A DNA stretch of 64,000 bases from an uncultured Collinsella sp. (lineage in GTDB: Bacteria > Actinomycetota > Coriobacteriia > Coriobacteriales > Coriobacteriaceae), in assembly GCA_905198355.1 (NCBI GenBank), contig CAJKCG010000001.1, positions 52,347-116,346 of the forward strand. The letters run 5' to 3'. Position numbers and translations under genes: made by a program. Positions 1 to 64,000 of the stretch are shown here, piece after piece; positions within the stretch are counted from its first letter, which is position 1, and the number at the start of each line of letters is the position of its first letter. The notes beneath the pieces are model-generated. The model worked only from the letters and a program-made list of their open reading frames with translations, was not told where the DNA came from and ran no database searches.

Positions 1-34
1 GACCCCCGTGGGGTTCAGTGCCGAGGCGCGTCCC

Positions 35-442
35 CTACCACGAGGTCGTTGCCCGAGGCTGTCTGTCGGGCACGGACGGGGGATTAATAACCGATGCGCG
101 ATCGTCCTTAAGTGCCTTGCACAGCGCGACGAACGTCTCGGGCGAGTTCCAGGCGGCGCGGCGCGAGGCGAGCGCGGACCGGACGGCCGAGACCTCGGCG
201 ACGCTGCGGGCGCGGCGCCAGTTGTTGCAGCAACGATGTGCGGCGGCGACGTTGTCACGGTCGAAGGGCGATCCGCCGCGGCTGACCGGGACGAGCTCGT
301 CGCACTCGAAAGCCCGGGGGTCGCCCGCAGGCACCCCGTAGTCTATGGGTAGCCCACATATCCAGCAGGGCCTACCCTGCGAGCGCAGCCACCGCACGAC
401 ATGGCGGCGTCGGGCGCCGTTGGCCTTGCGCGGGTTGCCCAT
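35..442 (-). CDS. HNH endonuclease (phage-type)
   Basis: 135 aa; CWICG...ECDELVP...AHRCCNNW HNH/zinc motif. Confidence 0.8.
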   Translation of the reverse strand: MGNPRKANGARRRHVVRWLRSQGRPCWICGLPIDYGVPAGDPRAFECDELVPVSRGGSPFDRDNVAAAHRCCNNWRRARSVAEVSAVRSALASRRAAWNSPETFVALCKALKDDRASVINPPSVPDRQPRATTSW

Positions 443-445
443 CCC

Positions 446-655
446 CTACCACTCCACCGGGGAGCGCCCTCGGTTGGACATACACGCCTCGATGCCCCCG
501 TAGCGCAGCGCCTCCAGGCGCACGCCCCCGGCACTCCCCGGTCGGCGGCGGGGCGCCGCCGTGACCCCCAGGGCGCGACGGAACGCCCACGCCATGACCG
601 TGTCGTGGCGGCGGGCGGATCGCGTGATGTACTCTCGGCTGACCACGGGCATCAT
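446..655 (-). CDS. hypothetical small phage protein
   Basis: 69 aa ORF abutting the HNH gene start on the same strand. Confidence 0.3.
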   Translation of the reverse strand: MMPVVSREYITRSARRHDTVMAWAFRRALGVTAAPRRRPGSAGGVRLEALRYGGIEACMSNRGRSPVEW

Positions 656-806
656 CCCCTATTGAATTAAACGGAATAGAAAGGCCGGAGTCCCTGAACT
701 GCTGAAGGGAACCCCGGCCACTCATCTGTGCTTCCACGCACATCCGACCCGCAAGCCGCGCGGGCGGCGCTGCGAATCGACACCCTAGTTATATCCCAAT
801 CGCAAT

Positions 807-906
807 GTGCAACGGTGTGCAATCGCGTGCAACTATAGGCAATCTCGTGCAATCGTAGGTAATCGCGTGCAATTGCATGCAACGGCGTGCAATCGCGTGC
901 AGCCTA
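807..906. repeat. 10 copies of GTGCAA(Y) at exact 10-bp periodicity (iteron-like protein-binding array)
   Basis: GTGCAA or a 1-nt variant starts at 807, 817, 827, 837, 847, 857, 867, 877, 887 and 897, in the intergenic region directly downstream of the late-activator gene. Confidence 0.8.
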
Positions 907-963
907 CAGATAGAGAGAAACCCGCCGGCGCGGAGCCGACGGGTCACGACAGAGATATATAAC

Positions 964-1416
964 TCAGACTGCAGCGCGGCCAAGACCCGATCGGGCGGCC
1001 GCCAGACCGACCATATCCGTCCAGTCCAGGGCGGCGCACAGGTCGGAGTTAACCGACCTCACCGACACGCCCAGAGTCCCCGCGATCTCCTGCAGCGTGC
1101 GATCCTCGCAGTATCGCAGCTCCAGCACGTCGCCCCAGCGCTTGCCCGGGTTGGCCGAGCGCACCCCTGCGCACAGCTCGCGGCCCCGCTCCACCTCATG
1201 CCGCAACTCGGACAGCTCCGCGCCGCTGCGGCGCTCGTAGTCGATCCGGTCGTCGGTGGACCTCATAAAGTCCGTCCCGTGCGCGCCCTTGCCCACGGCG
1301 TCGTAGCGCTGGGCGCGCACCTGCTCGCGCGCCTGCATCGACTCGATGACCGCCAGGCGGCGGTCGATGCCGCGCTGGGCGGCCCGTACAGTCTCCAGAT
1401 ATTCCCTTGCGTCCAT
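964..1416 (-). CDS. ArpU/RinA-like phage late transcriptional activator (sigma-70 region-4-like HTH)
   Basis: 150 aa; C-terminal LELRYCEDRTLQEIAGTLGVSVRSVNSDL resembles sigma region 4. Confidence 0.55.
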   Translation of the reverse strand: MDAREYLETVRAAQRGIDRRLAVIESMQAREQVRAQRYDAVGKGAHGTDFMRSTDDRIDYERRSGAELSELRHEVERGRELCAGVRSANPGKRWGDVLELRYCEDRTLQEIAGTLGVSVRSVNSDLCAALDWTDMVGLAAARSGLGRAAV

Positions 1417-1535
1417 GTGACCTCCCGCGTGGTACCATGCTCTACGCCATATAGAGGATGCCGGGAGGCGTCTTTGCCAAAGGCCGCCGGCGCTCCAACG
1501 CCAGCGGCCTTGATTATATATCTACCTGCGGTAAC

Positions 1536-1865
1536 TCAATATCTCATCGCGACCTCGCGGCGCATGGCCATAATCTCGTCGTGAGCCGGCCCAGTGGGCG
1601 CCAGGTAGCGGTCGACACTGTCGCGCTTCGGCTTGGCACCCTTGCGGCGGGCCTCCTTCGCGCGGTCCTGCTCGTGCTTGCGCCGACAGTCCTCCGAGCA
1701 GTACTTGGCCTTCGGCGCCTGCGGGATGAAGATCCTCCCGCAGACTGCGCAGTTCCTCTCCTGCACGTCCCACATCACGGTCATCTCATCGGCCTCCTGC
1801 ACCTGCGGGCGCGCCGCGCCTCGATACTCTTGCGCACTCGGCGGTTCTCGATGATTATCCGCCAC
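1536..1865 (-). CDS. small zinc-ribbon protein
   Basis: 109 aa; CAVCG...CSEDC pairs; basic C-terminal tail. Confidence 0.5.
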   Translation of the reverse strand: MADNHREPPSAQEYRGAARPQVQEADEMTVMWDVQERNCAVCGRIFIPQAPKAKYCSEDCRRKHEQDRAKEARRKGAKPKRDSVDRYLAPTGPAHDEIMAMRREVAMRY

Positions 1866-2090
1866 AACCTCTCAAACAACCTCATCGCTTAGCCTTCCTC
1901 GACCTCTTGAGCGCACGGGCCCGGTCGCGTTCCAGCGCACGCGCCCTCCGCTCCGTCTCCCCGATCTGCGCCGACGTCACCCGCGGCGCGTCGGCCCGTC
2001 CATGCACGAGCGCCCGGCGCGCAGGACCCGACACCATATCGGGCACCGTGCGCCAGGCGGTTGCGCGGAACAAGTCGGTCGCCGAGCGGA

Positions 2091-2306
2091 TCACCGGCCG
2101 TTCCAGCTGTTCGCGAGCATGGCGACGGCCTCTTTTTGCGGCGTCGCCATCAAGCTCCCCCACGCGATGCTGTTGGACATCCCGCAGGAGGGACACGTCA
2201 CGCTCATCACATTGGGCCGGTCCAGGGAACGCTCACGCACGTCCTCCACCTTAGGCTCGGCCCCGCACCTGGGGCACGCCTTGAACTCGGCATCGTTAAA
2301 GGTCAC
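2091..2306 (-). CDS. Lar-like zinc-ribbon protein (restriction-alleviation family candidate)
   Basis: 71 aa; CPRCG...CPSCG. Size and motif fit the Lar family. Confidence 0.45.
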   Translation of the reverse strand: MTFNDAEFKACPRCGAEPKVEDVRERSLDRPNVMSVTCPSCGMSNSIAWGSLMATPQKEAVAMLANSWNGR

Positions 2307-2553
2307 AGCTCTCTCCCATCTCTCTGAACTCGGCCTCGTAGCACCTCGGGCAGACGGCGTAGCCGAACCCGAGGTCGTTGTGGATCAGCCGCGATGTATA
2401 GCTCTCGCCGAACGCGAGCTCGCACCCGCACTCCGCGCAGTCGACCACATTCGAGAAGTCATCCGCGCACACGCTCGCGCCGTCCGGCACGCGCCAGTCC
2501 CTATACCCGGACCGCGCCGGCACCCACCTAATCGCCCGTTTCATAGAACACAT
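2296..2553 (-). CDS. cysteine-rich small protein
   Basis: 85 aa; CAECGC...CPRC. Confidence 0.4.
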   Translation of the reverse strand: MCSMKRAIRWVPARSGYRDWRVPDGASVCADDFSNVVDCAECGCELAFGESYTSRLIHNDLGFGYAVCPRCYEAEFREMGESCDL

Positions 2554-3016
2554 CTCCCGTCGTGCGCCATCTCGAGTACGAGTCCATCAGCATCGCCCAG
2601 AGCAGGCAGAGCGTCGAATCTTCTCTCAGGCTCTTCACGGCTTGCATCTGAAGGTCATACGTAAGCCGCAGTGCGCCGCCGTCGTCGGGGCAGTAGACCT
2701 GCACGCCGAACGGCAGGAGCCGCTCATCGTACAGCTTGTGCGCGAGGTCGCGGGGGCACACGAGCCAGTTCTGGTCGCCGTGAAACGTGAGGCCGTGGCC
2801 GCTCTTGAAGTCCGCCATGCAAGATTTGACCTCAACGAAGACGAACCTCCCGTGCTCGAGCGCCGCGTTCCGTCCGCCGCTGCCGGGAGAGAAGGCCACG
2901 AAGTCGACCCTATGGTCAGGATCGACCCAGACTTCCTGCGCGACAAGGGCGAACTGCCTTCGGAGCTTCTTCTCAACCTTCTCGGACAGCTCTTTAGTCA
3001 CGTCTCCGCGCGTCAT
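2528..3016 (-). CDS. hypothetical protein, possible PD-(D/E)xK nuclease fold
   Basis: 162 aa; VDFVAF...FVEVKS motif. Overlapping start/stop with neighbouring genes. Confidence 0.4.
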   Translation of the reverse strand: MTRGDVTKELSEKVEKKLRRQFALVAQEVWVDPDHRVDFVAFSPGSGGRNAALEHGRFVFVEVKSCMADFKSGHGLTFHGDQNWLVCPRDLAHKLYDERLLPFGVQVYCPDDGGALRLTYDLQMQAVKSLREDSTLCLLWAMLMDSYSRWRTTGDVFYETGD

Positions 3017-3428
3017 CTAAAAACTCCTTCATCGCGTTGTACCTATTGATTTCTCTGGATATCTTCCAGCGGCCAAACTCATGTGCGGATTCATCTCGCA
3101 ACGAGCAGGGACCTACCATAATCTCGTCATCTACGGCGAAAAACTCTTGGTCGTACTGAAATATCAAGAAGTGCTCAACGGCGTTATGATCGGGAAGGTC
3201 GGCAAAGCAGTGCCCGTGACCGTTAAGGACGTACACCCTTGGAAGCGGATGTTCCAAGCGCACAATGTTCGCCTCCTTGTTTTCCAGCAGGTTTACGAAG
3301 CCACGCTTGACGCCCCCGACAAACGCGAGTTTATCCAAGTAGGTCTCGGCCTGTCGGATTGTCTCGAATCGACAGGTCGACATCTCTGTGATTCCAGTCC
3401 GCGTGTCTGTAACCTCGATCGCGTACAT
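2994..3428 (-). CDS. hypothetical phage protein
   Basis: 144 aa ORF in a co-directional overlapping gene train. Confidence 0.4.
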   Translation of the reverse strand: MYAIEVTDTRTGITEMSTCRFETIRQAETYLDKLAFVGGVKRGFVNLLENKEANIVRLEHPLPRVYVLNGHGHCFADLPDHNAVEHFLIFQYDQEFFAVDDEIMVGPCSLRDESAHEFGRWKISREINRYNAMKEFLDDARRRD

Positions 3429-3646
3429 CAGTCCTCCCCTCCCAGAAAACTAGGCACCAGCGCCGCGACCATGGCGACGGTCTCGAGTGTGGTCATCGCG
3501 TCCGCGATTTCATGGCAGCAGCCGAGGACCTCAACGTCATCGACCGCAACTGGGTCTTTGCCCTCAATCGCGCTCAGCACGTCGCGAGCGTTGGCGGCGA
3601 TATCGTTAATCAGATACGTCTTCGTTTTCGCATAGATCTCGTGCAC
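3428..3646 (-). CDS. hypothetical small protein
   Basis: 72 aa ORF; stop/start overlap with neighbours. Confidence 0.3.
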   Translation of the reverse strand: MHEIYAKTKTYLINDIAANARDVLSAIEGKDPVAVDDVEVLGCCHEIADAMTTLETVAMVAALVPSFLGGED

Positions 3647-3916
3647 CTAAAGCTCCTCTCCGCAGAACGGGCAGTACTTGACCCCATGGGCGTAACCATC
3701 AACGTAAATCGGAATCTTTACATGCTCGAAGTGCTCAACGCCGCACACCGACATGCTCGAGACCGAGACCATCGCACTTGCGTCCAATTCGATATGAATA
3801 TCGGATTCGCCAGCGCCATACCGCGTGAGAACTATAGCCCCCGCAGCCTTCCCCTCTCCTCGGGGCCGATCGTCTATGCCCGCTGCGCCCATCATGTTGC
3901 AGAAACTACAGCTCAT
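3647..3916 (-). CDS. zinc-ribbon protein (start trimmed from the ORF-track call)
   Basis: C-terminal CGVEHFEH...YCPFCGEEL. The longer ORF would overlap the upstream gene by 160 nt, so an internal ATG was chosen. Confidence 0.4.
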   Translation of the reverse strand: MSCSFCNMMGAAGIDDRPRGEGKAAGAIVLTRYGAGESDIHIELDASAMVSVSSMSVCGVEHFEHVKIPIYVDGYAHGVKYCPFCGEEL

Positions 3917-4346
3917 CAAAACTACCTCCGTCCCAGCCATCAGGCATGTCCTCCATGCGGCGGCGCGTCCTATACGTGCGCACGGTGGTAATTTCGACCT
4001 CGAATGCGCGCCCACATGCCGGGCACTCGATTTCGTCCTCACCCTCGTCGTACTCCCACGGGTCACTGATAGAGTTCTCGCAGTAGGGGCAGATCAGGCG
4101 TTCCTCAGCGAACTGCTCGTTCCGCCACTTGTACGAGATCTGGGCCTTCCTGGAGCACTCATCGCATGTCGAGGACCCCTGTTCGCCTAAAATCGCCGCC
4201 ACCGAAGGCGACCACTCGTGATAGTTCGGTGTCGGCTTCCCGCACACAGAGCAGGTGTACATCTTTGCCTCCCCACTCATCTCGTGCTCCATTCCTTCTC
4301 GATTGACCTCTCCTCCGCGACCATGATCAGCGCCTTGTTGAGGCAT
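3906..4346 (-). CDS. multi-zinc-ribbon protein
   Basis: 146 aa; CSVCG, CDEC, CPYC, CPAC motifs. Confidence 0.5.
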   Translation of the reverse strand: MPQQGADHGRGGEVNREGMEHEMSGEAKMYTCSVCGKPTPNYHEWSPSVAAILGEQGSSTCDECSRKAQISYKWRNEQFAEERLICPYCENSISDPWEYDEGEDEIECPACGRAFEVEITTVRTYRTRRRMEDMPDGWDGGSFDEL

Positions 4347-4483
4347 CGCCTCGCCTGGCGCAGCTCATCGCAGATGTCGCACCCCTGTCGCAGCCTGTCG
4401 CACTCCCTGAGCGACCTCTTGGCGTCCTCGAGCCTGCCGATGGCGAGGTCGATCCAGTCGGCGGGTCCGCACACGTAGCTCAT
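4277..4483 (-). CDS. hypothetical small protein (start trimmed)
   Basis: Plausible 68-aa product MSYVCGPADWIDL... The upstream half of the ORF is Arg-rich frame noise. ATGA overlap with the next gene. Confidence 0.35.
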   Translation of the reverse strand: MSYVCGPADWIDLAIGRLEDAKRSLRECDRLRQGCDICDELRQARRCLNKALIMVAEERSIEKEWSTR

Positions 4484-4851
4484 CGCGACTCGCCCCTCAC
4501 GCCGAAGACTTCCGCGAGGATGTCGCCGGGCGCGGCCACGAACGGATCCGCGCTGATCGGGTCGTACATGACCTCCAGATAGTCGGGATAGCCATCGGTT
4601 ATGCCCACGGTCCGGACCTTCATCTCGGTCTCCTCGCCGTCGTCGGCGGAATCGTCGGGCTCGAGCGCGGGCAGGCACTGGTAGCCCCAGATCACGCTCA
4701 CCTCGTGCTCGTCCAGGATGGTCTTGGTGCGCTCGATTCGCATCCGGTGGCAGCCCACCGGCCCCGTGTCGTACGTGTCGTCGGCCCAGGGGATCTGGTG
4801 CCTGTCGAGGGCATCACGGTAGGCCCTCATCACCGCTGAGATCTCGGTCAA
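4480..4851 (-). CDS. hypothetical phage protein
   Basis: 123 aa; 4-nt overlap with neighbours. Confidence 0.45.
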   Translation of the reverse strand: MTEISAVMRAYRDALDRHQIPWADDTYDTGPVGCHRMRIERTKTILDEHEVSVIWGYQCLPALEPDDSADDGEETEMKVRTVGITDGYPDYLEVMYDPISADPFVAAPGDILAEVFGVRGESR

Positions 4852-5237
4852 AGCCTCTCTCGCTTTCTCTCTTCGGACAATATGGCATTAATTGCGGCCT
4901 CGGCCTCCTCGGCCGTGCCGCCTGTGCCGTCTAGCGGCGGAAACCCCAGCGCCTGCTGCCCTAACTCCGCCGCGCCCGTTGGCACACTATTGACACACCT
5001 GCGCTCCGGGTCCTCGCCCTCCGGCTTTTTGCCGCCCGCGATGGCGGCGACCCTCTCGTACAGGTCGGCGCGCTGCGCCTCGCGCGCCTCCGTGTCGTGG
5101 AGCTCCTGCTCCTTGGTCAGCCGGGCGGCATCCCCGTGCGACATGACGTTTGCCATGTAGATCCGCGTCAGGTCGAGCGGGCGGCCGTGGGCGGGGTCGG
5201 CCTTCTCGTTCTCGAGCATCTCCCAAAGGGTGATCAT
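4848..5237 (-). CDS. hypothetical phage protein
   Basis: 129 aa; 4-nt overlaps on both sides. Confidence 0.45.
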   Translation of the reverse strand: MITLWEMLENEKADPAHGRPLDLTRIYMANVMSHGDAARLTKEQELHDTEAREAQRADLYERVAAIAGGKKPEGEDPERRCVNSVPTGAAELGQQALGFPPLDGTGGTAEEAEAAINAILSEERKRERL

Positions 5238-5920
5238 GACGCCTCACCCAGCTCGCGCCTGAGTTCGACTATGCGCTCCGCATCAGTCTTCACGGGCTTC
5301 CACACGGACGCCCGCTCGACCTCCTGGGAGGTCTGCCCGCCCCGCGCCTTGCGGTCCGCGTCGAAGCCGACCTGCTTGCGGCTCCAGTTGCGGGCGAGCG
5401 CCCACACGTCGGTCACGGGCAGGCCGCTCGGCAGCGTCCAGCCCTGTGCTGTGTAGTGGTCGAAGAACTGACGGGGGTCGCCGCGCAGGCAGTTGGCGGC
5501 GAAGTAGGCCTCGACGTCCTCCATCGAGGGCGGGTCGAAGTCGTCGGGGGCTTGGCGGGCCGCGCTATAACCCGCAAGGGTTATCTCCTTCTCCTTCTCC
5601 TTCTCCTTCTGTTGGTTACCCTGTTGGGTAGCCCCTTGGCTACCCCCTTGGCTACCCCCTTGGCTACCCCCTTGGCAAGGCACCCGACCGGAAGACTTGG
5701 CGGCCCTTGCGCGGCCGCCCATGCTGCCGTTCACCATGGCGTCGATGCGCCCCCTTGCGAAGCTGAAGGCCGCCATGGTCGCCGGCTTCAGCTTGGGCTC
5801 GACGCCCTCGTAGCCGTAGCGCAGCATCGCCCAGGCGAGCGCCATGCCCTCCCTGTCGCCGAGCGCGCGGCAGCCCTCGTAGAAGTCGCGGTTGAAGTTG
5901 AACTTATCCATCCATGTCAC
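5234..5920 (-). CDS. phage protein with low-complexity repeat linker (possible replication organiser)
   Basis: 228 aa; central QGGSQGGSQGGSQG and KEKEKEKE are encoded by in-frame 12-bp and 6-bp tandem DNA repeats at 5570-5690. Confidence 0.45.
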   Translation of the reverse strand: MTWMDKFNFNRDFYEGCRALGDREGMALAWAMLRYGYEGVEPKLKPATMAAFSFARGRIDAMVNGSMGGRARAAKSSGRVPCQGGSQGGSQGGSQGATQQGNQQKEKEKEKEITLAGYSAARQAPDDFDPPSMEDVEAYFAANCLRGDPRQFFDHYTAQGWTLPSGLPVTDVWALARNWSRKQVGFDADRKARGGQTSQEVERASVWKPVKTDAERIVELRRELGEAS

Positions 5921-7067
5921 CTCCGTAGATCGAATCGGTGAAGGCCGCGGCGGCCTCCCTGTCGCGGCCCGGCAGCACCGAGCCGTATATCTCGAGCGTC
6001 GTCTTGACGTTCGCGTGCCCCAGGCGCTCCTGCACCAGGCGCATGTCCCACCCGTGCGTGAGCAGCCACGTGGCGTGCGTGTGCCTGAGCGTGTGGAAGA
6101 CCGTCTCCCCGGGCAGCTCGAGCTCGCGCGCGATCGCCTTGAACCGGGCCGTCACGGTCGACGGCCTCGCGAGCCCTCCCGCGGGCCCGAAGGTGATCAG
6201 GGGCGCGGCCGGCCCCTTGCGGACGAGCCACGTGTCCTGCCACGCCAGGTGGCGCTCCAGCTGCGCCTCGACCGCCGGCGGGATCGAGACGTTCCGCGAG
6301 CGCTTGCCCTTAGTGAAGGGCTGCCTGTGCAGGCTGGGCTTCTCGACGGCCTGCCCGGCTACGTGGATGTCGTGCAGTGAGCGGCGCCAGTCGCGGCGCT
6401 GCAGGCCGCAGACCTCCCCGACCCGCATGCCCGTGTGGAGCGCGAGGAAGACCGCCATGGCCTCGGTGCGCCGGGCGATGTTGGCGCCCGTGGCGTCGCG
6501 CGAGGACATGGCGGACACCATCGCGCGGGACAGCCCGTCCGCATCGAGCTCGGACAGGGCGAACGGCTCCCCGGGTTTCACCTTGGGGGCCGGGACCTCG
6601 AGCATGACGTTGTAGCCGATGACATGGCGCCACTTCCCGTACGCGACCTTGAGCAGCGAGTGCATGAGCCGCACGGTCTTGGGCGACAGCCCCTTGCCCG
6701 TCCTGGGCGCGAGCAGCGTGCGGTACGCCGCCGACACGTCCCACGGCTGCAGCTGGTCGTAGGGGATGCGCCCGATGGTCGGCTCCACCATCGTCCTGAC
6801 CGCGCTGCGGTAGGCCGCGACGGAGTTGTCGGACAGGTTGTTGACGGGGTCGGAGATATAGGTCTCGAGCATCGATGACAGGCGCTTGGAGCTGTCCTGC
6901 GCCGAGGAGGGGATATAGGTCGCGACCCATTTGTCGCACTCGGCCTGGGCCTGTTCGCGGGGCAGGTCCCCGTCCCAGGACTTATACGGCCTGATCCGCC
7001 TGCCCGTGGCGCGGTCGGTGCCCATGTAGGGGCGGGCGAACCAGCGGCCGTCCGCCCCGCGCTGCAC
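5904..7067 (-). CDS. tyrosine recombinase/integrase (Int1)
   Basis: C-terminal HTLRHTHATWLLTHG...LGHANVKTTLEIY catalytic box. N-terminal ...QRGADGRWFARPY arm-type motif. GTG start at 7067 chosen (ATG alternative at 7025). The first ~100 aa of the long ORF are frame noise. Confidence 0.8.
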   Translation of the reverse strand: MQRGADGRWFARPYMGTDRATGRRIRPYKSWDGDLPREQAQAECDKWVATYIPSSAQDSSKRLSSMLETYISDPVNNLSDNSVAAYRSAVRTMVEPTIGRIPYDQLQPWDVSAAYRTLLAPRTGKGLSPKTVRLMHSLLKVAYGKWRHVIGYNVMLEVPAPKVKPGEPFALSELDADGLSRAMVSAMSSRDATGANIARRTEAMAVFLALHTGMRVGEVCGLQRRDWRRSLHDIHVAGQAVEKPSLHRQPFTKGKRSRNVSIPPAVEAQLERHLAWQDTWLVRKGPAAPLITFGPAGGLARPSTVTARFKAIARELELPGETVFHTLRHTHATWLLTHGWDMRLVQERLGHANVKTTLEIYGSVLPGRDREAAAAFTDSIYGGDMDG

Positions 7068-7083
7068 GACCGCCCGGCGCTCG

Positions 7084-7437
7084 CTAGGAGAGATCACTGG
7101 CGGCGAGCTCCTTAGCGATACGCGCGGTCCTGTCGCGGTCGTCGAGGTCGATATCCAGGAGCAGCTCGCCCGCGTCGGACGGGCTGACCGCCGCGAGCAT
7201 GACCTGCCCCCTTGCCTCGGTCTCATCGATCCCAAGGTTAACCATGACCCTGACGGACTCGCTGACGAGGCGCCGCATGATCCCGAGAGCGGTGCGCTGA
7301 TCCATGTAGCCTCCCGCAAAGACCAAAACGCCATCATCGACATCTCCGGCGCAGACGAGGCCATTCACCTCGAACTCGACGGGCTCGACGTTCTCGCGCT
7401 CGATCGTCACCTTCACCTTCGGCTCCTCGCTACTCAT
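7084..7437 (-). CDS. small acidic protein, paralogue A (MSSEE...)
   Basis: 117 aa; shares its N-terminal MSSE(E/D)..V.VT motif with the next gene. Confidence 0.4.
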   Translation of the reverse strand: MSSEEPKVKVTIERENVEPVEFEVNGLVCAGDVDDGVLVFAGGYMDQRTALGIMRRLVSESVRVMVNLGIDETEARGQVMLAAVSPSDAGELLLDIDLDDRDRTARIAKELAASDLS

Positions 7438-7786
7438 CCTTCTCCTCCTTGCCGGACTTCTCGTCCATGTCGATGTCGAGGTCGTAGCGGATCGCGCTCC
7501 GCTCTTCCTCCTCCGGGAACCCGCAGTGCACCGCGGCGTAGACGAGCTCGATGCGCATGGCGTCCATGGGGATGCCGGCGCGGACTCCGGCAGATAGCAG
7601 CTCCGAGAGGGCTGCTTCCGCGAGAACCCGAATCGACTTCGAGTCGAAGGTGCCGACGTGAAGCGATGGACCAGGCTTACCGTCGGCCGCCACCGTTGCC
7701 ACCATTGCCTCGCGGCAGAGGATGGAGCACTCGCGCCCCCTGGCCCTCACCGTCACCGTGACGTAGTTCTCATCCTCGCTACTCAT
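7430..7786 (-). CDS. small acidic protein, paralogue B (start trimmed to MSSEDENY)
   Basis: Tandem paralogue of 7084-7437; acidic C-terminal tail. Confidence 0.4.
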   Translation of the reverse strand: MSSEDENYVTVTVRARGRECSILCREAMVATVAADGKPGPSLHVGTFDSKSIRVLAEAALSELLSAGVRAGIPMDAMRIELVYAAVHCGFPEEEERSAIRYDLDIDMDEKSGKEEKDE

Positions 7787-9017
7787 CCTTCTCCTCCTCC
7801 TGGACACTCGCATTCACCCTCGCCATGAGCCACTCGTCGTCCCCGCCGGGCTCGAAGCCCGCCGAGCGGAACAGCTTCCAGTGGTCGAGCCATTCCCCGG
7901 CATCGTCGCCGCTATAGCTGCTGTTGAGCCGGACCATGTCCCTCGCCACCGACATCAGCCGCAGCCCCGCCTCGAACTCGCTGGGCCTTGAGGCCCCGAG
8001 GCGCTCCATGAACTCCTCGCGGACGCGCTCGCCGGCCTCGGTGCCGCCATCGCCCATCGCGTCGAAGGCCACGACCGGCTCCCCGCGGCGCTCGTGCACG
8101 AGGCCCTTGAGCTCCTCGGGCATGCCAAACGCGCCCGACGCGACGAAGCCGACCATGCGCCCGTACATGTCCTTGAGCGCGGCTTCCTCGCGCTCGGCCT
8201 CCTGCTCGGCTCGAATCTCCTCCTCGGTCTTCTCTGGCTCGGCGCCCGAGCCGTCATCCGGCCTGTAGAGCTCCCAGTAGTTGTCCTTCCGCACGGCCAC
8301 GAAGCCAGTGACATCTATCCCCTTGAGCTTCTCGGCGACAGTTCCGAGGTTGGCCCAGTACACGTAGGCGAAATCCTTGGGCACCTCCTTCACCACCGGG
8401 ATGCCCGCATCGCCGAAGGCGTCGTAGTCCTCGGCCTTGGCCTCCTCGCGCTCGTTGCGGCGGCGGATGCTGTCGGCCTTGCCCGCCCAGCCGTCACCCG
8501 CGGCGAGGACCGCCTCAACATCCTTCTCGTCGTCGAAGGCGGACGCCGCCTCGAGCTGGTCGAGCGTCACCTGCCGGCCCTCGATACTCCCGCGCAGCCT
8601 GCGCGCAGCCCGGATCTGCCCGGCGGTGGCTCGGCTCGCGCGCTCGATGCGCTGCTCGTCGACGCCAAGCACGAGCATCTGCTGCACGCCGCGTGCGCGC
8701 TCCGCCTCGGTCAGCTGGCGCTTGTCGTCGGTGGCGAGCATGGCCACGAGCTCGTTGGCCTCGTCCATGCTCTCCGCCACCAGCGCGGAGACCTCGCGGT
8801 CCTCCCCGTAGATGGACGACAGCGCGCGGTAGCGGCGCTCGCCGTCGACGATACGGAACACGTTGCCGTCCGCCACGACCACGGGCGGGTTCAGCGGCTC
8901 GCCGCCGGTCGCCTCGATGCTGCGGGCCAGGGCGCCGATGTCGCCGAAGTCCTCGCGCGGGTTCTGCTCACTCGGGCGGATGTCGCCCAGGCGAACCTGC
9001 CTCTTCTCAAACTGCAT
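7779..9017 (-). CDS. ParB/Srx N-terminal domain protein (ParB-like nuclease/partition family)
   Basis: 412 aa; N-terminal IRPSEQNPRED...VVVADGNVFRIVDGERRYRA matches the ParB N-terminal domain. Long acidic C-terminus. Confidence 0.6.
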   Translation of the reverse strand: MQFEKRQVRLGDIRPSEQNPREDFGDIGALARSIEATGGEPLNPPVVVADGNVFRIVDGERRYRALSSIYGEDREVSALVAESMDEANELVAMLATDDKRQLTEAERARGVQQMLVLGVDEQRIERASRATAGQIRAARRLRGSIEGRQVTLDQLEAASAFDDEKDVEAVLAAGDGWAGKADSIRRRNEREEAKAEDYDAFGDAGIPVVKEVPKDFAYVYWANLGTVAEKLKGIDVTGFVAVRKDNYWELYRPDDGSGAEPEKTEEEIRAEQEAEREEAALKDMYGRMVGFVASGAFGMPEELKGLVHERRGEPVVAFDAMGDGGTEAGERVREEFMERLGASRPSEFEAGLRLMSVARDMVRLNSSYSGDDAGEWLDHWKLFRSAGFEPGGDDEWLMARVNASVQEEEKDE

Positions 9018-9032
9018 GCCATATCCTCCTGA

Positions 9033-9191
9033 CTAGTAGTACATCCCGCTCGGGGCGGTCCCCTCGATGGCGCCGGCGACGGCGATCAGGCCGATGAGCG
9101 CCACGGCGCACACCACGCTGCGAACGCGCTCGGGCAGCGTGCTCCACCACGCGCCGAGCCTGCAGCCCGCCTCCCAGACCAGATCGACCAT
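9033..9191 (-). CDS. small membrane protein
   Basis: 52 aa MVDLVW...VVCAVALIGLIAVAGAI, a single TM helix. Sits in the 3' part of a long Arg-rich artefact ORF. 1-nt stop/start overlap with the upstream gene. Confidence 0.35.
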   Translation of the reverse strand: MVDLVWEAGCRLGAWWSTLPERVRSVVCAVALIGLIAVAGAIEGTAPSGMYY

Positions 9192-9421
9192 CACGCCACC
9201 CGCCTCGGACGGCGAGCGGGCACGCAGTCGGGCGAGGGCAGCGCCGGCACCGCGCCGCGCGCCTTGATGGCGGCGTCGATGTCCTCGCTGCTCACCACCT
9301 CGCGCGAGCTGTTGGGGTTGAGCGACGGGTAGCGCGGTATCACGCCCTGCATGACCATCGCGCGGAACGTGACGTTGTCGCAGCAGGCGTAACGCGCACC
9401 CTTGGCTATCGACATCCACAT
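9191..9421 (-). CDS. hypothetical protein
   Basis: 76 aa; strong RBS AAAGGAGAAGG upstream of the ATG. Confidence 0.45.
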   Translation of the reverse strand: MWMSIAKGARYACCDNVTFRAMVMQGVIPRYPSLNPNSSREVVSSEDIDAAIKARGAVPALPSPDCVPARRPRRVA

Positions 9422-9634
9422 GGCCTTCTCCTTTCATTCGTTGAGCCATTCCCTTGCCGGAGGGCCGCACCGATAGATGCGGCCGGAGGGCGCTCCCCCG
9501 CCAAAGGGAGCGGTGCCGCCGCCCCGCCAAGTCGGCGGCGGACACCTTATGGGCCGGAAGTCGGGGGTCCGGCCCCGTCGCGCCACGGGCCCAGTGGAAT
9601 GGGGGCGGTGCGGAACCCGTGGGGCGACGGGGGC

Positions 9635-9802
9635 GGGCCCGCCTCAACCGAAAAGCGAGTCGAGCACCCACGCCGCGATGAACGGCAGCGCGGCGGCAAA
9701 GCAGCAGCGCGCCAGGCCGTAGGCGCCCTGGCCGACGCAGAGCCACCCCGCGGCGTCCATCACGGCGGCCGAGGCGAGCAGCGCCCGTCTCTTCCCCGTC
9801 AT
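9635..9802 (-). CDS. small hydrophobic protein (55 aa; below ORF-track cutoff)
   Basis: ATGA overlap with the stop of the XRE gene. Product MTGKRRALLASAAVMDAAGWLCVGQ... found by manual translation. Confidence 0.3.
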
Positions 9803-10002
9803 TCCTCTTCCTCCAGATCCTCCATGAGTACGTCCAGCGCCCTCGCGATCCTCTTGACCGCCCCGTATCGGGCGTTCCCGATGCCCTTGGTCTCATAGTT
9901 CCTGACCGACTTCTCCGCGACCCCCGCCATGGCGGCGAGCCGGTAGCGTGACAGCCCCGCCTCTTTGCGGAGTTCCGCAATCCTGCATTTCTGTGTCCCC
10001 AC
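9799..10002 (-). CDS. XRE-family HTH protein
   Basis: 67 aa; IAELRKEAGLSRYRLAAMAGVAEKSVRNYE helix-turn-helix. Confidence 0.65.
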   Translation of the reverse strand: MGTQKCRIAELRKEAGLSRYRLAAMAGVAEKSVRNYETKGIGNARYGAVKRIARALDVLMEDLEEEE

Positions 10003-10053
10003 GGGTGCGTAACCTCTTCCGTATCAATCTCCCTGTCGAAAGGAGGTGATTAC

Positions 10054-10242
10054 ATGTCAAAGACCTTCCAAGGCCTCGAGATCGACCGAAAGGCCCTCAA
10101 CCGCGTCGCCGTCAGGGGAATCGAGAAGGCCGCTGCAACCGGCTCCCTCGAGATAACCTGCCAGGCATGCGGCAAGCGCTTCACGCTTCGCGGTCCCCAG
10201 ACGAGCTGTCCCCGCTGCGGGACGTCGTATCGCACGCGATAA
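10054..10242 (+). CDS. zinc-ribbon protein
   Basis: 62 aa; CQACG...CPRCG; strong RBS AAAGGAGGTGA. Confidence 0.5.
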   Translation: MSKTFQGLEIDRKALNRVAVRGIEKAAATGSLEITCQACGKRFTLRGPQTSCPRCGTSYRTR

Positions 10243-10408
10243 GGTCGGCCCCGATCGTCACGCCGTCCGCGAGCGAAACCAGGATCTCGCGGGCGGCGGC
10301 GATGTGGCCGGAGGCCACGTCGAGCCTCGCCTGCACCTCGTCCACGCCCTTCAGCTTCATGTCGAGCGCGAGCTCGCCCACCTTCTTGCCCTCCATCTCT
10401 TCCCCCAT
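10181..10408 (-). CDS. hypothetical protein
   Basis: 75 aa. Its 3' end overlaps the convergent zinc-ribbon gene, so confidence is lower. Confidence 0.3.
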   Translation of the reverse strand: MGEEMEGKKVGELALDMKLKGVDEVQARLDVASGHIAAAREILVSLADGVTIGADLIACDTTSRSGDSSSGDREA

Positions 10409-10410
10409 CC

Positions 10411-10638
10411 CTACGCGGCCTCGTCCGTGTGCCAGCCCATCAGGTCGTTGGGCGTGCAGCCGAGGGCCTGGGCGATGGCGTACGCCTTGTCGACGCCTGG
10501 AACCATCGAGCCGTTCTCGTATCCGATGATTGAAGATGCCGAGAGCCCCGCCTTGTTGGCGAGCTGCTCCTGCGACATATCGGCTCGGGCGCGGGCGGCG
10601 CGCAGGTTTGCGCCAAACTCGTCCTTTGAAAACTTCAT
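10411..10638 (-). CDS. Cro-like XRE HTH regulator
   Basis: 75 aa; ...SQEQLANKAGLSASSIIGYENG... Transcribed away from the int side, toward the early genes. Confidence 0.7.
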   Translation of the reverse strand: MKFSKDEFGANLRAARARADMSQEQLANKAGLSASSIIGYENGSMVPGVDKAYAIAQALGCTPNDLMGWHTDEAA

Positions 10639-10794
10639 GGCTTCCTCCTTCTGAAATAGGGAACTTATTCCCTGTGCAAATCAGAGTATAGGGAATCTTT
10701 TCCCGATTGCAATAGCAAACTAGGGCTTTTCTTGCCTTTTCTTTTGCCTATCTATAGAATCCTCGGTAAATACTTCCCTATATTGGAGGTGGCG
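10639..10794. promoter_or_regulatory. divergent promoter/operator region of the CI/Cro-like switch
   Basis: Palindromes AGGGAActtaTTCCCT (10658-10673) and GGGAAtcttTTCCC (10691-10704), plus TAGGG half-sites. AT-rich relative to surroundings. Confidence 0.6.
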
Positions 10795-11178
10795 ATGAAC
10801 CTAAAACTAAAGCAGGCTAGGAAAGAAAACGGATATTCGCAGGCCGATCTGGCAGACGCGTTGGGCGTTGACATCAAAACGGTAGGCAACTGGGAACGAG
10901 GGAAGACTCTTCCCGATATTGAGCAGCTTTGGAAGTGCGCTAAAGCTCTTAACACCGACCCCAACGACCTCCTCGGCTGGTACGAGGAGCATCCCGAGGA
11001 CAGGCCGGCGGCGCCGGCGGGCGCGGAGGGCGAGCTGATCACCTGCTACCGGCAGAGCACCGAGAAGAGGCGCTCGAAGATCCTGGAGACGGCACGCGAC
11101 CAGGCCGAGCTCTCCCAAGCTCAACCTGCAGCGCCTGAAGGCGAAGGGCTGGAAGAGGATCAAGTAAGGTCCGCGTAG
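10795..11178 (+). CDS. CI-like XRE HTH repressor
   Basis: 127 aa from ATG at 10795 with GGAGGT RBS; ...SQADLADALGVDIKTVGNWERG...; points toward the integrase. Confidence 0.7.
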   Translation: MNLKLKQARKENGYSQADLADALGVDIKTVGNWERGKTLPDIEQLWKCAKALNTDPNDLLGWYEEHPEDRPAAPAGAEGELITCYRQSTEKRRSKILETARDQAELSQAQPAAPEGEGLEEDQVRSA

Positions 11179-11346
11179 GCACGGGCTAATTGCTTTGTCC
11201 GCCAAAAAAGGTCTTCCGTGGCGGACAAACGAGCTTGTCCGCCACGGAAGACGGTCAGCGCACGGGCGGCAATGTACCAGTTGTCCCCCATTTTTGTGAT
11301 GTCACGAAAATGGGCGGCCGTCTTATTCATTTAGGAGTGCAAGTCA

Positions 11347-11942
11347 TGGATAACGCAATCGACGAGCTCATAGCGGAATGCGGGGAGATCCTCGCGGACC
11401 CCGATTCCTACAATCTCGTGAGCGAGGCAAAGAGGATCGAGTCGGCGCTAGAAACGGTCGTGCCCAAGGTCCGCGTGGGCCTGAAGATGTTTCGCGCATC
11501 GGTCGCCGGTCATTCGTCATACGGGAGAAGGGATGCCGCCGAGGACATAAGGCGGCTCCAGTCGAAGGCTAGGCTGTATGCCGACGAAAGGCGCATGAGT
11601 TATGAGATTGAGAAGATGAAGTCCTCGGCAGCGGGGACAAACGTGAAAGTCGAGCAGCACGCAGACAGCAACGCGACATCAAGCTCAAGCTCCTCGTCCT
11701 CATCTTCCCTGAGGGCATCCGTCGACAGCTTGATGGAGACGGTCGCCGCGGACCGGATGCTCACCACGGAAGACAAGGACATGCTCGCCGCCTGCCTCGT
11801 TCAGATGGAATTGGCAGCAAAACGCGGCGACCAGGCATCGCTGGCCGACCGCATGATCAAGGGATTGGAGATTGCGAAGAAGGGAGGGGAACTAGTGGCC
11901 GGTATCCTCGCCGTCGGCGGGAAGATCGCAGGGCTCCTCTAG
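11347..11942 (+). CDS. hypothetical protein with poly-Ser tract
   Basis: 198 aa from an internal ATG. The SSSSSSSSSS run is encoded by a TCN repeat. Confidence 0.4.
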
Positions 11943-12229
11943 ACGCCCATGTATCCGATGAGGACCCATTGACCGGTCTGCGGGCACCTCACGGCGCGCA
12001 CGTCGTATTCGGATGCCAGGGAGTATGCGCACGGCCTGAGCGTCGCAAACGGGACAGGGCCCGCAGCGTCGTCCTTCACTCCAAGGGCGACGACCCTCAC
12101 GGTGTCTCCGCGCTCCTGCGAAACGAGCTCGTACCCAAGGCTCAGCGGAATGCCCGTGAGCCCGTCGTAGATCATCGTGTCGAGGGAATCGTCCTCGTAC
12201 GTATATGAGCCGACGCCGTAGCGAGCCAT
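11939..12229 (-). CDS. hypothetical protein
   Basis: 96 aa ORF convergent with the previous gene. Confidence 0.35.
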   Translation of the reverse strand: MARYGVGSYTYEDDSLDTMIYDGLTGIPLSLGYELVSQERGDTVRVVALGVKDDAAGPVPFATLRPCAYSLASEYDVRAVRCPQTGQWVLIGYMGV

Positions 12230-12433
12230 GGGTACCTCCAGGAGCGTAAGTGGTGTTCATAACGATTATGACCCGCGGCGCGGCAGGTTTTTTAGGATTT
12301 TCCGAAAAAACCTCCAACGGCGCGGGCTCCGAAAAACCAGCCTCTCATCTAATTTAATCCTTAATTTCGCTAATCTTTTATATACTTTATTACTTAGCTG
12401 TGCTAATATTTAATTGTCGAAAGGAGTTAGGCG

Positions 12434-12613
12434 GTGACTAAGAAGAGGGACCTCGAGCGGGAGCTGACCGAAGCGGGCTACGTAAGGCTCAGCGGCACCG
12501 GCGCCAAGCACGACAAGTTCCGCCGCGGGGACGTGACGGTGACAGTGCCCAGGCACCGGGAGATAAAGGAGACGACCGCGAGGGGAATCAGGAAGGAAGC
12601 GGGGCTGCTCTAG
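12434..12613 (+). CDS. hicA: HicA-family mRNA interferase toxin
   Basis: 59 aa from GTG with AAGGAG RBS; ...GAKHDKFRRGDVTVTVPRH...; found manually (below ORF-track cutoff). AT-rich promoter with TAATAT upstream. Confidence 0.7.
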   Translation: MTKKRDLERELTEAGYVRLSGTGAKHDKFRRGDVTVTVPRHREIKETTARGIRKEAGLL

Positions 12614-12650
12614 CCCCGCCCTCCCCTTCACCGCAGGAAAGGAGACCACC

Positions 12651-13100
12651 ATGATCGTCATGCAGGAGTTCGAGGTCTACCCCGACCCCGAGGGCGGCTA
12701 CGCCGTGGAGCCGTGCGGGCTCGCCGGGGCCACCGAGGGCGATACCTACGAGGAGGCCGTGGAGATGGCCGTCGACTGGCTGCGCGTCCACGCCCTGGCG
12801 GCGCTGGAGCGCGGGGCGGAGTTCGAGGGTGGCGGGCTTGGCCATGCGCCGTCCCACGGTGGCACGATCGTCACCGTCGCGACCAGCGTCGAGCTGTCCG
12901 ACATCCCGGCCGTGACCGCGGCCGAGGCCGCCGAGATGCTCGGCGTGAGCACCGCGCGCGTGGCGCAGCTCTGCCGCGACGGGAGCCTGAGCAGCTGGAG
13001 GGTCGGCAACACCCGCATGGTGTCGCGCGACTCCATCGAGTACCGCCTCGCGGCCAAGCCCGGGGCGGGCCGTCCGTGCAAGGCCGCGGCGGAAGCATAG
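12651..13100 (+). CDS. hicB: HicB-family antitoxin with C-terminal excisionase/MerR-type HTH
   Basis: 149 aa; N-terminal MQEFEVYPDPEGGYAVEP... HicB fold; C-terminal AAEAAEMLGVSTARVAQLCRDG HTH. Confidence 0.75.
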   Translation: MIVMQEFEVYPDPEGGYAVEPCGLAGATEGDTYEEAVEMAVDWLRVHALAALERGAEFEGGGLGHAPSHGGTIVTVATSVELSDIPAVTAAEAAEMLGVSTARVAQLCRDGSLSSWRVGNTRMVSRDSIEYRLAAKPGAGRPCKAAAEA

Positions 13101-13208
13101 CTCCAGCAGGGCGGGCTCGGCATCTAAACAAAAAGCCCCGTGTGGCAATCTTGGCGGATCCGCACGGGGCATGCCCTCCGGCAAATAAGGGAAAGGCAGG
13201 ACCATTAT

Positions 13209-14447
13209 ATGGCAACCAATGATACTTCAAGGTCAAAACTCGGCTCCAAGCGAGAGGTCGCACCCGGCAAGTGGGTGATCCGCGTACAGGCGGGCTTCCG
13301 CGCGGACGGGCGCGTGCGGCGCGTGTCGCGCACGGTCCACGGAACCGAGACCGAGGCCGATATCGCCATCGCCCAGCTCGCGCAGGAGCTCGGCGTGTCC
13401 CAGGTGGCGCACGCCGGCGTGACGCTCGACATGTACTACTGGGGCGTGTTCCGCGACTCGCCAAGCAACCGCGGCAAGCCCCGCTCCAAGGCGAGCCTGC
13501 GCGAGTACGACGGGCAGATGGACAACTACATCTCCCCCGTCCTGGGCTCGACGGACATCTCGAAGATAACGCACGACATGATGCGAAGCTGCATCGAGCG
13601 CTCGGGCGCGCCGGCCAAGACCAAGACGACGCTGCGCGCCGTCATGCGCCGCGCCTTCGACGACGGCTGGGTGACGGTGGAGCCGTTCCGCCGGCGCGTC
13701 ATCGCACCCAAGGCCAAGCAGGCGCCCGTAGAGCCGTGGAGCATCCCCGAGGCCGCCGAGGCGCTGCGCAGGCTCGCCGCCAGCGACGACCGCGCGGACC
13801 TGGTCATGAACGCCTACCTCATTCTGGGCCTGAGCGGCCTGCGCAAGGAGGAGGCGCTGGCCGTGCGCCCGTGCGACCTCAAGGTCACCACGACCTACGA
13901 CTTCGCCACTGGGCAGCCGACCGTCTCGGAATACATCGAGGTCTGCCGCGCCTACACGGACGAGGACGGCATCAAGGAGACCAAGAACGCCCATTCCGTG
14001 CGCACCGTGCCGGTTTTATTGGCCGGCCGCGAGCGCCTGCACCGGATCATGGACGAGCTGCGGCCGTCCATAACCGTCGAGGGCGGCACTTCGGTTACGG
14101 AGCAGGTGCGCGAGTGGAGCGGGCAGCGCATCGTGAACATGCGCGGCGACAACCTCGTGCGCGCCTGGCGGCGCATGTGCGCACGCCATGACCTGCGGTA
14201 TATCCCTCCAAAGGCCCTAAGACACACGTCCGAGACCATCATGGCGGCGACCGAGGTCGACCCGCTGAGCATCATGGATCTGCATGGCCACACGGACCTG
14301 GGGACAGATTACCGCCATTACATCAAACCGGGTCTCGCGGAGCGCGAGAAGGCCGCCAGGCAGGTCGGGCGCGCGCTGCAGATCGTCGAGGGCGGCGGCG
14401 CGGACAGCGGTTTTAATGGCACCGGTCGGGACGCCGAAACGCTCTGA
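13209..14447 (+). CDS. int: tyrosine integrase (Int2), adjacent to tRNA-Lys
   Basis: 412 aa from an internal ATG; ...ALRHTSETIMAA...DLHGHTDLGTDYRHYI catalytic motifs. Confidence 0.85.
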   Translation: MATNDTSRSKLGSKREVAPGKWVIRVQAGFRADGRVRRVSRTVHGTETEADIAIAQLAQELGVSQVAHAGVTLDMYYWGVFRDSPSNRGKPRSKASLREYDGQMDNYISPVLGSTDISKITHDMMRSCIERSGAPAKTKTTLRAVMRRAFDDGWVTVEPFRRRVIAPKAKQAPVEPWSIPEAAEALRRLAASDDRADLVMNAYLILGLSGLRKEEALAVRPCDLKVTTTYDFATGQPTVSEYIEVCRAYTDEDGIKETKNAHSVRTVPVLLAGRERLHRIMDELRPSITVEGGTSVTEQVREWSGQRIVNMRGDNLVRAWRRMCARHDLRYIPPKALRHTSETIMAATEVDPLSIMDLHGHTDLGTDYRHYIKPGLAEREKAARQVGRALQIVEGGGADSGFNGTGRDAETL

Positions 14448-14565
14448 TTTGCGTTTTCTAGGTCCATTACCTGCAAAATGCATAAAACGCCCCCTGTCGC
14501 GCATAAACGGCAGGGGGCGTAAAACACGAACGGTAACGGACGGTTATGATTTGGCATCGCGGCAA

Positions 14566-14596
14566 ACAAAAAAGGTCAGCGCCGAAGCGCTGACCT
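14566..14596 (-). terminator. rho-independent terminator downstream of the tRNA-His/tRNA-Lys pair
   Basis: Minus strand GGTCAGCGCttcgGCGCTGACC followed by TTTTTT. Confidence 0.6.
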
Positions 14597-14606
14597 GTGC
14601 GTTCTT

Positions 14607-14682
14607 TGGTGGGCCGTCAGGGGGTCGAACCCTGGACCTTGGGATTAAGAGTCCCCTGCTCTACCAACTGAGCTAACGACCC
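14607..14682 (-). tRNA. tRNA-Lys (anticodon CTT)
   Basis: Manual fold: acceptor GGGTCGT/ACGGCCC, D-arm GCTCAGTTGGTAGAGC, anticodon loop CTCTTAA, T-arm CAGGGTTCGACCCCCTG, encoded CCA. Confidence 0.75.
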
Positions 14683-14704
14683 GATATCAACACGAAGCAA
14701 GAAC

Positions 14705-14782
14705 TGGGGTGGGTAAAGGGACTCGAACCCTCGACCTACGGGACCACAACCCGTCGCTCTAGCCAACTGAGCTACACCCACC
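14705..14782 (-). tRNA. tRNA-His (anticodon GTG) with encoded G-1
   Basis: Anticodon loop TTGTGGT; extra 5' G pairing with discriminator C; CCA encoded. Confidence 0.8.
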
Positions 14783-14947
14783 GTGTCCTGTGCGCTTCGC
14801 GCTCGACTATTATTGCAAGGAACGCCACGCGATGCAAGCCCCAATTTTCAAGAATTTTGAAAAGAGTTTTTCAAGCGCGTTTCGAGCAATTCCCACCGGT
14901 TTCATAGGAGTAAACTTGCCCCACTGCAAATGCTCGAAAGGACAAGC

Positions 14948-16129
14948 ATGAAAGAACTCTCCAACCGTACGGCAACGTTTACCGATTCGGTCATCCGCCG
15001 CATGACGCGCATCTCCAATAAGTATGGCGCCGTCAACCTGTCGCAGGGCTTCCCCGACTTCGATCCCCCGGCGCAGCTGCTCAACAGCCTGAGCGCCATC
15101 GCCAGCGACCCCAAGCCGCTCTATCACCAGTACTCCATCACCTGGGGCTCCCAGGCCATGCGTGAGGCGCTTGCCGCCAAGCAGGAGCACTTTATGGGCA
15201 TGCCGATCAACCCCAACGAGAACATCGTGGTCACCTGCGGCTCCACCGAGGCCATGATGGCCGCCATGATGACGGTCACAAACCCCGGCGACAAGGTCGT
15301 CATTTTCTCGCCGTTCTACGAGAACTACGGCGCCGACACGATCCTCTCGGGTGCCGAGCCCATCTACGTGCCGCTCAACCCGCCCACCTTTGACTTTGAC
15401 CGTGAGGTCCTGGAGGCGGCCTTCCGCGACAACGATCCCAAGGCAATCGTCCTATGCAACCCGTCCAACCCCTGTGGCAAGGTCTTTACGCGCGAGGAGC
15501 TCACTTTTATTGCCGACCTGTGCAAGAAGTGCGACGCCTACTGCATCACCGACGAGGTGTACGAGCACATCGTCTACGCGCCCCACGAGCATGTGTACAT
15601 GGCCACGCTGCCCGGCATGTTTGAGCGCACCATCAGCTGCAGCTCGCTGTCCAAGACCTACTCCATCACCGGCTGGCGCCTAGGCTACACCATCGCTCCC
15701 GCCGAAATCACCGAGCGCATCAAAAAGGTCCACGACTTCCTCACCGTAGGCGCCGCCGCTCCCCTGCAAGAGGCCGTCGTCACCGCCCTCAACTTCGACG
15801 ACAGTTATTACCAGGAGGTCCTCGACCTCTACACCGCCAAGCGCGACCTATTCTGTCAGGGACTCGACAGCATCGGCCTCACGCACAACGTGCCGCAGGG
15901 CGCCTACTACGTGATGATGGACATCTCTGAGTTTTGCTATGACAGCGACCTCGACTTCTGCGAGGACCTGGCCTCAAAGGTGGGCGTGGGCGCCGTGCCC
16001 GGCTCGAGCTTCTTCCGCGAGCCCGTCAACCACCTCATCCGCTTCCACTTTGCCAAGCGAGACGAGACGCTCAACGCAGCACTGGAGAACCTCAAGTTCC
16101 TGCGTGATAAAATCAAACCGCGCGGGTAA
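14948..16129 (+). CDS. PLP-dependent aminotransferase, class I/II
   Basis: 393 aa; NLSQGFPDFDPP and SLSKTYSITGWRLGY (lysine of the SxK motif); RBS GAAAGGA. Confidence 0.75.
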   Translation: MKELSNRTATFTDSVIRRMTRISNKYGAVNLSQGFPDFDPPAQLLNSLSAIASDPKPLYHQYSITWGSQAMREALAAKQEHFMGMPINPNENIVVTCGSTEAMMAAMMTVTNPGDKVVIFSPFYENYGADTILSGAEPIYVPLNPPTFDFDREVLEAAFRDNDPKAIVLCNPSNPCGKVFTREELTFIADLCKKCDAYCITDEVYEHIVYAPHEHVYMATLPGMFERTISCSSLSKTYSITGWRLGYTIAPAEITERIKKVHDFLTVGAAAPLQEAVVTALNFDDSYYQEVLDLYTAKRDLFCQGLDSIGLTHNVPQGAYYVMMDISEFCYDSDLDFCEDLASKVGVGAVPGSSFFREPVNHLIRFHFAKRDETLNAALENLKFLRDKIKPRG

Positions 16130-16146
16130 GGACGGCCCGGCACTAA

Positions 16147-16584
16147 ATGCACCCCGAGGCCGGTCACATCTTGGTCACGCGCGACCCGCGCGACACCATT
16201 GGCGAGCACAGCGGCTGCCCCTTCCACGACAACTGCCTCGAGGGCCTCATCGCCGGTCCCGGCGTCAAAAAGCGCTGGGGTGGCAAGAGCGCCGGAGAGA
16301 TGGCCGATGACCCGGAGGCCATGGGCCTGCTCGCCGGCTATCTGGCGCAGGCGCTCATGACCTACATCCTGTGCTACGCACCGCAAAAGATCGTCATCGG
16401 TGGCGGCGTGGCCGACCACACCCCCATCGTGCCGCTCGCGCGCAAGAAGTGCGCCGAGATGCTCAACGGCTACATCGTCACGCCCGAGATGGCCGACATC
16501 GATAACTACATCGTCAACAACAGCCTCGAGGGCAAGCAGGGCATTATGGGCTGCCTGGCCCTGGGCGCACAGGCGCTTCAGTAG
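16147..16584 (+). pseudogene. 3' fragment of a ROK-family sugar kinase gene
   Basis: 145 aa containing only the C-terminal ROK signature region (GEHSGCPFHDNCLEGL...). The N-terminal ~150 aa are absent and no upstream ORF exists. Confidence 0.45.
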
Positions 16585-16665
16585 CAGACGCACCCACAGG
16601 GCGTGGCGCGCCCGGCAAATCCGACCTACGGAACGACGCCACCACGTCTCATATAAGCCCTCAAA

Positions 16666-16716
16666 TAAAAAAGGCCGCCTAGGACCAAACAATACGTCCT
16701 AGGCGGCTTTTTTGGC
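16666..16716. terminator. bidirectional rho-independent terminator
   Basis: AAAAAAGGCCGCCTAGGAC-N10-GTCCTAGGCGGCTTTTTTGG. Confidence 0.65.
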
Positions 16717-17148
16717 GCGCATCAGCGGCCGTAAGAGATATCGGAGCACAACGCCCGTTGCCGCTCCGCAGCAGTCGATCATCACATCGGTGATCATGCC
16801 GGCGCGTCCCGGCACAAAGAGCTGAATCGTCTCGTCGATCGAAGGAATCAGCAGCAGGAACACCGCCGTGGGCAGCAGCACGTCAAAGGTGCGCCGGCCC
16901 TCAAAATCAAAGGCGTGCGTTGCCAAGATGCCGAGCACCATATACTCGGTAAAATGCGCGCATTTGCGAACAACAAAGTTGGTCACCCATTCATATGGAA
17001 GTCCCACGCTGTGCAGGAAACCGCGGATAGCTTCCATGACCGTTAGGCTCAGCGAGCCCGACCCCGAGCCGGGAACCAGCGAATTGCCCCAGATCAAGAG
17101 CGCCATCAGGCAGGTCACGACCGCCCATTTTCGATTGATCTTAACCAT
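16699..17148 (-). CDS. VanZ-family membrane protein
   Basis: 149 aa; RKCAHFTEYMVLG motif; 4 TM segments. Confidence 0.7.
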   Translation of the reverse strand: MVKINRKWAVVTCLMALLIWGNSLVPGSGSGSLSLTVMEAIRGFLHSVGLPYEWVTNFVVRKCAHFTEYMVLGILATHAFDFEGRRTFDVLLPTAVFLLLIPSIDETIQLFVPGRAGMITDVMIDCCGAATGVVLRYLLRPLMRAKKAA

Positions 17149-17155
17149 GCAGAAG

Positions 17156-18556
17156 TTATGCCTCCGCGCGGAGCGGCGCGAAGCTGGCGGTACCGCCCTC
17201 GATAACGCTCAGATAGGCACGGCCCGTACGCTTGGCGGTAGAGGACTGCAGGCGCTCGATCTCTTCCTCGAGGATCTGATTGACGCGCTCGTGACGACGG
17301 TTTTCCATAATGCCGGCGGCAATAGCCTCGGCCCGCTCGATGCTCTCGCGCGAGATACGGGCAGTATCCTCGGGGAACACAGCGCTGTGACGGCCGACAT
17401 AGGCGGGGGCAGCAGGCTGAGGGGCAGCGACGGGAGCGGGGGCTGCAACAGGAGCAGGCTCGTCAATCTCATCCAGAATCGCGGTGGCGGCGGCCCACAT
17501 GTCCTCGTGGCCCGAGTAATCGGCCATGGGGACATCAACCTCGAGCGAGGCGTCCGGAAGGTCGCCGGTGTCGATGCGATCTTGGGCATCAATCGATGCG
17601 GTGATGGCTGCAGGCTCATCGAGGTCATCGAGATCGATGTCCGCGGCACCGGAAATGATAGGCATGCTGGCGAGGTTTGCGTTGTACGGCGCAGCCTCAG
17701 CCGCCTGCTGCTGGGCAGGAGCGCCCCAAAGCGAGCTTTCGGCGGCACGGCGGGCGGCAACGGCCTCCTCGTCCGCGGTCATGGCTTCATCAACGTACGA
17801 ATTATCGGCAGAAACGTTCGCGTCCGCCGAGGTAGCGCTGTAGGCGTTATTGGCTGCCGCGTTGGCAACGAGTGCCACAAAAGCCGCCGTGCTGCCCGCA
17901 GGGGCGGCCTGGGAGCCCGACACGGCACGCGCCGCGGCGGCGATGTCGTCGCGATTGAAGGAGCCGGTCTGCCCGCCGTTGGTGAGCTCGTCGATGGCGA
18001 CTTGATAGACGTCGCGCGAGCGCGCAGGGTCGCAGCTCACCGGCGAATCGTCGTCGAGCATGCTGTCGATCATGGACCAAGCCTCGGCCTCGTCCATAGC
18101 ATCTGCGGCACGAGCAATGGTAGGAACACCATCGTCGGCATGACGACGCTGGAACGCACCAGTCAGGCCGGAAAGGAATGCCGAGTTAGACTGCTCCGAC
18201 TGAGCCTGAGAAGCAGAAGTCGCAGCGTAAGGAGTCGCATCCTGCTGCTGAGCTGGAATCGAGGCGGTCTTGAACTCGCTTTGATGCTGATTGAGATTGG
18301 CGGCACCGCCCATGGCATCGGGCTGGAACAGACGCTCTTCACGCTGCGCACGATACTCGGAGATACCCAGCGAGGCGGCATAGATACCCACGCCCGCCAC
18401 CGCGCCCACGGCGAAGGGAACAGCGCCCGCGACAACCGTCTCGTTGACCGACGAGAACGGCAGCGTCGCGGCATACATCACCACGGGGGCGGCAAGGCCG
18501 ATCCCGCAGGAAAGTCCGGCAAGGACTGCTCGTTGTGTTGCATCAGAAGAAGCCAT
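17156..18556 (-). CDS. membrane-anchored Ala/Asp-rich protein of unknown function
   Basis: N-terminal 2 TM helices, long low-complexity region, C-terminal coiled coil. ATG at 18556 with GGGGAG RBS. Confidence 0.5.
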   Translation of the reverse strand: MASSDATQRAVLAGLSCGIGLAAPVVMYAATLPFSSVNETVVAGAVPFAVGAVAGVGIYAASLGISEYRAQREERLFQPDAMGGAANLNQHQSEFKTASIPAQQQDATPYAATSASQAQSEQSNSAFLSGLTGAFQRRHADDGVPTIARAADAMDEAEAWSMIDSMLDDDSPVSCDPARSRDVYQVAIDELTNGGQTGSFNRDDIAAAARAVSGSQAAPAGSTAAFVALVANAAANNAYSATSADANVSADNSYVDEAMTADEEAVAARRAAESSLWGAPAQQQAAEAAPYNANLASMPIISGAADIDLDDLDEPAAITASIDAQDRIDTGDLPDASLEVDVPMADYSGHEDMWAAATAILDEIDEPAPVAAPAPVAAPQPAAPAYVGRHSAVFPEDTARISRESIERAEAIAAGIMENRRHERVNQILEEEIERLQSSTAKRTGRAYLSVIEGGTASFAPLRAEA

Positions 18557-18870
18557 GAGCTCTCCCCATCTTCCAGCACCCAAATCGCATCATTAAGTTG
18601 GCTGCGCGAGAGAAGATGAAGCGGGACATGCGTCCCAAAGCAACGGTATATGGTTCGTTTCATCTGCGTTTTCCGTCGCGAAGCTTAAAAGTTATTATGC
18701 GAAACCGACCCTCCGATTGCAAGCGGCGATGCCGGATTGTGGCTCGAAAACCGCTGCTTGTCGGTCATAAGGTCAAAAAATGTTGCCGAGTGGCACCATA
18801 AAGAAAGGGCCGGGATATAAACCCCGGCCCTATTGCCCATTCTTATGGCAGCTTTGCGCGCAGTTATGGT

Positions 18871-21420
18871 CTAAAACGTCTGCTCGTAATCACTGTGTTT
18901 TTTGGCCGAACGCACCAGGAACTCCTGGTTGGTGTTGGTGCCCTTAAGACCCTTGATAAACGACGTCGCCGCGCGCTCGGTATTGTTCATGCCGGCGAGT
19001 ATGCGACGCAGGCCAAAGACAAACGGGCGCATCTGCTCGTCGACCAGCAGGTCCTCGTTGCGCGTACCGGAGGCAACGGGATCGATGGCCGGGAAGATGC
19101 GACGATCGGCAAGGTCGCGGTCGAGCTTGAGCTCCATGTTACCGGTGCCCTTGAACTCCTCAAAGATGACCTCGTCCATCTTTGAGCCGGTGTCGATGAG
19201 GGCGGAGGCAAGAATGGTAAGCGAGCCGCCGTTCTCGATGTTGCGGGCTGCACCCAGGAAGCGCTTGGGCGGATACAGGGCCGCCGAATCGACACCGCCC
19301 GAAAGGATACGGCCCGAAGCGGGCGCCGCCAGGTTGTAGGCGCGGGCAAGACGCGTGATGGAGTCGAGCACCACCACGACATCGCCGCCCAGCTCCACGA
19401 TGCGCTTGGCGCGCTCGATGACGAGCTCGGCCACGCGGGTGTGGTTGTCGGCGGGCATATCGAAGGTCGAGGCCACGACCTCGCCCTTGATGGAGCGCTG
19501 CATATCGGTGACCTCTTCGGGGCGCTCGTCGACGAGCAGGCAGATCAGGTGCACCTCGGGGTTATTGATCGAGATGGACTGGCAGATCTTCTTGAGGATC
19601 GTGGTCTTGCCGGCCTTGGGCGGCGACACGATCAGGCCGCGCTGGCCCTTGCCGATCGGCGACACGATATCGATGGCGCGACCGGTGATGGAGTCCTTGC
19701 CGTGCTCCATACGCAGCGGCTCGTTGGGATAGACCGGGGTCAGATCGCCGAACTTGGGGCGGTTGCGGATCTGCTCGGGATCCAGCCCGTTGACGGTCGT
19801 GATCTTGGCGAGGCCGGCGCGCTTGTCGCCGCCGCGCGAGGGGCGCAGGGAGCCCTCAATGACATCGCCCGTGCGCAGGCGCGCGGAGCGGATGAGGTAA
19901 GCCGGAACGAAGGCGTCGTCGTTGGACTTCATATAGCCATGGGCATGGATGATGCCGGAGCTGTCCGGACGAATCTGCAGGATACCCTTAATGTCGCGGA
20001 AGCCCTCGGCCTTCGCGGCGGTGGTGTAGATCTCCTCGACGAGCTCAGCCTTCTTTTTGCCGGTCGTCTCGATCTCGAACTCTTTTGCCTTCTCGCGCAG
20101 CTCGGCGACCTTCATGGCCGCAAGCTCCTCGCGCGAAAGCGTGGGCTCGGTGGGGGCGGCGTTACGCTCCTTGTTGCGCTGCTTGCGGTCGCGCTGGCGG
20201 TTGCGGCGGTCGTTGTTGCGATCGTCCTTGCGCTCGTTGCGCTCGTCGTTGCGCTTGTGCTGGCGACGGTTGGGACGAGTGCCGTCTTCGCCCTCGGCGG
20301 GCGCGGCGCCATCGGTTGCGACGGCGTCAACATTGGCCGCAGCGGCGTCATTGGCCTCGGCGCCGGTATCGACCTGCGCTTCGACGCCAGCCTGCTGCTC
20401 GGCGGCCTTGGCCTTAGCGGACTTCTTACGGCCGCGCTTGGGTTTCTCGGACGCAGGCTGTTCGACGTCCTGGGGCTCGGCGGCATCAGCCGATGCATCG
20501 GCGGTCGTCTCGGCGGAATCCTCGGACGCACCCTTCTTGGCAGCCTTGGCCTTGGACGTGCGCTTAGCAGCAGTACGACGGCTGCGACCGGGACGGACGT
20601 CGGCGGGCTCGGCATCGGCGGGAGCGGCCTCGGAAGTCGTAGCATCCTGGACGGGTGCATCGGCAGCGGTTGCAGACTCGGCGGTCGCCGCAGCATCCCG
20701 AGCGGCGGCGGCTGCTGCTGCGGCCTTCTCTGCCTCGACAAAGGCCTTGGGCTTGCGACCGCGACGGTGCGGGCGCAAAGCCGGATCGACAACGGGAACT
20801 TCGCTGGCCTCGACAGGCACAGCGGGCTCAACAGGCGATGTGCCCTCCCCTGCCGCGGAACGGACCGAAGCCTCAGTGAGCTCGGGGGTTACCTGTTCAG
20901 CAACCTGCTCGGCCTTAGCAGCCGTGCGGCGGCGTGTGCGCGGTACCGGCTTCTCGGTCGGCTGGTCGGCGACAGGGGTCTCGGTGGCGGCAGGCGTCTC
21001 GGGCACAGACGGAGCTGCAAGCTCGGTCAGAGCCGCGGCCTCGCGCTCGGCAGCACGACGGCGGGCGCGCACCACCTGAGCCTCGCTAATCTGCGCCAAC
21101 GCACGTGCCTGCGCGACCTCATCGGAAATCGGCGCCGAGGAGTCAGCTGCAACGGTGCGCTTGACGCGCGTCGTGCGCGTGGTACGGCGCTTGGGCTTGG
21201 TGACCTCCTCGCCGTCAGCGGTAGGCTTGGCCGTGCGGCTCGTACGCATGGGCTTTGCCGGAGCAGCCTCCTCACCAGTTGCAGGCGCAGGCGTCGAAGC
21301 AGCCTTAGGCGTCTCGGGAGCCGAGGCTTGCGCGGGCGCCGCGACCTGGTCCGACGCAACCGGTGCAGCGGGAGCGGCTTGCGTCGTCGTTATTTCGTTT
21401 TCTTGCTGTTGATCAGACAC
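18871..21420 (-). CDS. rho: transcription termination factor Rho with ~400-aa disordered N-terminal extension
   Basis: C-terminal core with Walker A GKTTILK... and Rho RNA-binding/ATPase motifs; GTG start. Confidence 0.9.
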   Translation of the reverse strand: MSDQQQENEITTTQAAPAAPVASDQVAAPAQASAPETPKAASTPAPATGEEAAPAKPMRTSRTAKPTADGEEVTKPKRRTTRTTRVKRTVAADSSAPISDEVAQARALAQISEAQVVRARRRAAEREAAALTELAAPSVPETPAATETPVADQPTEKPVPRTRRRTAAKAEQVAEQVTPELTEASVRSAAGEGTSPVEPAVPVEASEVPVVDPALRPHRRGRKPKAFVEAEKAAAAAAAARDAAATAESATAADAPVQDATTSEAAPADAEPADVRPGRSRRTAAKRTSKAKAAKKGASEDSAETTADASADAAEPQDVEQPASEKPKRGRKKSAKAKAAEQQAGVEAQVDTGAEANDAAAANVDAVATDGAAPAEGEDGTRPNRRQHKRNDERNERKDDRNNDRRNRQRDRKQRNKERNAAPTEPTLSREELAAMKVAELREKAKEFEIETTGKKKAELVEEIYTTAAKAEGFRDIKGILQIRPDSSGIIHAHGYMKSNDDAFVPAYLIRSARLRTGDVIEGSLRPSRGGDKRAGLAKITTVNGLDPEQIRNRPKFGDLTPVYPNEPLRMEHGKDSITGRAIDIVSPIGKGQRGLIVSPPKAGKTTILKKICQSISINNPEVHLICLLVDERPEEVTDMQRSIKGEVVASTFDMPADNHTRVAELVIERAKRIVELGGDVVVVLDSITRLARAYNLAAPASGRILSGGVDSAALYPPKRFLGAARNIENGGSLTILASALIDTGSKMDEVIFEEFKGTGNMELKLDRDLADRRIFPAIDPVASGTRNEDLLVDEQMRPFVFGLRRILAGMNNTERAATSFIKGLKGTNTNQEFLVRSAKKHSDYEQTF

Positions 21421-21590
21421 AGTGTTTGCTCAACTTTCTTTCCAAGCCCTGTGATCACATGCTCCCTGCATAAACCTTCAGGGCGGCTAAACAGTCTAGT
21501 TCCGTTCAAAACGACGGACATCATTGATCTGTATCGAGATGATTGCGTCAACTACGCAGCGTTAGTGTAACACAACCGCCGTCACCTGCA

Positions 21591-21640
21591 ACTTAGTCAT
21601 CGGGGACGTTCATAAACGACTAGTCAAAAGGGATACTCTT
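21591..21640. repeat. ~50-bp repeat (copy 1): ACTAGTCatcggggacgttcataaacGACTAGT hairpin plus GGATACTCTT
   Basis: Near-identical copy at 41131-41180. Confidence 0.6.
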
Positions 21641-21686
21641 TGGTTTACCGCCCACAAATCCGACCGCCTCCGCCAAAACTATGGCG

Positions 21687-21815
21687 GTTTACTACGATGA
21701 ATCGCTCAACCGCGACTACTCCGAAACCGGTTGAACTAAAACCGCAGGTAGATGCCTTGCGCTTTTTTGCGAAAAGCCGGCGTGGTTGGAAATTCTCAAT
21801 TCATCGTAGTAAACC
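21687..21815. promoter_or_regulatory. rho leader region with a 17-bp perfect inverted repeat (GGTTTACTACGATGAAT / ATTCATCGTAGTAAACC) separated by ~95 bp
   Basis: Seen directly, inside the 530-bp 5' leader of rho. Confidence 0.5.
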
Positions 21816-21870
21816 GGCATAGTTTCGTATTTCCAGCAGTTCCAAATTCGTCAATACGTCGGCATTTGCG

Positions 21871-21903
21871 AAAAAAGCCCGACCTCCGTGGGAGATCGGG
21901 CTT
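21871..21903 (-). terminator. argS rho-independent terminator
   Basis: GCCCGATCTCCCACGGAGGTCGGGC followed by TTTTTT on the minus strand. Confidence 0.65.
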
Positions 21904-21949
21904 ATAGGGCTCAGTTAAACCAAACCTGCGCGGTCAAATGACCCGTAGC

Positions 21950-23803
21950 TTACATCTGCTCGGGAGCGGAGACACCAACGAGGGTGAGCACCAGGGCGAG
22001 CGTCACACGGACGGCATCACAAGCGGCCAGACGGGCACGCGAAAGCTCGGGGTCGACGGGACGACCCTCGCTCGGCAGCACCTGGCAGGCAGCGTAAAAG
22101 CTGTGGAAGTCACCGGCGAGTTCCTCGGCAAAGTGGGTCAGACGGAACGGAGCGCGATCGCGAGCGCAGCTGGCGATCAGGTCGGTGAGCTCGTTGAGCT
22201 TGCGCGAAAGGGCGAGCTCGGTCGGGTCGGTCAGCAGCGAGTAATCGACGTTCTCACCGATGGCCTTGGCGGCAACGGCCTTCATGCCCATCTCGTCGGC
22301 CTGCTCGGGCGTAACGTCGGCGGCACGGCGCAGGATGGAGCACACGCGGGCATGAGCATACTGCACGTAATAGACCGGGTTGGAGTTGTCGCGCTTCTTG
22401 ACGGCCTCGATATCGAAGTCGACCATCTGGTTGGAGCTCTTGGAGATGAGCGTGTAGCGAGCGGCATCGGAGCCGACCTCGTCGACGAGCTCCTGCAGGG
22501 TCACCATGGTGCCCTTGCGCTTGGACATACGGACGGGCTTGCCGTTACGCAGCAGGTTGACGAGCTGGCCCAGTAGAACCTCGAACTTGCCGGGGTAACC
22601 CAGAGCGTCGCAGACGCAGCGGACGCGCTCGATGTAACCGTGGTGGTCGGCGCCCCAGATGTCGATGACGTGATCGACGCGCTGGAACTTATCCCAGTGA
22701 TAGGCAACATCGGAGGCGAAGTAGGTGTACTCGCCGTCGGACTTGATCAGGACGCGGTCCTTGTCGTCGCCCAGGTCGGTGGAACGGAACCACAGGGCGC
22801 CGTCCTTGGTGTAGAGGTAGCCCATCTTGTCGAGCTTCTCAAAAGCGCGGTCGACGGCAGAGGTACCGGCGGTCTCGCCCTCGGTGTCCTTCACGTACAG
22901 CGAGCGCTCGGAGTACCAACGATCGAAGTCGCAATTGACGGCGTGGCAGAGGTCGCGCATGTTGTCGACCATCTTCACATAGCCGCGCTCGCGGAAGCTC
23001 TCCATGCGCTCCTGCGGATCGGCATTGACCCACTTGTCGCCGTCGGTGCGCCAGAACTCGGCAGCCTCGTCGATGATGTAGTCGCCGCCGTAGGAGTCCT
23101 TGCCCAGAGTCTCGGCAAAGTTGTCCTGATACGGATGGGTCTCGGGGTGCTCGTCGTTCTCGTCGGCAACAAAGGCGTCGCGGTCGGCGATCAGCAGCTT
23201 GTGAGCCTCGTCGATATCCACGCCCTGCTTGGCGATGATGTCGGCAAGCTGCATATAGCGCGTGCTGATGGAGTTGCCGAAGGTGTTCATCTGAGAGCCG
23301 TGGTCGTTGATGTAGAACTCACGCTGGATGTCGTAACCGGCGTGGTCCATAACACGGCAGAGCGAGTCGCCCAGCGCGGCCCAGCGGCCGTGGCCGATGT
23401 GCATGGGGCCGACGGGGTTAGCGGAAACGAACTCGACCTGGGTCTTCAGGCCACCACCGACGTTAGACTTAGCGAAGTCCATACCCTTCTCGCGAGCCTC
23501 GCCAAAGATGGCATTCTTGACGGCAACGGAGAGGTAGAAGTTGATGAAGCCGGGGCCTGCGATCTCGACCTTCTCGATCGCGGGGTCCTCGGGCATATGG
23601 GCAACGATGGCCTCGGCGATCTTGCGCGGGGCGCAGTGGGCCAGCTTGGCGGACTTCAGGGCCATGGTAGAGGTCCACTCGCCATGAGAAGTGTCAGCCG
23701 GTCGCTCGATGGCGCAATCGTCAAGTTCAAATGCGGAAAGGTCGCCGGCCTCCTGAGCCGCAGCAAGCGCAGCGCGTACCAGCTCTTCAATCTTCTCGGG
23801 CAT
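21950..23803 (-). CDS. argS: arginine--tRNA ligase
   Basis: 617 aa from ATG at 23803 with AAGGAGGA RBS; HIGH-type motif PMHIGHGR and class I ArgRS architecture. Confidence 0.9.
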   Translation of the reverse strand: MPEKIEELVRAALAAAQEAGDLSAFELDDCAIERPADTSHGEWTSTMALKSAKLAHCAPRKIAEAIVAHMPEDPAIEKVEIAGPGFINFYLSVAVKNAIFGEAREKGMDFAKSNVGGGLKTQVEFVSANPVGPMHIGHGRWAALGDSLCRVMDHAGYDIQREFYINDHGSQMNTFGNSISTRYMQLADIIAKQGVDIDEAHKLLIADRDAFVADENDEHPETHPYQDNFAETLGKDSYGGDYIIDEAAEFWRTDGDKWVNADPQERMESFRERGYVKMVDNMRDLCHAVNCDFDRWYSERSLYVKDTEGETAGTSAVDRAFEKLDKMGYLYTKDGALWFRSTDLGDDKDRVLIKSDGEYTYFASDVAYHWDKFQRVDHVIDIWGADHHGYIERVRCVCDALGYPGKFEVLLGQLVNLLRNGKPVRMSKRKGTMVTLQELVDEVGSDAARYTLISKSSNQMVDFDIEAVKKRDNSNPVYYVQYAHARVCSILRRAADVTPEQADEMGMKAVAAKAIGENVDYSLLTDPTELALSRKLNELTDLIASCARDRAPFRLTHFAEELAGDFHSFYAACQVLPSEGRPVDPELSRARLAACDAVRVTLALVLTLVGVSAPEQM

Positions 23804-24145
23804 AGATCCTCCTTGTGTTAAAGCCCCCGAGCTCTTGGTCACTCGTAGGGCAAAAGCCAGAGTTTGTAGCACTCTATCACAAGCGACGGGCACTGTCGCA
23901 GGGTAAAGCTAATAGATATCGCATATGCACAAAAATGACTACAGCTTGTATGGAGTCACTCAAAGATGCCAGTCTGCCTGCAGATTATGCAGGCGTTGAA
24001 AATGCATAAAGGTGTGAATGAGCTGCGTCTGTTATCGAATACTCTTACCTATCAGAGTTGTGTGCTTTTCCTGCATAAAGTGAGGATTTGCGCACGTCAG
24101 CGTGTTATTCTAGACATACGTAAATTCGTATAAGTTGGAGGTAGC

Positions 24146-24631
24146 ATGTTCTCAATCGGTCAACACGTCATTCATCCGGGTCAGGGAGTCTGCACCGTCG
24201 TCGGTTTTAGGGACGACACACCGCAGCCCATGCTGTTGCTCGAGACCAAGCAGGGACATGCGCAGACGATCCTTATGTACCCCGTGGCGCAGGCCGACCG
24301 TTTGCACGCCGCCATCTCGCAGCAAGATGCCGAGCACCTGCTGAGCCACTATGACGAGCTGGAGTGCGACACCTTTACCGAGCGCAACAGCTCGCTTGAG
24401 GAGACGCACTTTAAGCAGCAGCTCAAGCTGGGCGCGCCCGAGACGGTCCGCGTGGCAAAGACCATGATGCACCGCATTCGCCAGGCCGAGGAAGCCGATA
24501 AAAAGCCCAGCTCTTACTATATGCGTGTACTCAAGGAAGCCAAGCGCCGCTCCATCGAGGAGTTCGCCGTGGCATTGGGCGTCACCGAGGAGGCCGCCGA
24601 AGCCCGCCTAGCCCAAGCCGCCCTCAACTAA
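24146..24631 (+). CDS. CarD/CdnL-family RNAP-binding transcription regulator
   Basis: 161 aa; the N-terminal Tudor-like domain resembles CarD_CdnL_TRCF. Confidence 0.5.
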   Translation: MFSIGQHVIHPGQGVCTVVGFRDDTPQPMLLLETKQGHAQTILMYPVAQADRLHAAISQQDAEHLLSHYDELECDTFTERNSSLEETHFKQQLKLGAPETVRVAKTMMHRIRQAEEADKKPSSYYMRVLKEAKRRSIEEFAVALGVTEEAAEARLAQAALN

Positions 24632-24643
24632 CCCATCCGCGCC

Positions 24644-24687
24644 AAAAACCACCACAAAGGGGACAGGCACCTTTGTGGTGGTTTTTT
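24644..24687. repeat. 40-bp hairpin repeat, copy 1 (AAAACCACCACAAAGG-loop-CCTTTGTGGTGGTTTT)
   Basis: Perfect 16-bp stem; loop GGACAGGCA. Confidence 0.8.
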
Positions 24688-24748
24688 CGTTCTAGTCGTT
24701 CTAGTAGTATTCATTCTTATTGATACCCACGAGCACAAGGAGTCTCTT

Positions 24749-25348
24749 ATGGCAGAGCCGCTTACCGCCGGAATCACCCGCGACCGCGCGTTCGAACTGC
24801 TCAACGAACACAACAAGGACCCGTTCCACATCACCCATGGCGAGACGGTCGAGGGCACTATGCGCTACTTTGCGCGCGAGTTCGACCCCGAGAACGAGGA
24901 GTTTTGGGGCATCGTCGGTCTGCTGCACGACCTGGATTGGGAGGAGCATGAGGACGACCCCATGAACCACACCATCTATGCGGCCGAGATCCTTGAAGGC
25001 GAGGGCGCCTCTCCCGATCTCATTCGCGCCATTCAGACGCACACGTCGGACTTCAACACCTCGCTGCCCAAGCCCGAGCTGCAGATGGAAAAGATCCTGT
25101 TTGCCTGCGACGAGCTCACCGGCCTGATCGGTGCTGCCGTCATCATGCGTCCGAGTAAGAGCGTCATGGACTTTACGACCAAGTCGCTCAAGAAAAAGTT
25201 CAAGGACAAGCGCTTTGCCGCCGGCTGCTCGCGCGACGTGATTACGCAGGGTGCCGAGATGCTGGGCTGGGAGCTCCCCGAACTCTTCGACCGTACCATC
25301 GCGGCCATGCAGTCCTTCGCCCCCGACCGCGACACCTTTCAGGCTTAA
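24749..25348 (+). CDS. HD-domain phosphohydrolase
   Basis: 199 aa; H...HD...D metal-binding residues (HITHGE...LHDLDW); AAGGAG RBS. Confidence 0.65.
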   Translation: MAEPLTAGITRDRAFELLNEHNKDPFHITHGETVEGTMRYFAREFDPENEEFWGIVGLLHDLDWEEHEDDPMNHTIYAAEILEGEGASPDLIRAIQTHTSDFNTSLPKPELQMEKILFACDELTGLIGAAVIMRPSKSVMDFTTKSLKKKFKDKRFAAGCSRDVITQGAEMLGWELPELFDRTIAAMQSFAPDRDTFQA

Positions 25349-25352
25349 TTCC

Positions 25353-25394
25353 AAAACCACCACAAAGGGGACAGGCACCTTTGTGGTGGTTTTT
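25353..25394. repeat. 40-bp hairpin repeat, copy 2
   Basis: Identical stem; same loop orientation as copy 1. Confidence 0.8.
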
Positions 25395-25407
25395 GTTTGC
25401 GCGGGCG

Positions 25408-26694
25408 TTAGGGGCGGACCTGGCCGGTGCCTCGGAGCTTGTATTTGTAGGTGGTGAGGGCCTCGGCGGCAAAGGGGCCGCGGGCGTGGAGCTTTTGGGT
25501 CGAGATGCCGATCTCGGCGCCCAGTCCAAACTCGCCGCCGTCGGTGAAGCGCGTGCTGGCGTTGGCGTACACGGCCGAGGCGTCAACCTGATCCAGGAAG
25601 CGCTCGCAGGCGTCCACATCCTCGGCGATGATGGCCTCGGAATGCATGGTGCCATAGCGGTTGATGTGCGCGATGGCCTCATCCTCGTTCGCAACGACCT
25701 TCACGCTCATCTCGAGCGCCAGGTACTCGCGGCCCCAGTCTTCCTCGGTCGCGGCCGCGTAGTCATCGCCCTCAGCAAGACCGGCATCAGCGCACGCGGC
25801 GCACGTGGCCTCGTCACCGTGAATCAGTACACCGTGGTCGTGCAGCACGGCCGCGGCCGCAGACAAAAACGAATCTGCCACGGCGCGGTCGACCAGCAGC
25901 GACTCGGCGGCATTGCACACGCCCACGCGCTGGGTCTTGGCATTGACGATAATGTTGAGCGCTTTATCGAAGTCGGCGGATTCATGGACGTAGATATGGC
26001 AGTTGCCCGTACCCGTCTCGATCACCGGTACGAGCGACTCGCGCACGCAGCGCTGGATCAGGCCCGCACCGCCACGTGGGATGAGCACATCGACAATACC
26101 GCGGAGCTTCATGAGCTCGCCGGTGGCCTCGCGGTCGGTAGACTCGATCATCGAGACGGCCTCGCGCGGGAAACCCTGAGCCTCAAGTGCATCGGCCAGC
26201 AGTTCGGCAATCATGGCGCACGAGTGATACGCCAGCGAACCGCCGCGCAGGATGCAGGAGTTGCCGGTGCGGATGCAGATGCCCGCGGCGTCGGCCGTCA
26301 CGTTGGGGCGCGCCTCGTAGACCATGGCGACCAGGCCCAGCGGCACAGTCACACGCGTAAGGTCCACACCGCTTGCAAGCACGCGGTGGTCGAGCACGCG
26401 GCCGACGGGATCGGGCAGATCGGCAAGCTTCTCCAGGCCGGCGGCCATGCCCTCGACGCGCTCGGGCGTCAGCAGCAGGCGGTCGAGAAGCCCCGCCGAG
26501 GTGCCCGCATCGCGCGCGGCGGACATATCGAACTCGTTGGCGGCAACGATGGAATCAGCGCCATCGCGCAGCGCCGCGGCCATGGCGCGCACGGCCTCCT
26601 GGCGCTGGGCATCGCTCGCCGTGGCAAGCGCGGCAGAAGCGACCTTGGCCTCGACAGCAAGATCGTGGACATACGTGGCTATATCGACCGACAT
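25408..26694 (-). CDS. proA: gamma-glutamyl phosphate reductase
   Basis: 428 aa; aldehyde dehydrogenase-type ProA family with catalytic Cys region. Confidence 0.9.
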   Translation of the reverse strand: MSVDIATYVHDLAVEAKVASAALATASDAQRQEAVRAMAAALRDGADSIVAANEFDMSAARDAGTSAGLLDRLLLTPERVEGMAAGLEKLADLPDPVGRVLDHRVLASGVDLTRVTVPLGLVAMVYEARPNVTADAAGICIRTGNSCILRGGSLAYHSCAMIAELLADALEAQGFPREAVSMIESTDREATGELMKLRGIVDVLIPRGGAGLIQRCVRESLVPVIETGTGNCHIYVHESADFDKALNIIVNAKTQRVGVCNAAESLLVDRAVADSFLSAAAAVLHDHGVLIHGDEATCAACADAGLAEGDDYAAATEEDWGREYLALEMSVKVVANEDEAIAHINRYGTMHSEAIIAEDVDACERFLDQVDASAVYANASTRFTDGGEFGLGAEIGISTQKLHARGPFAAEALTTYKYKLRGTGQVRP

Positions 26695-26807
26695 GGACGG
26701 CCCTTTCTCTTAGACGTTTGCCAACCATGGTAGCCGATTTATGCGCATCCTCGCCGACGGCGGTAGAATTGGTCAACCCGAAACACCGCAACGAATGGAA
26801 GCATCAC

Positions 26808-28226
26808 ATGGCGCTCATCACTTCGTACCACGTCCCCGGCCTGTATGTCGAGGACCACAGCATCGACGTCCCCCTCGACTGGCGCGGCCTGGAGCCGATG
26901 CTCCTGGCCGTCGGCAGCACTATGCGCCGCGGCGCCATGCCGGCGCCCATCGCCGGCGCGCCCGAGAGCATCAAGCTCTTCTACCGCGTGGTCTGCGCAC
27001 CCGACCGCATCAACGACGATCTGCCGCTGCTCCTGTTTTTGCAGGGCGGGCCCGGTGGCGAGAGCCCGCGTCCGCTGTCGCCCACGAGCGACGGCTGGAT
27101 TGAGGAGGCTGTCAAGCATTTCCGCGTCGTGCTGCCCGACCAGCGCGGAACGGGGCGCAGCAACTGCGTAGACGGGCGCACGATCGCGGCTCTGGGCGAG
27201 CGCGCGACGGCGGCCGGCTCCGATGCGGCCCGCTCGCAGGCGGACTTCCTCAAGCGCCACCTCGCCAGCTCCATCGTTCGCGATTTTGAGTACCTGCGCC
27301 TCGTGGGCTTTGGCGGCAGGCCGTGGGTCACGCTCGGCCAAAGCTACGGCGGCTTTTTAACGCTGAGCTATCTGTCGCTCTTCCCCGAGGGCGTGTCGGC
27401 GAGCTTTACCTGCGGTGGCATTCCGCATGTGCCGGCGAGCGCCAGTGAAGTCTACGCGCACACCTTTCCGCGCATGGCAGCCAAGACACAGCAATATTAC
27501 GACCGCTACCCCGCCGACGTCGAGCGCGTGGCGGCTCTTGCCGATGCGCTTGAGGAACAGAAGCCCGTGCTGCCCGACGGCTCGCCAATGACGGTGGAAC
27601 GCCTGCAGCTTATGGGCAGCGACTTTGGCATGAAGCCGAGCTTTGAGCGCATGCATTGGATTATCGATCACGCTTTTGTTGACGGCGACGGAACGCTGAG
27701 CTGCGGTGCCTCGGTATCCGATAGCTTTTTGATGCGCGCCTTCGAGCGCACCAACACACGCACGAATCCGCTGTACTGGACGTTGCAGGAATTCATCTAC
27801 GCCGACGGCGACACCATGCCCATTCGCTGGGCCGCGGCAGGAGAGAAAGCCCATCGTGCCGAGTTCGACACACTCGCGCGCCCGCTCATGTTTACCGGCG
27901 AGGCCACGTTCCCGTGGATGTTTGAGCAGATGCCCGAACTCAAGCCCTTCAAGCCCGCGATGGATCTGCTAATGGAAGACACCAGCTGGGACAAGATCTA
28001 CGACCCGCAGCGACTTGCCCGCAACGAGGTGCCACTCCAGGCCGCCGTGTATTTCGACGACATGTACGTGGACTCGGGCATGCAGCTCGACACGCTCAGC
28101 CACGTGGGCAACTCGCACGCCTGGGTGACGAACGAGTTTGAGCACGACGGCCTGCACGGCAGCGTGGTATTCAAGCACCTCTTCGACGAAGCCCTCAACC
28201 GCGGAGACCTGCGCCGAATCTTCTAG
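26808..28226 (+). CDS. alpha/beta hydrolase, prolyl aminopeptidase-like (S33 family)
   Basis: 472 aa; LLFLQGGPGG oxyanion-region motif and GQSYGG nucleophile elbow. Confidence 0.7.
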   Translation: MALITSYHVPGLYVEDHSIDVPLDWRGLEPMLLAVGSTMRRGAMPAPIAGAPESIKLFYRVVCAPDRINDDLPLLLFLQGGPGGESPRPLSPTSDGWIEEAVKHFRVVLPDQRGTGRSNCVDGRTIAALGERATAAGSDAARSQADFLKRHLASSIVRDFEYLRLVGFGGRPWVTLGQSYGGFLTLSYLSLFPEGVSASFTCGGIPHVPASASEVYAHTFPRMAAKTQQYYDRYPADVERVAALADALEEQKPVLPDGSPMTVERLQLMGSDFGMKPSFERMHWIIDHAFVDGDGTLSCGASVSDSFLMRAFERTNTRTNPLYWTLQEFIYADGDTMPIRWAAAGEKAHRAEFDTLARPLMFTGEATFPWMFEQMPELKPFKPAMDLLMEDTSWDKIYDPQRLARNEVPLQAAVYFDDMYVDSGMQLDTLSHVGNSHAWVTNEFEHDGLHGSVVFKHLFDEALNRGDLRRIF

Positions 28227-28555
28227 TGAAGAAGCGTCCCCGTCAACCGGCACAACAGGAACGTCCCCAAGTGCCGAATTCCCGAGCGCCGGATGACGCC
28301 CTTCGCCACGAAAGCGGCCCATCTACTACGTTTCGCCCGCATGGCCCAACCAGATGCCATAAATAAAGAAAACCGCAGGCGTTCTACCTGCGGTTTTCTT
28401 TTTGCAATTCTTTGCACGGTCACCGATAGCCTATTAAAAGTAGTAGATGGGCCGTTTTCGTGGCGACCAGCTCGGACATAAGCGCGGCGGGGCAAAGTTA
28501 CCCTGGTAATTTCGCCCCACGTGCATTGCAGATCGAAGGCGCCCGGCGTCGAGGC

Positions 28556-29683
28556 CTAAGCAAATACAATCAAGTTGTCCCTGTGGATCGCGGGCTTCTC
28601 GGCCAGGTCTGCCAGCAGGCGGTTGCTGGCGATCTGGTCCTGGCGGCGGCCGGCTGCAAGCTCCAGCACGTCCGAATCGGCCTCGGCGATACCGCGGGCG
28701 ACGACCATACCGCTCGGGTCGCACACGTCGAGCACATCGCCCTCGGAAAACACGCCATCGACCTCGCGAATACCCACCGTAAGCAAGGAAGAGCCACGGC
28801 TTACCAGCGCCTTCGCAGCACCATCATCGACCGTCACCGAGCCATGTGCCTTGTCACCCAGCGCGATCCACAGCTTGCGCGGCGCAATGTCCAGGCGCTC
28901 CGCCGGCGGATCGAACAGCGTACCCACGCTCTCGCCGCGGGCCAGACGCACGAGCGCATCGGGCTCCTCGCCCGAGCAAATCACGCTCTGAATGCCCGCC
29001 GTCATGAGAATGCGGCTCGCGCGGATCTTGGTGATCATGCCGCCCGTGCCCACCGATGTGGAAGAATCGCCCGCCGAGGCGATGATCTTGGCGTCGATCT
29101 TATGCACGACCGGGACGAACTCGGCCGTGGGATCCTCGTGCGGATTGGCGGTGTAGAGGCCATCGATGTCCGAGAGCGTCACGCACAGATCGGCAGAAAC
29201 CAGGCAGCTCACAAGCGCCGCCAGCGTGTCGTTGTCGCCAAACTTGATCTCATCGACGGTGACGGTATCGTTCTCGTTGACGACCGGCACCACGCCGAGC
29301 TCCACCAGGCGAAGCAGGGCGTCGCGCGCGTGCAGATAGGACGTGCGGCGCGCCGTGTCGTGGCGCGTGAGCAGCACGAGCGAGGTTAGTAGGTCACGCG
29401 CATGGAATTCCTCGTCGTAGGCCGACGAGATGATGCACTGGCCGGCCGAAGCGCATGCCTGAAGGCTCGGCAGATCGCCGACCGGCTTGCGGTCGAAGCC
29501 CAGCACGGGATAACCGCAGGCAATGGCGCCCGAGCTCACCACGACCAAGCGCCAGCCGAGCTTGCGCAGGGCCGCGGCCTGATCGGCCAGGCCACCGATA
29601 AAGGCGCGGTTGACCTTGCCGTCGGCACCCACCACCGTGGACGAACCGATCTTTACCACCATCGTTTTATAGGAAGTCGTCAT
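28556..29683 (-). CDS. proB: glutamate 5-kinase with PUA domain
   Basis: 375 aa; MVVKIGSS... amino-acid kinase fold; C-terminal PUA. Confidence 0.9.
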   Translation of the reverse strand: MTTSYKTMVVKIGSSTVVGADGKVNRAFIGGLADQAAALRKLGWRLVVVSSGAIACGYPVLGFDRKPVGDLPSLQACASAGQCIISSAYDEEFHARDLLTSLVLLTRHDTARRTSYLHARDALLRLVELGVVPVVNENDTVTVDEIKFGDNDTLAALVSCLVSADLCVTLSDIDGLYTANPHEDPTAEFVPVVHKIDAKIIASAGDSSTSVGTGGMITKIRASRILMTAGIQSVICSGEEPDALVRLARGESVGTLFDPPAERLDIAPRKLWIALGDKAHGSVTVDDGAAKALVSRGSSLLTVGIREVDGVFSEGDVLDVCDPSGMVVARGIAEADSDVLELAAGRRQDQIASNRLLADLAEKPAIHRDNLIVFA

Positions 29684-29762
29684 GCGTCAAACCAATCGAA
29701 TGTCGAGCGTTCGGGCGAGCCGGCGGCCGAGGGCATGCGATCCGCCCCTTCCGCCCAACGAA

Positions 29763-31268
29763 TTAGTGAGCCCAAGGGAAGGCCGAAGCCGCGGCCATGT
29801 TCTTGCGCACGAGCTCGTCGCGCACCTGGGCCAGGCCCTGCTCCATGCCCACCACGTAGGTCTGCGGGTACAGGAAGCGCTTGAAAGCCGCGTCCAGATG
29901 ATCGATTGACCAGGCACAACGCTCGCGCGCGTCCTCGATGCTCTCACGCGGAGCCACCGCGCTGCCGTCGCGGACGATCGGCACCAGCAGCTCACGATAC
30001 TCGAGCTCGGACACATCGGTCACCAAGGCGGCATCGTTCACAGCCACAAGGGTATTGCCGCGAGCGGCGCCCTCTCCTGCCAGATGGTCCTCGTCATAGA
30101 TCATGTCGCAGACCGGGCCGCCAAAGCCATCGTAATAGCGTCGCACGCGCTGCACGCCGGGGATCGTGCGCTTGCAGGGCTGCTCGGAAAGCTTCACCAC
30201 CGGCGTCCACGGCTCCCCGTCGCTCGCCCGACGGGCCGAAAGCTTGTACACGCCACCCAGCGCCGGCTGATCGTAGCAGGTCGCGAGCTTGGTGCCCACG
30301 CCAAAGCTGTCGATGGGCGCGCCCTGGTCGAGCAGCGACTGAATCGTGTACTCGTCCAGATCGTTGGAGACCGAAATCCCCACATAGGGCAGGCCCTCGG
30401 CGTCAAAACGGCCGCGAACATACTTGGACAACTTAGCCAGGTCGCCCGAGTCGATGCGAATGGCCGACAGGCGCTCACCCGCCGCCTCCATCTCCTTGGC
30501 AACCGTAATGGCATGTTCACAGCCCTCGCGCACGTCGTACGTGTCGATAAGCAGCGTGCAGTTCTTGGGGCTTGACTTGGCAAACGCACGGAAGGCCTCG
30601 AGCTCGGAGTCAAAGCTCATCACCCAGCTGTGCGCATGCGTGCCAAAGACGGGAATGCCGTAGCGGCGCCCGGCAAGCACGTTGGACGTAGAGGAGCAGC
30701 CGGCAACGTAGCTCGCGCGCGCAACGGCCAGGCCGCCATCGGGACCCTGGGCTCGACGCAGGCCAAACTCCGCCACAGGGCGACCGTCGGCGGCGAGCAC
30801 CACGCGCGCCGTCTTGGTGGCGACAAGCGTCTGGAACCCGACGATGTTGAGCAGCGCCGTCTCGAGCAGCTGGCACTCCAGCGCGGGGCCAGTGACGCGC
30901 ACCATGGGCTCGCGCGGAAAGACGAGCTCGCCCTCGGGCACGGCGTCAATGTTCACGTGTGCACGGAAGTTGCGCAGGTAGTCGAGGAATGCAGGCTTAA
31001 ACATCGCGCCGCCGGCCGGAGCCTGGAGCGAAGCTAGATAGTCGATGTCCTCGGGCGTAAAGCGCAGGTTCTCGACAAGCTCGGGCAGCTCGGCGGTGCC
31101 GCACATGACGGCATACGCGCTGCCGAAGGGATGGTCGCGGTAAAACGCGGTAAAACAACCCTGCTCATTGGCCTTGCCGCTCTCCCACAGGCCCTGGGCC
31201 ATAGTGAGCTCGTACAGATCGGTGAGCATTGCAATGTCGGTGGGATGCGAAATGTCGGTCAAAGCCAT
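29763..31268 (-). CDS. pncB: nicotinate phosphoribosyltransferase
   Basis: 501 aa from ATG at 31268; NAPRTase family. Confidence 0.85.
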   Translation of the reverse strand: MALTDISHPTDIAMLTDLYELTMAQGLWESGKANEQGCFTAFYRDHPFGSAYAVMCGTAELPELVENLRFTPEDIDYLASLQAPAGGAMFKPAFLDYLRNFRAHVNIDAVPEGELVFPREPMVRVTGPALECQLLETALLNIVGFQTLVATKTARVVLAADGRPVAEFGLRRAQGPDGGLAVARASYVAGCSSTSNVLAGRRYGIPVFGTHAHSWVMSFDSELEAFRAFAKSSPKNCTLLIDTYDVREGCEHAITVAKEMEAAGERLSAIRIDSGDLAKLSKYVRGRFDAEGLPYVGISVSNDLDEYTIQSLLDQGAPIDSFGVGTKLATCYDQPALGGVYKLSARRASDGEPWTPVVKLSEQPCKRTIPGVQRVRRYYDGFGGPVCDMIYDEDHLAGEGAARGNTLVAVNDAALVTDVSELEYRELLVPIVRDGSAVAPRESIEDARERCAWSIDHLDAAFKRFLYPQTYVVGMEQGLAQVRDELVRKNMAAASAFPWAH

Positions 31269-31350
31269 GGGGCGACCTTTCGGATGCGTTGTGCAGAAGT
31301 TGAGGGTTGGACGAGGCGAACGTGCGGGCATGGAGCCCGGCGCGAACAGG

Positions 31351-31800
31351 TTAGTGCAGGCCCATGCTGCCCGTGATCGTGTAGACCATAAAGACGATAA
31401 ACGCGATGAGGGCGAGCACGATGATGATTTTTTGAGCCGGAGCCATGCCGGGGATCTCATTCTCGCCCGTAGGCTCCTTGGAGGTGACCATGCGCTGGGC
31501 AAAGGTCATCTCGTCACGGCTTGGTTTGGGCTCGACGGGCTTGGGGTGAACGGCTTTTTTGGGCTGAGGCTTGGGTGCGGGCGCAGGCTTCGCGGCAGCG
31601 GGCTTGGGCGCGGGCGCCGGTGCGGGTGCGGCGTTCGCGGCGACCTCCTCGGCCTTCGCACGCTCGGCACGCAGGGCAGCCAGCTCCTCACGCTCGCGAC
31701 GGGCCTCTTCCCGAGCCTCGCGGCGTGCCTTCTCAGCGCGGAGCTCTTCCAACTCAGCGCGCTCCTCGTCGGACAATGGTTGGGACTCAAGCTCGGCCAT
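31351..31800 (-). CDS. membrane-anchored coiled-coil/Pro-Ala-rich protein
   Basis: 149 aa; charged coiled coil, PAPAPAPKP repeats, C-terminal TM helix. Confidence 0.5.
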   Translation of the reverse strand: MAELESQPLSDEERAELEELRAEKARREAREEARREREELAALRAERAKAEEVAANAAPAPAPAPKPAAAKPAPAPKPQPKKAVHPKPVEPKPSRDEMTFAQRMVTSKEPTGENEIPGMAPAQKIIIVLALIAFIVFMVYTITGSMGLH

Positions 31801-31864
31801 GGTACAGCCCTTTCTTTTAAAAAAAGCCGCCGACACAATGTCAGCGGCTTATCAAATCCAAGGG

Positions 31865-31937
31865 TGGAGACGAAGGGAGTCGAACCCTCGGCCTCTGCCA
31901 TGCGACGGCAGCGCTCTCCCAACTGAGCTACGTCCCC
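31865..31937 (-). tRNA. tRNA-Ala (anticodon CGC)
   Basis: G3:U70 identity pair; anticodon loop GTCGCAT; D- and T-arms fold. Confidence 0.8.
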
Positions 31938-31990
31938 AGGACAAGTCGATATTTTACCTACGGCTCGCCAACTGTCAACGCCCAATAACC

Positions 31991-32156
31991 AGTCTTTTTG
32001 GGGCGGGGCTATTTTAGCTACTTTCAGATGCCGGCTCGACCCCTGCCGAGAGTAGTCTTTTTGGGACGGGGCTTTTTAGCTGCCCCTGCCGTTAATCGGC
32101 CAAAACGTGTGCGCTCTCTGCTGGGGCTAAAAAAGCCCCGTCCCAAAAAGACTACT
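31991..32156. repeat. three copies of a ~30-bp unit AGTCTTTTTGGGRCGGGGCTWTTTTAGC (two direct, one inverted)
   Basis: Copies at 31991-32019, 32051-32081 and 32126-32156 (inverted). The latter two form a near-perfect 31-bp inverted repeat. Confidence 0.7.
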
Positions 32157-32164
32157 CAGCAGAG

Positions 32165-33118
32165 CTACTTTGCGCTGGTAAGAACACCGGTGGTGTCAAA
32201 CGCCGGGGTAAAGCTCTCGTCTACCGCGCCGCCCTCTTGCCAAAACATCGTCGTAAAGCCCAGGTCGTCGGCATGGTCGAGCGCCTGCTCGTACTCCTCG
32301 CGCGTTACGGCACGGGCCAACTCGCCGCCCTGCTCGCGCATGAGTGCATTGGGCGTGTACTGGTTCATAACCGAAATCGGCACGTCGCCCACCGTCTGCC
32401 ACACCAGGTCCAGCACGCGGCACGAATCGTCCGCATGCCCCGGCAGCACCAGGTGGCGCACGATGATACCGCGCTTCATGAGCCCGTCCTCGTCCACCAG
32501 CTCTCCCCCGCGGCGCTCGATCTCGCACGCCATCTGTGCCAGGCCCGACACGGCCACGCGCGGGTAATCCTTAATATGAGAAAGCGACTGCGCAAGCCCG
32601 GCATCGGCATATTTAAAGTCGGTGAGCCACACATCGACCAGGTCACCCAGGGCAGCTACGGCACTCGCCCGCTCATAGCCGCTCGTGTTGTAAACGATCG
32701 GGATGTCCAGCCCGCGCTCCCTCGCTGCGGCAATCGCGGCCGGCAGCAGGTGAGCATAATGCGTCGCAGTCACCAGGTTGATGTTGTTGGCTCCCTGGTC
32801 CTGCAGTTCCAGCATAATCTCGACCAGACGCTCAGGCGAAATCTCAAGGCCAAAATTGCCGGTCGAGATCTCGTGGTTCTGGCAGTAGATACATTTAAGC
32901 GAGCAGCCGCTAAAGAAGATCGTGCCCGAACCGGCCTCGCCCGAGATAGGCGGCTCCTCCCACATATGAAGCGCCGCGCGGGCCACCCTGAGCGTGTCGT
33001 TAGCACCGCATACGCCGCGCACGCCCTCATCGCGCGCCGCACCGCAACGGCGGGGACACAAATGGCAGGCGGGCGAAAAAAGTTCGGTCAACGACGTCGG
33101 CATAAAAACATGCTCCAA
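32165..33118 (-). CDS. radical SAM protein, PflX-like glycyl-radical-activase family
   Basis: 317 aa; N-terminal CHLCPRRC...GVCG cluster and GCSLKCIYCQN CxxxCxxC motif. Start uncertain (TTG at 33118 or ATG at 33103). Confidence 0.7.
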   Translation of the reverse strand: MEHVFMPTSLTELFSPACHLCPRRCGAARDEGVRGVCGANDTLRVARAALHMWEEPPISGEAGSGTIFFSGCSLKCIYCQNHEISTGNFGLEISPERLVEIMLELQDQGANNINLVTATHYAHLLPAAIAAARERGLDIPIVYNTSGYERASAVAALGDLVDVWLTDFKYADAGLAQSLSHIKDYPRVAVSGLAQMACEIERRGGELVDEDGLMKRGIIVRHLVLPGHADDSCRVLDLVWQTVGDVPISVMNQYTPNALMREQGGELARAVTREEYEQALDHADDLGFTTMFWQEGGAVDESFTPAFDTTGVLTSAK

Positions 33119-33368
33119 AACAACGATTCAGCAGCTCAAACGTAAAGGGCCAGGCCGCGTAGACGGCTCGAGCCCCAAGGCGCCGTAATCGTCCGACACG
33201 ATTTTTGTAATGTCAAGACTGGAATCGATAAAGTGCCGCTTTATGATGTAGGTATTCCGCCCCCCGCGGAGCAACTGGGTGAACCGTCGCGTTTATTTAG
33301 GGAGCCCACACAGTCGTACCTAGTACAGGTATCCTTCGTTGTTAAGGACGCTGGAACAGTCGATGAGG

Positions 33369-33396
33369 GCACCCACCTGTTTTAGGTGGGTTCATT
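33369..33396 (+). terminator. terminator-like hairpin inside a 480-bp noncoding region (CCCACCTGTTTTAGGTGGG followed by TTCATTTT)
   Basis: Seen directly. Could end a small RNA or attenuate a leader upstream of the wecA-like gene. Confidence 0.35.
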
Positions 33397-33629
33397 TTCG
33401 TAACGTGGGGGGTGGTTTTCTTTTGCCGAAAATCACCATTACAGTCCATATGGATCCCCGTCGGCATCCCGACAAGCCATCGACAACATCCCAATATCTG
33501 GTAAGCGCGTGATTATCGCTGCGTGCAATTACATGCACCCCCCTTGGTCGAGTATTATGGTTCGGCTATGCCCTTTGCGCATGGCGTTCTTCTGACCTTT
33601 TCCTTCGACGCTTGGCGGTTTTTAGATTC

Positions 33630-34829
33630 ATGGCTTCATCCCCGAGCTACATACCGTACCTATGCGTGGCAGCGGCGGCCTTTATCACGACCTTCCTCGC
33701 GGTGCCCCTGGTCAAGCGCTTGGCAATTAAGCTCGATGCCGTCGACTATCCTTCTAAGCGCCGCATCAACACAAAGCCCATCCCGCGTTTGGGCGGAACG
33801 GCGGTGTTTTTGGGCCTGGTCGTTGCCTGCATTGTGCAAATCCTAGGCACCTGGCACCTAGGCTGGCCACCCGTCCTGGTGCCGCACCCGCGCCTTCACA
33901 TTAGCTATCCCATGCTGGCGCTCTCCTTTACCGTCATCTTTGCGACCGGCGCTATCGACGACGTCTTCCAACTCAAGCCCAAGCAAAAGCTGGCCGGGCA
34001 GGTCCTCGCCGCGCTCATCGCCTGTATCGGCGGCCTGCGGATCGGCGTCATCGTCAACCCGTTTGCCCCCGGCGAAATCATGCTCGGGTGGCTCGCCTAC
34101 CCCATCACCGTAATCTATCTGGCGGCATTCACCAACATCATTAACCTCATCGACGGCCTCGACGGCTTGGCCACGGGCATCTGCGGCATCGCCTCGTTCA
34201 CCATGTTTTCGATGGCCGTTCTCTCGGGCCGCATCGACGCCGCCGCGCTCTCCATTGCGCTCTTTGGCGCCTGCCTGGCCTTTTTGCGCTACAACTTCAA
34301 CCCCGCAAGCATCTTCTTGGGCGACTCGGGGTCGCTGCTTCTGGGCTTTGCACTGGGCTCCATCTCGCTGCTCAACGTGAGCCGCACCGCCGCGCTCACC
34401 TCGCTTATCATCCCGCTCATCGTTGCCGGCGTGCCCATCATCGACACGTTTAGCGCCATCGTGCGCCGCAGGCGCGCCCACATTAGCATTGGGCAGGCCG
34501 ACAAGGGCCACATCCACCACCGCCTAATCCAAGAAGGCTACAACCAAAAACAGGCCGTGCTGCTCATCTATGCCTGGTGCATCATGCTTTCGGCCGGCGC
34601 CGCCGCGATTAACCAGGTCGAAGTGCCCATGCGTGTGCTCATCTTTACCGTGCTCGCCATTGGCTCGGCGGCCTTCGCCAAGCACCTGCACCTGTTTGAA
34701 CCCGTGCTACGCCACCATTACAACAAGCGCACGCACGAGGACGAGCTCGTCACCCCCGACGACCCCGCCTTTAAGCAGGAGGAGCAGGCAGCCGAGGAGC
34801 GCAAAGAAGAGCGCCACCACAAGCTCTAG
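33630..34829 (+). CDS. undecaprenyl-phosphate N-acetylhexosamine-1-phosphate transferase (WecA/TagO, MraY-like)
   Basis: 399 aa; NLIDGLDGLATG motif and multiple TM helices. Confidence 0.8.
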   Translation: MASSPSYIPYLCVAAAAFITTFLAVPLVKRLAIKLDAVDYPSKRRINTKPIPRLGGTAVFLGLVVACIVQILGTWHLGWPPVLVPHPRLHISYPMLALSFTVIFATGAIDDVFQLKPKQKLAGQVLAALIACIGGLRIGVIVNPFAPGEIMLGWLAYPITVIYLAAFTNIINLIDGLDGLATGICGIASFTMFSMAVLSGRIDAAALSIALFGACLAFLRYNFNPASIFLGDSGSLLLGFALGSISLLNVSRTAALTSLIIPLIVAGVPIIDTFSAIVRRRRAHISIGQADKGHIHHRLIQEGYNQKQAVLLIYAWCIMLSAGAAAINQVEVPMRVLIFTVLAIGSAAFAKHLHLFEPVLRHHYNKRTHEDELVTPDDPAFKQEEQAAEERKEERHHKL

Positions 34830-34999
34830 GGCAAGCTGCCGAGGATGTGCCAAGGCACCGTTGGCCAAGCGCGGCCGCGCCGCGCCCATCGCACAAGCCG
34901 CACCACGCGCGTCCCTCTCCCGCCCCTCGCCTACTTACGCACCGCCCCTCCAATAAACGCGTTATCATCTTGACCCATGAACATACGTTAGGAGCAATC

Positions 35000-36049
35000 A
35001 TGCCAAACGAGAACAGCTACGAAGTCGCGCTGCAAAAGAGCAACGCCATTCGCGAGGGCCTGACCAAAACGCCCGAGAAGTTCACCATGCTCACCGGCGA
35101 CCGCCCCACCGGCCGTCTGCACCTGGGCCACTACTTCGGTACCCTCAAGGGCCGTGTTGAGCTGCAGAACATGGGCGCCAAGACCAACGTGCTCATCGCC
35201 GACTACCAGGTCATCACTGACCGCGACACGACCGAGCACATCCAGGACAACGTGTACAACATGGTCATGGACTACCTTGCCTGCGGCATCGATCCCGACA
35301 AGACCATGATCTACGCGCACTCCGCCGTGCCCGCCGCCAACCAGCTCATGCTGCCGTTCCTGTCGCTGGTCTCCGAGGCCGAGCTGGCGCGCAACCCCAC
35401 CGTCAAGGCCGAGATGGAGGCCTCGGGCCACGAGCTCACCGGCCTTCTGCTCACCTACCCGGTGCATCAGGCCTGCGACATCCTGTTCTGCAAGGGCAAC
35501 GTCGTGCCCGTCGGCCGCGACCAGCTGCCGCACATCGAGCTCACCCGCACCATCGCCCGCCGCTTTAACAACCGCTACGGCAAGGTGTTCCCCGAGGTCG
35601 ACGCGCTGCTGTCCGAGACCCCGCTGCTGCCGGGCCTGGACGGTCGCAAGATGAGCAAGAGCTACGGCAACGCCATCAACATCTCGATGACCGCCGAGGA
35701 AACGGCCAAACGCATCAAGAAGAGCCAGACCGACTCCGAGCGCATGATCACGTTCGATCCCGAGAACCGCCCCGGCGTGTCTGGCCTGCTTTCAACAGCC
35801 GCCATCTGCACCGGCCGTTCCGAAGTCGAGATTGCCGAGGAGATCGGCATGGGCGGCTCCGGCCAGCTCAAGAAGTACGTGACCGAGGCCGTCAACGAGT
35901 ACTTCGCCCCGATCCGTGAGCGTCGCCAGCGCTACGAGAACGACCTGGATTACGTCAAGGACGTCCTGCACGAGGGCAATCGTCGCGCCAACGAGATCGC
36001 CGAGCGGACCCTGGCCGAGGTTCAGGACGCCATGGGCATGGTGTACTAG
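35000..36049 (+). CDS. trpS: tryptophan--tRNA ligase
   Basis: 349 aa; HLGHY and KMSKS class I motifs; AGGAG RBS. Confidence 0.9.
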   Translation: MPNENSYEVALQKSNAIREGLTKTPEKFTMLTGDRPTGRLHLGHYFGTLKGRVELQNMGAKTNVLIADYQVITDRDTTEHIQDNVYNMVMDYLACGIDPDKTMIYAHSAVPAANQLMLPFLSLVSEAELARNPTVKAEMEASGHELTGLLLTYPVHQACDILFCKGNVVPVGRDQLPHIELTRTIARRFNNRYGKVFPEVDALLSETPLLPGLDGRKMSKSYGNAINISMTAEETAKRIKKSQTDSERMITFDPENRPGVSGLLSTAAICTGRSEVEIAEEIGMGGSGQLKKYVTEAVNEYFAPIRERRQRYENDLDYVKDVLHEGNRRANEIAERTLAEVQDAMGMVY

Positions 36050-36102
36050 GCAAAGCGCTTTCGCACAACATAAACGGTGAGATTAGATTTCTCCCCGAAA
36101 CA

Positions 36103-36144
36103 GGAACAGGCCCGCTGGCAGCCAGTTGCCAGCGGGCCTGTTCC
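36103..36144 (+). terminator. 18-bp-stem hairpin after trpS (GGAACAGGCCCGCTGGCA gccagt TGCCAGCGGGCCTGTTCC)
   Basis: Perfect palindrome seen directly; no T-run follows. Confidence 0.55.
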
Positions 36145-36320
36145 CGAAGTACACCGTTGAATCGCACAGAGGGGAGGGATGCGAATCAAACTCAACAGGG
36201 CAGGCTTTTTCATCGCCTATTGCCTGCTCCGTTGCTGAAACCAATATAGTTCACCGTGGTTTACTTTGTAGCGGCAATAAGCGCCGCCATAGCTTCTCCA
36301 TAAGTTAGCTCTGGTAAACT

Positions 36321-36361
36321 AAAACCACCACAAAGAGGACAGGCACCTTTGTGGTGGTTTT
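36321..36361. repeat. 40-bp hairpin repeat, copy 3 (variant GAGGACAGGCA loop)
   Basis: Same ACCACCACAAAG stem. Confidence 0.8.
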
Positions 36362-36377
36362 AGCCACGGCAGAGCTG

Positions 36378-36698
36378 TTAGAGTCCGGCAGGCCAGCGAC
36401 AGGCGTCCAGATCGACGTGCATGGGATCGGTAAACGTCACGCGCTCCCCCATTAAGAGCTCACGCTGAGCATCGGGGCCGCCAAACGCAAAGCCATCGCA
36501 AATGCGGCCATCGGCAAACACCACACGATGGCAGGGAATCTGACCAGGGCGCGGATTGCTGTGCAGCGCATAGCCCACGTACCGCGCGCTTCGTGGACGA
36601 CCGGCGAGCAGCGCCACTTGGCCGTACGTGGCGACCATCCCCTCGGGAATCTGCTCGACCACCTCGTACACCCGCTCAAAAAAGCCCTCAGACGCCAT
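36378..36698 (-). CDS. MGMT-family protein (methylated-DNA--protein-cysteine methyltransferase DNA-binding domain)
   Basis: 106 aa; PCHRVV active-site motif. Confidence 0.75.
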   Translation of the reverse strand: MASEGFFERVYEVVEQIPEGMVATYGQVALLAGRPRSARYVGYALHSNPRPGQIPCHRVVFADGRICDGFAFGGPDAQRELLMGERVTFTDPMHVDLDACRWPAGL

Positions 36699-36727
36699 CG
36701 TCCACTCCTTTCAACCGGAACCAGCAT

Positions 36728-36768
36728 AAACCACCACAAAGGTGCCTGTCCCCTTTGTGGTGGTTTTT
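36728..36768. repeat. 40-bp hairpin repeat, copy 4 (loop inverted: GGTGCCTGTCCCC)
   Basis: Same stem; the loop is the reverse complement of copies 1, 2 and 5. Confidence 0.8.
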
Positions 36769-36778
36769 GGCAGGTCGG

Positions 36779-37633
36779 TTAGTTGGCGGGCTGGAAGAAG
36801 GCTACGGCTACGGCGCCGGGACCTACGTGGGTGCCGATGGTGGCGCCGATGGTGTGGACGGGCAGCTCGCCCTCGGTGCGGTCAGCCCACAGGGCCGCGC
36901 TGTCCTCGATATACTTCTTGAGCACCGCATCCGAAAGACCCGTATAGCCAAGCGCCAGCGGCATGGCAAAGTCGACGCCGCCCGCCTTTTCGACCTTCTG
37001 GTTCAGCAGGTTACGACCGTTCTTGGAGCCGCGCGCCTTGCCCAGCTGTACGATCAGACCGTCCTCTACAGCCACCACAGGCTTTACGTTGAGCAGTGTA
37101 CCCACGGCGCCCGCAGCAGCAGACAGGCGACCGCCGCGCACCAGATACTCCAGCGTCTCGAGCAGGCCGATAACCACCACACGGTCGCGCACGGCCTCGA
37201 CAGCCGCCGCAATCTGAGATGCACTGCGGCCCTCGTCCACCAAGCGCAGCGCATACTCGACCAGGACGCGCTCGCCCAGGGTGACGTTGTTGCTGTCTAC
37301 CACGAACACGTCGCCACCTGGCGCCTCGGCAAGTGCGGTACGGGCACTCTGATTGGTGCCTGATAGCTTAGCGCCCACGGTAATAATCACAGCCTCATCG
37401 CCGGCTTCACGAACCTTGGCAATCGCCTGCGAAAACGTGTACGGGTTGACCTGGCCGGTCTTGGGCAGCTCATCGCGCTCCACGAGCATCTCGTAAAAGC
37501 GCTGGTGATCGATGTCGATGCCATCCATGTACACATCGGTGCCAAAGGTGACGGACAGCGGCAAAACGGCCAGCGCCGGATGCTCCGACGGCGACATATC
37601 GCTTGCAGAATCGGTAATAATACGGACGGACAT
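36779..37633 (-). CDS. DegV-family fatty-acid-binding protein
   Basis: 284 aa from ATG at 37633; MSVRIITDSASD N-terminus typical of DegV. Confidence 0.8.
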   Translation of the reverse strand: MSVRIITDSASDMSPSEHPALAVLPLSVTFGTDVYMDGIDIDHQRFYEMLVERDELPKTGQVNPYTFSQAIAKVREAGDEAVIITVGAKLSGTNQSARTALAEAPGGDVFVVDSNNVTLGERVLVEYALRLVDEGRSASQIAAAVEAVRDRVVVIGLLETLEYLVRGGRLSAAAGAVGTLLNVKPVVAVEDGLIVQLGKARGSKNGRNLLNQKVEKAGGVDFAMPLALGYTGLSDAVLKKYIEDSAALWADRTEGELPVHTIGATIGTHVGPGAVAVAFFQPAN

Positions 37634-37752
37634 AGTGAATCCTTTCTTGCGCAGGTCTCGCACAGGGAATTTTGACAGCAATGCCCCGGCGCGGCGTACG
37701 CGCTCAAACGGGACTCTGCAGTTGTTTATTGAAAGCAAATGCTCCAGCGACT

Positions 37753-38202
37753 CTACAGCTCGCGCAGGGTGTTGAGAATCGTGCGCAGCGACGCGTACAT
37801 CTGCTCGCGCTGCTCCACGCCCATGGTCTTGCCGGTGGTGTCGAGCACTTCGCGAATAATGCGATCGGCCTCGTTCATGCTCTCGCCGCCCAACGTGGTC
37901 AGGCGAACCGGAGCACGGTATTTAACGGCGGCATCGCCCGAATCTTCGACCTCGACGTAGCCGCCCTCCTCCAGATGCGCCAGCGTGCGCGAAACGGCGG
38001 CACGGGTCACGCCTGCCATGCGGGCGAGGTCAGCGCCAGTCAAGCCGTCCTTGCTGCGCTCAAGATAGTACAGGCACATGACATCGGAGCCCTTAAGGCC
38101 GAGCCTTGCGCCTTCGGACGTCTTAATGCGCTGGATCTCCTTGTAGAGACCGCTGATCAGTCCGACAAAGTCCTCGAAACGTGTCTCGTCGCTCTGCTGC
38201 AT
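37753..38202 (-). CDS. MarR-family transcriptional regulator
   Basis: Winged-helix ...LTGADLARMAGVTRAAVSRTLAHLEEGGYV...; start uncertain. Confidence 0.7.
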   Translation of the reverse strand: MQQSDETRFEDFVGLISGLYKEIQRIKTSEGARLGLKGSDVMCLYYLERSKDGLTGADLARMAGVTRAAVSRTLAHLEEGGYVEVEDSGDAAVKYRAPVRLTTLGGESMNEADRIIREVLDTTGKTMGVEQREQMYASLRTILNTLREL

Positions 38203-38305
38203 GGGAGACAACCGCCTTTCGCTTGCATAATGCTTACGGGTAAACATCTTAGTCGCATAAGGCGACACCCATACCCAAATACCCCATTTGTTAACCCATC
38301 AACAT

Positions 38306-38347
38306 AAAAACCACCACAAAGGGGACAGGCACCTTTGTGGTGGTTTT
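38306..38347. repeat. 40-bp hairpin repeat, copy 5
   Basis: Same stem and loop as copy 1. Confidence 0.8.
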
Positions 38348-38375
38348 GACCGGCGAACATGATCCGCTGGCGTCG

Positions 38376-39095
38376 CTACAGCTCCACGCAGGGATTGTCG
38401 CGGGTCACAAGCGCCTTAACGACAACCGTAGCGCCCAGATAGCGCTTAAGCAGCTCGGCTAAGCGATCGATCGCAGCCTGGCAATCCCCCATCCGCTCGG
38501 GCTCCACGCACTCAATCGCCAGGAACGCATCGGCCGAATCGTCGGACAGGGCCGTTCGAACGCCGTCGCGCCAGTTCCAGCAGCGGCACACGGCGCCCGC
38601 ATCATCGATGTAGGCGAGCTCGCCGGGCAGCGTCGGATCGTCCGCCTCCTCGCCAAGCGGCAAGAACGCATCGCCACCGTCGGTCACCTTCAAGCGAAGG
38701 TCTCCCTCGATCGCATGCAGATCCTCGCCTCCCACGGGCAGCGCGTAGGTCAGCGACACCGTGTTGTAGATGTCCACCGCGGGCGTAATGTGGCCCACAG
38801 GCTTGCCCTTAAGCACGCGCTTGAGCAAGTTCTCGATTGAGCAGCGGGCGCCCTTTTTAGTCTTGAACAGCCGGTACGCGTCGCGCCATGCCTTGACCGG
38901 CGCGTTCTCGCTGATGGTATCGCTAGTCAGGTGGCGCTCCGCATCGATGTTGGCGCGGTCAAGCAGCGCGGCGATCGCATCCACGTCCTCCTGGGGAATC
39001 TGAGCCGCGGGCTTCATGCCCTTTACGACCACCACACCGACCGCTGCCTGCGGAAACAGCTCCCAAAACGAATTCTCGGCAATAAAGCTCTTCAT
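38376..39095 (-). CDS. B3/4-domain protein (PheT-related tRNA-binding domain family)
   Basis: 239 aa; conserved SIENLLKRV...ITPAVDIYN region typical of stand-alone B3/4 proteins. Confidence 0.5.
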   Translation of the reverse strand: MKSFIAENSFWELFPQAAVGVVVVKGMKPAAQIPQEDVDAIAALLDRANIDAERHLTSDTISENAPVKAWRDAYRLFKTKKGARCSIENLLKRVLKGKPVGHITPAVDIYNTVSLTYALPVGGEDLHAIEGDLRLKVTDGGDAFLPLGEEADDPTLPGELAYIDDAGAVCRCWNWRDGVRTALSDDSADAFLAIECVEPERMGDCQAAIDRLAELLKRYLGATVVVKALVTRDNPCVEL

Positions 39096-39266
39096 ACGCT
39101 CTCCCTTCATTGTGCGCGCCCGAGTGAGGGCGCCTAAACAAAAAGCGCCCTTACAACGGCCACCTTCAAAGTCCTACGGTGCCGTCACAAGAACGCTTGC
39201 GCTGTCCCCATCCGGAGAAGGGGACGATATGTCAGGCGTATTGTAACCCGAGTCATCCACGCGAGC

Positions 39267-39303
39267 AAAACCACCACAAAGGTGCCTGTCCCCTTTGTGG
39301 TGG
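39267..39303. repeat. 40-bp hairpin repeat, copy 6 (inverted loop, truncated right arm)
   Basis: AAAACCACCACAAAGGTGCCTGTCCCCTTTGTGGTGG. Confidence 0.75.
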
Positions 39304-39322
39304 ATATGGACTTGAGGCGACG

Positions 39323-40993
39323 CTAGTGGCGAAGCCCCAGCAGCCCACGGCCGCGATGACGGGCCTCGGCGGACACCTGGGCGTGCGGGCCGGCGGCCTT
39401 GACGGACTCGGGCAGGTGCGAGTACTTCTTCTCGAAGTTCTCCTCGAACATCACCGCCAGGTTGTGCGCGGCCTCGTCGTAGCGCGCGGTGCTCTGCCAG
39501 TACTGGCGCGGCACCAGGATGCCGTCGGGCACACCGTGGCACGTCGTGGGAATGTCGACATTAAAGATATCGTCGTGCAAGAACTCGCTGTCCTCGATGG
39601 TGCCGTCGAGGGCGCGGGCCACCAGGGCGCGCGTGTAGGCAAGCTCGATGCGATGGCCCACGCCATAACCGCCGCCAATCCAGCCGGTGTTGACCAGATA
39701 AACGCGGGTGCGGCCGTCGGCGATACGCTCGCCGAGCATCTTGGCATAGACCATGGGGTCGAGCGGCATAAACGGCTCGCCAAACAGCGAGGAGAACGTG
39801 GGCGTGGGCTCGGTGACGCCGACCTCGGTGCCGGGGATCTTGGCCGTAAAGCCCGTCACAAAGTGGTACATGGCGGCATCGGCCGTCAGGCGTGAGATGG
39901 GCGGCAACACGCCAAAGGCGTCGCAGGTCAAAAACAGCACGACGCTCGGGGTGGTGCCCATACCCTTGGTCCACGCGTTGGGAATGTGCTCCACAGGGTA
40001 GGCCACGCGCGTGTTGTGCGTGATCGAGACGTCGTCGTAGTTGGGCTTGCGATTCTCATCGAGCACCACGTTTTCGCAAATGGCGCCAAAGCGAACGGCG
40101 TTGAAGATCTCGGGCTCGTGGAACGCGTCCAGGCCCTCACACTTGGCGTAGCAGCCGCCCTCGACGTTAAAGATGCCCATGTCGGACCAACCGTGCTCGT
40201 CGTCGCCGATCAGCAGGCGCGTGGGGTTGGCCGAAAGCGTAGTCTTGCCGGTGCCCGACAGGCCAAAGAACACGGCGGTCTCGTGCGTGACGGGATCCAT
40301 GCTGGCCGAGCAGTGCATGGGCAGTACGTCGTCCTCGACAGGCAGCAGGTAATTCATGACGCTGAAGATGGACTTTTTGATTTCGCCGGAGTAGCCGGTG
40401 CCGGCAACCAGAATCACGCGTTCCTGGAAGTTGATGACCACGGCGGCGCTGGAGTTGAGGCCCTTGATGGCAGGATCGCACTGGTAACCGGGTGCCGCGA
40501 GCACGCAAAAGTCCGGCTCGCCAGTGCGTGCGATTTCGCGGGCGAGCGGGCGAGCGAGCATCTGCTTAATAAAGAGCGCCTGGCTGGCACGCTCGCAGGC
40601 GACGAGCAGGCGGCGCGTATGGTTACGGTCGGCGCCTGCCATGCCGCGGGTGACGAACACGTCGCGCTCGTTGAGATAGTCGACGACGCCGGCCTTGATG
40701 GCCTCATAGCTCTCGACGGACAGCGGTCGGTTGACGGCACCCCAGGCGATCTTGTCGTGGACATCGGGGGTGTCAACGATAAAGCGGTCGTTAGGCGAGC
40801 GGCCAGTGCGCTCCCCCGTCTCGATCACGAGTGCGCCGTTGGAGGCCATGCGGCCTTCTTCGCGACGGATGGCATACTCGACGAGCTCTGCCGCCGGCAG
40901 GTCCACCAGCAGGCGGGGCTGGTTCTCGGCGGGATCTTCGACCAGAGTAATACCAAAATTGGACAGAACTTCTGCAGGGGTAACACCAGGCAT
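39323..40993 (-). CDS. pckA: phosphoenolpyruvate carboxykinase (ATP)
   Basis: 556 aa from ATG at 40993 with AAAGGAGG RBS; GLSGTGKTTLS kinase-1a and NTGWIGGGYG motifs. Confidence 0.9.
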   Translation of the reverse strand: MPGVTPAEVLSNFGITLVEDPAENQPRLLVDLPAAELVEYAIRREEGRMASNGALVIETGERTGRSPNDRFIVDTPDVHDKIAWGAVNRPLSVESYEAIKAGVVDYLNERDVFVTRGMAGADRNHTRRLLVACERASQALFIKQMLARPLAREIARTGEPDFCVLAAPGYQCDPAIKGLNSSAAVVINFQERVILVAGTGYSGEIKKSIFSVMNYLLPVEDDVLPMHCSASMDPVTHETAVFFGLSGTGKTTLSANPTRLLIGDDEHGWSDMGIFNVEGGCYAKCEGLDAFHEPEIFNAVRFGAICENVVLDENRKPNYDDVSITHNTRVAYPVEHIPNAWTKGMGTTPSVVLFLTCDAFGVLPPISRLTADAAMYHFVTGFTAKIPGTEVGVTEPTPTFSSLFGEPFMPLDPMVYAKMLGERIADGRTRVYLVNTGWIGGGYGVGHRIELAYTRALVARALDGTIEDSEFLHDDIFNVDIPTTCHGVPDGILVPRQYWQSTARYDEAAHNLAVMFEENFEKKYSHLPESVKAAGPHAQVSAEARHRGRGLLGLRH

Positions 40994-41130
40994 GGGGCCT
41001 CCTTTAAAAACGCGGCACGTGGACGCGGCGCGCACTTTACTCACGTAAAGCCCGTTGTACCCGATATGCAAAAACGTTTTTGCGGCAACGGCGAAGCGCC
41101 CGCCCAACGGTCAAAAATCGCACGCAAGCG

Positions 41131-41180
41131 GACTAGTCATTGGGGACGTTCTTAAACGACTAGCCATCAGGGACACTCTT
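41131..41180. repeat. ~50-bp repeat (copy 2), in the divergent pckA/flippase promoter region
   Basis: GACTAGTCATTGGGGACGTTCTTAAACGACTAG...GGACACTCTT; copy 1 at 21591-21640. Followed by two further hairpins (GGGACACTC...GAGTGTCCC; GCCGGCACTT...AAGTGCCGGC). Confidence 0.6.
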
Positions 41181-41344
41181 GAACAGGCAACAACCAAGGA
41201 GTGTCCCCAGATGCCGGCACTTAGGAACGTTCCCAAAGTGCCGGCTACTGAATGGCGCCGCCGAAATTATTGAACAAACTGTTCAAAAACACGAATGGAT
41301 ACCACCGCGACTATACTAGAGCGCAGCAATAGAAAGGAATCTCC

Positions 41345-42928
41345 TTGAGCATCACGCCCCTCGATAGCATTCGCCGCGCCATCGCCCGCCGCAACGGCAT
41401 CTCCAACCCCGCTGCATCGAAAGACGGCGCCGCGAAGGCCCAGGGCGGACGCATCGAGAATGGCCTGTTCCCCGCCTCCCACACGGCCGAAGAGCTCGCG
41501 CGCATCCAGGAGCTGAGCCAGCGCAACGCCGGCGGCCCCGACAGCAGCCAGGCCACGCGCCGTCGCCGGCGCGAACGCGATCGGGAGCCCGGCCCCGTCC
41601 GCCGCATGGTCAACGCTTGGTGGAACCGTCTGCTCGGTGCCGTCTACGGCGGCGGCTTCTCCATGCAGGAAGCGGAATACGAGGAGCACGCCACCAGTCG
41701 CGACTATCTTTGGAACACCCTCGGCACCGCCGTGTGGGGCTTGGCATTTCCGCTGCTCACCATCGTGTCTACGCAGCTCGTGGGCGCCGAAGAAGCAGGC
41801 AAATTCTCCATCGCCTTTGTCACCGGCACGCTCATCATGATCGCGTGCAACTACGGCGTGCGCAATTTCCAGGTCTCGGACATCGACGAAAAGACGTCGT
41901 TCGCCTCCTACCAGCTCAACCGCTGGCTTTGCGGAGCGCTCGCCCTAGGCTGCGGCCTCATGTACAGCAGCGCCCGCGGCTATGACACGCAGATGGCGAC
42001 GATCGGCCTGGGCGTCTACCTGTATAAGGTCATCGACGGCGTCGCCGACGTGTACGAAGGCCGCCTGCAGCAGGCCGACAAGCTCTACCTGGCTGGCATG
42101 AGCCAAACGCTACGCTCCGTCGGCGTCATCGCGGTCTTCAGCGTGGCGCTGTTCCTCACGCGCAGCATGCCCATCGCGGCCATGGCCATGGGTGTCACCG
42201 CCATCGCCTCGCTCGTGCTGGTCACCGCGCCGCTCGCCCTGCTCGAGACCGAAAAATCGCGCCGTGTGAGCCTGCGCGAGGTCGGCCACCTGTTTGTCCA
42301 GTGCGCTCCGCTCTTTGGTGCACTGTTCCTGTTCAACCTCATCGAGAGCATGCCCAAGTTTGTAATGGAAGGCGCGCTGGCCTACAAATACCAGCTGTAC
42401 TTTAATGCCCTGTTCTTTCCGGCGCAGGCTATTTTGCTGAGCATCGGATTTGTCTATAAACCGCAGCTTTTGCATCTGTCGAGCATTTGGGCGAACCCGC
42501 GCAAACGCCGCCGTTTTGACTTGATTATTGTTGCCGTTATGGCGCTGATCGTGGCCATCACCGGCGTGTGCGCCGCATTTATGGCAGGTCCCGGTATTCC
42601 CCTCATGAGCTTTATGTACGGTCTCAGCTTTGAGCGCTACCGTACGCTGGCGCTGCTAATGGTCGTCGCCGGCGGCGTCACCGCGGCCATCGATTTTATC
42701 TACGCCATCATCACGGTGCTGCGCCACGCTGGAGACGTCACCAAGATCTACCTGATCTGCTTCGCCGTAAGCGTGGTGCTGCCGGTGATCCTGATTAAGC
42801 TGCTGGGTCTGATGGGCGCCGTGGTGAGCTACCTAGCCATCATGGCCCTTCTGCTGGTGCTGCTGATAATCGAGTACGCCCACATCCGCCAACGCATCGA
42901 ACGCGACCGCAACCCATACGGCGCCTAA
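41345..42928 (+). CDS. MOP-superfamily polysaccharide/lipid-II flippase-like membrane protein
   Basis: 527 aa; ~12 TM helices after a basic N-terminal tail; TTG start with AAAGGA RBS. Confidence 0.55.
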   Translation: MSITPLDSIRRAIARRNGISNPAASKDGAAKAQGGRIENGLFPASHTAEELARIQELSQRNAGGPDSSQATRRRRRERDREPGPVRRMVNAWWNRLLGAVYGGGFSMQEAEYEEHATSRDYLWNTLGTAVWGLAFPLLTIVSTQLVGAEEAGKFSIAFVTGTLIMIACNYGVRNFQVSDIDEKTSFASYQLNRWLCGALALGCGLMYSSARGYDTQMATIGLGVYLYKVIDGVADVYEGRLQQADKLYLAGMSQTLRSVGVIAVFSVALFLTRSMPIAAMAMGVTAIASLVLVTAPLALLETEKSRRVSLREVGHLFVQCAPLFGALFLFNLIESMPKFVMEGALAYKYQLYFNALFFPAQAILLSIGFVYKPQLLHLSSIWANPRKRRRFDLIIVAVMALIVAITGVCAAFMAGPGIPLMSFMYGLSFERYRTLALLMVVAGGVTAAIDFIYAIITVLRHAGDVTKIYLICFAVSVVLPVILIKLLGLMGAVVSYLAIMALLLVLLIIEYAHIRQRIERDRNPYGA

Positions 42929-42960
42929 TTAGCTGCCCCGGTCATCGGAATTTGCGATGG

Positions 42961-43135
42961 AATCGCCCCGGCTGGGGTCTCGTTGAAGACAATATGCATC
43001 ACGTAAAACTAAGTGAGTAGATTTTTACCGAATCCCCGACCATACCGACAGAGCACTAGTCTGTGACCTGCGGTTTTATTGAGGCAAATATGTTGGGTGC
43101 TCGGCATTTCCAAAAAAGCCTACTCACTTAGCCAG
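42961..43135. repeat. 175-bp MITE-like element, copy 1 (13-bp terminal inverted repeats CTAAGTGAGTAG / CTACTCACTTAG)
   Basis: TIRs at 43009-43020 and 43120-43131. Direct copy at 45980-46158. Confidence 0.7.
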
Positions 43136-43242
43136 CGGGCAGCCAAATGATTTTAAAATCCCCGTCCCAGAGAAATCAATTAGCGGGCAGAAGGGCAAAA
43201 GTGGTCAAAAACCCTTCCCAAATTAGCTACCCCTTGCACCGA

Positions 43243-44082
43243 TTATTCGCCCGGGTTGATGTTCGCGTAGAACTCCGCCCCGTCGTCCAGGCGCAGGATG
43301 CCCACGCGACCGAACTCGGAGCCGGTGGCGGCGGCGCAGTCGATATCGATGCGATCGGGCACACCGGCGGTATCCTCGCCGCCCAGGCGCACAATCTGCC
43401 CGCGACCCGACTCCTCATCGAGCCCCGCCAGGCCGCCCACCTCGCAATAACGCCCGAGCGACACCGTGGGCGTGTGGCCGCTCACCACGACCGGGCCCTT
43501 GCCGTCGGCAGAAAGCAACCCTGTCGGCGCATCCCAGTAGCCGTGACGAATCCACAGCAAGTCATCGGACGACTGCACGGCAAGCATTTGCTGCAGCAAC
43601 TCGGCATCGACATCGACCGCTCCCCTGCCGTTGCCGCAATCGACACCGTGCTCAAGCAAAAAAGCGCGAGCAGCCTCGGTCTGGATGCCGGCATGCACCA
43701 GCAAATACGGGCGCTCGGCAGTCTGGGCCACTGCATAGAGCGGCAGCGCGGCCATCCATCGCACGAGCTCCTCGTATGCCTCAAATTCCATGTCGTTGAG
43801 CTGCTGACGGGTAGTCCAACCGCCGTTGATATCCCAGGTCTCGGCATCGAGCGGATCCTGGCCAATGATGGCATCGAGCATGATCTGCTCGTGATTGCCC
43901 TTGAGCACGCGGGCGTTGGGCAGCGAGCGCACGAGCTTAATAACGCCGACCGGATCGGGCCCGCGATCGATCATGTCGCCCAGCACGTACAGCGTGTCGT
44001 CGGAAGTCAACGAGATCTTAGACAGGGCCTCGTCAAGCGCACGCATGTGCCCGTGAGCATCAGATGTCACATAGATCGCCAT
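43243..44082 (-). CDS. metallophosphoesterase (PPP-family Ser/Thr phosphatase, ApaH/PrpE-like)
   Basis: 279 aa; DAHG...GDMIDRGPD...GNHE motifs. Confidence 0.75.
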   Translation of the reverse strand: MAIYVTSDAHGHMRALDEALSKISLTSDDTLYVLGDMIDRGPDPVGVIKLVRSLPNARVLKGNHEQIMLDAIIGQDPLDAETWDINGGWTTRQQLNDMEFEAYEELVRWMAALPLYAVAQTAERPYLLVHAGIQTEAARAFLLEHGVDCGNGRGAVDVDAELLQQMLAVQSSDDLLWIRHGYWDAPTGLLSADGKGPVVVSGHTPTVSLGRYCEVGGLAGLDEESGRGQIVRLGGEDTAGVPDRIDIDCAAATGSEFGRVGILRLDDGAEFYANINPGE

Positions 44083-44335
44083 GGTACGCCTCTCCTTGCA
44101 TTGCGGCCGAAGCCAGGCGCCGCAACTAAAACTTCAAGTTGAACTTAAACGTTACCCATTGTACTCCGTTGCAATAAAGCTGGAAAGGGTTTCCGAGCAG
44201 AGGCAAAGACGGAAGCCGTCTATGACGATATCGCGCACGCCCGCAATCCAACCCCATAAACCCACCATCTTTGGGTACAAATAACCGCAGACAACTGATC
44301 GTGCCACGCCAACCACCTAGGAGCGGACACTCCCT

Positions 44336-45937
44336 ATGAACCAGATTCTTCTCTTTATCGGCCTCGTCATTATTCTGTGCCTGACCATCAAACCCGTCGG
44401 CAAAAAGCTCCCCTTCCCCACCCTGCTCATCTTTATCGCGCTCGGCATGCTGTTGGGCGTCAACGGCCCGGCACATATCGACTTTAGCGACTATACGCTC
44501 ACCGAAACCGTCTGCAGTACGGCGCTGCTGTTCATCATGTTCTACGGCGGCTTTAACACCAATATCGACCGCGCCAAGCCCGTCGCTGCGCCGGCGGTGC
44601 TGCTGAGCACGCTCGGCGTCGTCATCACCGCAGGCATCACCGGCGTGTTCGCCCACTTCGCGCTGGGGTTCGACTGGATCGGCGGCCTGCTGCTGGGCTC
44701 GGTCGTGGCATCCACCGACGCGGCCAGCGTCTTTAGTGTTCTACGCGAGCACAACCTGTCGCTGAGGGGCGGGACTGACTCGCTGCTCGAGGTCGAATCG
44801 GGCTCCAACGACCCCGTCGCCTACATGCTCACCGCCGTGCTCGCGACCCTTGCGGCCGGCGGCGACATCAACATTCCCGCACTGCTGGCTAAGCAGATTA
44901 TCCTGGGTGTGGGCCTGGGCCTTGCCATCGGCTGGGCGGCGGGCCGCCTGATTGAACGCGCGCACGCAACTGCCGAAGGCGCGCAGACCATCTTTTTGTT
45001 CGCCGTGGCCATCATCGCCTACGCGCTGCCGAGCTACCTGGGCGGCAACGGCTTTTTGGCTGTATACCTGGCCGGCATTGTGCTGGGCGCCAGTGACATC
45101 ACCGGCAAAGTCGAGATGGCGCACTTCTTTGACACCCTCACCGAGATGGCCGAGATGACGATCTTCTTCTTGCTCGGCCTGCTCGTGACGCCCGCGCGCT
45201 TGCCGCAGATGCTGCTGCCGGGCCTGGCGCTCATGGCGTTTATGCTCTTTGCGAGCCGCCCCATCGCCGTCGGCGTGCTCCTGGCGCCCTTTAAGACGAA
45301 CCCCCGCCAGGTCGCGCTCGTAAGCTGGGCGGGCCTGCGCGGAGCAGCTTCGGTCGTCTTTAGTCTCTTTGCCGTGGTGGCCGGCGTTCCCGGCGGACAC
45401 GACCTATTTGACCTGGTGTTCGTGATTGCCGTGTCGAGCATTGTGGTACAGGGCTCGCTGCTGCCGGCGGTGGCGAAGAAGCTCGATATGATCGATGAGA
45501 CCGGCGACGTGCGCCGCACCTTTAACGACTACCGCGACGAGGACGGCATGTCGTTTGTAAAGCTCAAGGTGGGCGCTGGACATCCGTTTGCCGGACGCTC
45601 GCTCGCCGATATTGGCAGCGCGACGGACATGCTCGTGGTCCTGGTGCTGCGCGATGGCGCGCACCCGGTGCTGCCCAACGGCGATACCGTAATCCAGGAA
45701 GGCGATCTGCTGGTGATGGCCGCCCCAACGTTCGAAGAGCGTGCCGAGGTTACGCTGCGCGAAGTCACCGTAACGCCCCACGGTCGTCTGGCAGGCCAGC
45801 GCCTGCGCGACGTGCCGCAGGGCAAGCACCCCTTTATCGTCGTGATGCTCAAGCGCGAAGGCCAGACGATAATCCCCGATGGCAACACCCTCATATACGC
45901 CGGCGACGAAGCCGTCATCGCCACGCTGGCGTCGTAG
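44336..45937 (+). CDS. K+/H+ (CPA1, NhaP2-type) antiporter with C-terminal TrkA-C domains
   Basis: 533 aa; N-terminal 12-13 TM Na_H exchanger domain plus two RCK_C-like domains. Confidence 0.8.
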   Translation: MNQILLFIGLVIILCLTIKPVGKKLPFPTLLIFIALGMLLGVNGPAHIDFSDYTLTETVCSTALLFIMFYGGFNTNIDRAKPVAAPAVLLSTLGVVITAGITGVFAHFALGFDWIGGLLLGSVVASTDAASVFSVLREHNLSLRGGTDSLLEVESGSNDPVAYMLTAVLATLAAGGDINIPALLAKQIILGVGLGLAIGWAAGRLIERAHATAEGAQTIFLFAVAIIAYALPSYLGGNGFLAVYLAGIVLGASDITGKVEMAHFFDTLTEMAEMTIFFLLGLLVTPARLPQMLLPGLALMAFMLFASRPIAVGVLLAPFKTNPRQVALVSWAGLRGAASVVFSLFAVVAGVPGGHDLFDLVFVIAVSSIVVQGSLLPAVAKKLDMIDETGDVRRTFNDYRDEDGMSFVKLKVGAGHPFAGRSLADIGSATDMLVVLVLRDGAHPVLPNGDTVIQEGDLLVMAAPTFEERAEVTLREVTVTPHGRLAGQRLRDVPQGKHPFIVVMLKREGQTIIPDGNTLIYAGDEAVIATLAS

Positions 45938-45979
45938 CGGCCAGGGACAGCCGTCCCGTATTGGCTACATTTGAGCATC

Positions 45980-46158
45980 AATCGCCCCGACAGGGGTCTC
46001 GTTGAGGACAGTTAGTGTCTCCCAAGACTAAGTGAGTAGGCTTTTGTCGAATCGCCGACCACGTCATCAAAGCACAAGTCTGTGACCTGCAGGTTTGTTG
46101 AAGAAAAGACTTCGGGTGCTCAGCATTTCCAAAAAAGCCTACTCACTTAGCCGGCGGG
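45980..46158. repeat. 175-bp MITE-like element, copy 2
   Basis: Same orientation as copy 1. Together they bracket the phosphatase/antiporter pair. Confidence 0.7.
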
Positions 46159-46393
46159 TGGCCATAATAGAACCGCCGCGACGTCGTTGGACTCCGTTGC
46201 GGCGGTTTATCATGCATTTTCGCACAGCCGTGGGCACAAACACCCCGTCGCCCCATATGACAAAGGGGCAGTCCCTTTGTCACATTAAATAGAACTTCAG
46301 CAAGAAGCTGAGGAAAAAGAAGACCGAATGAGCCACCGCTCGCATCGCAACCATGGTATAAATGGATTGCGCTCCTTTATGGAGGGCAGTCAA

Positions 46394-46420
46394 GGGCCGG
46401 GGGATCCCCCCGGCATTTTT
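46394..46420 (+). terminator. terminator-like hairpin unit 1 (GCCGGGGGATCCCCCCGGC followed by ATTTTTG)
   Basis: Seen directly; a similar unit lies ~125 bp downstream. Confidence 0.5.
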
Positions 46421-46519
46421 GTTTTTAGGTCAACAGGAAATCGAGCGAAATGTCTCGTGTAGACCCGACATGCGGTTTCTGTTATAAAGATGTCGGTACC
46501 CTCGAATAGAGGGGCCTCC

Positions 46520-46548
46520 AAGAGCCGGGGTCTTACCTCCGGCATTTT
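46520..46548 (+). terminator. terminator-like hairpin unit 2 (GCCGGGGTCTTACCTCCGGC followed by ATTTTTT)
   Basis: Flanking sequence resembles unit 1 (GAGGGGC..CAAG.GCCGGGG). Confidence 0.5.
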
Positions 46549-46571
46549 TTATGCAATACGAGGCCTGCCCA

Positions 46572-47246
46572 TTAGACGACAGCCTTCTTTCTTATTTCTT
46601 TTAGTAAGCCTTTTTTAAACGCAGTACTACCACCAAAAAACTTCTGGTCAGTATTAGTCTGCTTATTCGCCTGATATTTCAGACTCGTGAACTCAATGGT
46701 ACAGATATAGTCCACAGCCTGAGCCAAATAGTAATCCGATGAAGTTGTTGGCTTATAGATAACTGCATTTTTAGCCAAAGCGTAATCGATTGCCTTGTGA
46801 AGCGCGCTCGAAACCGAACCCTGTCCTCCGTCGTAGTAAATCTTCACAGCATCAAACTGCTGAAACCAACTCAAATTATCGAATATGAAATCGATGATTT
46901 CACGCCGCATCGCATCAGCGATCTGTTTGAGAGTTCGATACCGATGCGTCTTGAATACAAACACCTTGTACGAGATGGGCAAATGTCGAAACATAACTCG
47001 AAATAGTGAAAACAGCCTTTTTCTCTCACTGATGTCCAAGTCCTTGAACTGATCTTTTCCATTCATGAGAGGAGAAGCATGGAACGGAAGGAGCGGCAAT
47101 CCGCTATCGGCTACCGCCCTTTCATATTTCTCTATTCCCTCAGCGATGGGAATATTTTGTTCATGAAAAACAAAGGCCACAAGATAGTATCTTTCACGAA
47201 GATCATCGCTTCCAGATTCATCAATAAAGATACTCAGCTCTCGCAT
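46572..47246 (-). CDS. DUF3800-family protein
   Basis: 224 aa from ATG with AAGGA RBS; N-terminal LSIFIDESGS motif. The gene and its flanks are markedly AT-rich versus the genome. Confidence 0.6.
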   Translation of the reverse strand: MRELSIFIDESGSDDLRERYYLVAFVFHEQNIPIAEGIEKYERAVADSGLPLLPFHASPLMNGKDQFKDLDISERKRLFSLFRVMFRHLPISYKVFVFKTHRYRTLKQIADAMRREIIDFIFDNLSWFQQFDAVKIYYDGGQGSVSSALHKAIDYALAKNAVIYKPTTSSDYYLAQAVDYICTIEFTSLKYQANKQTNTDQKFFGGSTAFKKGLLKEIRKKAVV

Positions 47247-47261
47247 GGGCAATCCTTAATA

Positions 47262-47290
47262 AAAAAGCCGGGGAAAACGTCCCCGGCACT
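47262..47290 (-). terminator. rho-independent terminator closing the BREX operon
   Basis: Minus strand GCCGGGGACGTTTTCCCCGGC followed by TTTTTTATTA. Confidence 0.6.
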
Positions 47291-47401
47291 TGGAAGCCCT
47301 CTCTTAAGAGATGACCACCTAATTTATACCATGAAGTTGGACGTATATTCAAGCATGAGTATAAAATACAAACATATGTTCGTCAATAGCAAAGGTGGCC
47401 A

Positions 47402-47599
47402 TCATTCAGCGTCGTCATCGGCGGCAAAGTCGCGGAGGTCGAGGCCTTCGCGTTCGGCTCGGGCTAGGAGCTCTTGAGGTGACTCGTCCTCGATATCCAT
47501 CACGTCGAGCATAGCGGCCGGAAAACCCACGCCTGCCGCACTCCCCGCGCGGTCGAGCAGGCTCTCGCGCAACTGGTCTACATCAACTTCGATTTTCAT
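47402..47599 (-). CDS. small acidic protein (65 aa), BREX-linked, unknown function
   Basis: GC-rich ORF with BREX-like codon usage, 28 bp downstream of the 450-aa gene. Confidence 0.4.
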   Translation of the reverse strand: MKIEVDVDQLRESLLDRAGSAAGVGFPAAMLDVMDIEDESPQELLARAEREGLDLRDFAADDDAE

Positions 47600-47626
47600 G
47601 GTGAAACCTCCTACCGGGCCAGGGCC

Positions 47627-48979
47627 TTACTCACCAGCACTGAGCTCATCCACGGCAGCAACAAAAGCAGCCACCTGGTTGTCGTCCATCTGCGCGGCCA
47701 GGCGCCCCACGGGCTCGTCGTAGGCAAACTGTACTTTATCGATAAAGCAATCCCAGGCACGCTCATCCACACGCACGGCGGCCTCGCAATACTGGCTGAG
47801 CTTTTTGAGTCCATACCAAAACGCATTCACATGGCGCGCAGGATCCTCATCCAGCACCCCATCGTAGCGCCGACCGTTAAACTCACGCATGCGCGCCACG
47901 GCAACCTCGAGCGAGTCGCCGCCGTCGGCCGAAGCCTCGTCCACAAGCTCGGGAATCGCAACCTCGCGCCGGACATTGTGCCTGGTAGCACCGTCGTACT
48001 CGCCCACCAACACGTCTTCGTCAAACCGATCATCGTAGTCGAAATAACTGCTGCCCCGGCAAATCCCATGCAGCGAACCGGTGCCAAAGGCACGGAACAA
48101 CCCGCCATCGGCAACAACGCACCTATAAGTCTCAAACGACTTCTTAACCTGAGCGAGCAACTCGGAAAGCTCTCCGGCATCGCACCCCGTCTCGCACGCG
48201 ACGCAAGCAGACTTCGGCAACGATACCGGCTCCACCGTGCTCCCTGCAACGCGGGCAGCGCGCTCGGCCCGATACGCTTGGGCTGCCAAGCGCGCTCGCT
48301 GCGCAGCACCGCGCACATTAGTAAGCTCGCGCTCCAGCGCCACATCGCCAGCCACATCGCTCGCAAACGCGTCAGCACCCTGCGGGCCGGTCGCACTCAG
48401 CTCGGACTCAAACGTCGCCGTGATCATGCCGGCAAGGTCCGTTGCGTCGGCGGCACAACGCAGCTGCTCCAACTGCGTGCACAGCAGATCGGCATCCAGG
48501 GGCACCGCATCCACAACGCACACGTCACTCAGACGCACCGCGCCCTGCAGCACCAAAGCCCCCGCAGCATCGTACGCCGCACGAACCCTGTCCGCCGTAT
48601 TGGCACGCAGCTTTACCTCGATAAACGCAAGCGTCTGCTCCAAGCGGGCCAACAGCTCGGCCTTGTCCTCCATACGCAAAAAGGCAGCGTAGCGCCGCTC
48701 CATCTGCAACGGGCCCACAACGCCCATCTGCTTGCGAGCCCGCGCAAGCGACTCGGCTTCAACGCGGCGCACATACCCGTCAACGGCCTGCACGGCAGAC
48801 TCACGCGCAGCACGCTCGGCAGACTCGACGCCCTCGATCACGGCCAGCAGCTCGCGGGAGCGCGCCTTGCGCACCAACTCCCCGCGGTCGTACTGCTCAA
48901 GCGCCGCCTGACGCTTGGCTACCGACTCAAAGCCAAACAGCTCGTCGAGCAGCTCGCCAACAGAACGTTCTTCCGCCAT
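47627..48979 (-). CDS. 450-aa protein of unknown function, immediately downstream of brxL
   Basis: Long GC-rich ORF, co-oriented, 94 bp after brxL. No motif I can assign; CVACETGC and CRGSSYFDYDD segments. Confidence 0.5.
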   Translation of the reverse strand: MAEERSVGELLDELFGFESVAKRQAALEQYDRGELVRKARSRELLAVIEGVESAERAARESAVQAVDGYVRRVEAESLARARKQMGVVGPLQMERRYAAFLRMEDKAELLARLEQTLAFIEVKLRANTADRVRAAYDAAGALVLQGAVRLSDVCVVDAVPLDADLLCTQLEQLRCAADATDLAGMITATFESELSATGPQGADAFASDVAGDVALERELTNVRGAAQRARLAAQAYRAERAARVAGSTVEPVSLPKSACVACETGCDAGELSELLAQVKKSFETYRCVVADGGLFRAFGTGSLHGICRGSSYFDYDDRFDEDVLVGEYDGATRHNVRREVAIPELVDEASADGGDSLEVAVARMREFNGRRYDGVLDEDPARHVNAFWYGLKKLSQYCEAAVRVDERAWDCFIDKVQFAYDEPVGRLAAQMDDNQVAAFVAAVDELSAGE

Positions 48980-49072
48980 GGCAAGGCCTCCTCACGCGCA
49001 GCGCGCCACCATGCTCGCGGGCTCATGTGCGCATCAAACGCCTCGCGCACGCAAGCCCGCACGCTCGCATCC

Positions 49073-51445
49073 CTATAGATCCAACGCCTTCTTCGCGGCA
49101 TCGACCGGGTCGCCATCCATGTAGAACACCGGGCTCAACCCCGAGATAATCTCGGAGGAAACGCTCTGCAGGCCCGCGATGGCGCTCAGCGGCAATATCA
49201 CGCGCTTGGCGCCGGCGTTTTTGGCCACGCGCATGATGTCCTCGAGCCCGCGGATCTCATCCATAGATCCCGACATGCGCAAGATTCCCGGAACCGCCAG
49301 CGCGGACATCACCGGGCGGTTGCACGCCGCGGAGCACAGGCCCACAAACTCGGCAAGCGAGACTTCTTCGGACAGACCCTTGCTCTGCAGGTCGTTATAG
49401 AACAGCAGGTAGTCCTTTGAACCAATGTGCATGCCCGGCGCCACACGGTTCGCCAGGTTCACAAAGTTGTCGAACGCGGCCTCCAGCGTATCGCGCACCG
49501 GCTTGTTAAAGGCAACGCCCTCGTGCTTAAACTTGCACTCGCCGGCGACAGCCTTGTTCTCCAGCTTGTACACGGCAACCTCGCCGCCCTGCGATCTGCC
49601 CACGCCAAACACATGGCCGGACAACAGCGGCCCGTCGGGAATCAGCGTGTCCTCGCTCTGCTCGGGCACGCGCACCACGTGCACGTCCTGCGGGTTGTCG
49701 GCATCCATATAGCCCAGGTTAACGTCGATAAACTCAACGCCCGCCATAATCTTGAGCTGCTCCTTTACGCGGCGACGGCCCTCGATGGCGTAGTCCAGCA
49801 ACCAGCGCACGTCGTCCTTGTCCATGGCCTCGTCGGGGAACAGCAGCTTGGCCAGGCCGCTAAAGGTCTTGCGCACGGCGATCTCGTCACGCTTGTTAAA
49901 GTCGCTGTTAAAGCGGAAATACCGGTCGATATGGTGCGTAAAGTCCTTGCGGCGCATCTCCTTGCAAAACTCCGACAGGCAGTCGGTAATCAGGCCGTAA
50001 TGCCCGGTCAGCAGGCTCGAGCGCATCTTGGGAATCTCCCAGCCCGGCAGGTAGTAATGGATGCGGTCGAAGAAGGCCGAATCGTTGTTAAACTCCGGCG
50101 GAAACGGATCAAACAGGTGCGTGGTCTTAAGGACATTTTGCACGGTGTCGTTGATGTTGCCCTCAAAGACCATGGAGGCATCGGCGTTAATCTGGTCGCG
50201 GCCGCGCGCGTAGCTGCCACTCGCCATGTAGTCCTTCATGATCTGCACGGCGTTGGTGTCCTTAAAGCGCATGCCGGCGACCTCGTCGAACGTCACGCAG
50301 TCCCAGTGGCCCACCAAGCCCACGCGATCGGCGCGCATGGAGTTCATACGGCCGAACAGGTTGGCCGTGGTGGTCTGGCCGCCCGAAAGCAAGATGGCAT
50401 AGGGCGAGACCTCTTTGTAGATATGGCTCTTGCCGGTGCCACGGGGACCCAACTCGCACAGATTGTAATTGCGCTCGATCAGCGGCACCATGCGCTCGAT
50501 AAAGTGCAGGCGCTCCTTCTCCGAAAGCTCGCTGGGCTCATAGCCGGCAGAGCGCAGCAGCATGTTGAGCCACTCGTCGCGCGAGAAATACTGGCGCTCG
50601 TCGATCATGGCCTCCAGGTCCAGGTTGGGCATCTGGATGGGCGTGAGCGACGCCACGCTAAACGGAGAGTCCTCGGGTCCGCGCTTTTTGCGTTTGGCCT
50701 TGGAACGGCGCGGCGCATCGTCGCCAAAGACCTCCATGCCAAACTCGTCTTCCTCTTCCATGGGATGACGATACTCGATGCTCATGATGCACCAAATGCC
50801 GCCCTGCAGAATCTTGGAGTAGTCGCGCACGTACTCGGCCGGCATCACAAACGGCTCAATGGTCAGATTGGCAAACGACGCCACGTAGATGTCTTTGTAT
50901 TCGTCGAGCTTGGCCGTCACCTTATCGATAATGGTAAAGCGACCCAGCTCGCGAATCTTGGACTTGATGCGCTCGGACTCGTCGGGACGCACGTAGTTAT
51001 CGGTGAGGATCTTGCGGATGCGCTCCAGGCCCTCTGCCACGGCATCCTCGTCATCGGTTGAGCAGTACATGCCCAGCAGGTACTCCAGCACAAAGGTGGG
51101 CACGTTGGCGCCACGCTTCATAAGGGCCGTAAGGTCCTTGCGCACGATCTTGCCGCCAAAGTGCTCGAGCAGCTTACCGTCCAGTCCATCCATGTCGTAA
51201 CCGTCATCCTCGGGAGCGTCGGCCACGGCCTGGGCATAGCCATCGGTCGAGGACTCGTCCTCGGCGGGCGCCGCAACCTCATCGGGCGCAGCGGCCGCCA
51301 CCGGCTCCGGAACAGGCGCGGCGGCCACGGCCTCCGGGGCAGGCACAGCCTCCACCGCAGGCACCGCGGCCTCCACCGGCGCACTCACATCAATCGAGGG
51401 AACTTCCCACAGATCGTCGTCATGGCTATCAAACATAGGGCACAC
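49073..51445 (-). CDS. brxL: BREX Lon-like protease BrxL
   Basis: 790 aa; central ATPase GPRGTGKSH Walker A; C-terminal Lon-protease-like domain. Confidence 0.8.
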   Translation of the reverse strand: MCPMFDSHDDDLWEVPSIDVSAPVEAAVPAVEAVPAPEAVAAAPVPEPVAAAAPDEVAAPAEDESSTDGYAQAVADAPEDDGYDMDGLDGKLLEHFGGKIVRKDLTALMKRGANVPTFVLEYLLGMYCSTDDEDAVAEGLERIRKILTDNYVRPDESERIKSKIRELGRFTIIDKVTAKLDEYKDIYVASFANLTIEPFVMPAEYVRDYSKILQGGIWCIMSIEYRHPMEEEDEFGMEVFGDDAPRRSKAKRKKRGPEDSPFSVASLTPIQMPNLDLEAMIDERQYFSRDEWLNMLLRSAGYEPSELSEKERLHFIERMVPLIERNYNLCELGPRGTGKSHIYKEVSPYAILLSGGQTTTANLFGRMNSMRADRVGLVGHWDCVTFDEVAGMRFKDTNAVQIMKDYMASGSYARGRDQINADASMVFEGNINDTVQNVLKTTHLFDPFPPEFNNDSAFFDRIHYYLPGWEIPKMRSSLLTGHYGLITDCLSEFCKEMRRKDFTHHIDRYFRFNSDFNKRDEIAVRKTFSGLAKLLFPDEAMDKDDVRWLLDYAIEGRRRVKEQLKIMAGVEFIDVNLGYMDADNPQDVHVVRVPEQSEDTLIPDGPLLSGHVFGVGRSQGGEVAVYKLENKAVAGECKFKHEGVAFNKPVRDTLEAAFDNFVNLANRVAPGMHIGSKDYLLFYNDLQSKGLSEEVSLAEFVGLCSAACNRPVMSALAVPGILRMSGSMDEIRGLEDIMRVAKNAGAKRVILPLSAIAGLQSVSSEIISGLSPVFYMDGDPVDAAKKALDL

Positions 51446-51447
51446 TC

Positions 51448-54156
51448 CTAAAAACCAAAGTCAGCAACAGGGGCAAACGAAACAGCGATGGTGTACGTCT
51501 CGCGCCAAACGATCTTGCCCGTCTCGCGCTCGCGGCAGACCAGATAGTACGGACCCTTGGCCGAGAATCCATCCGCTGCATGCAACGCAAACTTGGCATG
51601 CACCACGCGCTCCTGCGAGTTAACAGAAGTCTTGCTGGCATGCGCCTTGACCGTATCGCTCACCTCGTTGCCACTTGCATCGGTAAACACCAGCTCGTAC
51701 TCGCACGGCAAGACCTTACCTTGGGCAGGCTCTTCCTGGATCAAGTTGACCGAGAAGAGCGAGTTGGTCACTCGGCGTCCCTCGCTTAGCACGCGCAGCG
51801 TCGCCGCGCGCGTGTCGACAAAGTCCTTGGAACCCGAGCGCGCACGCCAAAAACCGATAACGGGCACGCAGAGCTCCTGCAGGCTCATGCCGCCGTGGAC
51901 GTAGTTGTTAGTGCCGCCGGGACGCTTGAAGTGCACGTTCTCGCGCGGGGCAAACCCCTCAAAACCGGCGCCCAAACGTCCCATGTTAACATTAACAAAC
52001 ACCCCGCATGCCTCTTCCGAAAGCTTGGCCACGGCCTCGTTGGGTACCACCAGATGACGCTTGCCGTGCATGACAGGAGCGTCAAGGAAGGGAAGGTCTG
52101 GCTTGCCGAGCATCTGGCACTCGCTGAGCTCCCGACGCGTGTAGATAAAGCCGTGGTCCGCCGTTATAACAACACGGGCGCCCGGGGCGTCGGTGCACAC
52201 GCGACGCGCCAACGCAGCAAGTTCCTCCACGGTGTCCGCACAGGCATCGAAGACGTCATCCTGCGTAGCGGCCTTCTCGCCCGTAGCATCGATCTTGTTG
52301 TGGTAGAGATAAACGAGCTTGGAGTCCTTGAGCAGCGCCTTGCGCTCGGTTCCCGCCATGTTGAGGTATGCGCTCGAGCGCAAAGCGCGGCCCGTAGACT
52401 CAACGTTGGCAAGCACGGCCTCGCGCTGCGGAGTCGTCGAAGTGGGCATGCCGTCAGCCAGCACGTACGTGCCATCCGCTGCAAGCCCAAGCGCCTGGTG
52501 CGGCAGCAGCGCGGGCATACCCACCTCGGTAATGGAGGGAAAGACCGCCTGCATGCTAGAGACCTTGACGTTGCCGCCGCGCTCGCGCTCGAGCAGCGCC
52601 GCAACGTCGCGGGCCACCTCATAGCGCAGCGCGTCGCTCACGATAACGACCGTCGTTTTGGTAGAGCCCACAAAGGTGGGCAGTACATGCCAGTAGAATT
52701 CATCCTGCCGTGCGGGACCCTCGATGTAGCCGCAATCGGCCCACTCCCCTTGCGCAGCGGTCGCCCAGCATGCATTAGCATCGGCCAAGAACCAGTTACT
52801 GTAAAGATTCTCCGCCCAGTCCACCACAGCTCGGGCAGGCTCCTCGAGCACATCGCACTCGACGGAACGCGCCCGCAGATACGCGGTGCACACATGGCGA
52901 TAGGCAGCGTCCATGGCATACCAATCGGACGTGTAGGCATCCCACACCTGCTGGGGCTGCGCCAGATGGAACCCGCCCGCATGCGCCTGCCTAAACGCAC
53001 ACATATCGGCCACAGCGACAAGCAGGTCAAAGTAGCTCTTGACACGGCGGTACCAGCTCAGGTCGCAGCGACGCGACGCAAAAGTGCGCGCGTCCTCAAC
53101 ACGGTCCGCACCCTGAGCAAACGAGCTGAACAGCTGCGAGAGCACGGCCTCATTGACGCACGGGAACACATCAAGCGAGGCTAGCACATCGATCGGCAGA
53201 GCCTCAAACCGCGCAAAGAGCCCGCGAGCATCCTCCACCAAACGGCAGATCTCAAATAAATCCTCGCTCGACGCCTGAGCATCAGCAGTCTGGTCCCACG
53301 TACGCACTGCCTCAAGGCAATAGGGTCCGTAGGCGGGAGCCACATAGCTTTCGAGTCCCTTGAGCGCTCCCTCGGGAAGCGCGGTGGATGACGCCGTGAT
53401 GAGCATATGGGATGCCAGCGCAAGCAGCGAATCACGCTCATACAGCGGCCCCTCAAACCCATAGCAACGTACAATGAAGGCAGAGAGGACATCGCGCACG
53501 CAGTACTTGTCCACCAACTCGGCCAGCGCTTCGGGGCCCTCGTGCAGCAGCGTGGTCATACAGCCGCGCAGCACAAACGCGGGGCGCGCGTCGCCAAGCT
53601 CTTTACCGCCAAAAATCACCGTAAGGGTGCCGAGTTCGATATCGGATGCGCCCGAGGCATGCGGAACACACGCGGCAAACTTAGCGCAACGGGTCTTGGC
53701 ATCAAAGAACGTCTTGTGCTCGCGCAGGCTCTCGCGCACGGCGTCGATATTCTCGATGCCCAGCTGATCGGCCAAAAGCGAAAGATAGTCAGCCTGGAAC
53801 TGATCTGCATACAGCTCAACATCGGCAAGCCAATCACCCTCAAGCCTGCCGCGCGGGCAACGGCGATACAGCAAGATATCGCTCGCAAGGTCATCGCGGT
53901 TGATGAGCTTCTTAACGGCAAACATGTGGCCCTCGCAGGCCTCAACAAAGCGCACTGGGCGCTCAAAGTCACCGTGAGCGGGCATAACGCCGTCATCGGC
54001 CCCCGCGCCGTCGAAACCCTCGGCAGCCAATCGCTCAAACTCAGGAGCAAACTCGCCGTCCGCATCGTGCCAAATCACCACACGGCGCAGCATACATGCG
54101 GGCAACGGCTGCAAAAAACGCAGCTTGAGCTGTTCTTCTACATCGATCTTGGGCAT
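51448..54156 (-). CDS. pglZ: BREX alkaline-phosphatase-superfamily protein PglZ
   Basis: 902 aa; TVVIVSDALRYE PglZ-domain signature. Confidence 0.8.
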   Translation of the reverse strand: MPKIDVEEQLKLRFLQPLPACMLRRVVIWHDADGEFAPEFERLAAEGFDGAGADDGVMPAHGDFERPVRFVEACEGHMFAVKKLINRDDLASDILLYRRCPRGRLEGDWLADVELYADQFQADYLSLLADQLGIENIDAVRESLREHKTFFDAKTRCAKFAACVPHASGASDIELGTLTVIFGGKELGDARPAFVLRGCMTTLLHEGPEALAELVDKYCVRDVLSAFIVRCYGFEGPLYERDSLLALASHMLITASSTALPEGALKGLESYVAPAYGPYCLEAVRTWDQTADAQASSEDLFEICRLVEDARGLFARFEALPIDVLASLDVFPCVNEAVLSQLFSSFAQGADRVEDARTFASRRCDLSWYRRVKSYFDLLVAVADMCAFRQAHAGGFHLAQPQQVWDAYTSDWYAMDAAYRHVCTAYLRARSVECDVLEEPARAVVDWAENLYSNWFLADANACWATAAQGEWADCGYIEGPARQDEFYWHVLPTFVGSTKTTVVIVSDALRYEVARDVAALLERERGGNVKVSSMQAVFPSITEVGMPALLPHQALGLAADGTYVLADGMPTSTTPQREAVLANVESTGRALRSSAYLNMAGTERKALLKDSKLVYLYHNKIDATGEKAATQDDVFDACADTVEELAALARRVCTDAPGARVVITADHGFIYTRRELSECQMLGKPDLPFLDAPVMHGKRHLVVPNEAVAKLSEEACGVFVNVNMGRLGAGFEGFAPRENVHFKRPGGTNNYVHGGMSLQELCVPVIGFWRARSGSKDFVDTRAATLRVLSEGRRVTNSLFSVNLIQEEPAQGKVLPCEYELVFTDASGNEVSDTVKAHASKTSVNSQERVVHAKFALHAADGFSAKGPYYLVCRERETGKIVWRETYTIAVSFAPVADFGF

Positions 54157-54179
54157 GAATATCCTTACCGTATTTGCAG

Positions 54180-55148
54180 TTACTTAATCTTTGCCAGCAC
54201 ATCCTGAAACTTGGCGTAGTTGACCTTGACGCCGTCATCCAGGTCGATCTTGATCATCTGGTCTGCCAAGTGGTGAAGTTTCTCTTCATAGACAATGGTC
54301 TCTTTGAGCTGGTCGTTGAGCTTTTTGACGCGCTTATCCAAACGCACGCGCTCGCCGCGCTCGGCACTGGCAAGGGCATCGTTGGCATAGCCGATCTGGG
54401 CACGGTAGCGCTCCTGCTGCTCATGCACATAGTCGGTGCGGATGCGAGCCAACAGGTCGGGCTGATAGCGATGCATGTAAACAAGGCACTTGAAGCCATT
54501 CTTCTTGCCACTGTCGAACAGCCAGTAGATGGGGCGCTTCTTATAGGTCTGACAGTGGTCCTTAAAGAAATCCTTTAGGAAATAGGCACGAATCACCTCG
54601 CGCGAGGTACCCTTGCCGCCGAGCGCCTCGGCACTAAAGGCCAGGTTCTGCTCGAGCGTCTCCTCGCCATACACAGTGCGCACAAAGTCGATAAAGTAAC
54701 GCACGATGTCGTCATCAAAGTACTCGTCGTCGGTAATCGGCAGCACGTTGTCGCTATCGGGCATAAAGGCCACATGCGCCGGGTCGGGCATCTTGGCCAG
54801 ATAGTCGTTGACCGTGGCACCCTGATCGGCCAAGACCAGACCGTCCACGTCCAGCGAATAGCGGCCAAACATGCAGCCCACGGCATAGCTTATGAGCGAG
54901 GTGATCTCGTCGCGCTTAGTGCGCACGTATTTGTTGCCCTTATAGCTCTCGGGAATCTCGTCGGCGGTGTCGAAGATGCGCGCCACCGAGACGTACTTAT
55001 CCTCGACCTCGATGGGCACCTCCCCCTCCATGTTGTAGATCTTGGCAAAGATTCGGTTGAGCTCCTCCTCGTTAGCGCGAAGCTGCTCAAAGCGAGCATT
55101 AACCTCGGCCTTGCGGGCCTCGTATTTATCTTGAAGCAAAGTGGCCAT
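54180..55148 (-). CDS. pglX: PglX C-terminal fragment (last ~320 aa of the BREX methyltransferase)
   Basis: ...RPIYWLFDSGKKNGFKCLVYMHRYQPD... C-terminal PglX signature. Only 6 sense codons lie upstream before a stop. Own RBS GAAAGG. Confidence 0.65.
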   Translation of the reverse strand: MATLLQDKYEARKAEVNARFEQLRANEEELNRIFAKIYNMEGEVPIEVEDKYVSVARIFDTADEIPESYKGNKYVRTKRDEITSLISYAVGCMFGRYSLDVDGLVLADQGATVNDYLAKMPDPAHVAFMPDSDNVLPITDDEYFDDDIVRYFIDFVRTVYGEETLEQNLAFSAEALGGKGTSREVIRAYFLKDFFKDHCQTYKKRPIYWLFDSGKKNGFKCLVYMHRYQPDLLARIRTDYVHEQQERYRAQIGYANDALASAERGERVRLDKRVKKLNDQLKETIVYEEKLHHLADQMIKIDLDDGVKVNYAKFQDVLAKIK

Positions 55149-55324
55149 AACTACAGACCTTTCAATTTATCAATACAGTAGAAGTTAGAAAACCCGAGCC
55201 CATTCCATCAATCAATTAACACCAAGACTCGTGAGCTGAAAAACAGCGAAAGCCTTCCGATGCTCGACCGATATCTTCAGGACAAGTCTGGCTATCAATA
55301 AATCCCATAAGTGAGAGACGACAA

Positions 55325-55915
55325 CTACAATAAAGTCAATAAAAGATGGGACAGAAAAACGAATGCCATGATTAACGACAGAACAGTCAGGCCAGTTGAT
55401 ATTTTCAATCGCTTCCACATGTTGTTATGTTTCAAAAGGTAAGCCCGATAGGTAATGTTTAGGGAAGAGCAGTAGGACTTAAGCAAGTCCCGTTCCCTAA
55501 TTTGCCCGCCCTCGTCGCAAGCCTCTTTGTAAGTAGTCGAATACCTATCAAATTGTTCAGAAGGAGATGCGAGTGCAATATTGCTCCTTAAAAATATTGC
55601 ACTGACAGCTATAACAAGAGCACAGCCAAGAAGACCAAGAAGAATCAAATAGACAAACAGTATTTGCCTCGTTGAAATCCCATAAACTTCCTCAAGACCT
55701 TGAATATTTGAAATATAGTCGAGAGGTGCCAGGTACGCAACGGACAGAATCGTGATGGTAACCATAAGGTTATCAACGTAGCGATTTAAGCTATCCCCCC
55801 TCTCTTTTTCAAATTCAAGTGAGGAAAGAACAATGTCTCTCAAGTAATCGCTAATCTGCCCCTCCTTGGAGAGAGCGCTTTTATCGACGTCATGTCGCTT
55901 GTTCTTTTTGCCCAT
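55325..55915 (-). CDS. 3-TM membrane protein encoded in the AT-rich insertion within pglX (candidate abortive-infection-type effector)
   Basis: 196 aa from ATG with AAAGGTGA RBS; TM helices at ~55-70, ~95-118 and the C-terminus; region ~37% GC. Confidence 0.5.
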   Translation of the reverse strand: MGKKNKRHDVDKSALSKEGQISDYLRDIVLSSLEFEKERGDSLNRYVDNLMVTITILSVAYLAPLDYISNIQGLEEVYGISTRQILFVYLILLGLLGCALVIAVSAIFLRSNIALASPSEQFDRYSTTYKEACDEGGQIRERDLLKSYCSSLNITYRAYLLKHNNMWKRLKISTGLTVLSLIMAFVFLSHLLLTLL

Positions 55916-55926
55916 GAAAGTCACCT

Positions 55927-56076
55927 TTACTACTTGGTTTTTCGATCAGGTAAACCCGCCGGTTTTTCATAAGTAAATTGCGTTAACCTTGTTATGGGTC
56001 CAGGAATCGTGACCGGCTTCTTTGCTCCCGCCCCTTCATCTTTTCTTTTCTTGTCATCTTTCTTTTTTTCAGACAT
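55927..56076 (-). CDS. Lys-rich 49-aa peptide (manual call, low confidence)
   Basis: MSEKKKDDKKRKDEGAGAKKPVTIPGP...; first ORF after the PglX N-fragment stop, inside the AT-rich insertion; weak RBS. Confidence 0.25.
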
Positions 56077-56144
56077 ATTTAATTTCAATCCAATCTATCC
56101 AATGACGTTCTTTTGTTAAAGATAGGTGAGTCCTAACAAGACAG

Positions 56145-58661
56145 CTAAATTAAAGGATGACGCTTGAAATCCCAAGAAGTTTCAAACGAGTCATAGTCAG
56201 CCTTTGAAATTGAGCGAGAGTCTTCAACGAGTGAACAAACAGTCGGTTCGGCGGCCTTATCTTGGATGATCGGTAACTGACCGATTTGGCCTACCTCAAA
56301 GTTTAGAGTCGGCGACATAAACGCCAAATCAATTTCGGCAATGGAACAGTTGCAGAAAGCCTGGATGTATCGAAGCTCGTTCGGCTCCGCAAAAAGACAT
56401 GCTCCAGCTACCTCAAAAAGCATCCCTCGAGGTGCAAACCTAAAGGAGGCGAGGCTGGAAGAAATTTTAGACCAGGAAACTGCGGGCTTGAAATAGTCGT
56501 TCTGGTTCTTGATCACAAAATCAGGTGTAGAGAGATAGGCATACTTGGACAGAATTGCCTCCTTCATCTCCCGACCGTCATCAAACCAATTAACCACCTC
56601 ATCGTAGTCACCCCACCACTTTCGATAGGAGCCGCCCCGAATAATCGGAAACCAACGGGAACCACTTTGCTTTGCCTCGGGCCTGCCACTGCAATCTCGC
56701 GATGTGTTGGAAGGCACCACTTCCCACCATTTCCTCAAAAAGCGGCCATTATCGCTCGTCGCCAAGCCCTGTCGCGGAGTAGCAATGGCATCGAGCCTCT
56801 TTCCTTTTGTGAACGATTCAACAAGAGCATCGCTGGCCCAGTAGGCTATGGGGCTGCCGGGGATCTGCTTGAAGGTCTCGGCGTCGCGGCGATAGAACCA
56901 GCCGCAGTCGGGGTTTCGGATCGCCTCGAGGGCCTTGGGAGCCTGGACAGCGGCGCCAACGAAGTCAGAAAGGCGCACGTAGCCTCCCTTGTAGCCCTTG
57001 ATGAGTGAGTTGTGAAACGTGTAGGTGCAGATGGGCACAGTCGCGCCAGCGAAGCCCGAGTACTCAAGTTGAATGAGGGAGGTAAGCGTTCTGTTGTCGA
57101 TAATCTCGTTGCGGAGCTTCTCATAGCTTCCGATGAACATCCAGACGAAAGGCGACATGACTCCGCACTCGCCGTGGTCCTTGGCGAGACTGAACATGCG
57201 AACGACAAAGCTGGAGAAGAGGTCGCTCTTCACGTCGGGGTAGTTCTTCTTGACCCACTTGCTCATAAAGGGGTTAAAGCTGCTGCTGCCCATATACGGA
57301 GGATTCGCCACGACGCAGGTAAAACGACGGGACAGTTTCTCGCAGATGGCGGCAGCGCATTCGAGCTTAGTTTTAGTCGCAGAAGCAAAAAGATCGTCGG
57401 AACAGCTCACGGCGGCGGCCTTAAGCTCGTCAATCTCGTCCTCTGAAGGATTAAGAAGCGAGCCGATCTCGCCCAAATGACTCAGCTCCTCGGCGAGCTT
57501 CTTGTTACCCGGCAGCTCGTCCTCCCCAAGCGGGATGCTCGAGAGCACGGTAACGTCGGCGCGAACGCCACGCCTAAAGAAGCGACGGTCGTGCTCGCGG
57601 GCGCACATGGCAAGCGCCAGCTCCGCGATCTGTGCCGCGCGGGAATCGATTTCCATACCTGCAAGGTTTTTAGTAAGAATGAGCTCGGGAATCTCGCGCT
57701 CACGATAGCCGCGCTCCTCGTACATATGAAAGAGCAGCTCAAACGCATAGACCAAGATATGGCCCGAGCCGCATACGGGGTCGCAGAGGGTTATCTCCTC
57801 GGGGCTCGAGATGCGGATGAAGTCCTCGTGCTCAGCATCGGGCTCGATGTAGTATTTCATGCGCTCGCGTAGCGAACTCCCCGGATTGTTGAGCATCCAC
57901 AGACGGCCGAGCGAGTTCTCGACCATATAGCGCACGATCCACTCGGGGGTGAAGAGCTGAGTGGCGGGAGCGATGTCCGCCGCTGCGGCCTTGCGCTTGG
58001 ACTTGAAGAACTCGTCTTTAACGTCAGCGTTGTAGTACTGATACATCCAGCCCAGAACGGTCACGCCCTCGCGCCAGTCCTCGTCAGTGAGGACAACATT
58101 GAGTTTGCCCACCACGCCGTCGGCCATCATGAGGCCCTGGGGCAACAGCAACTCCATGGCTCCGCCTACGCGATCAAAGACGCCTGGCAGGCAATCGGCA
58201 AGCTCCTCGCACTGAGCAACAAACAGGTAGCGCCACAACGGTTCATCCAAGCCCGCCATTTTGAGCTCGGCTATGCGATCGGTATCGGCCGTCGTTATCT
58301 CCACATCCAGTGCGTTCTCCACGGCCTCGCTGCCATGGCTGCCGTCCGCACGACTTAGCATGCGCATACGGCTGGGAAGCCATCCGCGTGCATCCATGAA
58401 GCGAATGGCCACGATGCGGTTGAACCAGGTGTAGGCCGCACGGTCGCGCAGCGCCTCGTGACCCACCTCTGCCTGCATGCGCAGTAGTTCGTCGCGTTGC
58501 TCAATCTCAGCCGGACTTAGGGGCAGGCCGTTGACGGTCTCGGAGCCAACGGGCGCGGGTGCAGGTTCGGTGATGCCGTAGCGCACCATCTGCGCCTCCA
58601 CGCCTTTGATGAGCTCCGTACGGGCCCAGGTGCAGAAACTCTTAAGAGCAGAATCGTTCAT
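56145..58661 (-). CDS. pglX: PglX N-terminal fragment (N6-adenine methyltransferase domain)
   Basis: 838 aa; VVANPPY catalytic motif and DPVCGSGH SAM-binding motif; ends ...ETSWDFKRHPLI followed by a stop. Confidence 0.8.
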   Translation of the reverse strand: MNDSALKSFCTWARTELIKGVEAQMVRYGITEPAPAPVGSETVNGLPLSPAEIEQRDELLRMQAEVGHEALRDRAAYTWFNRIVAIRFMDARGWLPSRMRMLSRADGSHGSEAVENALDVEITTADTDRIAELKMAGLDEPLWRYLFVAQCEELADCLPGVFDRVGGAMELLLPQGLMMADGVVGKLNVVLTDEDWREGVTVLGWMYQYYNADVKDEFFKSKRKAAAADIAPATQLFTPEWIVRYMVENSLGRLWMLNNPGSSLRERMKYYIEPDAEHEDFIRISSPEEITLCDPVCGSGHILVYAFELLFHMYEERGYREREIPELILTKNLAGMEIDSRAAQIAELALAMCAREHDRRFFRRGVRADVTVLSSIPLGEDELPGNKKLAEELSHLGEIGSLLNPSEDEIDELKAAAVSCSDDLFASATKTKLECAAAICEKLSRRFTCVVANPPYMGSSSFNPFMSKWVKKNYPDVKSDLFSSFVVRMFSLAKDHGECGVMSPFVWMFIGSYEKLRNEIIDNRTLTSLIQLEYSGFAGATVPICTYTFHNSLIKGYKGGYVRLSDFVGAAVQAPKALEAIRNPDCGWFYRRDAETFKQIPGSPIAYWASDALVESFTKGKRLDAIATPRQGLATSDNGRFLRKWWEVVPSNTSRDCSGRPEAKQSGSRWFPIIRGGSYRKWWGDYDEVVNWFDDGREMKEAILSKYAYLSTPDFVIKNQNDYFKPAVSWSKISSSLASFRFAPRGMLFEVAGACLFAEPNELRYIQAFCNCSIAEIDLAFMSPTLNFEVGQIGQLPIIQDKAAEPTVCSLVEDSRSISKADYDSFETSWDFKRHPLI

Positions 58662-58727
58662 GGTTGATGAGCCTTTCTAAACGCCATAAACCACCGGTGC
58701 GCGCTTTGGCACCGATGGCTCCGCGGG

Positions 58728-61700
58728 TTAGTTGATACGGATCTCGTCGTTTGCAGCGAGCGCCTGCATAAGGCGAGAGCGCAGGTCGTCCACGTAGTGC
58801 TCCACGTCCTCTGCGGACAAGAGACGACTCGGCTTGGCCAGATCGGCGCGGCGCACGGTCTTAATCTTGCGCTGGGGCACGGGTGTAGGCGTGGGCGCGG
58901 ACGCAGACAACGCGGCTCCCTTGCTGGAGACCTTCTTGACCACCTCACCCGTACTCGTGACCTCGGTGGTGCGGTGCTCGTTGTCCATACGCGCGCGAGC
59001 CTCATCCACAGCGTCGTACATCTCATTGGCTGCCACACTGAGCCAGTCGCCCCAGTTAGTTGCAACAACGCTCAGTTCGTTGAGACTTTGAGCGCTGTGG
59101 GCACGGTTTTTGAACGACTCGTATTTGGTGCCGGCGCCTGCTATGGCATCCTTGGCCTGATTGACAAAGCCCTTTTGGCTCTCGGCCTGCGCCCGCAGGT
59201 CTTGCAGATCGCTCTCGATGCGACACAAAAACTCATTGCGGCGGATGCCCAACAGCTTTTTCATGTCGTCCTCGACGGGATCCATAAGCGGCTGCAGGTC
59301 TTTAATATGGCCGTAGGGCTTGGGATCTTTGAGGATCTCGCGCACCTTTGCCACGTTCTTCACCGCGTCGGGAATGTCATCGGAGGCATACTCGATACCC
59401 TCGGTGCGGCTCAAGAAATCCTTGGCGTGGTCAAACGCTGTTCGTTGGTTGGACCCGAAGAACTCAACCACCCTGTCAAAGTCTTCCTTGGCATCGAGCA
59501 GGCGGTCCTCATGCTTGGTAAACGTAGTCAAGAACGCCTCGGCCTCGTTCTGGTCCTTAAGGACGTCGGCCACCTCCGAGCGCATCTTCTCGCACTCGCC
59601 CTCACCGGGATACGGGTAGGCCGGCTTGATGCCCGTGTAGTAGTCGCGTGCCATGGCGACGCACACCTCACGCAAGTCCTCAAGGCGCTCCTTGAGCTCG
59701 GCCACGAGCTTATCCTCGTTGGAGGGCACGGTCTTGAGATCAAACAGGTCGCGCATGAGCTCACCCGCACCGCTCAGCAAACGGTCGTTCATGCGCACGC
59801 GCAAGCGCACCTGGGCCTTATCGGCATCCTTGCGCAGGAGTGCTACCATGCGGCTGTCGTTAGCTTGAACCGTCTGACCGCCAAACAGCACCTGCGCGCG
59901 CTGCTCCACCACAAGCTGCGCCACCACATTTGCGATATCGACCTCGCGCCAGCCAAAGGGCCTTTGCTGGTACTGGCGCTGGATATCGCCCATAGCGGTA
60001 TCCAGGTGGCGCTGGTGCTGAACTTTGAGGTAGTCCTCGACCTCCTTGAGCGCACGCGTGTTGCCCGCGTCCATGCCAGCGAGCCCCGCCTGGACGTTGC
60101 CCGCCAGAGTGGAGCGGATATCGGAATCGCTCGTGACCGGCGCGCCGATATAGTCGGCCTTTTCAAAGACTACATCGCACAGCTGCGCCAGCACCTGCTC
60201 AAAGACCTGGGCGGGCTTGGTCGCGCGGACCTCAACCATGCGGCCGTTGACTGCACAACGTGCATGGAGCACGGCCTCGCTCAAAAGGGTATCGGCCTCC
60301 TTCTCGTTATAGGCCGCCTCGCGCATCTTGGACTCGACGATCTGGCGCGTACTCAGCTGAAGCTCCTGGAGATTTCGCGTCTTGGCGTACTTGCGGATCT
60401 TGGCGGCCCTGACGAGCGTCTCCCAATAATCCGCCTCGTCACTCAAGGCCACGATGGCTTTGCCCGAAGAAGCCAAAGCCAGCTCGGTATCGTCCGCACG
60501 GCCCAGGTCGCTCGCCATAGTCGCCACGTAAAGCTCCATGCCGCCCATGCTGGTACCGTGGATTGAGCCGTCCACATAGCGGTCAAACGGGAAGTCGTTG
60601 GCCCCGCGATTGAGCTTGCGCGCGGTGTAGATGCTGTCGAACAGGCGCTTTTTGATAGACTCGATCACCTGCGCGTTGTCGATCGGGGTGCGTGCGATCT
60701 CCTGCGCTATCTCCTGCTCCTCGTCGGTGAGGAAGCTATAGGTATCGCCCTGGCGTGCCACGTAGTTCTCGCGCTCCAAACGGGCGAGGGATTCCTTGAC
60801 GCGGTCCTTGAGGGCGCGCTTGTCCACGTCGAGGCTATCGATCATGAGGATGGAGATGTTCTCGACCGTGGCCTTGACGTAGCCGATGTAGCGGATCAAG
60901 TACAGGAGCTTAAGCACCCGGACATCGTAGCTCTCAAGACCCTCTGCGTTTTCAGCCGCGCGCTCCGCACAGACGACGACTTGAATGATGCCGTGCTCCA
61001 AATCCTTGGAGATTGTGTCGAAGAAGCGCCAGAACGGCACGAGTGCACCAGTCTGGTCATGCTGGATGGCCTGAGCGCTCTCCTGAAACGCGCTCAGCAT
61101 GGAGCGCTCGCCCGTGGACATGTGCTTGGCCTTAACACCATGCTTGCGTACCTCGGTCATCACGTCGGGCAGAAGCTTAAACTGGTAGCCCACAAACGGG
61201 TAGCTGGCCACAAAATCCTTGGAGTTGGCGAAGCCGGCAAGGTCGGAGCGCGAGCCCCCCTCAAAGGTAAAGTTGTTTTTGAGGACGGCGGCGTCTTGCT
61301 CGTAGACCTGTGCAAGCGTATCGGCCGCCGGCGCGGTCTTCTCGAGCACACGGCGTTGGATGACCTCGTCCACGCTGGAGCTGGAGAGCGAAAGGCGGGT
61401 ATTGAAACGGCCCTGGATCTTTGAAAAGTCGTTGCCCACGGGCAGGCTCAGGTTGTCGATGGCCTCCTGGCTCGTGACCATCACCCACACGCGGCCACCG
61501 CAGGCGGCACCCAGCTCCTCGACGATGGTCTGAAGGCTCAGCATAAGGCTTGGGTCCTGGTCGTTTGTAATAAACTGACCCACCTCGTCGACCATAAAGA
61601 GCAAACGGAAGTTGCCACCGTGGGCCGCTGCCTGAGCGTCCACGTAATCCTTGACCTTTTTGGCAAAGACATCGGGGGCCAAAACCTCGTCCTCAGAACC

Positions 61701-62396
61701 CTCGAGCCAGTTCCATGCGGCCTTTTCGCTCATGCCGAGCACGCTCTGCAGCACCTCGACGACGTCGTCCTCAAAGTAGCTGTAGGTGTCGCGGGCCTGG
61801 AGCCAGGACTCGCCGTTGACGCGCTCAAAGGCCTCGCGGAACTCCTGGGTCTTGCCCAGGGAATCGATGTAGTCCTCGAGCTTTGCAAGCTTGAGGTCCT
61901 CGCCGTAGAAGCCGCGCGCCTCGTAGAACATGCGCTCAAAGCCGCGAAGCAGCGCCGTGGGAGCCGTATCGCCCTGCTTCCACTGGCCCGCCTTGCTATC
62001 GATGTTAAAGAGGATGGCCTGCGTGGGCACCGAGCAGGCGCGCTCCATGGCAGCCGCGACCATGGGGTCGACGATTTTGCCGTCAAAGTAGCGGATGGCG
62101 CTCTTGCCGCCGATCTGGCGATTCTCGAGCAGGTAGCTCAGCATCTTGAGGAAGTGCGATTTACCGGAACCGAAGAAACCACTGATCCACACGCCGATCT
62201 TGTCGGTGCGTGCATCGATGGCATCGCCGTAGGCCTTGAAGAACGTGGCAAAGTGCCTCTGCAACTCGCGCGTCACCACGTACTCGTCAAGCTCCTGGCG
62301 GATGGACCCATCTTTTGAATCCTGGACCTTGACCACGCCGTTGATGGAGCGGTTGATGTCTTTTGCAAAGAGGTCGCGAATGATCGTGTTGTCCAT
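58728..62396 (-). CDS. brxC: BREX P-loop ATPase BrxC
   Basis: 1222 aa; GFFGSGKSHFLKML Walker A near the N-terminus. Confidence 0.8.
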   Translation of the reverse strand: MDNTIIRDLFAKDINRSINGVVKVQDSKDGSIRQELDEYVVTRELQRHFATFFKAYGDAIDARTDKIGVWISGFFGSGKSHFLKMLSYLLENRQIGGKSAIRYFDGKIVDPMVAAAMERACSVPTQAILFNIDSKAGQWKQGDTAPTALLRGFERMFYEARGFYGEDLKLAKLEDYIDSLGKTQEFREAFERVNGESWLQARDTYSYFEDDVVEVLQSVLGMSEKAAWNWLEGSEDEVLAPDVFAKKVKDYVDAQAAAHGGNFRLLFMVDEVGQFITNDQDPSLMLSLQTIVEELGAACGGRVWVMVTSQEAIDNLSLPVGNDFSKIQGRFNTRLSLSSSSVDEVIQRRVLEKTAPAADTLAQVYEQDAAVLKNNFTFEGGSRSDLAGFANSKDFVASYPFVGYQFKLLPDVMTEVRKHGVKAKHMSTGERSMLSAFQESAQAIQHDQTGALVPFWRFFDTISKDLEHGIIQVVVCAERAAENAEGLESYDVRVLKLLYLIRYIGYVKATVENISILMIDSLDVDKRALKDRVKESLARLERENYVARQGDTYSFLTDEEQEIAQEIARTPIDNAQVIESIKKRLFDSIYTARKLNRGANDFPFDRYVDGSIHGTSMGGMELYVATMASDLGRADDTELALASSGKAIVALSDEADYWETLVRAAKIRKYAKTRNLQELQLSTRQIVESKMREAAYNEKEADTLLSEAVLHARCAVNGRMVEVRATKPAQVFEQVLAQLCDVVFEKADYIGAPVTSDSDIRSTLAGNVQAGLAGMDAGNTRALKEVEDYLKVQHQRHLDTAMGDIQRQYQQRPFGWREVDIANVVAQLVVEQRAQVLFGGQTVQANDSRMVALLRKDADKAQVRLRVRMNDRLLSGAGELMRDLFDLKTVPSNEDKLVAELKERLEDLREVCVAMARDYYTGIKPAYPYPGEGECEKMRSEVADVLKDQNEAEAFLTTFTKHEDRLLDAKEDFDRVVEFFGSNQRTAFDHAKDFLSRTEGIEYASDDIPDAVKNVAKVREILKDPKPYGHIKDLQPLMDPVEDDMKKLLGIRRNEFLCRIESDLQDLRAQAESQKGFVNQAKDAIAGAGTKYESFKNRAHSAQSLNELSVVATNWGDWLSVAANEMYDAVDEARARMDNEHRTTEVTSTGEVVKKVSSKGAALSASAPTPTPVPQRKIKTVRRADLAKPSRLLSAEDVEHYVDDLRSRLMQALAANDEIRIN

Positions 62397-62474
62397 GGGT
62401 GCTCCTTTGGGTTTGGGAACGTTATGGCAAAGGGTTGTTACCGGCGGCAGGGACTTGCCTGCGGGGAGCCGTGC

Positions 62475-63167
62475 TTACGAGATATCGATGGCGCGGTAGT
62501 AGTTGTCGGCCGGCAGACGGTTAAAGAGCTGGAAAGAAGAGCCGTTGAAACTGCCCGGATAGGCGGCGACCACAGGCACCTCATCAAAATCCGCAAGCAT
62601 GCAATGGAGAAGCGTGTGCATGCGAAAGAATGGGAAGACCTCGCCCGCGCCGGTGAGGAGAACGACGTCTCCAGGCGCGTACGGCTTGGTCTGCTCAAGG
62701 ATGTACGCGGCGACTTTCTCGGGCGAGGCGAACTTGGCCACGTCCTCGAGCACGCGCTGGGTACCGCGGCGCTCCTCTTGGTGCGGGATAGCCTTGAGGA
62801 CACGGCGCTTTTCGAGAATTGCCAGCACGGCGTCGTAGAGGTTCACGACCTTGAGCGTGCACGGAAGCTTGTCGGCCTCGGCATCGCGTGAAAGGGTGTC
62901 AAATAATGCACGCGCCTCAAACTCCAGCGCGGGGTCATAGCAAAAGGTGTGGAAGCCGATCTCATTGCCTATGCCCTTGTTAGCCAAAAAGTCCTCGCTG
63001 CACAGGCATTCGCGCAGAAGCTGCGCGCGGCGCTCAAATTCCTGACAGGCGTGCTGAGAGCGGACATGCGCCGCCACGACGCTCTTACGGGAATGGATGC
63101 CGATATTGGTGGTGAAATCGGTCGCCGGGGTGATAGCAGGTTCGGCGGCGCTGTTGACGGGAGCCAC
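62475..63167 (-). CDS. brxB: BrxB (DUF1788-like)
   Basis: 230 aa; position and size in the operon; stop/start coupling with brxA. Confidence 0.55.
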   Translation of the reverse strand: MAPVNSAAEPAITPATDFTTNIGIHSRKSVVAAHVRSQHACQEFERRAQLLRECLCSEDFLANKGIGNEIGFHTFCYDPALEFEARALFDTLSRDAEADKLPCTLKVVNLYDAVLAILEKRRVLKAIPHQEERRGTQRVLEDVAKFASPEKVAAYILEQTKPYAPGDVVLLTGAGEVFPFFRMHTLLHCMLADFDEVPVVAAYPGSFNGSSFQLFNRLPADNYYRAIDIS

Positions 63168-63168
63168 G

Positions 63169-63786
63169 CTACATCACCACCCTGCCGGTAAGGGCCGCGA
63201 TAAGCGACTGCTCGCCCAGCAGAACCAAGGCTCGCTCGAAATCGGAATCGAGGAAGAGTGGTGACAGACGCTCGGACTCCGGGCCCTGGCCCTCGCCGAT
63301 AAGGCCGGCATGGCGGAGCGTCTGGCGGAGCGAGCCCTTAATGCGCTTGACCGTGGCCTCAGTCCAGCGGGCCGCGTCCGGATACTCCGTGGTAAAGCGT
63401 GTCATAAAGGCATTGAGGTCAACCGCCGTAAAGGCATAATCGAAGTTTTGTAGGCGCTCCCCTACCTCGACGAGCACGAGCTCGCGCACGATATCGTAGC
63501 GGCAGATCATGCTGTAGAAGATGGCCTGGTCCGCCTGCGTGGGAGTGCCGGATGCCATGAGCCTGGTTAGGGATGACACAGCCTCGACGGCGATATTGGA
63601 GTCGATGCCACGCACGGCGCATGCGGCGTCCGTGGGCACCATGGCGTCGAGGCGTCGAAGGCACACGGTTGCGCGGTTGGCGACCATGCGCTCCGTGGGA
63701 TATTGAAAGAGGTTCTCGCTCTTTACGCGTACAATGACCTGCTCGTCGCTTGCGCCCTGCATACGAAGGGCAGCGACGATGCGCAT
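63169..63786 (-). CDS. brxA: BrxA (DUF1819-like)
   Basis: ~205 aa from ATG at 63786. The ORF-track start (GTG at 63819) abuts the G10 tract. First gene of the operon. Confidence 0.55.
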   Translation of the reverse strand: MRIVAALRMQGASDEQVIVRVKSENLFQYPTERMVANRATVCLRRLDAMVPTDAACAVRGIDSNIAVEAVSSLTRLMASGTPTQADQAIFYSMICRYDIVRELVLVEVGERLQNFDYAFTAVDLNAFMTRFTTEYPDAARWTEATVKRIKGSLRQTLRHAGLIGEGQGPESERLSPLFLDSDFERALVLLGEQSLIAALTGRVVM

Positions 63787-63818
63787 CTCATGCGGGAGGA
63801 ATTGCTCGCGGGTGAGCA

Positions 63819-63828
63819 CCCCCCCCCC
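63819..63828. repeat. homopolymeric C10 (G10 on the brxA coding strand)
   Basis: Seen directly, at the 5' boundary of the brxA ORF. Confidence 0.9.
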
Positions 63829-64000
63829 GAACGCTTTTTGTGGTTATATCCACAGTACACGCTCCAAGGGTGTCAAAGGCTGTCACAAGTGCGCCGCAAC
63901 CCGGCAGGCAGGTGCGGCGCACATGACAATAATCATACCTGTTGGTAAAAAAGTTACCACGCCCAGAGTGTCAAATGTTGAGCAACAAAATTAAATCCGG

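What the first reader, a model, noticed from the sequence alone, without database searches (positions are those of the whole stretch)
780..1416. Ten GTGCAA boxes at exact 10-bp spacing directly downstream of an ArpU/RinA-like activator gene
The one-helical-turn periodicity places all boxes on one DNA face. This is typical of cooperative binding arrays (iterons or activator sites). The location, between the late-activator gene and the small gene/HNH/packaging genes presumed to lie beyond the window, suggests the late promoter control region or a replication or packaging signal.
Basis: partly seen in the sequence, partly recalled or inferred. Interest (0 to 1): 0.55.

Follow-up and report, generated by a model that had tools for sequence, protein, structure and literature searches.

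The report
Phage late-promoter activator binding array
A row of ten short DNA boxes, one per turn of the helix, in a Collinsella prophage is most likely the docking site through which the neighbouring phage regulator turns on the DNA-packaging and virion genes; this is a known type of phage switch, here with unusually many sites.

Summary
Window 807-906 holds ten 10-bp units in exact register: six GTGCAA plus ATGCAA, AGGCAA, AGGTAA and GTGCAG. On the coding (-) strand they read TTGCAC.

On that strand the order is: 150-aa sigma-70-region-4 protein, terminator hairpin, array, 13-nt spacer, TATAAC, a conserved ~130-nt leader, a 69-aa ORF, then an HNH endonuclease. In relatives, terminase and portal genes follow.

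About 100 related Collinsella prophage and viral loci keep the array in strict 10-bp phase, with 6-14 copies.

Three box types (TTGCAC, TTGCAG, TTGCnn) go one-to-one with three alleles of the regulator's predicted recognition helix. They assort freely with two unrelated terminase modules. Relatives at 51-56% identity keep the layout with quite different boxes: TTCCGC, TTTCGC, CTGCAG, ATACGA, ATAGAC.

This matches the published Ltr paradigm (RinA, ArpU, LtrA-C, phi13 Ltr, TP901-1 Alt): direct repeats between the late-activator gene and the packaging operon promoter, with specificity set by the activator's C-terminus.

It is a new member of a known kind, notable for its copy number, strict phasing and copy-number polymorphism. 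Nothing was tested experimentally.

The parts
964..1416 (-). Gene for the 150-aa late transcriptional activator: an N-terminal two-helix hairpin plus a C-terminal sigma-70 region 4 HTH, with the recognition helix at about residues 119-136.
   Evidence: ORF. Pfam Sigma70_r4_2 5e-7 and Sigma70_r4 2.5e-6, both above cut-off. phrog_36 6e-6. AF2 model pLDDT 89. Whole-fold matches to phage DUF1492 / 'ECF sigma' proteins, TM 0.6-0.78.
921..943 (-). GC-rich hairpin followed by a T-rich tract (911-920). This is the likely intrinsic terminator that insulates the activator gene from the late promoter.
   Evidence: Terminator scan. Hairpins sit at the same place in all relatives, with different sequences in clades A and B. 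Ltr systems have a terminator here (PMC3753634).
807..906 (-). Array of ten 10-bp units. On the - strand they read CnRTTGCACR, with hexamers at 807-812 ... 897-902. Proposed binding sites for the activator, all on one face of the helix.
   Evidence: this window. (conservation, 6-14 copies, position weight matrix, co-variation with the recognition helix).
794..806 (-). 13-nt spacer between the promoter-proximal box and the -10-like hexamer. Its sequence varies but its length is fixed.
   Evidence: the same 13-nt distance holds in clades A, B and C, in the L278/L224, L273 and L281 lineages, and in the unrelated AT-rich contigs L028 and L073.
788..793 (-). TATAAC, a -10-like hexamer inside the invariant GGGATATAACTAGGGTG (781-797). 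Putative late promoter core with no -35 element.
   Evidence: Invariant in about 100 loci. TATAAA, TATACC, TATATT, TATAAT or TATAGT occupies the same place in other lineages. The consensus sigma-70 promoter scan finds nothing, which fits dependence on an activator. The transcription start was not mapped.
656..787 (-). Conserved ~130-nt untranslated leader with three predicted hairpins. The last (683-719) is followed by TTTCTATT (675-682) and looks like a terminator.
   Evidence: Near-invariant in 63 distinct sequences. RNAalifold gives -52 kcal/mol, with stem changes mostly pair-preserving and variable loops. No Rfam match.
446..655 (-). First ORF of the late operon, 69 aa, function unknown.
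   Evidence: ORF. phrog_34586 at 4e-3 here and 5e-6 for the L121 homologue.
35..442 (-). HNH endonuclease, the terminase-associated type. In relatives, terminase subunits and portal follow beyond the window edge.
   Evidence: phrog_338 1.5e-21. In the window-like relative L125: DUF4417 protein, Terminase_4 small subunit and TerL. In L121: TerL phrog_9 5e-41 and portal phrog_104 2e-87.

Best explanation
The array is the upstream activating region of the prophage's late (packaging, morphogenesis) operon promoter. [quoted passage not shown] The protein's sigma-region-4-type helix-turn-helix reads the 10-bp unit CnRTTGCACR.

Because the units repeat every helical turn, up to ten protomers line up on one face of the DNA. 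They are probably held together through the N-terminal two-helix hairpin. The promoter-proximal protomer sits 13 nt upstream of the TATAAC hexamer, where a -35 element is missing. From there the assembly recruits or stabilises host RNA polymerase.

Transcription then runs through the ~130-nt leader into the 69-aa ORF, HNH, terminase, portal and virion genes.

Shown here: the anatomy, its conservation, the fixed geometry, and the co-variation of box and recognition helix. Inferred: binding, cooperativity, contact with RNA polymerase, and the start site.
For: 1. Anatomy is gene, terminator, array, 13 nt, TATAAC, leader, small ORF, HNH.

2. In 101 related Collinsella prophage and viral loci the array always sits in exact 10-bp register at the same distance from the invariant GGGATATAAC. 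Copy number is 6-14.

3. The activator alleles differ almost only from residue ~121 on, which is the predicted recognition helix. VNSDLCAAL goes with TTGCAC (39 loci), VHSDMSSAL with TTGCAG (43) and IQADLSAAL with TTGCnn (17), with no exception.

4. In clade C a hicA cassette of ~800 bp separates the gene from the array, yet the pairing holds. The array stays with the promoter.

5. Homologues at 51-56% identity keep the layout with other boxes and other helices. They are L225 (TTCCGC), L273 (TTTCGC/ATGCGC), L278 (CTGCAG), L281 (ATACGA) and L283 (ATAGAC).

6. Box type is independent of the packaging module: pkg1/pkg2 by A/B gives 17/23 and 22/19. The two modules have different small terminases, and their TerL proteins are only 28% identical.

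7. Only one such array occurs per phage contig at the three-box stringency. Nothing comparable exists elsewhere in the window.

8. The predicted fold is a helical hairpin plus a sigma4 HTH. Its best matches are phage DUF1492 (the LtrB class) and 'sigma region 4' proteins.

9. Published experiments on the same arrangement show that Ltr proteins bind direct repeats just distal to their gene and upstream of the terS promoter. The repeats are necessary and sufficient for specificity, and the C-terminal region sets that specificity (PMC3753634). In phi13 Ltr the repeats lie at -107 to -42, upstream of endonuclease-terS-terL; in TP901-1 Alt they lie at -76 to -32 (PMC13123087).

10. Unrelated AT-rich contigs show TTGCAC x3-5 at 10-bp spacing, 13 nt from TATAAT or TATAGT. 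The arrays follow a DUF1492/Sigma70_r4 gene in L073 and a 125-aa ORF with no Pfam hit in L028.
Against: - There is no experimental evidence of binding, activation or a transcription start for this phage.
- The helix-box association rests on about 8 independent lineages, not 99, because the loci are related. The gene and array are usually adjacent, so linkage contributes to the association.
- The protein is not basic (pI 6.2), unlike the described Ltr proteins (pI > 8).
- It has no sequence match to the RinA, ArpU or DUF1492 models.
- The TATAAC hexamer lacks the usual final T, and no -35 is present, so the promoter assignment is by position only.
- The leader's terminator-like hairpin is not explained by simple activation.
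Confidence: 0.8

Rival explanations
1. The array is a packaging recognition site (cosB- or pac-like) to which the small terminase or the HNH-terminase complex binds, wrapping the phased repeats.
For: It lies just upstream of the HNH and terminase genes. Phased repeats are typical of small-terminase sites (general knowledge). The cos site of this phage was not located.
Against: The same box types (A, B) occur with two unrelated packaging modules. Their small ORFs are ~60% identical and their HNH proteins 57-60%. One has a Terminase_4 small subunit and the other a different HTH protein, and their TerL proteins are 28% identical. All four combinations are well populated. The boxes instead track the activator's recognition helix.
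Confidence: 0.04
2. The 150-aa protein is a true alternative sigma factor and the boxes are reiterated -35 elements of its promoter.
For: Sigma70_r4 and Sigma70_r4_2 hits above cut-off, and weak ECF-sigma hits. TTGCAC resembles TTGACA. Foldseek lists ECF sigmas.
Against: There is no sigma region 2: the N-terminal half is predicted as a simple two-helix hairpin. Full-length PDB sigma matches have rmsd 14-25 A and E > 0.5, and only the 39-67-residue region 4 superposes. The box-to-TATA spacer is 13 nt, not 16-18. One -35 element would suffice, yet 6-14 are kept.
Confidence: 0.07
3. The protein is a Q-like antiterminator. It is loaded at the array and promoter, and modifies RNA polymerase so that it reads through the terminator-like hairpin in the leader (683-719). 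The array is its loading site rather than a classical activator site.
For: A conserved leader hairpin followed by TTTCTATT lies ~100 nt downstream of the putative promoter. L283 has a similar GC hairpin plus T-run. There is a weak hit to phrog_79 'anti-termination protein Q-like', 5e-4, over the HTH only. The gene lies directly upstream of the late promoter, as lambda Q does.
Against: The leader terminator is not evident in the other lineages (L225, L273, L278). The published Ltr systems behave as activators of an otherwise silent promoter (PMC3753634). Covariation support for the hairpin is thin because the sequences are nearly identical. This reading still requires binding to the array, so it modifies the best explanation rather than replacing it.
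Confidence: 0.08
4. The array is a set of iterons of a phage replication origin.
For: Directly repeated, phased short boxes are the hallmark of iterons.
Against: The array lies about 4.3 kb from the putative replication-region gene (5234-5920), at the early/late boundary. It has no adjacent AT-rich unwinding stretch: the array is 53% GC and the flanks 56%. It co-varies with a sigma4-type regulator, not with a replication initiator. It is fixed relative to a -10-like element.
Confidence: 0.02
5. The array is a slippage-prone tandem repeat with no function of its own.
For: Copy number varies from 6 to 14, and blocks of 2-5 units are visibly duplicated.
Against: Nine of ten positions of the unit carry information. 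Phase and distance to the promoter core are never broken in ~100 loci. Lineages with ~50% identical proteins have rebuilt the array with different boxes.
Confidence: 0.02

Closest known systems
Ltr super-family of late transcriptional regulators of Gram-positive siphophages (RinA, ArpU, LtrA = Sigma70_r4, LtrB = DUF1492, LtrC); Quiles-Puchalt et al. 2013, PMC3753634; Ferrer et al. 2011, PMC3152322
   Same: A small regulator gene is the last gene of the early cluster. A terminator follows it, then direct repeats, then the promoter of the packaging operon. Specificity resides in the regulator's C-terminal part and is matched to the repeats; 80alpha and phi29 RinA differ in a few C-terminal residues and in one base of the repeat. 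That mirrors clades A and B here. The LtrA class carries a sigma-70 region 4 motif, and the predicted fold here matches DUF1492 (LtrB) phage proteins.
   Different: There are 6-14 repeats of 10 bp in strict helical phase, against 2-4 repeats in the tested phages. The protein is acidic to neutral (pI 6.2) rather than basic. No sequence-model hit to RinA, ArpU or DUF1492 was found, and the profile comparison with phage 37 LtrA is not significant. The host is a high-GC Coriobacteriia species (Collinsella). No homologue exists in 50,697 deposited phage genomes.
Staphylococcus phage phi13 Ltr and its P23 promoter (PMC13123087, 2026)
   Same: Repeats upstream of a TATA box, at -107 to -42, are required for activation. 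The downstream genes are endonuclease, terS, terL and portal, the same order as here.
   Different: Phi13 has three and a half 18-bp repeats rather than ten 10-bp units. Its protein belongs to a different Ltr family (Family IV).
Lactococcus phage TP901-1 Alt and the P-late promoter (Pedersen et al. 2006, cited in PMC13123087 and PMC3753634; not read here)
   Same: The activator binds a series of imperfect direct repeats from about -76 to -32 upstream of the late start site, next to terS.
   Different: Four repeats; an unrelated protein family restricted to lactococcal phages.
Lambda Q with P_R' and t_R'
   Same: The regulator gene lies immediately upstream of the late promoter, and a short leader ends in a terminator before the late genes.
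   Different: Q binds a single site within the promoter and acts by antitermination. There is no repeat array and no sigma4-type HTH. The resemblance rests only on the leader hairpin and a weak PHROG hit.

Membership tests
Ltr super-family (functional class of phage late activators) | Gene is the last of the early/middle cluster, directly upstream of the packaging (terS/terL) operon | tested here: met
   964-1416 is followed by the small ORF and HNH in the window. In relatives small terminase, TerL and portal follow.
Ltr super-family (functional class of phage late activators) | Direct repeats between the regulator gene and the late promoter | tested here: met
   Ten units at 807-906, and 6-14 in ~100 relatives. 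Other boxes take the same place in homologues at 51-56% identity.
Ltr super-family (functional class of phage late activators) | C-terminal part of the protein determines specificity for the cognate repeats | tested here: inconclusive
   Recognition-helix alleles and box types match perfectly across 3 alleles plus 5 distant lineages. This is correlation only, and linkage contributes to it.
Ltr super-family (functional class of phage late activators) | [quoted passage not shown] | tested here: met
   Predicted hairpin plus T-tract at 911-943, present in all relatives. Termination itself was not tested.
Ltr super-family (functional class of phage late activators) | Small basic protein (about 130 aa, pI > 8) | tested here: not met
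   150 aa, pI 6.16, with 24 K+R against 25 D+E.
Ltr super-family (functional class of phage late activators) | Protein binds the repeats and is required and sufficient among phage proteins for late promoter activity | not testable with these tools
   Needs EMSA or footprinting and reporter assays.
LtrA (Sigma70_r4) family | Sigma-70 region 4 motif in the C-terminal half | tested here: met
   Pfam Sigma70_r4_2 29.7 bits (cut-off 25.7) and Sigma70_r4 27.4 bits (cut-off 24.1). 13 of 22 homologues hit.
LtrA (Sigma70_r4) family | Detectable homology to the tested member, phage 37 YP_240149 | tested here: not met
   hhalign of A1 against phage 37 LtrA gives probability 5.6% over 31 HTH columns only.
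LtrB (DUF1492, PF07374) family | Match to the DUF1492 model | tested here: not met
   No DUF1492 hit for the protein or any of 22 homologues at E <= 1. Indirect links exist: Foldseek whole-fold matches to DUF1492 phage proteins, TM 0.56-0.67, and hhalign probability 87% to the DUF1492 protein of L073 over the C-terminal 56 columns.
   NCBIfam returns only sigma-70/ECF models below cut-off and no ArpU or RinA model. The best PHROG hit is the generic phrog_36 'transcriptional regulator'.
ECF / group 4 sigma factors | Region 2 (core binding, -10 melting) plus region 4 | tested here: not met
   TIGR02937 scores 22.8 bits against a cut-off of 42.9 and covers region 4 only. The AF2 N-terminal half is a two-helix hairpin. 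Full-length sigma structures do not superpose.
Terminase recognition site (cosB/pac) | Sequence co-evolves with the cognate small terminase | tested here: not met
   Box classes A and B each occur with both unrelated packaging modules.

The most novel reading that the evidence does not exclude
The activator does not act as a few independent dimers. It polymerises on 6-14 helically phased sites into a one-faced nucleoprotein filament spanning about -130 to -26. The array length is polymorphic between otherwise near-identical prophages, and it would set the threshold and timing of late gene expression. RNA polymerase launched from this assembly would become resistant to the terminator in the conserved leader, which would be a combined activator and antiterminator switch not described for Ltr-type regulators.
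Probability: 0.12. Interest if true: 0.6.

Novelty: new member of a known kind. Interest (0 to 1): 0.36.

Why it matters
It extends the Ltr type of late-gene switch, so far tested in Staphylococcus, Enterococcus, Streptococcus and Lactococcus phages, to prophages that are common in the human gut actinobacterium Collinsella aerofaciens.

The natural series gives a ready-made set of candidate orthogonal regulator/promoter pairs. It comprises three near-isogenic helix/box pairs that differ in one or two box positions, plus five divergent pairs. The series is also a small data set on how a sigma-region-4 helix reads DNA.

The copy-number polymorphism (6-14) offers a simple way to test whether the number of sites tunes the timing or strength of the late promoter.

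For annotation, the 10-bp phased array followed at 13 nt by TATAnn is a usable signature of the early/late boundary in such prophages.

Tried and rejected
- DNA similarity to deposited phages found only a 92-bp integrase match in Gordonia phage Catfish. tblastn of the activator against 50,697 phage records found nothing.
- Rfam on 400-1100 found no family.
- NCBIfam and Pfam gave no RinA, ArpU or DUF1492 hit.
- Foldseek against PDB matched only the sigma4 domain.
- I tried to locate cos from the ends of metagenomic contigs. The ends within reach fall at scattered positions (table), so they say nothing about cos.
- The 2014 paper on HNH-cos phages (PMC4000808) is not held. PMC5052747 did not state where cos lies relative to hnh.
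- I first read L278 and L281 as a clean module swap. They share only ~500 bp (core promoter, leader, start of HNH; 92% identity) and diverge further downstream. That pair therefore does not exclude the terminase. The pkg1/pkg2 by box-class table does.
- The intergenic region of phage 37 (LtrA) shows no obvious 10-bp array by eye, so strict 10-bp phasing is not a general Ltr property.
- The sigma-70 promoter scan found no canonical promoter in 400-1600.

Full report
**Observation**

Window 807-906 contains ten 10-bp units in perfect register. The hexamers start at 807, 817... 897. They read GTGCAA (six times), ATGCAA, AGGCAA, AGGTAA and GTGCAG. TRF reports the array with periods 10 and 20.

GTGCAA is not over-represented in the window as a whole (27 copies against 33.7 expected), yet six copies lie within 86 bp. 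An in-phase run of G[CT]A[AG] reaches 10. An in-phase run of GCAA reaches 5, against at most 3 in 200 simulated windows. The stretch has the highest lag-10 self-identity of the whole 64 kb.

**Anatomy**

All genes of this end of the window read on the - strand, so the boxes read TTGCAC. On that strand the order is as follows.

- An integrase (7364-5904) and early genes.
- The 150-aa protein (1416-964).
- A GC hairpin with a T-tract (943-911).
- The array (906-807).
- A 13-nt spacer.
- TATAAC (793-788), inside an invariant GGGATATAACTAGGGTG.
- A ~130-nt leader.
- A 69-aa ORF (655-446).
- An HNH endonuclease (442-35; phrog_338, 1.5e-21).

No canonical sigma-70 promoter is present. The host is Collinsella aerofaciens.

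**The protein**

Pfam finds sigma-70 region 4 above the gathering score. NCBIfam finds only sub-threshold ECF-sigma matches confined to region 4. PHROGs gives a generic 'transcriptional regulator'.

AlphaFold2 on a 22-sequence alignment (pLDDT 89) predicts a long two-helix hairpin (3-41, 49-88) followed by a three-helix HTH, with the recognition helix at 119-136. Foldseek against viral models returns phage DUF1492 and 'ECF sigma / sigma-70 region 4' proteins over the whole length (TM 0.6-0.78). PDB structures match only the region 4 domain.

So it is not a complete sigma factor. It is not an ArpU or RinA member by sequence, and it is not basic (pI 6.2).

**Close relatives**

Two scans gave 49 viral contigs and 54 genome contigs, nearly all Collinsella, with 89-99% identical proteins. 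In every locus where the core could be found (101, including the window), the array sits in exact 10-bp register. It ends 13 nt before TATAAC and has 6-14 copies, with a median of 9-11.

The 10-bp unit is informative at nine of ten positions. It reads CnRTTGCACR in class A, CnRTTGCAGA in class B and YnATTGCnnR in class C.

The protein alleles are almost identical up to residue ~120 and differ from there on, which is the recognition helix and the tail. VNSDLCAAL pairs with TTGCAC (39 loci), VHSDMSSAL with TTGCAG (43) and IQADLSAAL with TTGCnn (17), without exception.

In class C a cassette separates the gene from the array, and the pairing persists. The cassette encodes a HicA toxin (Pfam 6e-10) and an HTH_17 protein. 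These loci are related and the gene and array are usually adjacent, so the count overstates the number of independent events.

**Distant relatives**

An alignment-based scan brought in homologues at 41-56% identity. Five lineages keep the order terminator, phased array, ~13 nt, TATAnn, GGTGGCG leader, HNH. Their boxes and recognition helices differ from those above.

| Lineage | Box | Copies |
|---|---|---|
| L225 | TTCCGC | 7 |
| L273-275 | TTTCGC / ATGCGC | 7 |
| L278-280, L224, L276 | CTGCAG | 7 |
| L281 | ATACGA | 4-5 |
| L283 | ATAGAC | 6 |

L224, L276 and L277 again carry an insert between the gene and the array that begins with a HicA-like ORF, read by eye only. No comparable array was found downstream of the homologues in L282 (51%) and L284 (41%) with the pattern I used. 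Together with the three alleles above, this gives about eight independent pairings of helix and box.

**Against a packaging signal**

Downstream of the conserved leader there are two unrelated late-operon heads.

| Feature | pkg1 (L121-like) | pkg2 (window-like) |
|---|---|---|
| Small terminase | HTH-type candidate | Terminase_4 |
| Extra gene | none noted | DUF4417 protein |
| TerL | phrog_9 | 28% identical to pkg1 TerL |
| Small ORF, HNH | reference | ~60% identical to pkg1 |
| Loci with box class A | 17 | 22 |
| Loci with box class B | 23 | 19 |

A terminase recognition site would be expected to follow the terminase. This array follows the regulator.

Only one array per phage contig was found at the three-box stringency. 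Nothing similar occurs elsewhere in the window.

**Comparison with the literature**

Quiles-Puchalt et al. (PMC3753634) defined the Ltr super-family: RinA, ArpU, LtrA with a sigma-70 region 4 motif, LtrB = DUF1492, and LtrC. Their main findings were these.

- A terminator follows the gene.
- Direct repeats just distal to the gene (two to four) are necessary and sufficient for specific activation of the terS promoter.
- The C-terminal region sets specificity. 80alpha and phi29 RinA differ in a few C-terminal residues and in one base of the repeat.

Phi13 Ltr needs three and a half 18-bp repeats at -107 to -42, upstream of endonuclease-terS-terL. TP901-1 Alt binds four repeats at -76 to -32 (PMC13123087). 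The locus studied here has the same logic and the same gene order.

It differs in four ways: repeat number and period (6-14 units of 10 bp), strict helical phasing with a fixed 13-nt distance to the -10-like hexamer, protein charge, and host phylum. I therefore file it as a new member of a known kind.

**Mechanism**

The best-supported reading (confidence about 0.8) is cooperative, one-faced binding of the sigma4-type activator to the array. RNA polymerase would then be recruited to a -35-less promoter whose -10-like element lies 13 nt from the proximal box.

That spacing is too short for the box to act as a normal -35 element of a holoenzyme. The protein also lacks region 2, and together these argue against a true sigma factor.

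The conserved leader folds into three hairpins, the last with a T-run. Whether it attenuates basal transcription, or is read through in an activator-dependent, Q-like way, is open. The weak phrog_79 hit is no more than a hint.

**Wider pattern**

The first pattern scan also returned many unrelated, AT-rich viral contigs with 3-6 GTGCAA boxes at 10-bp spacing.

- In L073 the array directly follows a DUF1492/Sigma70_r4 gene. It ends 13 nt before TATAGT, and an HNH-like gene follows.
- In L028 it follows a 125-aa ORF with no Pfam hit but an HTH-like C-terminus. It ends 13 nt before TATAAT.
- In L048 it follows a gene that the family HMM detects.

The phased TTGCAC array therefore looks like a recurrent solution among sigma4/DUF1492-type late regulators. 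The Collinsella phages show it in an expanded form.

**Limits**

Nothing here shows binding, activation or the transcription start. The cos site was not located. Covariation in the leader is weak because the sequences are so similar.

Noticed in passing
window 656-787 (- strand); hairpin 683-719 with T-run 675-682: The ~130-nt leader between the putative late promoter and the first late ORF is almost invariant across ~100 loci. It is predicted to form three hairpins, the last looking like an intrinsic terminator. No Rfam family matches. It might be an attenuator, a target of antitermination, or might contain cos.
   Followed up: partly
L163:6532-7206 (also L164-166, L168, L209-221); L224, L276, L277 at about 4540-5250: A two-gene cassette is inserted between the activator gene and the terminator-array unit. 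In L163 it encodes a HicA toxin (Pfam 6e-10) and a 150-aa HTH_17 protein. Inserts beginning with a HicA-like ORF (read by eye only, not scanned) sit at the equivalent site in a second lineage whose activators are only ~55% identical. This suggests a moron insertion hot spot at the early/late boundary.
   Followed up: partly
L121:6750-9300 versus L125:6650-10400 (window-like): Two unrelated late-operon heads follow the same promoter and leader. One has HNH, an HTH-type small-terminase candidate and TerL. The other has HNH, a DUF4417 protein, another ORF, a Terminase_4 small subunit and a TerL only 28% identical to the first. The mosaic junction lies right after the leader's T-run.
   Followed up: partly
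L028:3071-3530; L073:9268-9800; L048:10718-11300; L010 around 8038: Unrelated, mostly AT-rich viral contigs carry TTGCAC x3-5 at 10-bp spacing. The arrays follow a DUF1492/Sigma70_r4 gene in L073, a 125-aa ORF with no Pfam hit in L028, and a gene detected by the family HMM in L048. In L028 and L073 the array ends 13 nt upstream of TATAAT or TATAGT. HNH-like genes follow in L073 and L048. The L010 contig also holds a homologue, though not directly upstream of its array, and a possible small-terminase gene follows (not verified).
   Followed up: partly
L001, L023, L024, L026, L030, L054, L063, L067, L082, L091, L097, L099, L102, L117, L118 (viral contigs, mostly sample 3300045988): One near-identical 40-bp array, GTGCAAAAATGTGCAAGAATGTGCAAGAATGTGCAGGATT, recurs in at least 15 large viral contigs. 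In L001 no adjacent ORF was found within the held stretch. Its context was not examined.
   Followed up: no
window 4353-4409: TRF reports a weak period-10 repeat (GCCTGTCGCA, about 5 copies, 66% matches) and a period-21 repeat inside coding sequence of the early region. It is probably unrelated to the array.
   Followed up: no
window 5584-5676: Perfect TCTCCT x4.5 and a 12-nt repeat x5.4 lie inside the DUF6291 gene (5234-5920, - strand). They encode a (QGGS)n / (KE)n low-complexity linker.
   Followed up: no
window 5904-7364 and beyond: A tyrosine integrase on the same strand as the phage genes marks the prophage end near 7400. Only ~7.4 kb of the prophage lies in the window, and the rest (7.5-64 kb) appears to be host chromosome, with tRNA-Lys and tRNA-His at 14.6-14.8 kb and tRNA-Ala at 31.9 kb. 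The attachment site was not sought.
   Followed up: no

What the first reader, a model, noticed from the sequence alone, without database searches (positions are those of the whole stretch)
24644..39303. Family of 40-bp perfect hairpin repeats (6 copies) that bracket single genes; the loop is found in both orientations
The element AAAACCACCACAAAGG-[GGACAGGCA or its reverse complement]-CCTTTGTGGTGGTTTT occurs at 24644, 25353, 36321, 36728, 38306 and 39267. Three gene cassettes are each flanked by a pair: the HD hydrolase, the MGMT-family gene and the B3/4 gene. The stem is invariant while the 9-13-nt loop flips, as expected for a structure selected at the RNA or DNA hairpin level (REP-like terminators, or recombination or uptake signals). 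The pairwise bracketing of single genes is unusual.
Basis: seen in the sequence. Interest (0 to 1): 0.6.

Follow-up and report, generated by a model that had tools for sequence, protein, structure and literature searches.

The report
Repeated terminator-like hairpin family in Collinsella
The six identical 41-base hairpins are copies of a repeat specific to the Collinsella aerofaciens group; it sits just after stop codons and most likely acts as a ready-made transcription terminator, so it is a new example of a known kind of bacterial repeat, not a gene-cassette system.

Summary
Six copies of AAAACCACCACAAAGG-GGACAGGCA-CCTTTGTGGTGGTTTT lie at 24645, 25353, 36321, 36727, 38307 and 39267; chance expects 0.05. 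A covariance model finds no seventh copy.

Each copy lies 4-28 nt past a stop codon. The same element occurs in more than 100 Collinsella genome assemblies (184 copies harvested). It is found in 48% of convergent, 30% of tandem and only 4% of divergent intergenic regions, with a median of 15 nt after the stop.

The loop does not flip in place. Its orientation is fixed at every orthologous site and follows the upstream gene at 22 of 29 independent sites. Arms, loop and 3' T-tract are all more conserved than the flanks.

More distant Collinsella species lack the element. They carry unique GC-rich hairpins after the same genes.

Best reading: a lineage-specific, sequence-conserved, largely bidirectional intrinsic-terminator or 3'-end hairpin repeat, analogous to mycobacterial TRIT and to REP elements. 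The "bracketing" arises because consecutive short genes each end in the same hairpin.

No RAYT, target-site duplication, uptake-signal or integron signature was found. How the element spreads is unknown, and termination itself was not tested.

The parts
24645..24685 (+). Hairpin copy 1, perfect 16-bp stem, loop GGACAGGCA. It lies 13 nt after the stop of the CarD-like gene (24146-24631, +) and 63 nt before the HD gene start.
   Evidence: 71 bits
25353..25393 (+). Hairpin copy 2, perfect. It lies 4 nt after the stop of the HD gene (24749-25348, +) and 14 nt after the stop of the convergent aldehyde-dehydrogenase-family gene (25408-26694, -).
   Evidence: 72 bits
36321..36361 (+). Hairpin copy 3 (AAAGA mismatch at the top of the stem). 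It lies 16 nt after the stop of the MGMT-like gene (36378-36698, -), in reverse orientation to that gene. It is 271 nt after the TyrRS stop, and TyrRS has its own 18-bp GC hairpin at 36103-36144.
36727..36767 (-). Hairpin copy 4 (loop reads GGACAGGCA on the - strand). It lies 11 nt after the stop of DegV (36779-37738, -) and only 28 nt before the MGMT-like start codon, so it sits within an operon.
38307..38347 (+). Hairpin copy 5, perfect. It lies 28 nt after the stop of the B3/4 gene (38376-39110, -), in reverse orientation to it, and 38 nt before the MarR start (37753-38268, -).
39267..39307 (-). Hairpin copy 6 (outer tract on the + strand reads ATAT). It lies 15 nt after the stop of PEPCK (39323-41107, -), in forward orientation, and 156 nt before the B3/4 start.

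Best explanation
The element is a lineage-specific, sequence-conserved palindromic repeat of the Collinsella aerofaciens species group. It occupies the position of an intrinsic (Rho-independent) terminator.

Once transcribed, it folds into a 12-bp CCACCACAAAGG/CCUUUGUGGUGG stem, which the AAAA/UUUU tracts extend to 16 bp. The 9-nt loop is closed by one further G-C pair. A run of 4-5 U follows the stem.

Because an A-tract precedes the stem and a T-tract follows it, the element can work on either strand. This suits convergent gene pairs.

The element still has a preferred polarity: loop GGACAGGCA in the sense of the upstream gene, with a better-kept T-tract on that side.

Some copies lie only 28-38 nt before the next start codon. 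These are probably leaky terminators or 3'-end stabilisers inside operons, as REP elements are.

In this lineage the repeat has taken over gene ends that carry unique GC-rich hairpins in more distant Collinsella species.

Shown here: the anatomy, genomic position, orientation bias, conservation and taxonomic range. Inferred: termination or RNA stabilisation. Unknown: the way copies were spread.
For: Position:
- All 6 window copies lie 4-28 nt after a stop codon.
- Of 184 copies from 120 Collinsella loci plus the window, 86 are in tandem, 52 in convergent and 3 in divergent intergenic regions. The element occupies 48%, 30% and 4% of those region types. The median is 15 nt after the stop and 93 nt before the next start.

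Fold:
- Forward orientation -25.2 kcal/mol, reverse -23.7, z about -5.7.

Polarity:
- 22 forward against 7 reverse independent sites, binomial p = 0.008.
- T at +1 to +4 in 173/166/164/118 of 184 copies, against A at -1 to -4 in 153/143/119/129.

Constraint (identity between orthologues):
- Arms 98%, loop 89.6%, T-tract 92%, A-tract 83%, downstream flank 76-77%.
- Three double compensatory stem changes, plus AAGA/TCTT covariation in the tracts.

Functional replacement:
- C. tanakaei, Collinsella sp. An2 and a third genome have no copy in the 12-kb orthologous loci. They carry unique GC hairpins after the same genes.
- At the site orthologous to 36727, two genomes carry a different 95-nt palindrome between the same flanks.

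Precedent:
- TRIT in Mycobacterium has 147 palindromic, mostly bidirectional, sequence-conserved terminator motifs and is restricted to that genus (PMC3152330).
Against: - No transcript 3'-end data were available, so termination is not shown.
- The U-tract is short (4-5 U, against the canonical 7-9 cited in PMC3993855). Several copies sit too close to the next start codon to be efficient terminators.
- A plain terminator does not need 41 nt of conserved sequence or a conserved loop. This points to an added constraint, such as a binding factor or the dispersal mechanism.
- Seven of 29 independent sites are in reverse orientation.
- Arm conservation is partly inflated, because the genome scan required exact arms in at least one copy per locus.
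Confidence: 0.75

Rival explanations
1. REP/REPIN-type mobile palindromes, spread by a REP-associated tyrosine transposase (RAYT) or another IS200-like Y1 enzyme. Any terminator activity would be incidental.
For: The element is a short extragenic palindrome present at high copy with near-identical sequence, including the loop. Inverted pairs flank other repeat units in a mosaic that resembles BIME clusters.
Against: - phmmer with E. coli RayT against the six-frame translation of about 1 Mb of hairpin-bearing Collinsella DNA gave no hit at E <= 10. This test has low power.
- There is no conserved GTAG-type 5' tag.
- Copies are almost all single, not doublets.
- Sites are stable between species at 88-94% nucleotide identity: the hairpin is present at 49 of 51 orthologous positions.
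Confidence: 0.1
2. Recombination sites that shuffle or invert the single genes they bracket, making an invertible or mobile cassette system.
For: - The MGMT-like gene lies between inverted copies (36321+, 36727-). It is inverted relative to all flanking genes when compared with two outgroup genomes.
- L038 and L069/L090 share the left flank and the 5' arm, then differ in loop orientation and in the right flank. This places a recombination junction inside the hairpin.
Against: - No orientation polymorphism of the MGMT-like gene was seen among 11 genomes that carry both copies.
- B3/4 is not inverted. The HD gene could not be compared, because no outgroup locus covers it.
- Synteny breaks are not significantly enriched at hairpin-bearing gene ends: 6 of 18 clusters against 9 of 55.
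- The phage-type integrase at 5904-7364 is the only recombinase found among the 20 window genes scanned, and it lies about 17 kb from the nearest copy. The outgroups that define the inversion have no hairpins.
Confidence: 0.06
3. DNA uptake signal sequences arranged as inverted pairs, as in Neisseria or Pasteurellaceae.
For: Invariant arms sit at terminator positions. Inverted uptake sequences are known to form terminators; this rests on my own knowledge of Kingsford et al. 2007, which appears in the reference list seen.
Against: - Single arms are rare: 25 of 389 arm matches, most of them remnants of hairpins.
- The loop is conserved, so the whole 41 nt is the repeat unit.
- To my knowledge, natural competence is not known in Collinsella.
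Confidence: 0.02
4. A double-stranded DNA binding site, for example for a dimeric regulator or nucleoid protein, with no RNA-level role.
For: A 12-N9-12 palindrome with a conserved spacer would suit a dimeric DNA-binding protein. Conservation is at the level of sequence more than pairing.
Against: - Copies are almost absent from divergent (promoter) regions and sit right after stop codons.
- Compensatory changes keep the stem paired.
- The flanking T-tract has a polarity.
Confidence: 0.05

Closest known systems
TRIT (Tuberculosis Rho-independent terminator motif) of Mycobacterium (RNIE paper, PMC3152330)
   Same: Both are palindromic stem-loops conserved in sequence as well as structure. Both are on the order of 100-150 copies per genome (147 for TRIT; a rough extrapolation for this element). 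Both are mostly bidirectional, tightly linked to gene termini, restricted to one actinobacterial lineage, and conserved enough to suggest an extra binding factor.
   Different: The sequences are unrelated and the phylogenetic classes differ (Coriobacteriia here). TRIT centres around -8, overlapping the stop codon, whereas this element has a median of +15. This element also has clear A and T tracts and a conserved asymmetric loop with an orientation bias.
REP / BIME elements of Enterobacteria and Pseudomonas (REPINs with RAYT)
   Same: Both are 20-40-nt extragenic palindromes at the 3' ends of genes and inside operons. Both can stabilise upstream mRNA or attenuate read-through (my own knowledge of the REP literature). 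In some loci they occur in mosaics with other palindromic units.
   Different: No RAYT was found. There is no GTAG tag. Copies are mostly single. The stem is near-perfect and flanked by a U-tract, which tools such as RepRanger use to class an element as a terminator, not a REP.
Inverted DUS/USS pairs that double as terminators (Neisseria, Haemophilus)
   Same: An identical arm sequence recurs at many terminators.
   Different: Here the loop is conserved and single arms are rare, so the unit is the whole hairpin.
Integron attC sites and gene cassettes
   Same: Hairpin-forming sites separate single genes.
   Different: There are no R''/R' core sites and the stem is perfect, without extrahelical bases. 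The genes are housekeeping genes in mixed orientation, and most keep the same order in species that lack the element. No integron-type integrase turned up among the 20 window genes scanned; the only recombinase found is a phage-type integrase about 17 kb away.

Membership tests
Intrinsic (Rho-independent) terminator | Stable stem-loop in the transcript | tested here: met
   12-16 bp stem, -20.8 to -25.2 kcal/mol, z about -5 to -6
Intrinsic (Rho-independent) terminator | U-rich tract immediately 3' of the stem (canonically 7-9 nt) | tested here: inconclusive
   T at +1 to +3 in 164-173 of 184 copies and at +4 in 118. Position +5 is T in only 69, so the tract is 4-5 U, which is short.
Intrinsic (Rho-independent) terminator | Located just downstream of stop codons and absent from promoter regions | tested here: met
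   Median 15 nt after the stop. Present in 48% of convergent, 30% of tandem and 4% of divergent intergenic regions.
Intrinsic (Rho-independent) terminator | Transcript 3' ends map to the U-tract | not testable with these tools
   No RNA-seq or Term-seq data are available here.
REP / REPIN-RAYT | Short extragenic palindrome repeated many times per genome | tested here: met
   184 copies in about 0.95 Mb of (biased) Collinsella DNA, and 6 in the 64-kb window
REP / REPIN-RAYT | Cognate RAYT (Y1 transposase) gene, usually flanked by the repeats | tested here: inconclusive
   E. coli RayT gave no phmmer hit in six-frame translations of all loci and the window. The test used a single-sequence query and only about 1 Mb sampled across many genomes, so its power is low.
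REP / REPIN-RAYT | Conserved 5' tetranucleotide tag (GTAG/CGTC) and doublet (REPIN) arrangement | tested here: not met
   The consensus is CCAAAACCACC... with no GTAG tag. Copies are single and separated by whole genes.
TRIT-like sequence-conserved terminator motif | Palindromic, sequence-conserved, at gene termini, restricted to one lineage | tested here: met
   The element is absent from C. tanakaei, Collinsella sp. An2, L126 and L130. This shows analogy only. The TRIT consensus was not compared directly; the Rfam scans gave no match, and I do not know whether Rfam holds a TRIT model.
DNA uptake sequence (DUS/USS) | Many single copies, including inside genes; pairs share arms but not loops | tested here: not met
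   Only 25 of 389 arm matches lie outside hairpins, and the loop is conserved.
MITE | Target-site duplication flanking the element | tested here: not met
   Direct repeats abutting the element are no more frequent than in shuffled flanks.
Integron attC / cassette array | attC core sites, co-oriented promoterless cassettes, nearby intI | tested here: not met
   There is no GTTRRRY core. The genes are housekeeping genes in mixed orientation, and most keep the same order in species without the element. Only 20 window genes were scanned with Pfam; the only recombinase found is a phage-type integrase at 5904-7364, about 17 kb away.

The most novel reading that the evidence does not exclude
The 41-nt hairpin, loop included, could be the recognition unit of a hairpin-specific system that has not been identified. 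This could be a termination or RNA-binding factor, or a DNA transposase or recombinase unrelated to RAYT. Such a system would install ready-made bidirectional terminators at gene ends in the C. aerofaciens lineage. As a side effect it would drive local rearrangements: the inversion of the MGMT-like gene between inverted copies, junctions inside hairpins, and mosaic arrays with other palindromic units.
Probability: 0.12. Interest if true: 0.65.

Novelty: new member of a known kind. Interest (0 to 1): 0.35.

Why it matters
Collinsella aerofaciens is an abundant human gut actinobacterium with little experimental genetics.

Practical uses:
- The conserved 41-nt motif marks transcript ends, which helps define operons, small RNAs and 3' UTRs in hundreds of Collinsella genomes and metagenome bins.
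- It is a lineage marker.
- It offers a compact bidirectional terminator part for engineering.

Biological interest:
- It is a second actinobacterial case, after mycobacterial TRIT, in which terminators are conserved in sequence as well as shape.
- This raises the same open question: is a dedicated factor or a copying mechanism behind such families?
- The conserved loop, the orientation bias and the replacement of ancestral unique hairpins give concrete handles for testing that question.

Tried and rejected
- Rfam gave no family for the hairpin or for the neighbouring arrays, at gathering or E-value thresholds.
- Literature: no paper holds the arm sequence in a bacterial context, and no REP or terminator repeat is described for Collinsella. 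A candidate motif, HMP2_10134, in PMC8040213 could be the same element, but its alignment is not among the held files.
- In-place loop inversion of the kind seen at chloroplast hairpins is rejected. Orientation is uniform in every cleanly orthologous cluster. The mixed clusters were artefacts of neighbouring repeats or of double-hairpin sites.
- Phage origin is rejected. Only 3 IMG/VR contigs carry the element.
- RAYT: no hit.
- Target-site duplication: none.
- Uptake signal: rejected.
- Hot spot for synteny breaks: the trend is not significant.
- Empty sites among close relatives: none found apart from one replacement by another palindrome, so insertion boundaries could not be defined.
- Pfam on genes next to the TGTAACAG arrays found ClpB and unknown proteins, but no transposase.
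Full report
**1. Observation**

A search for the 16-nt arm with up to 2 mismatches finds 12 matches. They form six inverted pairs, at 24645-24685, 25353-25393, 36321-36361, 36727-36767, 38307-38347 and 39267-39307. Dinucleotide shuffles give a mean of 0.05 matches.

The repeat finder recovers the same six copies and shows that similarity stops at the hairpin. The unit is 41 nt: AAAACCACCACAAAGG, a 9-nt loop, then CCTTTGTGGTGGTTTT.

Four copies carry the loop GGACAGGCA on the + strand. Copies 36727 and 39267 carry its reverse complement.

Three copies are perfect. The other three have one or two changes at the top or base of the stem.

A covariance model built from 73 distinct copies and run with filters off scores these six at 65-72 bits. 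Nothing else in the window scores above 15.5 bits.

**2. Context in the window**

The DNA is about 62% G+C. Genes were called by third-position G+C and named with Pfam.

Each hairpin follows a stop codon closely:

| Gene | Strand | Distance from stop to hairpin |
|---|---|---|
| CarD-like | + | 13 nt |
| HD | + | 4 nt |
| Aldehyde-dehydrogenase family (same hairpin as HD) | - | 14 nt |
| MGMT-like | - | 16 nt |
| DegV | - | 11 nt |
| B3/4 | - | 28 nt |
| PEPCK | - | 15 nt |

The "bracketing" therefore comes from a run of short transcription units that each end in the same hairpin. On the - strand these are PEPCK, B3/4, MarR-DegV and MGMT-like. On the + strand they are CarD-like and HD.

Two copies sit only 28 nt (36727) and 38 nt (38307) before the next start codon. 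This leaves little room for a promoter. Those copies must allow read-through, or act as attenuators or 3'-end stabilisers.

TyrRS has its own 18-bp GC hairpin without a U-tract at 36103-36144. The copy at 36321 therefore serves the MGMT-like side.

The window also encodes Rho (18871-21420).

**3. Range**

They come from more than 100 assemblies.

Nearly all are labelled Collinsella, C. aerofaciens or Coriobacteriaceae. A few are labelled only "uncultured bacterium". The single "Acutalibacteraceae" contig is orthologous to Collinsella loci.

Only 3 viral contigs carry the element.

Loci that overlap the window are 88-95% identical to it.

A tolerant search harvested 184 copies. Of these, 120 have the exact consensus loop in one orientation or the other, and most of the rest differ by one base. 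The covariance model adds almost no diverged members, so the family is tight.

As a rough estimate, 64 extra copies in 0.89 Mb, and 6 in the 64-kb window, suggest on the order of 100-200 copies per 2.4-Mb genome. This is an extrapolation from biased samples, not a count.

**4. Position and polarity**

By copies, 86 are in tandem, 52 in convergent and 3 in divergent intergenic regions.

Measured against all intergenic regions of the same loci, the element is present in 48% of convergent, 30% of tandem and 4% of divergent regions. In tandem regions it lies a median of 15 nt after the stop and 93 nt before the next start.

Copies were then grouped by the tail of the gene that reads into them. Among independent, non-convergent sites, 22 have the loop GGACAGGCA in the sense of that gene and 7 have it reversed (binomial p = 0.008).

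When copies are oriented by the loop, the T-tract after the stem is better kept (T in 173/166/164/118 of 184 at +1 to +4) than the A-tract before it (A in 153/143/119/129).

The forward RNA folds slightly better than the reverse (-25.2 against -23.7 kcal/mol).

Within every cleanly orthologous site the orientation is uniform across species. The loop does not flip in place.

**5. Constraint**

Pairwise identity between orthologous copies from different species:

| Region | Identity |
|---|---|
| Arms (inflated by the exact-match scan) | 98% |
| Loop (no sequence constraint from the scan) | 89.6% |
| T-tract | 92% |
| A-tract | 83% |
| End of the upstream coding sequence | 81-86% |
| Downstream flank | 76-77% |

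At the six window sites, 49 of 51 orthologous positions in other genomes keep a recognisable hairpin.

Three copies carry double compensatory stem changes (A-T to G-C, or C-G to T-A). The tracts covary as well (AAGA/TCTT).

Site-specific loop variants, such as GGCCAGGCA, are inherited at their site across species. This favours purifying selection over continuing homogenisation.

**6. Outgroups**

Orthologous 12-kb loci were fetched through homologues of the B3/4 protein.

- Genomes with 84-86% B3/4 identity (L129, L131) still have the hairpin after PEPCK, but not after B3/4.
- Genomes at 74-81% identity have none. These are C. tanakaei (L124), Collinsella sp. An2 (L125), L126 and L130.
- In those genomes the same genes end in unique GC-rich hairpins.

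At the site orthologous to 36727, two aerofaciens-group genomes carry a different 95-nt palindrome between the same flanks.

The repeat therefore occupies positions that are otherwise filled by ordinary terminator-like hairpins.

**7. Dispersal**

- No target-site duplication is present.
- No homologue of E. coli RayT was found in about 1 Mb of hairpin-bearing DNA. This test has low power.
- No empty sites were found among close relatives.
- Single arms are rare.

The copying mechanism remains unknown. The copies look old and stable, not currently mobile.

**8. Rearrangements**

Hairpin-bearing gene ends show synteny breaks somewhat more often than other gene ends (6 of 18 clusters against 9 of 55). 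The difference is not significant.

Two specific cases stand out:

- L038 and L069/L090 share the left flank and the 5' arm, then differ in loop orientation and in everything to the right.
- The MGMT-like gene, flanked by inverted copies, is inverted relative to GT4, TyrRS, B3/4 and PEPCK when the window is compared with L125 and L126.

These cases fit occasional homologous recombination between copies. They do not show a cassette system.

**9. Comparison with known systems**

No Rfam family matches, and no paper in the library describes the sequence.

The closest described thing is TRIT of Mycobacterium. It has 147 palindromic, mostly bidirectional, sequence-conserved terminator motifs restricted to that genus. 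Its authors suggested that an extra factor binds the motif (PMC3152330).

REP/BIME elements are similar in size, position and likely RNA-level effects, but the RAYT, tag and doublet criteria are not met. Uptake-signal pairs, MITEs and integron attC sites fail their defining tests.

**10. Verdict**

The flipping loop, the uptake signal and the special bracketing are not supported.

The element is a new member of a known kind. It is of moderate interest, chiefly as an annotation landmark and as a second actinobacterial example of sequence-conserved terminators.

Noticed in passing
L011:7630-7860; also L051:2470-2640, L083, L072, L069, L090, L100, L109, L112, L118, L050, L121, L123: Next to many hairpin copies lie arrays of 2-3 units at an ~80-nt period. 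Each unit is a ~56-nt hairpin with 16-nt arms (G)TCTCGATCTGTAACA / TGTTACAGATCGAGA(C) and a semi-conserved 23-25-nt loop. The arrays are often flanked by two 41-nt hairpins in inverted orientation, a mosaic that resembles BIME clusters. They are present or absent between close relatives: L051 and L118 are filled, while L005, L089, L094, L052, L097 and L114 are empty. In L051 a partial copy of the 3' arm sits at the far end of the insert. No Rfam match and no transposase nearby; one array lies upstream of clpB. None occurs in the window.
   Followed up: partly
L036:240-390 and L054:1451-1600 (orthologous to window 36727-36767): A different ~95-nt perfect palindrome (GAAATGATCCCTTGGGGACGGAGGAAAACGGATCAT...ATGATCCGTTTTCCTCCGTCCCCAAGGGATCATTT) replaces the 41-nt hairpin between identical flanks. 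Its arm recurs in 9 loci, so it is another repeat family.
   Followed up: partly
L066, L016, L070, L032, L079, L120, L108, L065, L029, L075, L072 (directly after hairpin copies): A second repeated terminator-like hairpin, CCAGATAAAACCTGCCAAAATAAACCTGTCCCTTTTTGGCAGGTTTT, sits right after the 41-nt hairpin behind at least three different genes.
   Followed up: no
window 36362-36726 (MGMT-like gene 36378-36698): The MGMT-like gene aligns to L125 and L126 on the opposite strand from all its neighbours (GT4, TyrRS, the conserved non-coding block 36152-36238, B3/4, PEPCK). It has therefore been inverted, and the end-points coincide with the inverted hairpin pair. MarR-DegV is absent from this position in those outgroups.
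   Followed up: partly
L038:6826 versus L069:3783 and L090:3422: These loci share the left flank and the 5' arm of the hairpin, but have the opposite loop orientation and an unrelated right flank. This looks like a recombination junction inside the hairpin.
   Followed up: partly
window 21594-21640 and 41134-41180: A 47-nt repeat (87% identical), TAGTCATCGGGGACGTTCATAAACGACTAGTCAAAAGGGATACTCTT, lies upstream of the rho gene (start 21420) and just upstream of the PEPCK start (41107). It may be a shared leader or operator.
   Followed up: no
window 33255-33418 (+): A weak 6S RNA match (31.5 bits, below the gathering score of 46.4). The block 33212-33419 is 84% identical in L125 and L126, but on the opposite strand relative to the neighbouring GT4 gene.
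   Followed up: no
window 32050-32157; 28303-28466; 43097-43131 with 46028-46150; 42950-43145 with 45969-46164: Other long palindromes and repeats. There is a perfect 28-nt inverted repeat, GAGTAGTCTTTTTGGGACGGGGCTTTTT, with a 52-nt spacer; its arm recurs in 16 sources. There is a 31-nt inverted repeat with a 102-nt spacer. A 196-nt direct repeat flanks the Metallophos and Na/H-exchanger genes. These genomes carry several palindromic repeat families.
   Followed up: partly
window 807-916: A tandem run of 10-nt units, GTGCAAC/GTGCAAT plus 3 variable bases (iteron-like), lies at the edge of a block of small - strand genes that includes a phage-type integrase (5904-7364). The block is probably a prophage or integrated element.
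   Followed up: no
window 49073-51445 and 55000-57000: A BrxL (BREX Lon-like protease) gene is present, and a nearby low-G+C stretch (43-50%) suggests an acquired defence island.
   Followed up: no
L130:5742-5777 and L126:5585-6000: Outgroup species that lack the family have unique hairpins built on a similar ACCACC...GGTGGT(T) core, for example GACCACCGCAGG-GTTT-CCTGTGGTGGTC. These may be the kind of terminator from which the family arose.
   Followed up: no
PMC8040213, Table S1, entry HMP2_10134: This is a 50-nt candidate structured RNA reported only from Collinsella. Its neighbouring genes include ProB/PUA and mraY/Rfe types, as seen near window copies. It may be this element, but the alignment file is not among those held.
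   Followed up: partly

What the first reader, a model, noticed from the sequence alone, without database searches (positions are those of the whole stretch)
42961..46158. Two direct copies of a 175-bp TIR-bounded (MITE-like) element flank the phosphatase/NhaP2 antiporter pair
Copies at 42961-43135 and 45980-46158 share ~85% identity and are in the same orientation. Each has a core bounded by 13-bp terminal inverted repeats (CTAAGTGAGTAG...CTACTCACTTAG) next to A/T runs. Direct repeats bracketing 2.8 kb could mediate deletion or duplication of the ion-transport/phosphatase unit, or mark a mobilised cassette.
Basis: seen in the sequence. Interest (0 to 1): 0.55.

Follow-up and report, generated by a model that had tools for sequence, protein, structure and literature searches.

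The report
Conserved 123-nt hairpin repeat of Collinsella
The two repeats are real: they are two of at least seven fixed copies of an undescribed 123-base hairpin-forming repeat found in the gut bacterium Collinsella, which resembles a miniature transposon but sits still, is strongly conserved, and has not mobilised the genes between the two copies.

Summary
Observation confirmed. Copies at 42950-43145 and 45969-46164 are direct repeats (79% ungapped, 84% gapped). Each holds a 123-nt core (43009-43131, 46028-46150) bounded by CTAAGTGAGTAG / CTACTCACTTAG.

The window is Collinsella. The core recurs at 7 or more syntenic intergenic sites across more than 200 Collinsella loci. It is always 123-124 nt, with near-invariant 18-nt termini, a variable stem that keeps pairing through compensatory changes, and an asymmetric tip carrying ACCTGCGGTTTTA. 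The termini vary less than neighbouring genes and about 10-fold less than flanking spacer. Copies A and B show no gene conversion, so selection is acting.

Each terminus contains TAA, TGA and TAG, one per frame. Two upstream genes end on that TAG.

No Rfam match, no transposase partner and no clean empty site or target duplication were found. The halves are not REP stem-loops, and the ends do not fit the attC consensus.

The phosphatase/antiporter pair is present in every sampled locus that could show it, and no A/B deletion hybrids were seen. The copies themselves vary: A is present in 84% of loci, B in about 27%. B lies at the edge of a variable, BREX-bearing spacer.

Best reading: a sedentary, selected MITE/ERIC-like foldback repeat that probably acts as a stem-loop "stop-and-fold" module. 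It is not a composite transposon. Modest interest.

The parts
42961..43008 (+). Upstream module shared only by copies A and B. Contains the small GC hairpin CCCCGGCTGGGG and starts about 33 nt after the stop codon of the 527-aa membrane-protein ORF (41345-42928).
   Evidence: Alignment. Per-site consensus sequences show that this flank is shared only by sites S0 and S4.
43009..43131 (+). Copy A core (site S0): 123-nt foldback element.
   Evidence: Covariance model R1 scores it 138 bits, E = 1e-31. Present in 63 of 75 informative orthologous metagenome loci.
43009..43026 (+). Left 18-nt terminus of A (CTAAGTGAGTAGATTTTT). Carries TAA, TGA and TAG, one in each reading frame.
   Evidence: Nucleotide diversity 0.014, against 0.16-0.25 in the flanking spacer.
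43066..43078 (+). Apical conserved motif ACCTGCGGTTTTA of A, in the asymmetric tip of the hairpin.
   Evidence: nearly invariant across all sites.
43114..43131 (+). Right 18-nt terminus of A (AAAAAGCCTACTCACTTAG region). It is the reverse complement of the left terminus, so it gives three-frame stops on the minus strand.
   Evidence: diversity 0.022.
43132..43146 (+). Short downstream tail (CCAGCGGGCAGCCAA) shared by A and B only.
45980..46027 (+). Upstream module of copy B (hairpin CCCCGACAGGGG). Starts about 43 nt after the stop codon of the K+/H+ antiporter gene (44336-45937).
46028..46150 (+). Copy B core (site S4): 123 nt, with a perfect 18-bp terminal stem (46028-46045 paired with 46133-46150) and the apical motif ACCTGCAGGTTTG at 46085-46097.
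   Evidence: R1 scores it 131 bits. Present next to the antiporter gene in only 14 of 63 loci, displaced by an insert in 3, and absent in 46.
45946..46578 (.). A roughly 640-nt block that carries copy B. It is present in the window but absent from C. aerofaciens TSDC17.2-1.1, where the antiporter gene is followed almost directly by the region the two genomes share.
   Evidence: BLAST of L203 against the window, and the junction sequences; annotation.
43243..44082 (-). Bracketed gene 1: metallophosphoesterase. A host gene, not part of the element.
   Evidence: Pfam PF00149; RefSeq annotation of the orthologue.
44336..45937 (+). Bracketed gene 2: NhaP2-type K+/H+ antiporter (Na_H_Exchanger + TrkA_C). 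A host gene, not part of the element.
   Evidence: annotated 'potassium/proton antiporter'.

Best explanation
Copies A and B are two members (sites S0 and S4) of a small family of 123-nt foldback repeats seen so far only in Collinsella. The family has at least seven fixed intergenic sites.

Anatomy. Near-invariant 18-nt inverted termini (CTAAGTGAGTAGACTTTT ... AAAAGTCTACTCACTTAG). An imperfect stem of about 35 bp per arm whose middle differs between sites but stays paired. An asymmetric tip of about 50 nt carrying ACCTGCGGTTTTA.

Origin (inferred). A miniature non-autonomous inverted-repeat element. The ends read C-TA-[element]-TA-G, which fits insertion at CTAG with TA duplication, as for IS630/Tc1-mariner-type elements. 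That target preference is recalled from memory, not checked here.

Present state (shown). It is sedentary and under purifying selection. The same sites recur across many Collinsella species, length is fixed at 123-124 nt, and the termini are more conserved than adjacent coding DNA.

Likely action (inferred). It works as a long stem-loop at the ends of transcription units. Any ribosome entering from either side meets a stop codon in every frame at the base of the stem. The roughly 35-bp hairpin could then serve as a 3'-end barrier or processing site for the flanking mRNAs, as proposed for ERIC, Correia and REP elements.

The A/B pair is not a composite transposon. B is an old segmental copy of A, lying at the edge of a hypervariable spacer next to a BREX island.
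For: Family and host.
The 80 titles shown are Collinsella, 'Coriobacteriaceae bacterium' or uncultured-bacterium bins; none names another genus.
- The hits fall into only 6 flank clusters, with 39, 31, 26, 11, 11 and 6 members and one unassigned copy that looks like a misoriented S2. nhmmer added a seventh site, S6.
- A 900-kb piece of the C. aerofaciens chromosome holds only 2 places.

Constraint.
- 229 full-length copies: 217 are 123 nt and 12 are 124 nt.
- In an unbiased sample, diversity is 0.014-0.022 in the termini, 0.083 in the interior, 0.16-0.25 in the flanking spacer and 0.09-0.10 in neighbouring genes.
- There is no conversion between A and B.

Hairpin maintained.
- 85.7% of cells are paired, against 28-43% in slid controls. 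Eight pairs changed on both sides. Covariation is 0.106 against 0.070 in shuffles, 0 of 500 reaching it.
- Examples of compensatory types: A-T/C-G, A-T/T-A, C-G/G-C.

Stop codons.
- The terminus is one of about 1 in 10,000 12-mers with stops in all three frames. On the + strand of the window, the only such 12-mers are the left ends of A and B.
- The MocR-type regulator ORF and the 375-aa ORF upstream of S6 and S1 both end on the TAG of the terminus.

Position. All 7 sites are intergenic. At 5 of 7 the element lies just downstream of a gene and is co-oriented with it.

No described RNA family matches.
Against: - No clean 123-nt presence/absence allele was found, so no target-site duplication is demonstrated. 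Where A or B is missing, a larger and different block is missing or replaced.
- No autonomous element with the same ends was found in about 1.7 Mb of fetched DNA or in viral contigs.
- Copy number is very low for a MITE.
- Function at the RNA level is not shown. There are no convincing promoters or terminators. The local hairpin before the T-run is weak, -4 to -11 kcal/mol.
- There is no consistent strand signal. MFE favours different strands at different sites. G.T versus A.C mismatches are 250 versus 81 by cell, but 25 versus 25 by position type.
- At sites S2 and S3 the element is antisense to both neighbouring genes.
- Conservation of the exact sequence of the termini, not only of their pairing, points to an unidentified sequence-specific partner.
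Confidence: 0.5

Rival explanations
1. A family of paralogous genes for a structured small RNA. It would have a closing stem of about 35 bp and a conserved single-stranded apical motif, ACCUGCGGUUUUA, acting as seed or protein-binding site. It would act in trans.
For: - Fixed length at 7 paralogous sites.
- Compensatory changes in the stem.
- A conserved unpaired apical motif.
- Conservation equal to or above that of coding DNA.
- Two sites (S2, S3) are antisense to both neighbours, as an independent gene could be.
- At S2 the motif closes a terminator-like hairpin followed by TTTTAGTTTT.
Against: - No conserved promoter. Flanks differ completely between sites, and scans found none.
- No terminator after the 3' arm.
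- Both arms are conserved in exact sequence, which simple pairing does not require.
- No consistent strand preference.
- No Rfam match even at E <= 10.
- Upstream ORFs run into the element at S6 and S1.
Confidence: 0.15
2. A REPIN-like element: two inverted recognition ends with a hairpin-keeping spacer, replicated occasionally by a single-copy Y1 (RAYT/TIRYT-type) transposase encoded elsewhere in the Collinsella genome.
For: - The anatomy matches the published REPIN description: conserved inverted ends, a less conserved spacer that keeps the hairpin, fixed spacing classes and vertical persistence (PMC3337134).
- GTAG lies within each terminus, and also in other palindromic repeats of the window, for example GAGTAGTCTTTTTGGGACGGGGC at 32050.
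- Y1 transposases flanked by long TIRs, with moderately abundant TIR repeat families, are described (PMC3733652).
Against: - The halves do not fold on their own (-0.2 to -3.3 kcal/mol, no better than shuffles).
- GTAG is paired inside the stem, not an unpaired tag.
- About 7 copies, against tens to hundreds.
- No IS200-like ORF in the window or fetched loci.
- That survey lists GTAG repeats in Proteobacteria, Cyanobacteria, Chloroflexi and the PVC group; the word Actinobacteria does not occur in its text.
Confidence: 0.1
3. DNA-level protein-binding or recombination sites. Either attC-like or att-like sites marking gene cassettes or island borders, or paired operators for a DNA-binding protein.
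For: - Gene-plus-hairpin units lie in direct orientation: S6, then a 375-aa ORF, then S1 over 1.4 kb; and A, two genes, then B over 3 kb.
- ORF stops fall inside the element, as in many integron cassettes (integron comparison from memory).
- B lies at the border of a variable, BREX-bearing region.
- Truncated copies abut foreign DNA (L193/L037/L168 and L202).
- The exact sequence of the termini is conserved.
- The 18-mer occurs 50 nt from a P4-type integrase gene in one viral contig.
Against: - The ends (CTAAGTG / CACTTAG) do not fit the attC R-box consensus (RYYYAAC / GTTRRRY, recalled from memory). The perfect 18-bp terminal stem also lacks the unpaired spacer and extrahelical bases of attC.
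- No integrase was seen among the neighbours scanned at any site.
- The bracketed genes showed no presence/absence variation.
- The viral hit is within chance expectation (my rough estimate is 1-4 exact matches in that collection). It sits in a 50% GC element whose neighbouring ORF looks AlpA-like by eye, and its closest relative lacks the 18-mer.
- Truncations occur at different internal points.
Confidence: 0.1
4. One reading: an active MITE pair forming a composite unit that mobilises, deletes or duplicates the phosphatase/antiporter segment.
For: Two direct copies 3 kb apart, 79-84% identical. Both copies show presence/absence variation.
Against: - The segment is in the same context in all loci examined, with no deletion hybrids.
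- A and B diverged before the sampled strains split and do not exchange sequence.
- The shared similarity extends beyond the inverted repeats.
- 85% identity over 123-196 nt is a poor substrate for homologous recombination (general knowledge).
Confidence: 0.03

Closest known systems
ERIC/IRU elements of enterobacteria and Correia (CREE/NEMIS) elements of Neisseria: bacterial MITE-like imperfect palindromes of about 100-155 bp (properties recalled from memory)
   Same: - Size (123 nt), terminal inverted repeats and a long imperfect hairpin.
- Strictly intergenic, often just downstream of genes.
- Several subfamilies with a conserved length.
- Ends compatible with a TA duplication (C-TA...TA-G).
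   Different: - About 7 copies rather than tens to hundreds.
- Positions fixed across a genus.
- Termini more conserved than coding DNA.
- Three-frame stop codons in each terminus.
- No TSD or empty site shown, and no parent IS known.
- Host is an actinobacterium (Coriobacteriia).
REPINs (REP doublets forming hairpins) and their RAYT transposases (PMC3337134, PMC3116915)
   Same: - Two highly conserved ends in inverted orientation.
- A spacer that diverges but keeps the hairpin.
- Discrete length classes and long vertical persistence.
- GTAG present in the end sequence.
   Different: - Each half is not a stem-loop, and GTAG is base-paired rather than an unpaired tag.
- Copy number is far lower.
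- No RAYT found in the DNA available.
- The phylum is not among those listed for GTAG REPs (PMC3733652).
Integron attC sites and CALIN clusters (properties recalled from memory)
   Same: - Imperfect hairpin sites of 57-141 nt with conserved ends and a variable middle.
- They follow ORFs in direct orientation, and stop codons can lie inside the site.
- Two sites lie within 4 kb of each other.
   Different: - No R''/R' consensus.
- No unpaired central spacer or extrahelical bases.
- No IntI.
- No cassette variability.
- Other copies are singletons scattered in housekeeping contexts.
Other palindromic repeats of the same genome (window 21676-21825, 28303-28466, 31991-32157)
   Same: - Foldback elements of about 110-165 nt with arms of 27-31 nt.
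- Two of them carry the same central ACCTGCGGTTTT motif.
- One has the related end GAGTAGTCTTTTT.
- The covariance model gives weak hits (E about 0.002 and 0.014).
   Different: - The terminal sequences differ.
- The 28.3-kb element has a perfect bidirectional terminator at its tip, which the A/B family has largely lost.

Membership tests
Bacterial MITE (non-autonomous DDE-transposon derivative) | Terminal inverted repeats bounding a short non-coding unit | tested here: met
   The 12-nt exact inverted termini occur 4 times in the window against 0.07 expected. Termini are 18 nt across the family. The unit is 123 nt with stop codons at both ends.
Bacterial MITE (non-autonomous DDE-transposon derivative) | Multiple dispersed copies in one genome | tested here: met
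   At least 7 distinct syntenic sites. Copy number is low: 2 places in a 900-kb chromosome piece and 2 in this 64-kb window.
Bacterial MITE (non-autonomous DDE-transposon derivative) | Target-site duplication, and precise empty sites in relatives | tested here: inconclusive
   There are no direct repeats outside the termini at any site. TA...TA inside C-TA/TA-G would fit IS630-type insertion. However, alleles lacking A or B differ by larger, unrelated blocks. S6 and S1 were occupied in every locus seen.
Bacterial MITE (non-autonomous DDE-transposon derivative) | A cognate autonomous element with the same ends | tested here: inconclusive
   No solitary or widely spaced termini in about 1.7 Mb of loci. 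Viral contigs gave one truncated S1 copy and one match that is probably chance.
REP / REPIN-RAYT | Each end is itself a short imperfect stem-loop tagged by an unpaired GTAG | tested here: not met
   The 39-nt arms fold at -0.2 to -3.3 kcal/mol, no better than shuffles. GTAG (positions 9-12) pairs with CTAC of the other arm.
REP / REPIN-RAYT | Inverted conserved ends with a spacer that keeps hairpin complementarity | tested here: met
   85.7% of cells paired, and 8 pairs with changes on both sides.
REP / REPIN-RAYT | A Y1 (RAYT) transposase gene flanked by the repeats | tested here: inconclusive
The gene flanked by S6 and S1 is a 375-aa PF18741-like ORF, not a Y1 transposase. No whole genome was searched.
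Integron attC | R''/R' boxes (RYYYAAC / GTTRRRY), unpaired central spacer and extrahelical bases; consensus recalled from memory | tested here: not met
   The ends read CTAAGTG / CACTTAG, and the terminal 18 bp are perfectly paired without bulges. Checked by inspection only; no attC model was available.
Integron attC | Integron integrase nearby, and cassette presence/absence variation | tested here: not met
   The neighbours scanned are housekeeping genes or regulators. The bracketed genes were found in the same context in all loci examined.
Described RNA families (Rfam 15, including Collinsella-1) | A covariance-model match | tested here: not met
   Only three tRNAs reach gathering score in the window. 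Nothing overlaps the elements at E <= 10. Four other loci that carry the element gave no match.
Intrinsic (Rho-independent) terminator | A GC-rich hairpin immediately followed by a T-run | tested here: not met
   The consensus scan found none in either copy. The hairpin preceding the TTTT of the apical motif is weak, -4 to -11 kcal/mol, and is best at site S2.

The most novel reading that the evidence does not exclude
The element is not a relic. It is a domesticated, sequence-specific hairpin module: every frame on both strands is closed by a stop codon at the foot of a roughly 35-bp stem, and an unidentified Collinsella protein or RNA reads the invariant 18-bp terminus and the apical ACCUGCGGUUUUA. 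Such a module would define mRNA 3' ends or insulate neighbouring transcription units, or would yield a small family of processed structured RNAs. That would be a new kind of conserved 3'-end or regulatory RNA element in a major gut actinobacterium.
Probability: 0.2. Interest if true: 0.6.

Novelty: new member of a known kind. Interest (0 to 1): 0.36.

Why it matters
Collinsella is an abundant human-gut genus whose non-coding genome is almost unstudied. This work defines an undescribed repeat family, with a covariance model, seven sites and its anatomy.

The family is unusual for a MITE-like element in three ways. It is low in copy number, it sits at fixed sites across the genus, and it is more conserved than the genes beside it. 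That is the signature expected of a co-opted mobile element.

If it acts as a "stop-and-fold" 3'-end module or as an sRNA, it offers a handle on post-transcriptional control in Coriobacteriia.

It also corrects a tempting misreading. Direct repeats that bracket genes are not evidence of a mobile cassette here.

The spacers beside both copies are hotspots for small palindromic inserts and for a BREX island, which is useful for strain typing and for pangenome work.

Tried and rejected
- **Tandem duplication of paralogous genes with their 3' UTRs.** Rejected: the two upstream ORFs are unrelated.
- **Known RNA family, including Collinsella-1.** Rejected.
- **Internal intrinsic terminator.** The ACCTGCGGTTTT motif is half of a perfect terminator in a different element (28303-28466). 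In the A/B family the partner strand has decayed, and no terminator was called.
- **Strand of a putative RNA, from G.U versus A.C asymmetry and from MFE.** No consistent answer.
- **Gene conversion as the cause of conserved termini.** Rejected for A and B.
- **Phage attachment site.** A viral contig carries the 18-mer 50 nt from a P4-type integrase gene. However, the match is within my rough chance expectation (1-4 hits). The contig is 50% GC, the ORF next to the integrase looks AlpA-like by eye, and the nearest relative lacks the 18-mer. Kept only as a note.
- **The gene flanked by S6 and S1 as a candidate mobilising enzyme.** It is a 375-aa ORF with a weak PF18741 endonuclease-like hit, and all 120 listed homologues are close Collinsella-type proteins. 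No link to mobility was found.
- **Empty-site search.**
  - Eighty loci anchored on the phosphatase gene gave presence/absence alleles, but never a clean 123-nt indel.
  - Loci anchored on the 375-aa ORF were all occupied.
- **Y1 transposase search by tblastn in the fetched DNA.** Negative.
- **Full census of the 900-kb C. aerofaciens record.** Abandoned after one 50-kb chunk as too costly. A BLAST with all seven site sequences had already shown only 2 places in that record.


Full report
**1. Observation**

The repeat finder reports one 196-nt direct repeat, 42950-43145 versus 45969-46164, at 79% ungapped identity. A gapped alignment gives 84%.

CTAAGTGAGTAG and its reverse complement occur exactly four times in the 64-kb window, at 43009, 43120, 46028 and 46139. 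Chance would give 0.07. The complementarity extends to 18 nt (perfect in B) and imperfectly to 34-35 nt.

Both cores fold much better than shuffled sequence.

Both copies lie 30-45 nt downstream of the stop codon of a + strand ORF:
- a 527-aa membrane protein (41345-42928);
- an NhaP2-type K+/H+ antiporter (44336-45937).

These two ORFs are unrelated to each other. A metallophosphoesterase gene (43243-44082, minus strand) lies between the copies.

**2. Not a private pair: a family in Collinsella**

The 80 titles shown are Collinsella, "Coriobacteriaceae bacterium" or uncultured-bacterium bins from gut samples. The window itself is 91-94% identical to C. aerofaciens TSDC17.2-1.1.

Clustering the flanks showed only six genomic contexts, with 39, 31, 26, 11, 11 and 6 members. 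One copy was left unassigned and looks like a misoriented S2. The family with perfect termini is therefore essentially exhausted. nhmmer added a seventh site, S6, whose right end reads CACTTGCC.

| Site | Context | Orientation |
|---|---|---|
| S0 (copy A) | Between the membrane-protein ORF and the phosphatase gene | Convergent spacer |
| S4 (copy B) | After the antiporter gene | Sense to upstream gene |
| S6 | After a MocR-type GntR/aminotransferase gene | Sense to upstream gene |
| S1 | 1.4 kb further on, after a 375-aa PF18741-like ORF; convergent with rubrerythrin | Sense to upstream gene |
| S2 | Between a Methyltransf_4 gene and a DEAD/DUF3516 helicase gene | Antisense to both |
| S3 | Between a HAD hydrolase gene and a YitT gene | Antisense to both |
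| S5 | After a GntR/UTRA regulator gene | Sense to upstream gene |

A concatenated query of all seven site sequences finds only two places in a 900-kb C. aerofaciens chromosome piece. Copy number is therefore single digits per genome.

**3. Anatomy**

Only the 123-nt core is shared by all sites.

Of 229 full-length copies, 217 are 123 nt and 12 are 124 nt. In fixed coordinates:

| Region | Positions | Notes |
|---|---|---|
| Outer stem | 1-18 with 106-123 | Nearly invariant |
| Mid stem | 19-25 with 98-104 | Offset by one base; sequence differs between sites |
| Inner stem | 28-36 with 88-96 | CGAxCAC / GTGCTCGG |
| Apical region | 37-87 | Asymmetric; nearly invariant ACCTGCGGTTTTA at 58-70 |

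On a 47-sequence alignment:
- 85.7% of cells are paired, against 28-43% when the partners are slid.
- Eight pairs carry changes on both sides.
- The covariation score is 0.106, against 0.070 in shuffles (0 of 500 reach it).

RNAalifold alone recovered only the invariant parts.

**4. Evidence for selection**

I used an unbiased sample of 80 metagenome loci anchored on the phosphatase gene. Per-site nucleotide diversity:

| Region | Diversity |
|---|---|
| Left and right termini | 0.014 and 0.022 |
| Element interior | 0.083 |
| Flanking spacer | 0.16-0.25 |
| Adjacent coding DNA | 0.09-0.10 |

A and B differ by 19.0 positions within a genome and by 18.8 between genomes. Homogenisation between these two copies therefore does not explain the conservation, and purifying selection is the simplest reading. 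Conservation of the exact terminal sequence, not only of pairing, implies a sequence-specific partner that I could not identify.

**5. Stop codons**

CTAAGTGAGTAG reads C-TAA-G-TGA-G-TAG, which gives one stop codon in each frame. Because the other end is its reverse complement, the same is true for anything entering from the other side on the other strand.

Only about 1 in 10,000 12-mers of the window have this property. On the + strand, the only ones are the left ends of A and B.

At S6 and S1 the upstream ORFs terminate on the TAG of the terminus, so the proteins end in ...LSE. This is what an inserted element does to a gene's 3' end. It is also what a module that must stop ribosomes before a hairpin would need.

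**6. What it is not**

- **A described RNA family.** No match at gathering score, and none at E <= 10.
- **A classical terminator**.
- **A REP or REPIN in the strict sense.** The arms do not fold alone, and GTAG is paired (definitions in PMC3337134 and PMC3733652).
- **An attC site.** By inspection the end consensus is wrong and the terminal stem is perfectly paired. No integrase is nearby, and there is no cassette variability.

No strand of transcription could be inferred.

**7. Mobility**

I could not demonstrate it.

*Copy A.* It is present in 63, truncated in 1 and absent in 11 of 75 informative loci. The A-less alleles carry one of the following:
- a 25-nt spacer;
- a single CCCAAATTAGCTACCCC motif;
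- an 80-nt perfect palindrome of a different repeat;
- an unrelated filler of about 190 nt.

*Copy B.* It is adjacent to the antiporter gene in 14 loci, displaced by an insert in 3, and absent in 46 of 63. Compared with C. aerofaciens TSDC17.2-1.1, the window has a roughly 640-nt extra block (45946-46578) that contains B plus other hairpins. In that strain the annotated BREX genes brxL and pglZ follow a few kb downstream, and the window matches that region.

*Other checks.* No full-length element, solitary terminus or Y1 transposase was seen in the fetched DNA. The ends read C-TA...TA-G, which would fit a CTAG target with TA duplication. That is only a consistency, and the IS630 target preference is from my memory.

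**8. The bracketed genes**

Among the genome loci there is no hybrid joining the A-upstream flank to the B-downstream flank. Wherever the locus was long enough, the phosphatase gene and the antiporter gene were found side by side in the window's arrangement. The phosphatase-anchored sample cannot, by construction, report loss of the phosphatase itself.

The "mobilised cassette" reading is therefore not supported. B is an old segmental paralogue of A that sits in a hypervariable spacer.

**9. Verdict**

This is a real and previously undescribed family of foldback inverted-repeat elements in Collinsella. It is low in copy number and sedentary.

- **Closest in kind:** ERIC/Correia-type MITEs and REPINs.
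- **Membership:** it fails the REP test, and its MITE status is unproven because no TSD and no partner element were found.
- **Most likely role (confidence about 0.5):** a co-opted stem-loop with three-frame stops at transcript ends.
- **Rivals still open:** an sRNA family, a RAYT-type replicator, or a DNA-level binding or recombination site.
- **Interest:** modest. It would rise if transcript mapping shows a defined RNA or processing role.

Noticed in passing
window 21676-21825: A different foldback element of about 150 nt. Its 27-nt arms (AAACTATGGCGGTTTACTACGATGAAT / reverse complement) are 96% complementary. Its centre carries the same ...GCGCAAGGCATCTACCTGCGGTTTTAGTT motif. Model R1 gives a weak hit (21.9 bits, E about 0.002), so it may be a distant relative with covarying ends.
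   Followed up: partly
window 28303-28466: A 164-nt foldback element with 31-nt arms that are 94% complementary. Its tip is a perfect bidirectional terminator, AAAACCGCAGG-CGTTCT-ACCTGCGGTTTTCTTTTT. This suggests the ACCTGCGGTTTT motif of the A/B family is a decayed terminator half.
   Followed up: partly
window 31991-32157 (next to the tRNA at 31865-31937): Nested inverted repeats with the arm GAGTAGTCTTTTTGGGACGGGGCTTTTT (28 nt, 100% complementary). The first 13 nt resemble the A/B terminus GAGTAGACTTTTT.
   Followed up: no
window 24644-24686, 25353-25393, 36319-36363, 36725-36769, 38307-38347: Five copies of one terminator-like hairpin, AAAACCACCACAAAGG-N9-CCTTTGTGGTGGTTTT. This is a repeated terminator or REP-like family.
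   Followed up: no
window 42924-42939 and 43218-43233; L180, L129, L198: The motif CCAAATTAGCTACCCC flanks copy A as a direct repeat. In L180 the same motif forms an 80-nt perfect palindrome (GGGTAGCTAATTTGGGACGGGGCTTTTTTGACTACCCT...) in place of copy A. It also sits at the junctions of the variable DNA downstream of the antiporter gene. The spacer between the phosphatase and membrane-protein genes ranges from about 25 nt to about 315 nt among close relatives.
   Followed up: partly
window 46350-46425 and 46470-46550: Two tandem units of about 70 nt, each with TATAAA, a hairpin, and then a GC-rich terminator (GCCGGGGGATCCCCCCGGCATTTTT and GCCGGGGTCTTACCTCCGGCATTTTTT). In L031 and L048 a similar unit sits directly upstream of an ORF carrying a DUF3800-like FIDESG motif (judged by eye). 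This could be a leader, an attenuator or a small RNA.
   Followed up: no
window 46572-51748: A low-GC stretch (39-45% GC at 46500-47400) with a DUF3800 ORF at 46572-47252 (minus strand). It is followed by DNA 91.6% identical to the region of C. aerofaciens TSDC17.2-1.1 annotated as brxL and pglZ (BREX type 1). The site downstream of the antiporter gene holds different cargo in different Collinsella; many have a SerC-like gene there instead, judged from the N-terminal translation only.
   Followed up: partly
L193:5950-6015, L037:164-229, L168: The S0 copy is truncated inside the apical motif (...AAAACCG|) and joined to foreign DNA. On its reverse strand that DNA appears, by eye, to encode an XRE-like HTH protein. 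It is probably the end of an inserted mobile element.
   Followed up: no
L202:11551-11645 (IMG/VR contig) and L144: The S1 copy is truncated at ...GGCCTGG| by DNA that begins GGTAGCGCACAGAGATGTGGTGTAAGAG. A similar terminus interrupts the S0 spacer in L144. This is likely an insertion-sequence end.
   Followed up: no
L201:5329-5346 (IMGVR_UViG_3300036421_000021): An exact CTAAGTGAGTAGACTTTT lies 50 nt downstream of a P4-type tyrosine integrase gene and is followed by repeated CATTTAAGACT motifs. It looks like an attP site. However, the contig is 50% GC, the neighbouring ORF looks AlpA-like by eye, the match is within my rough chance expectation, and it is not shared by the nearest relative (L205).
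   Followed up: yes
L034:2877-4010 and orthologues (P0001-P0120): A 375-aa ORF with a weak C-terminal PF18741/DUF559-like endonuclease domain. All 120 listed homologues are close Collinsella-type proteins. In the loci examined it is bracketed by element copies S6 and S1 in direct orientation. Its function is unknown.
   Followed up: partly
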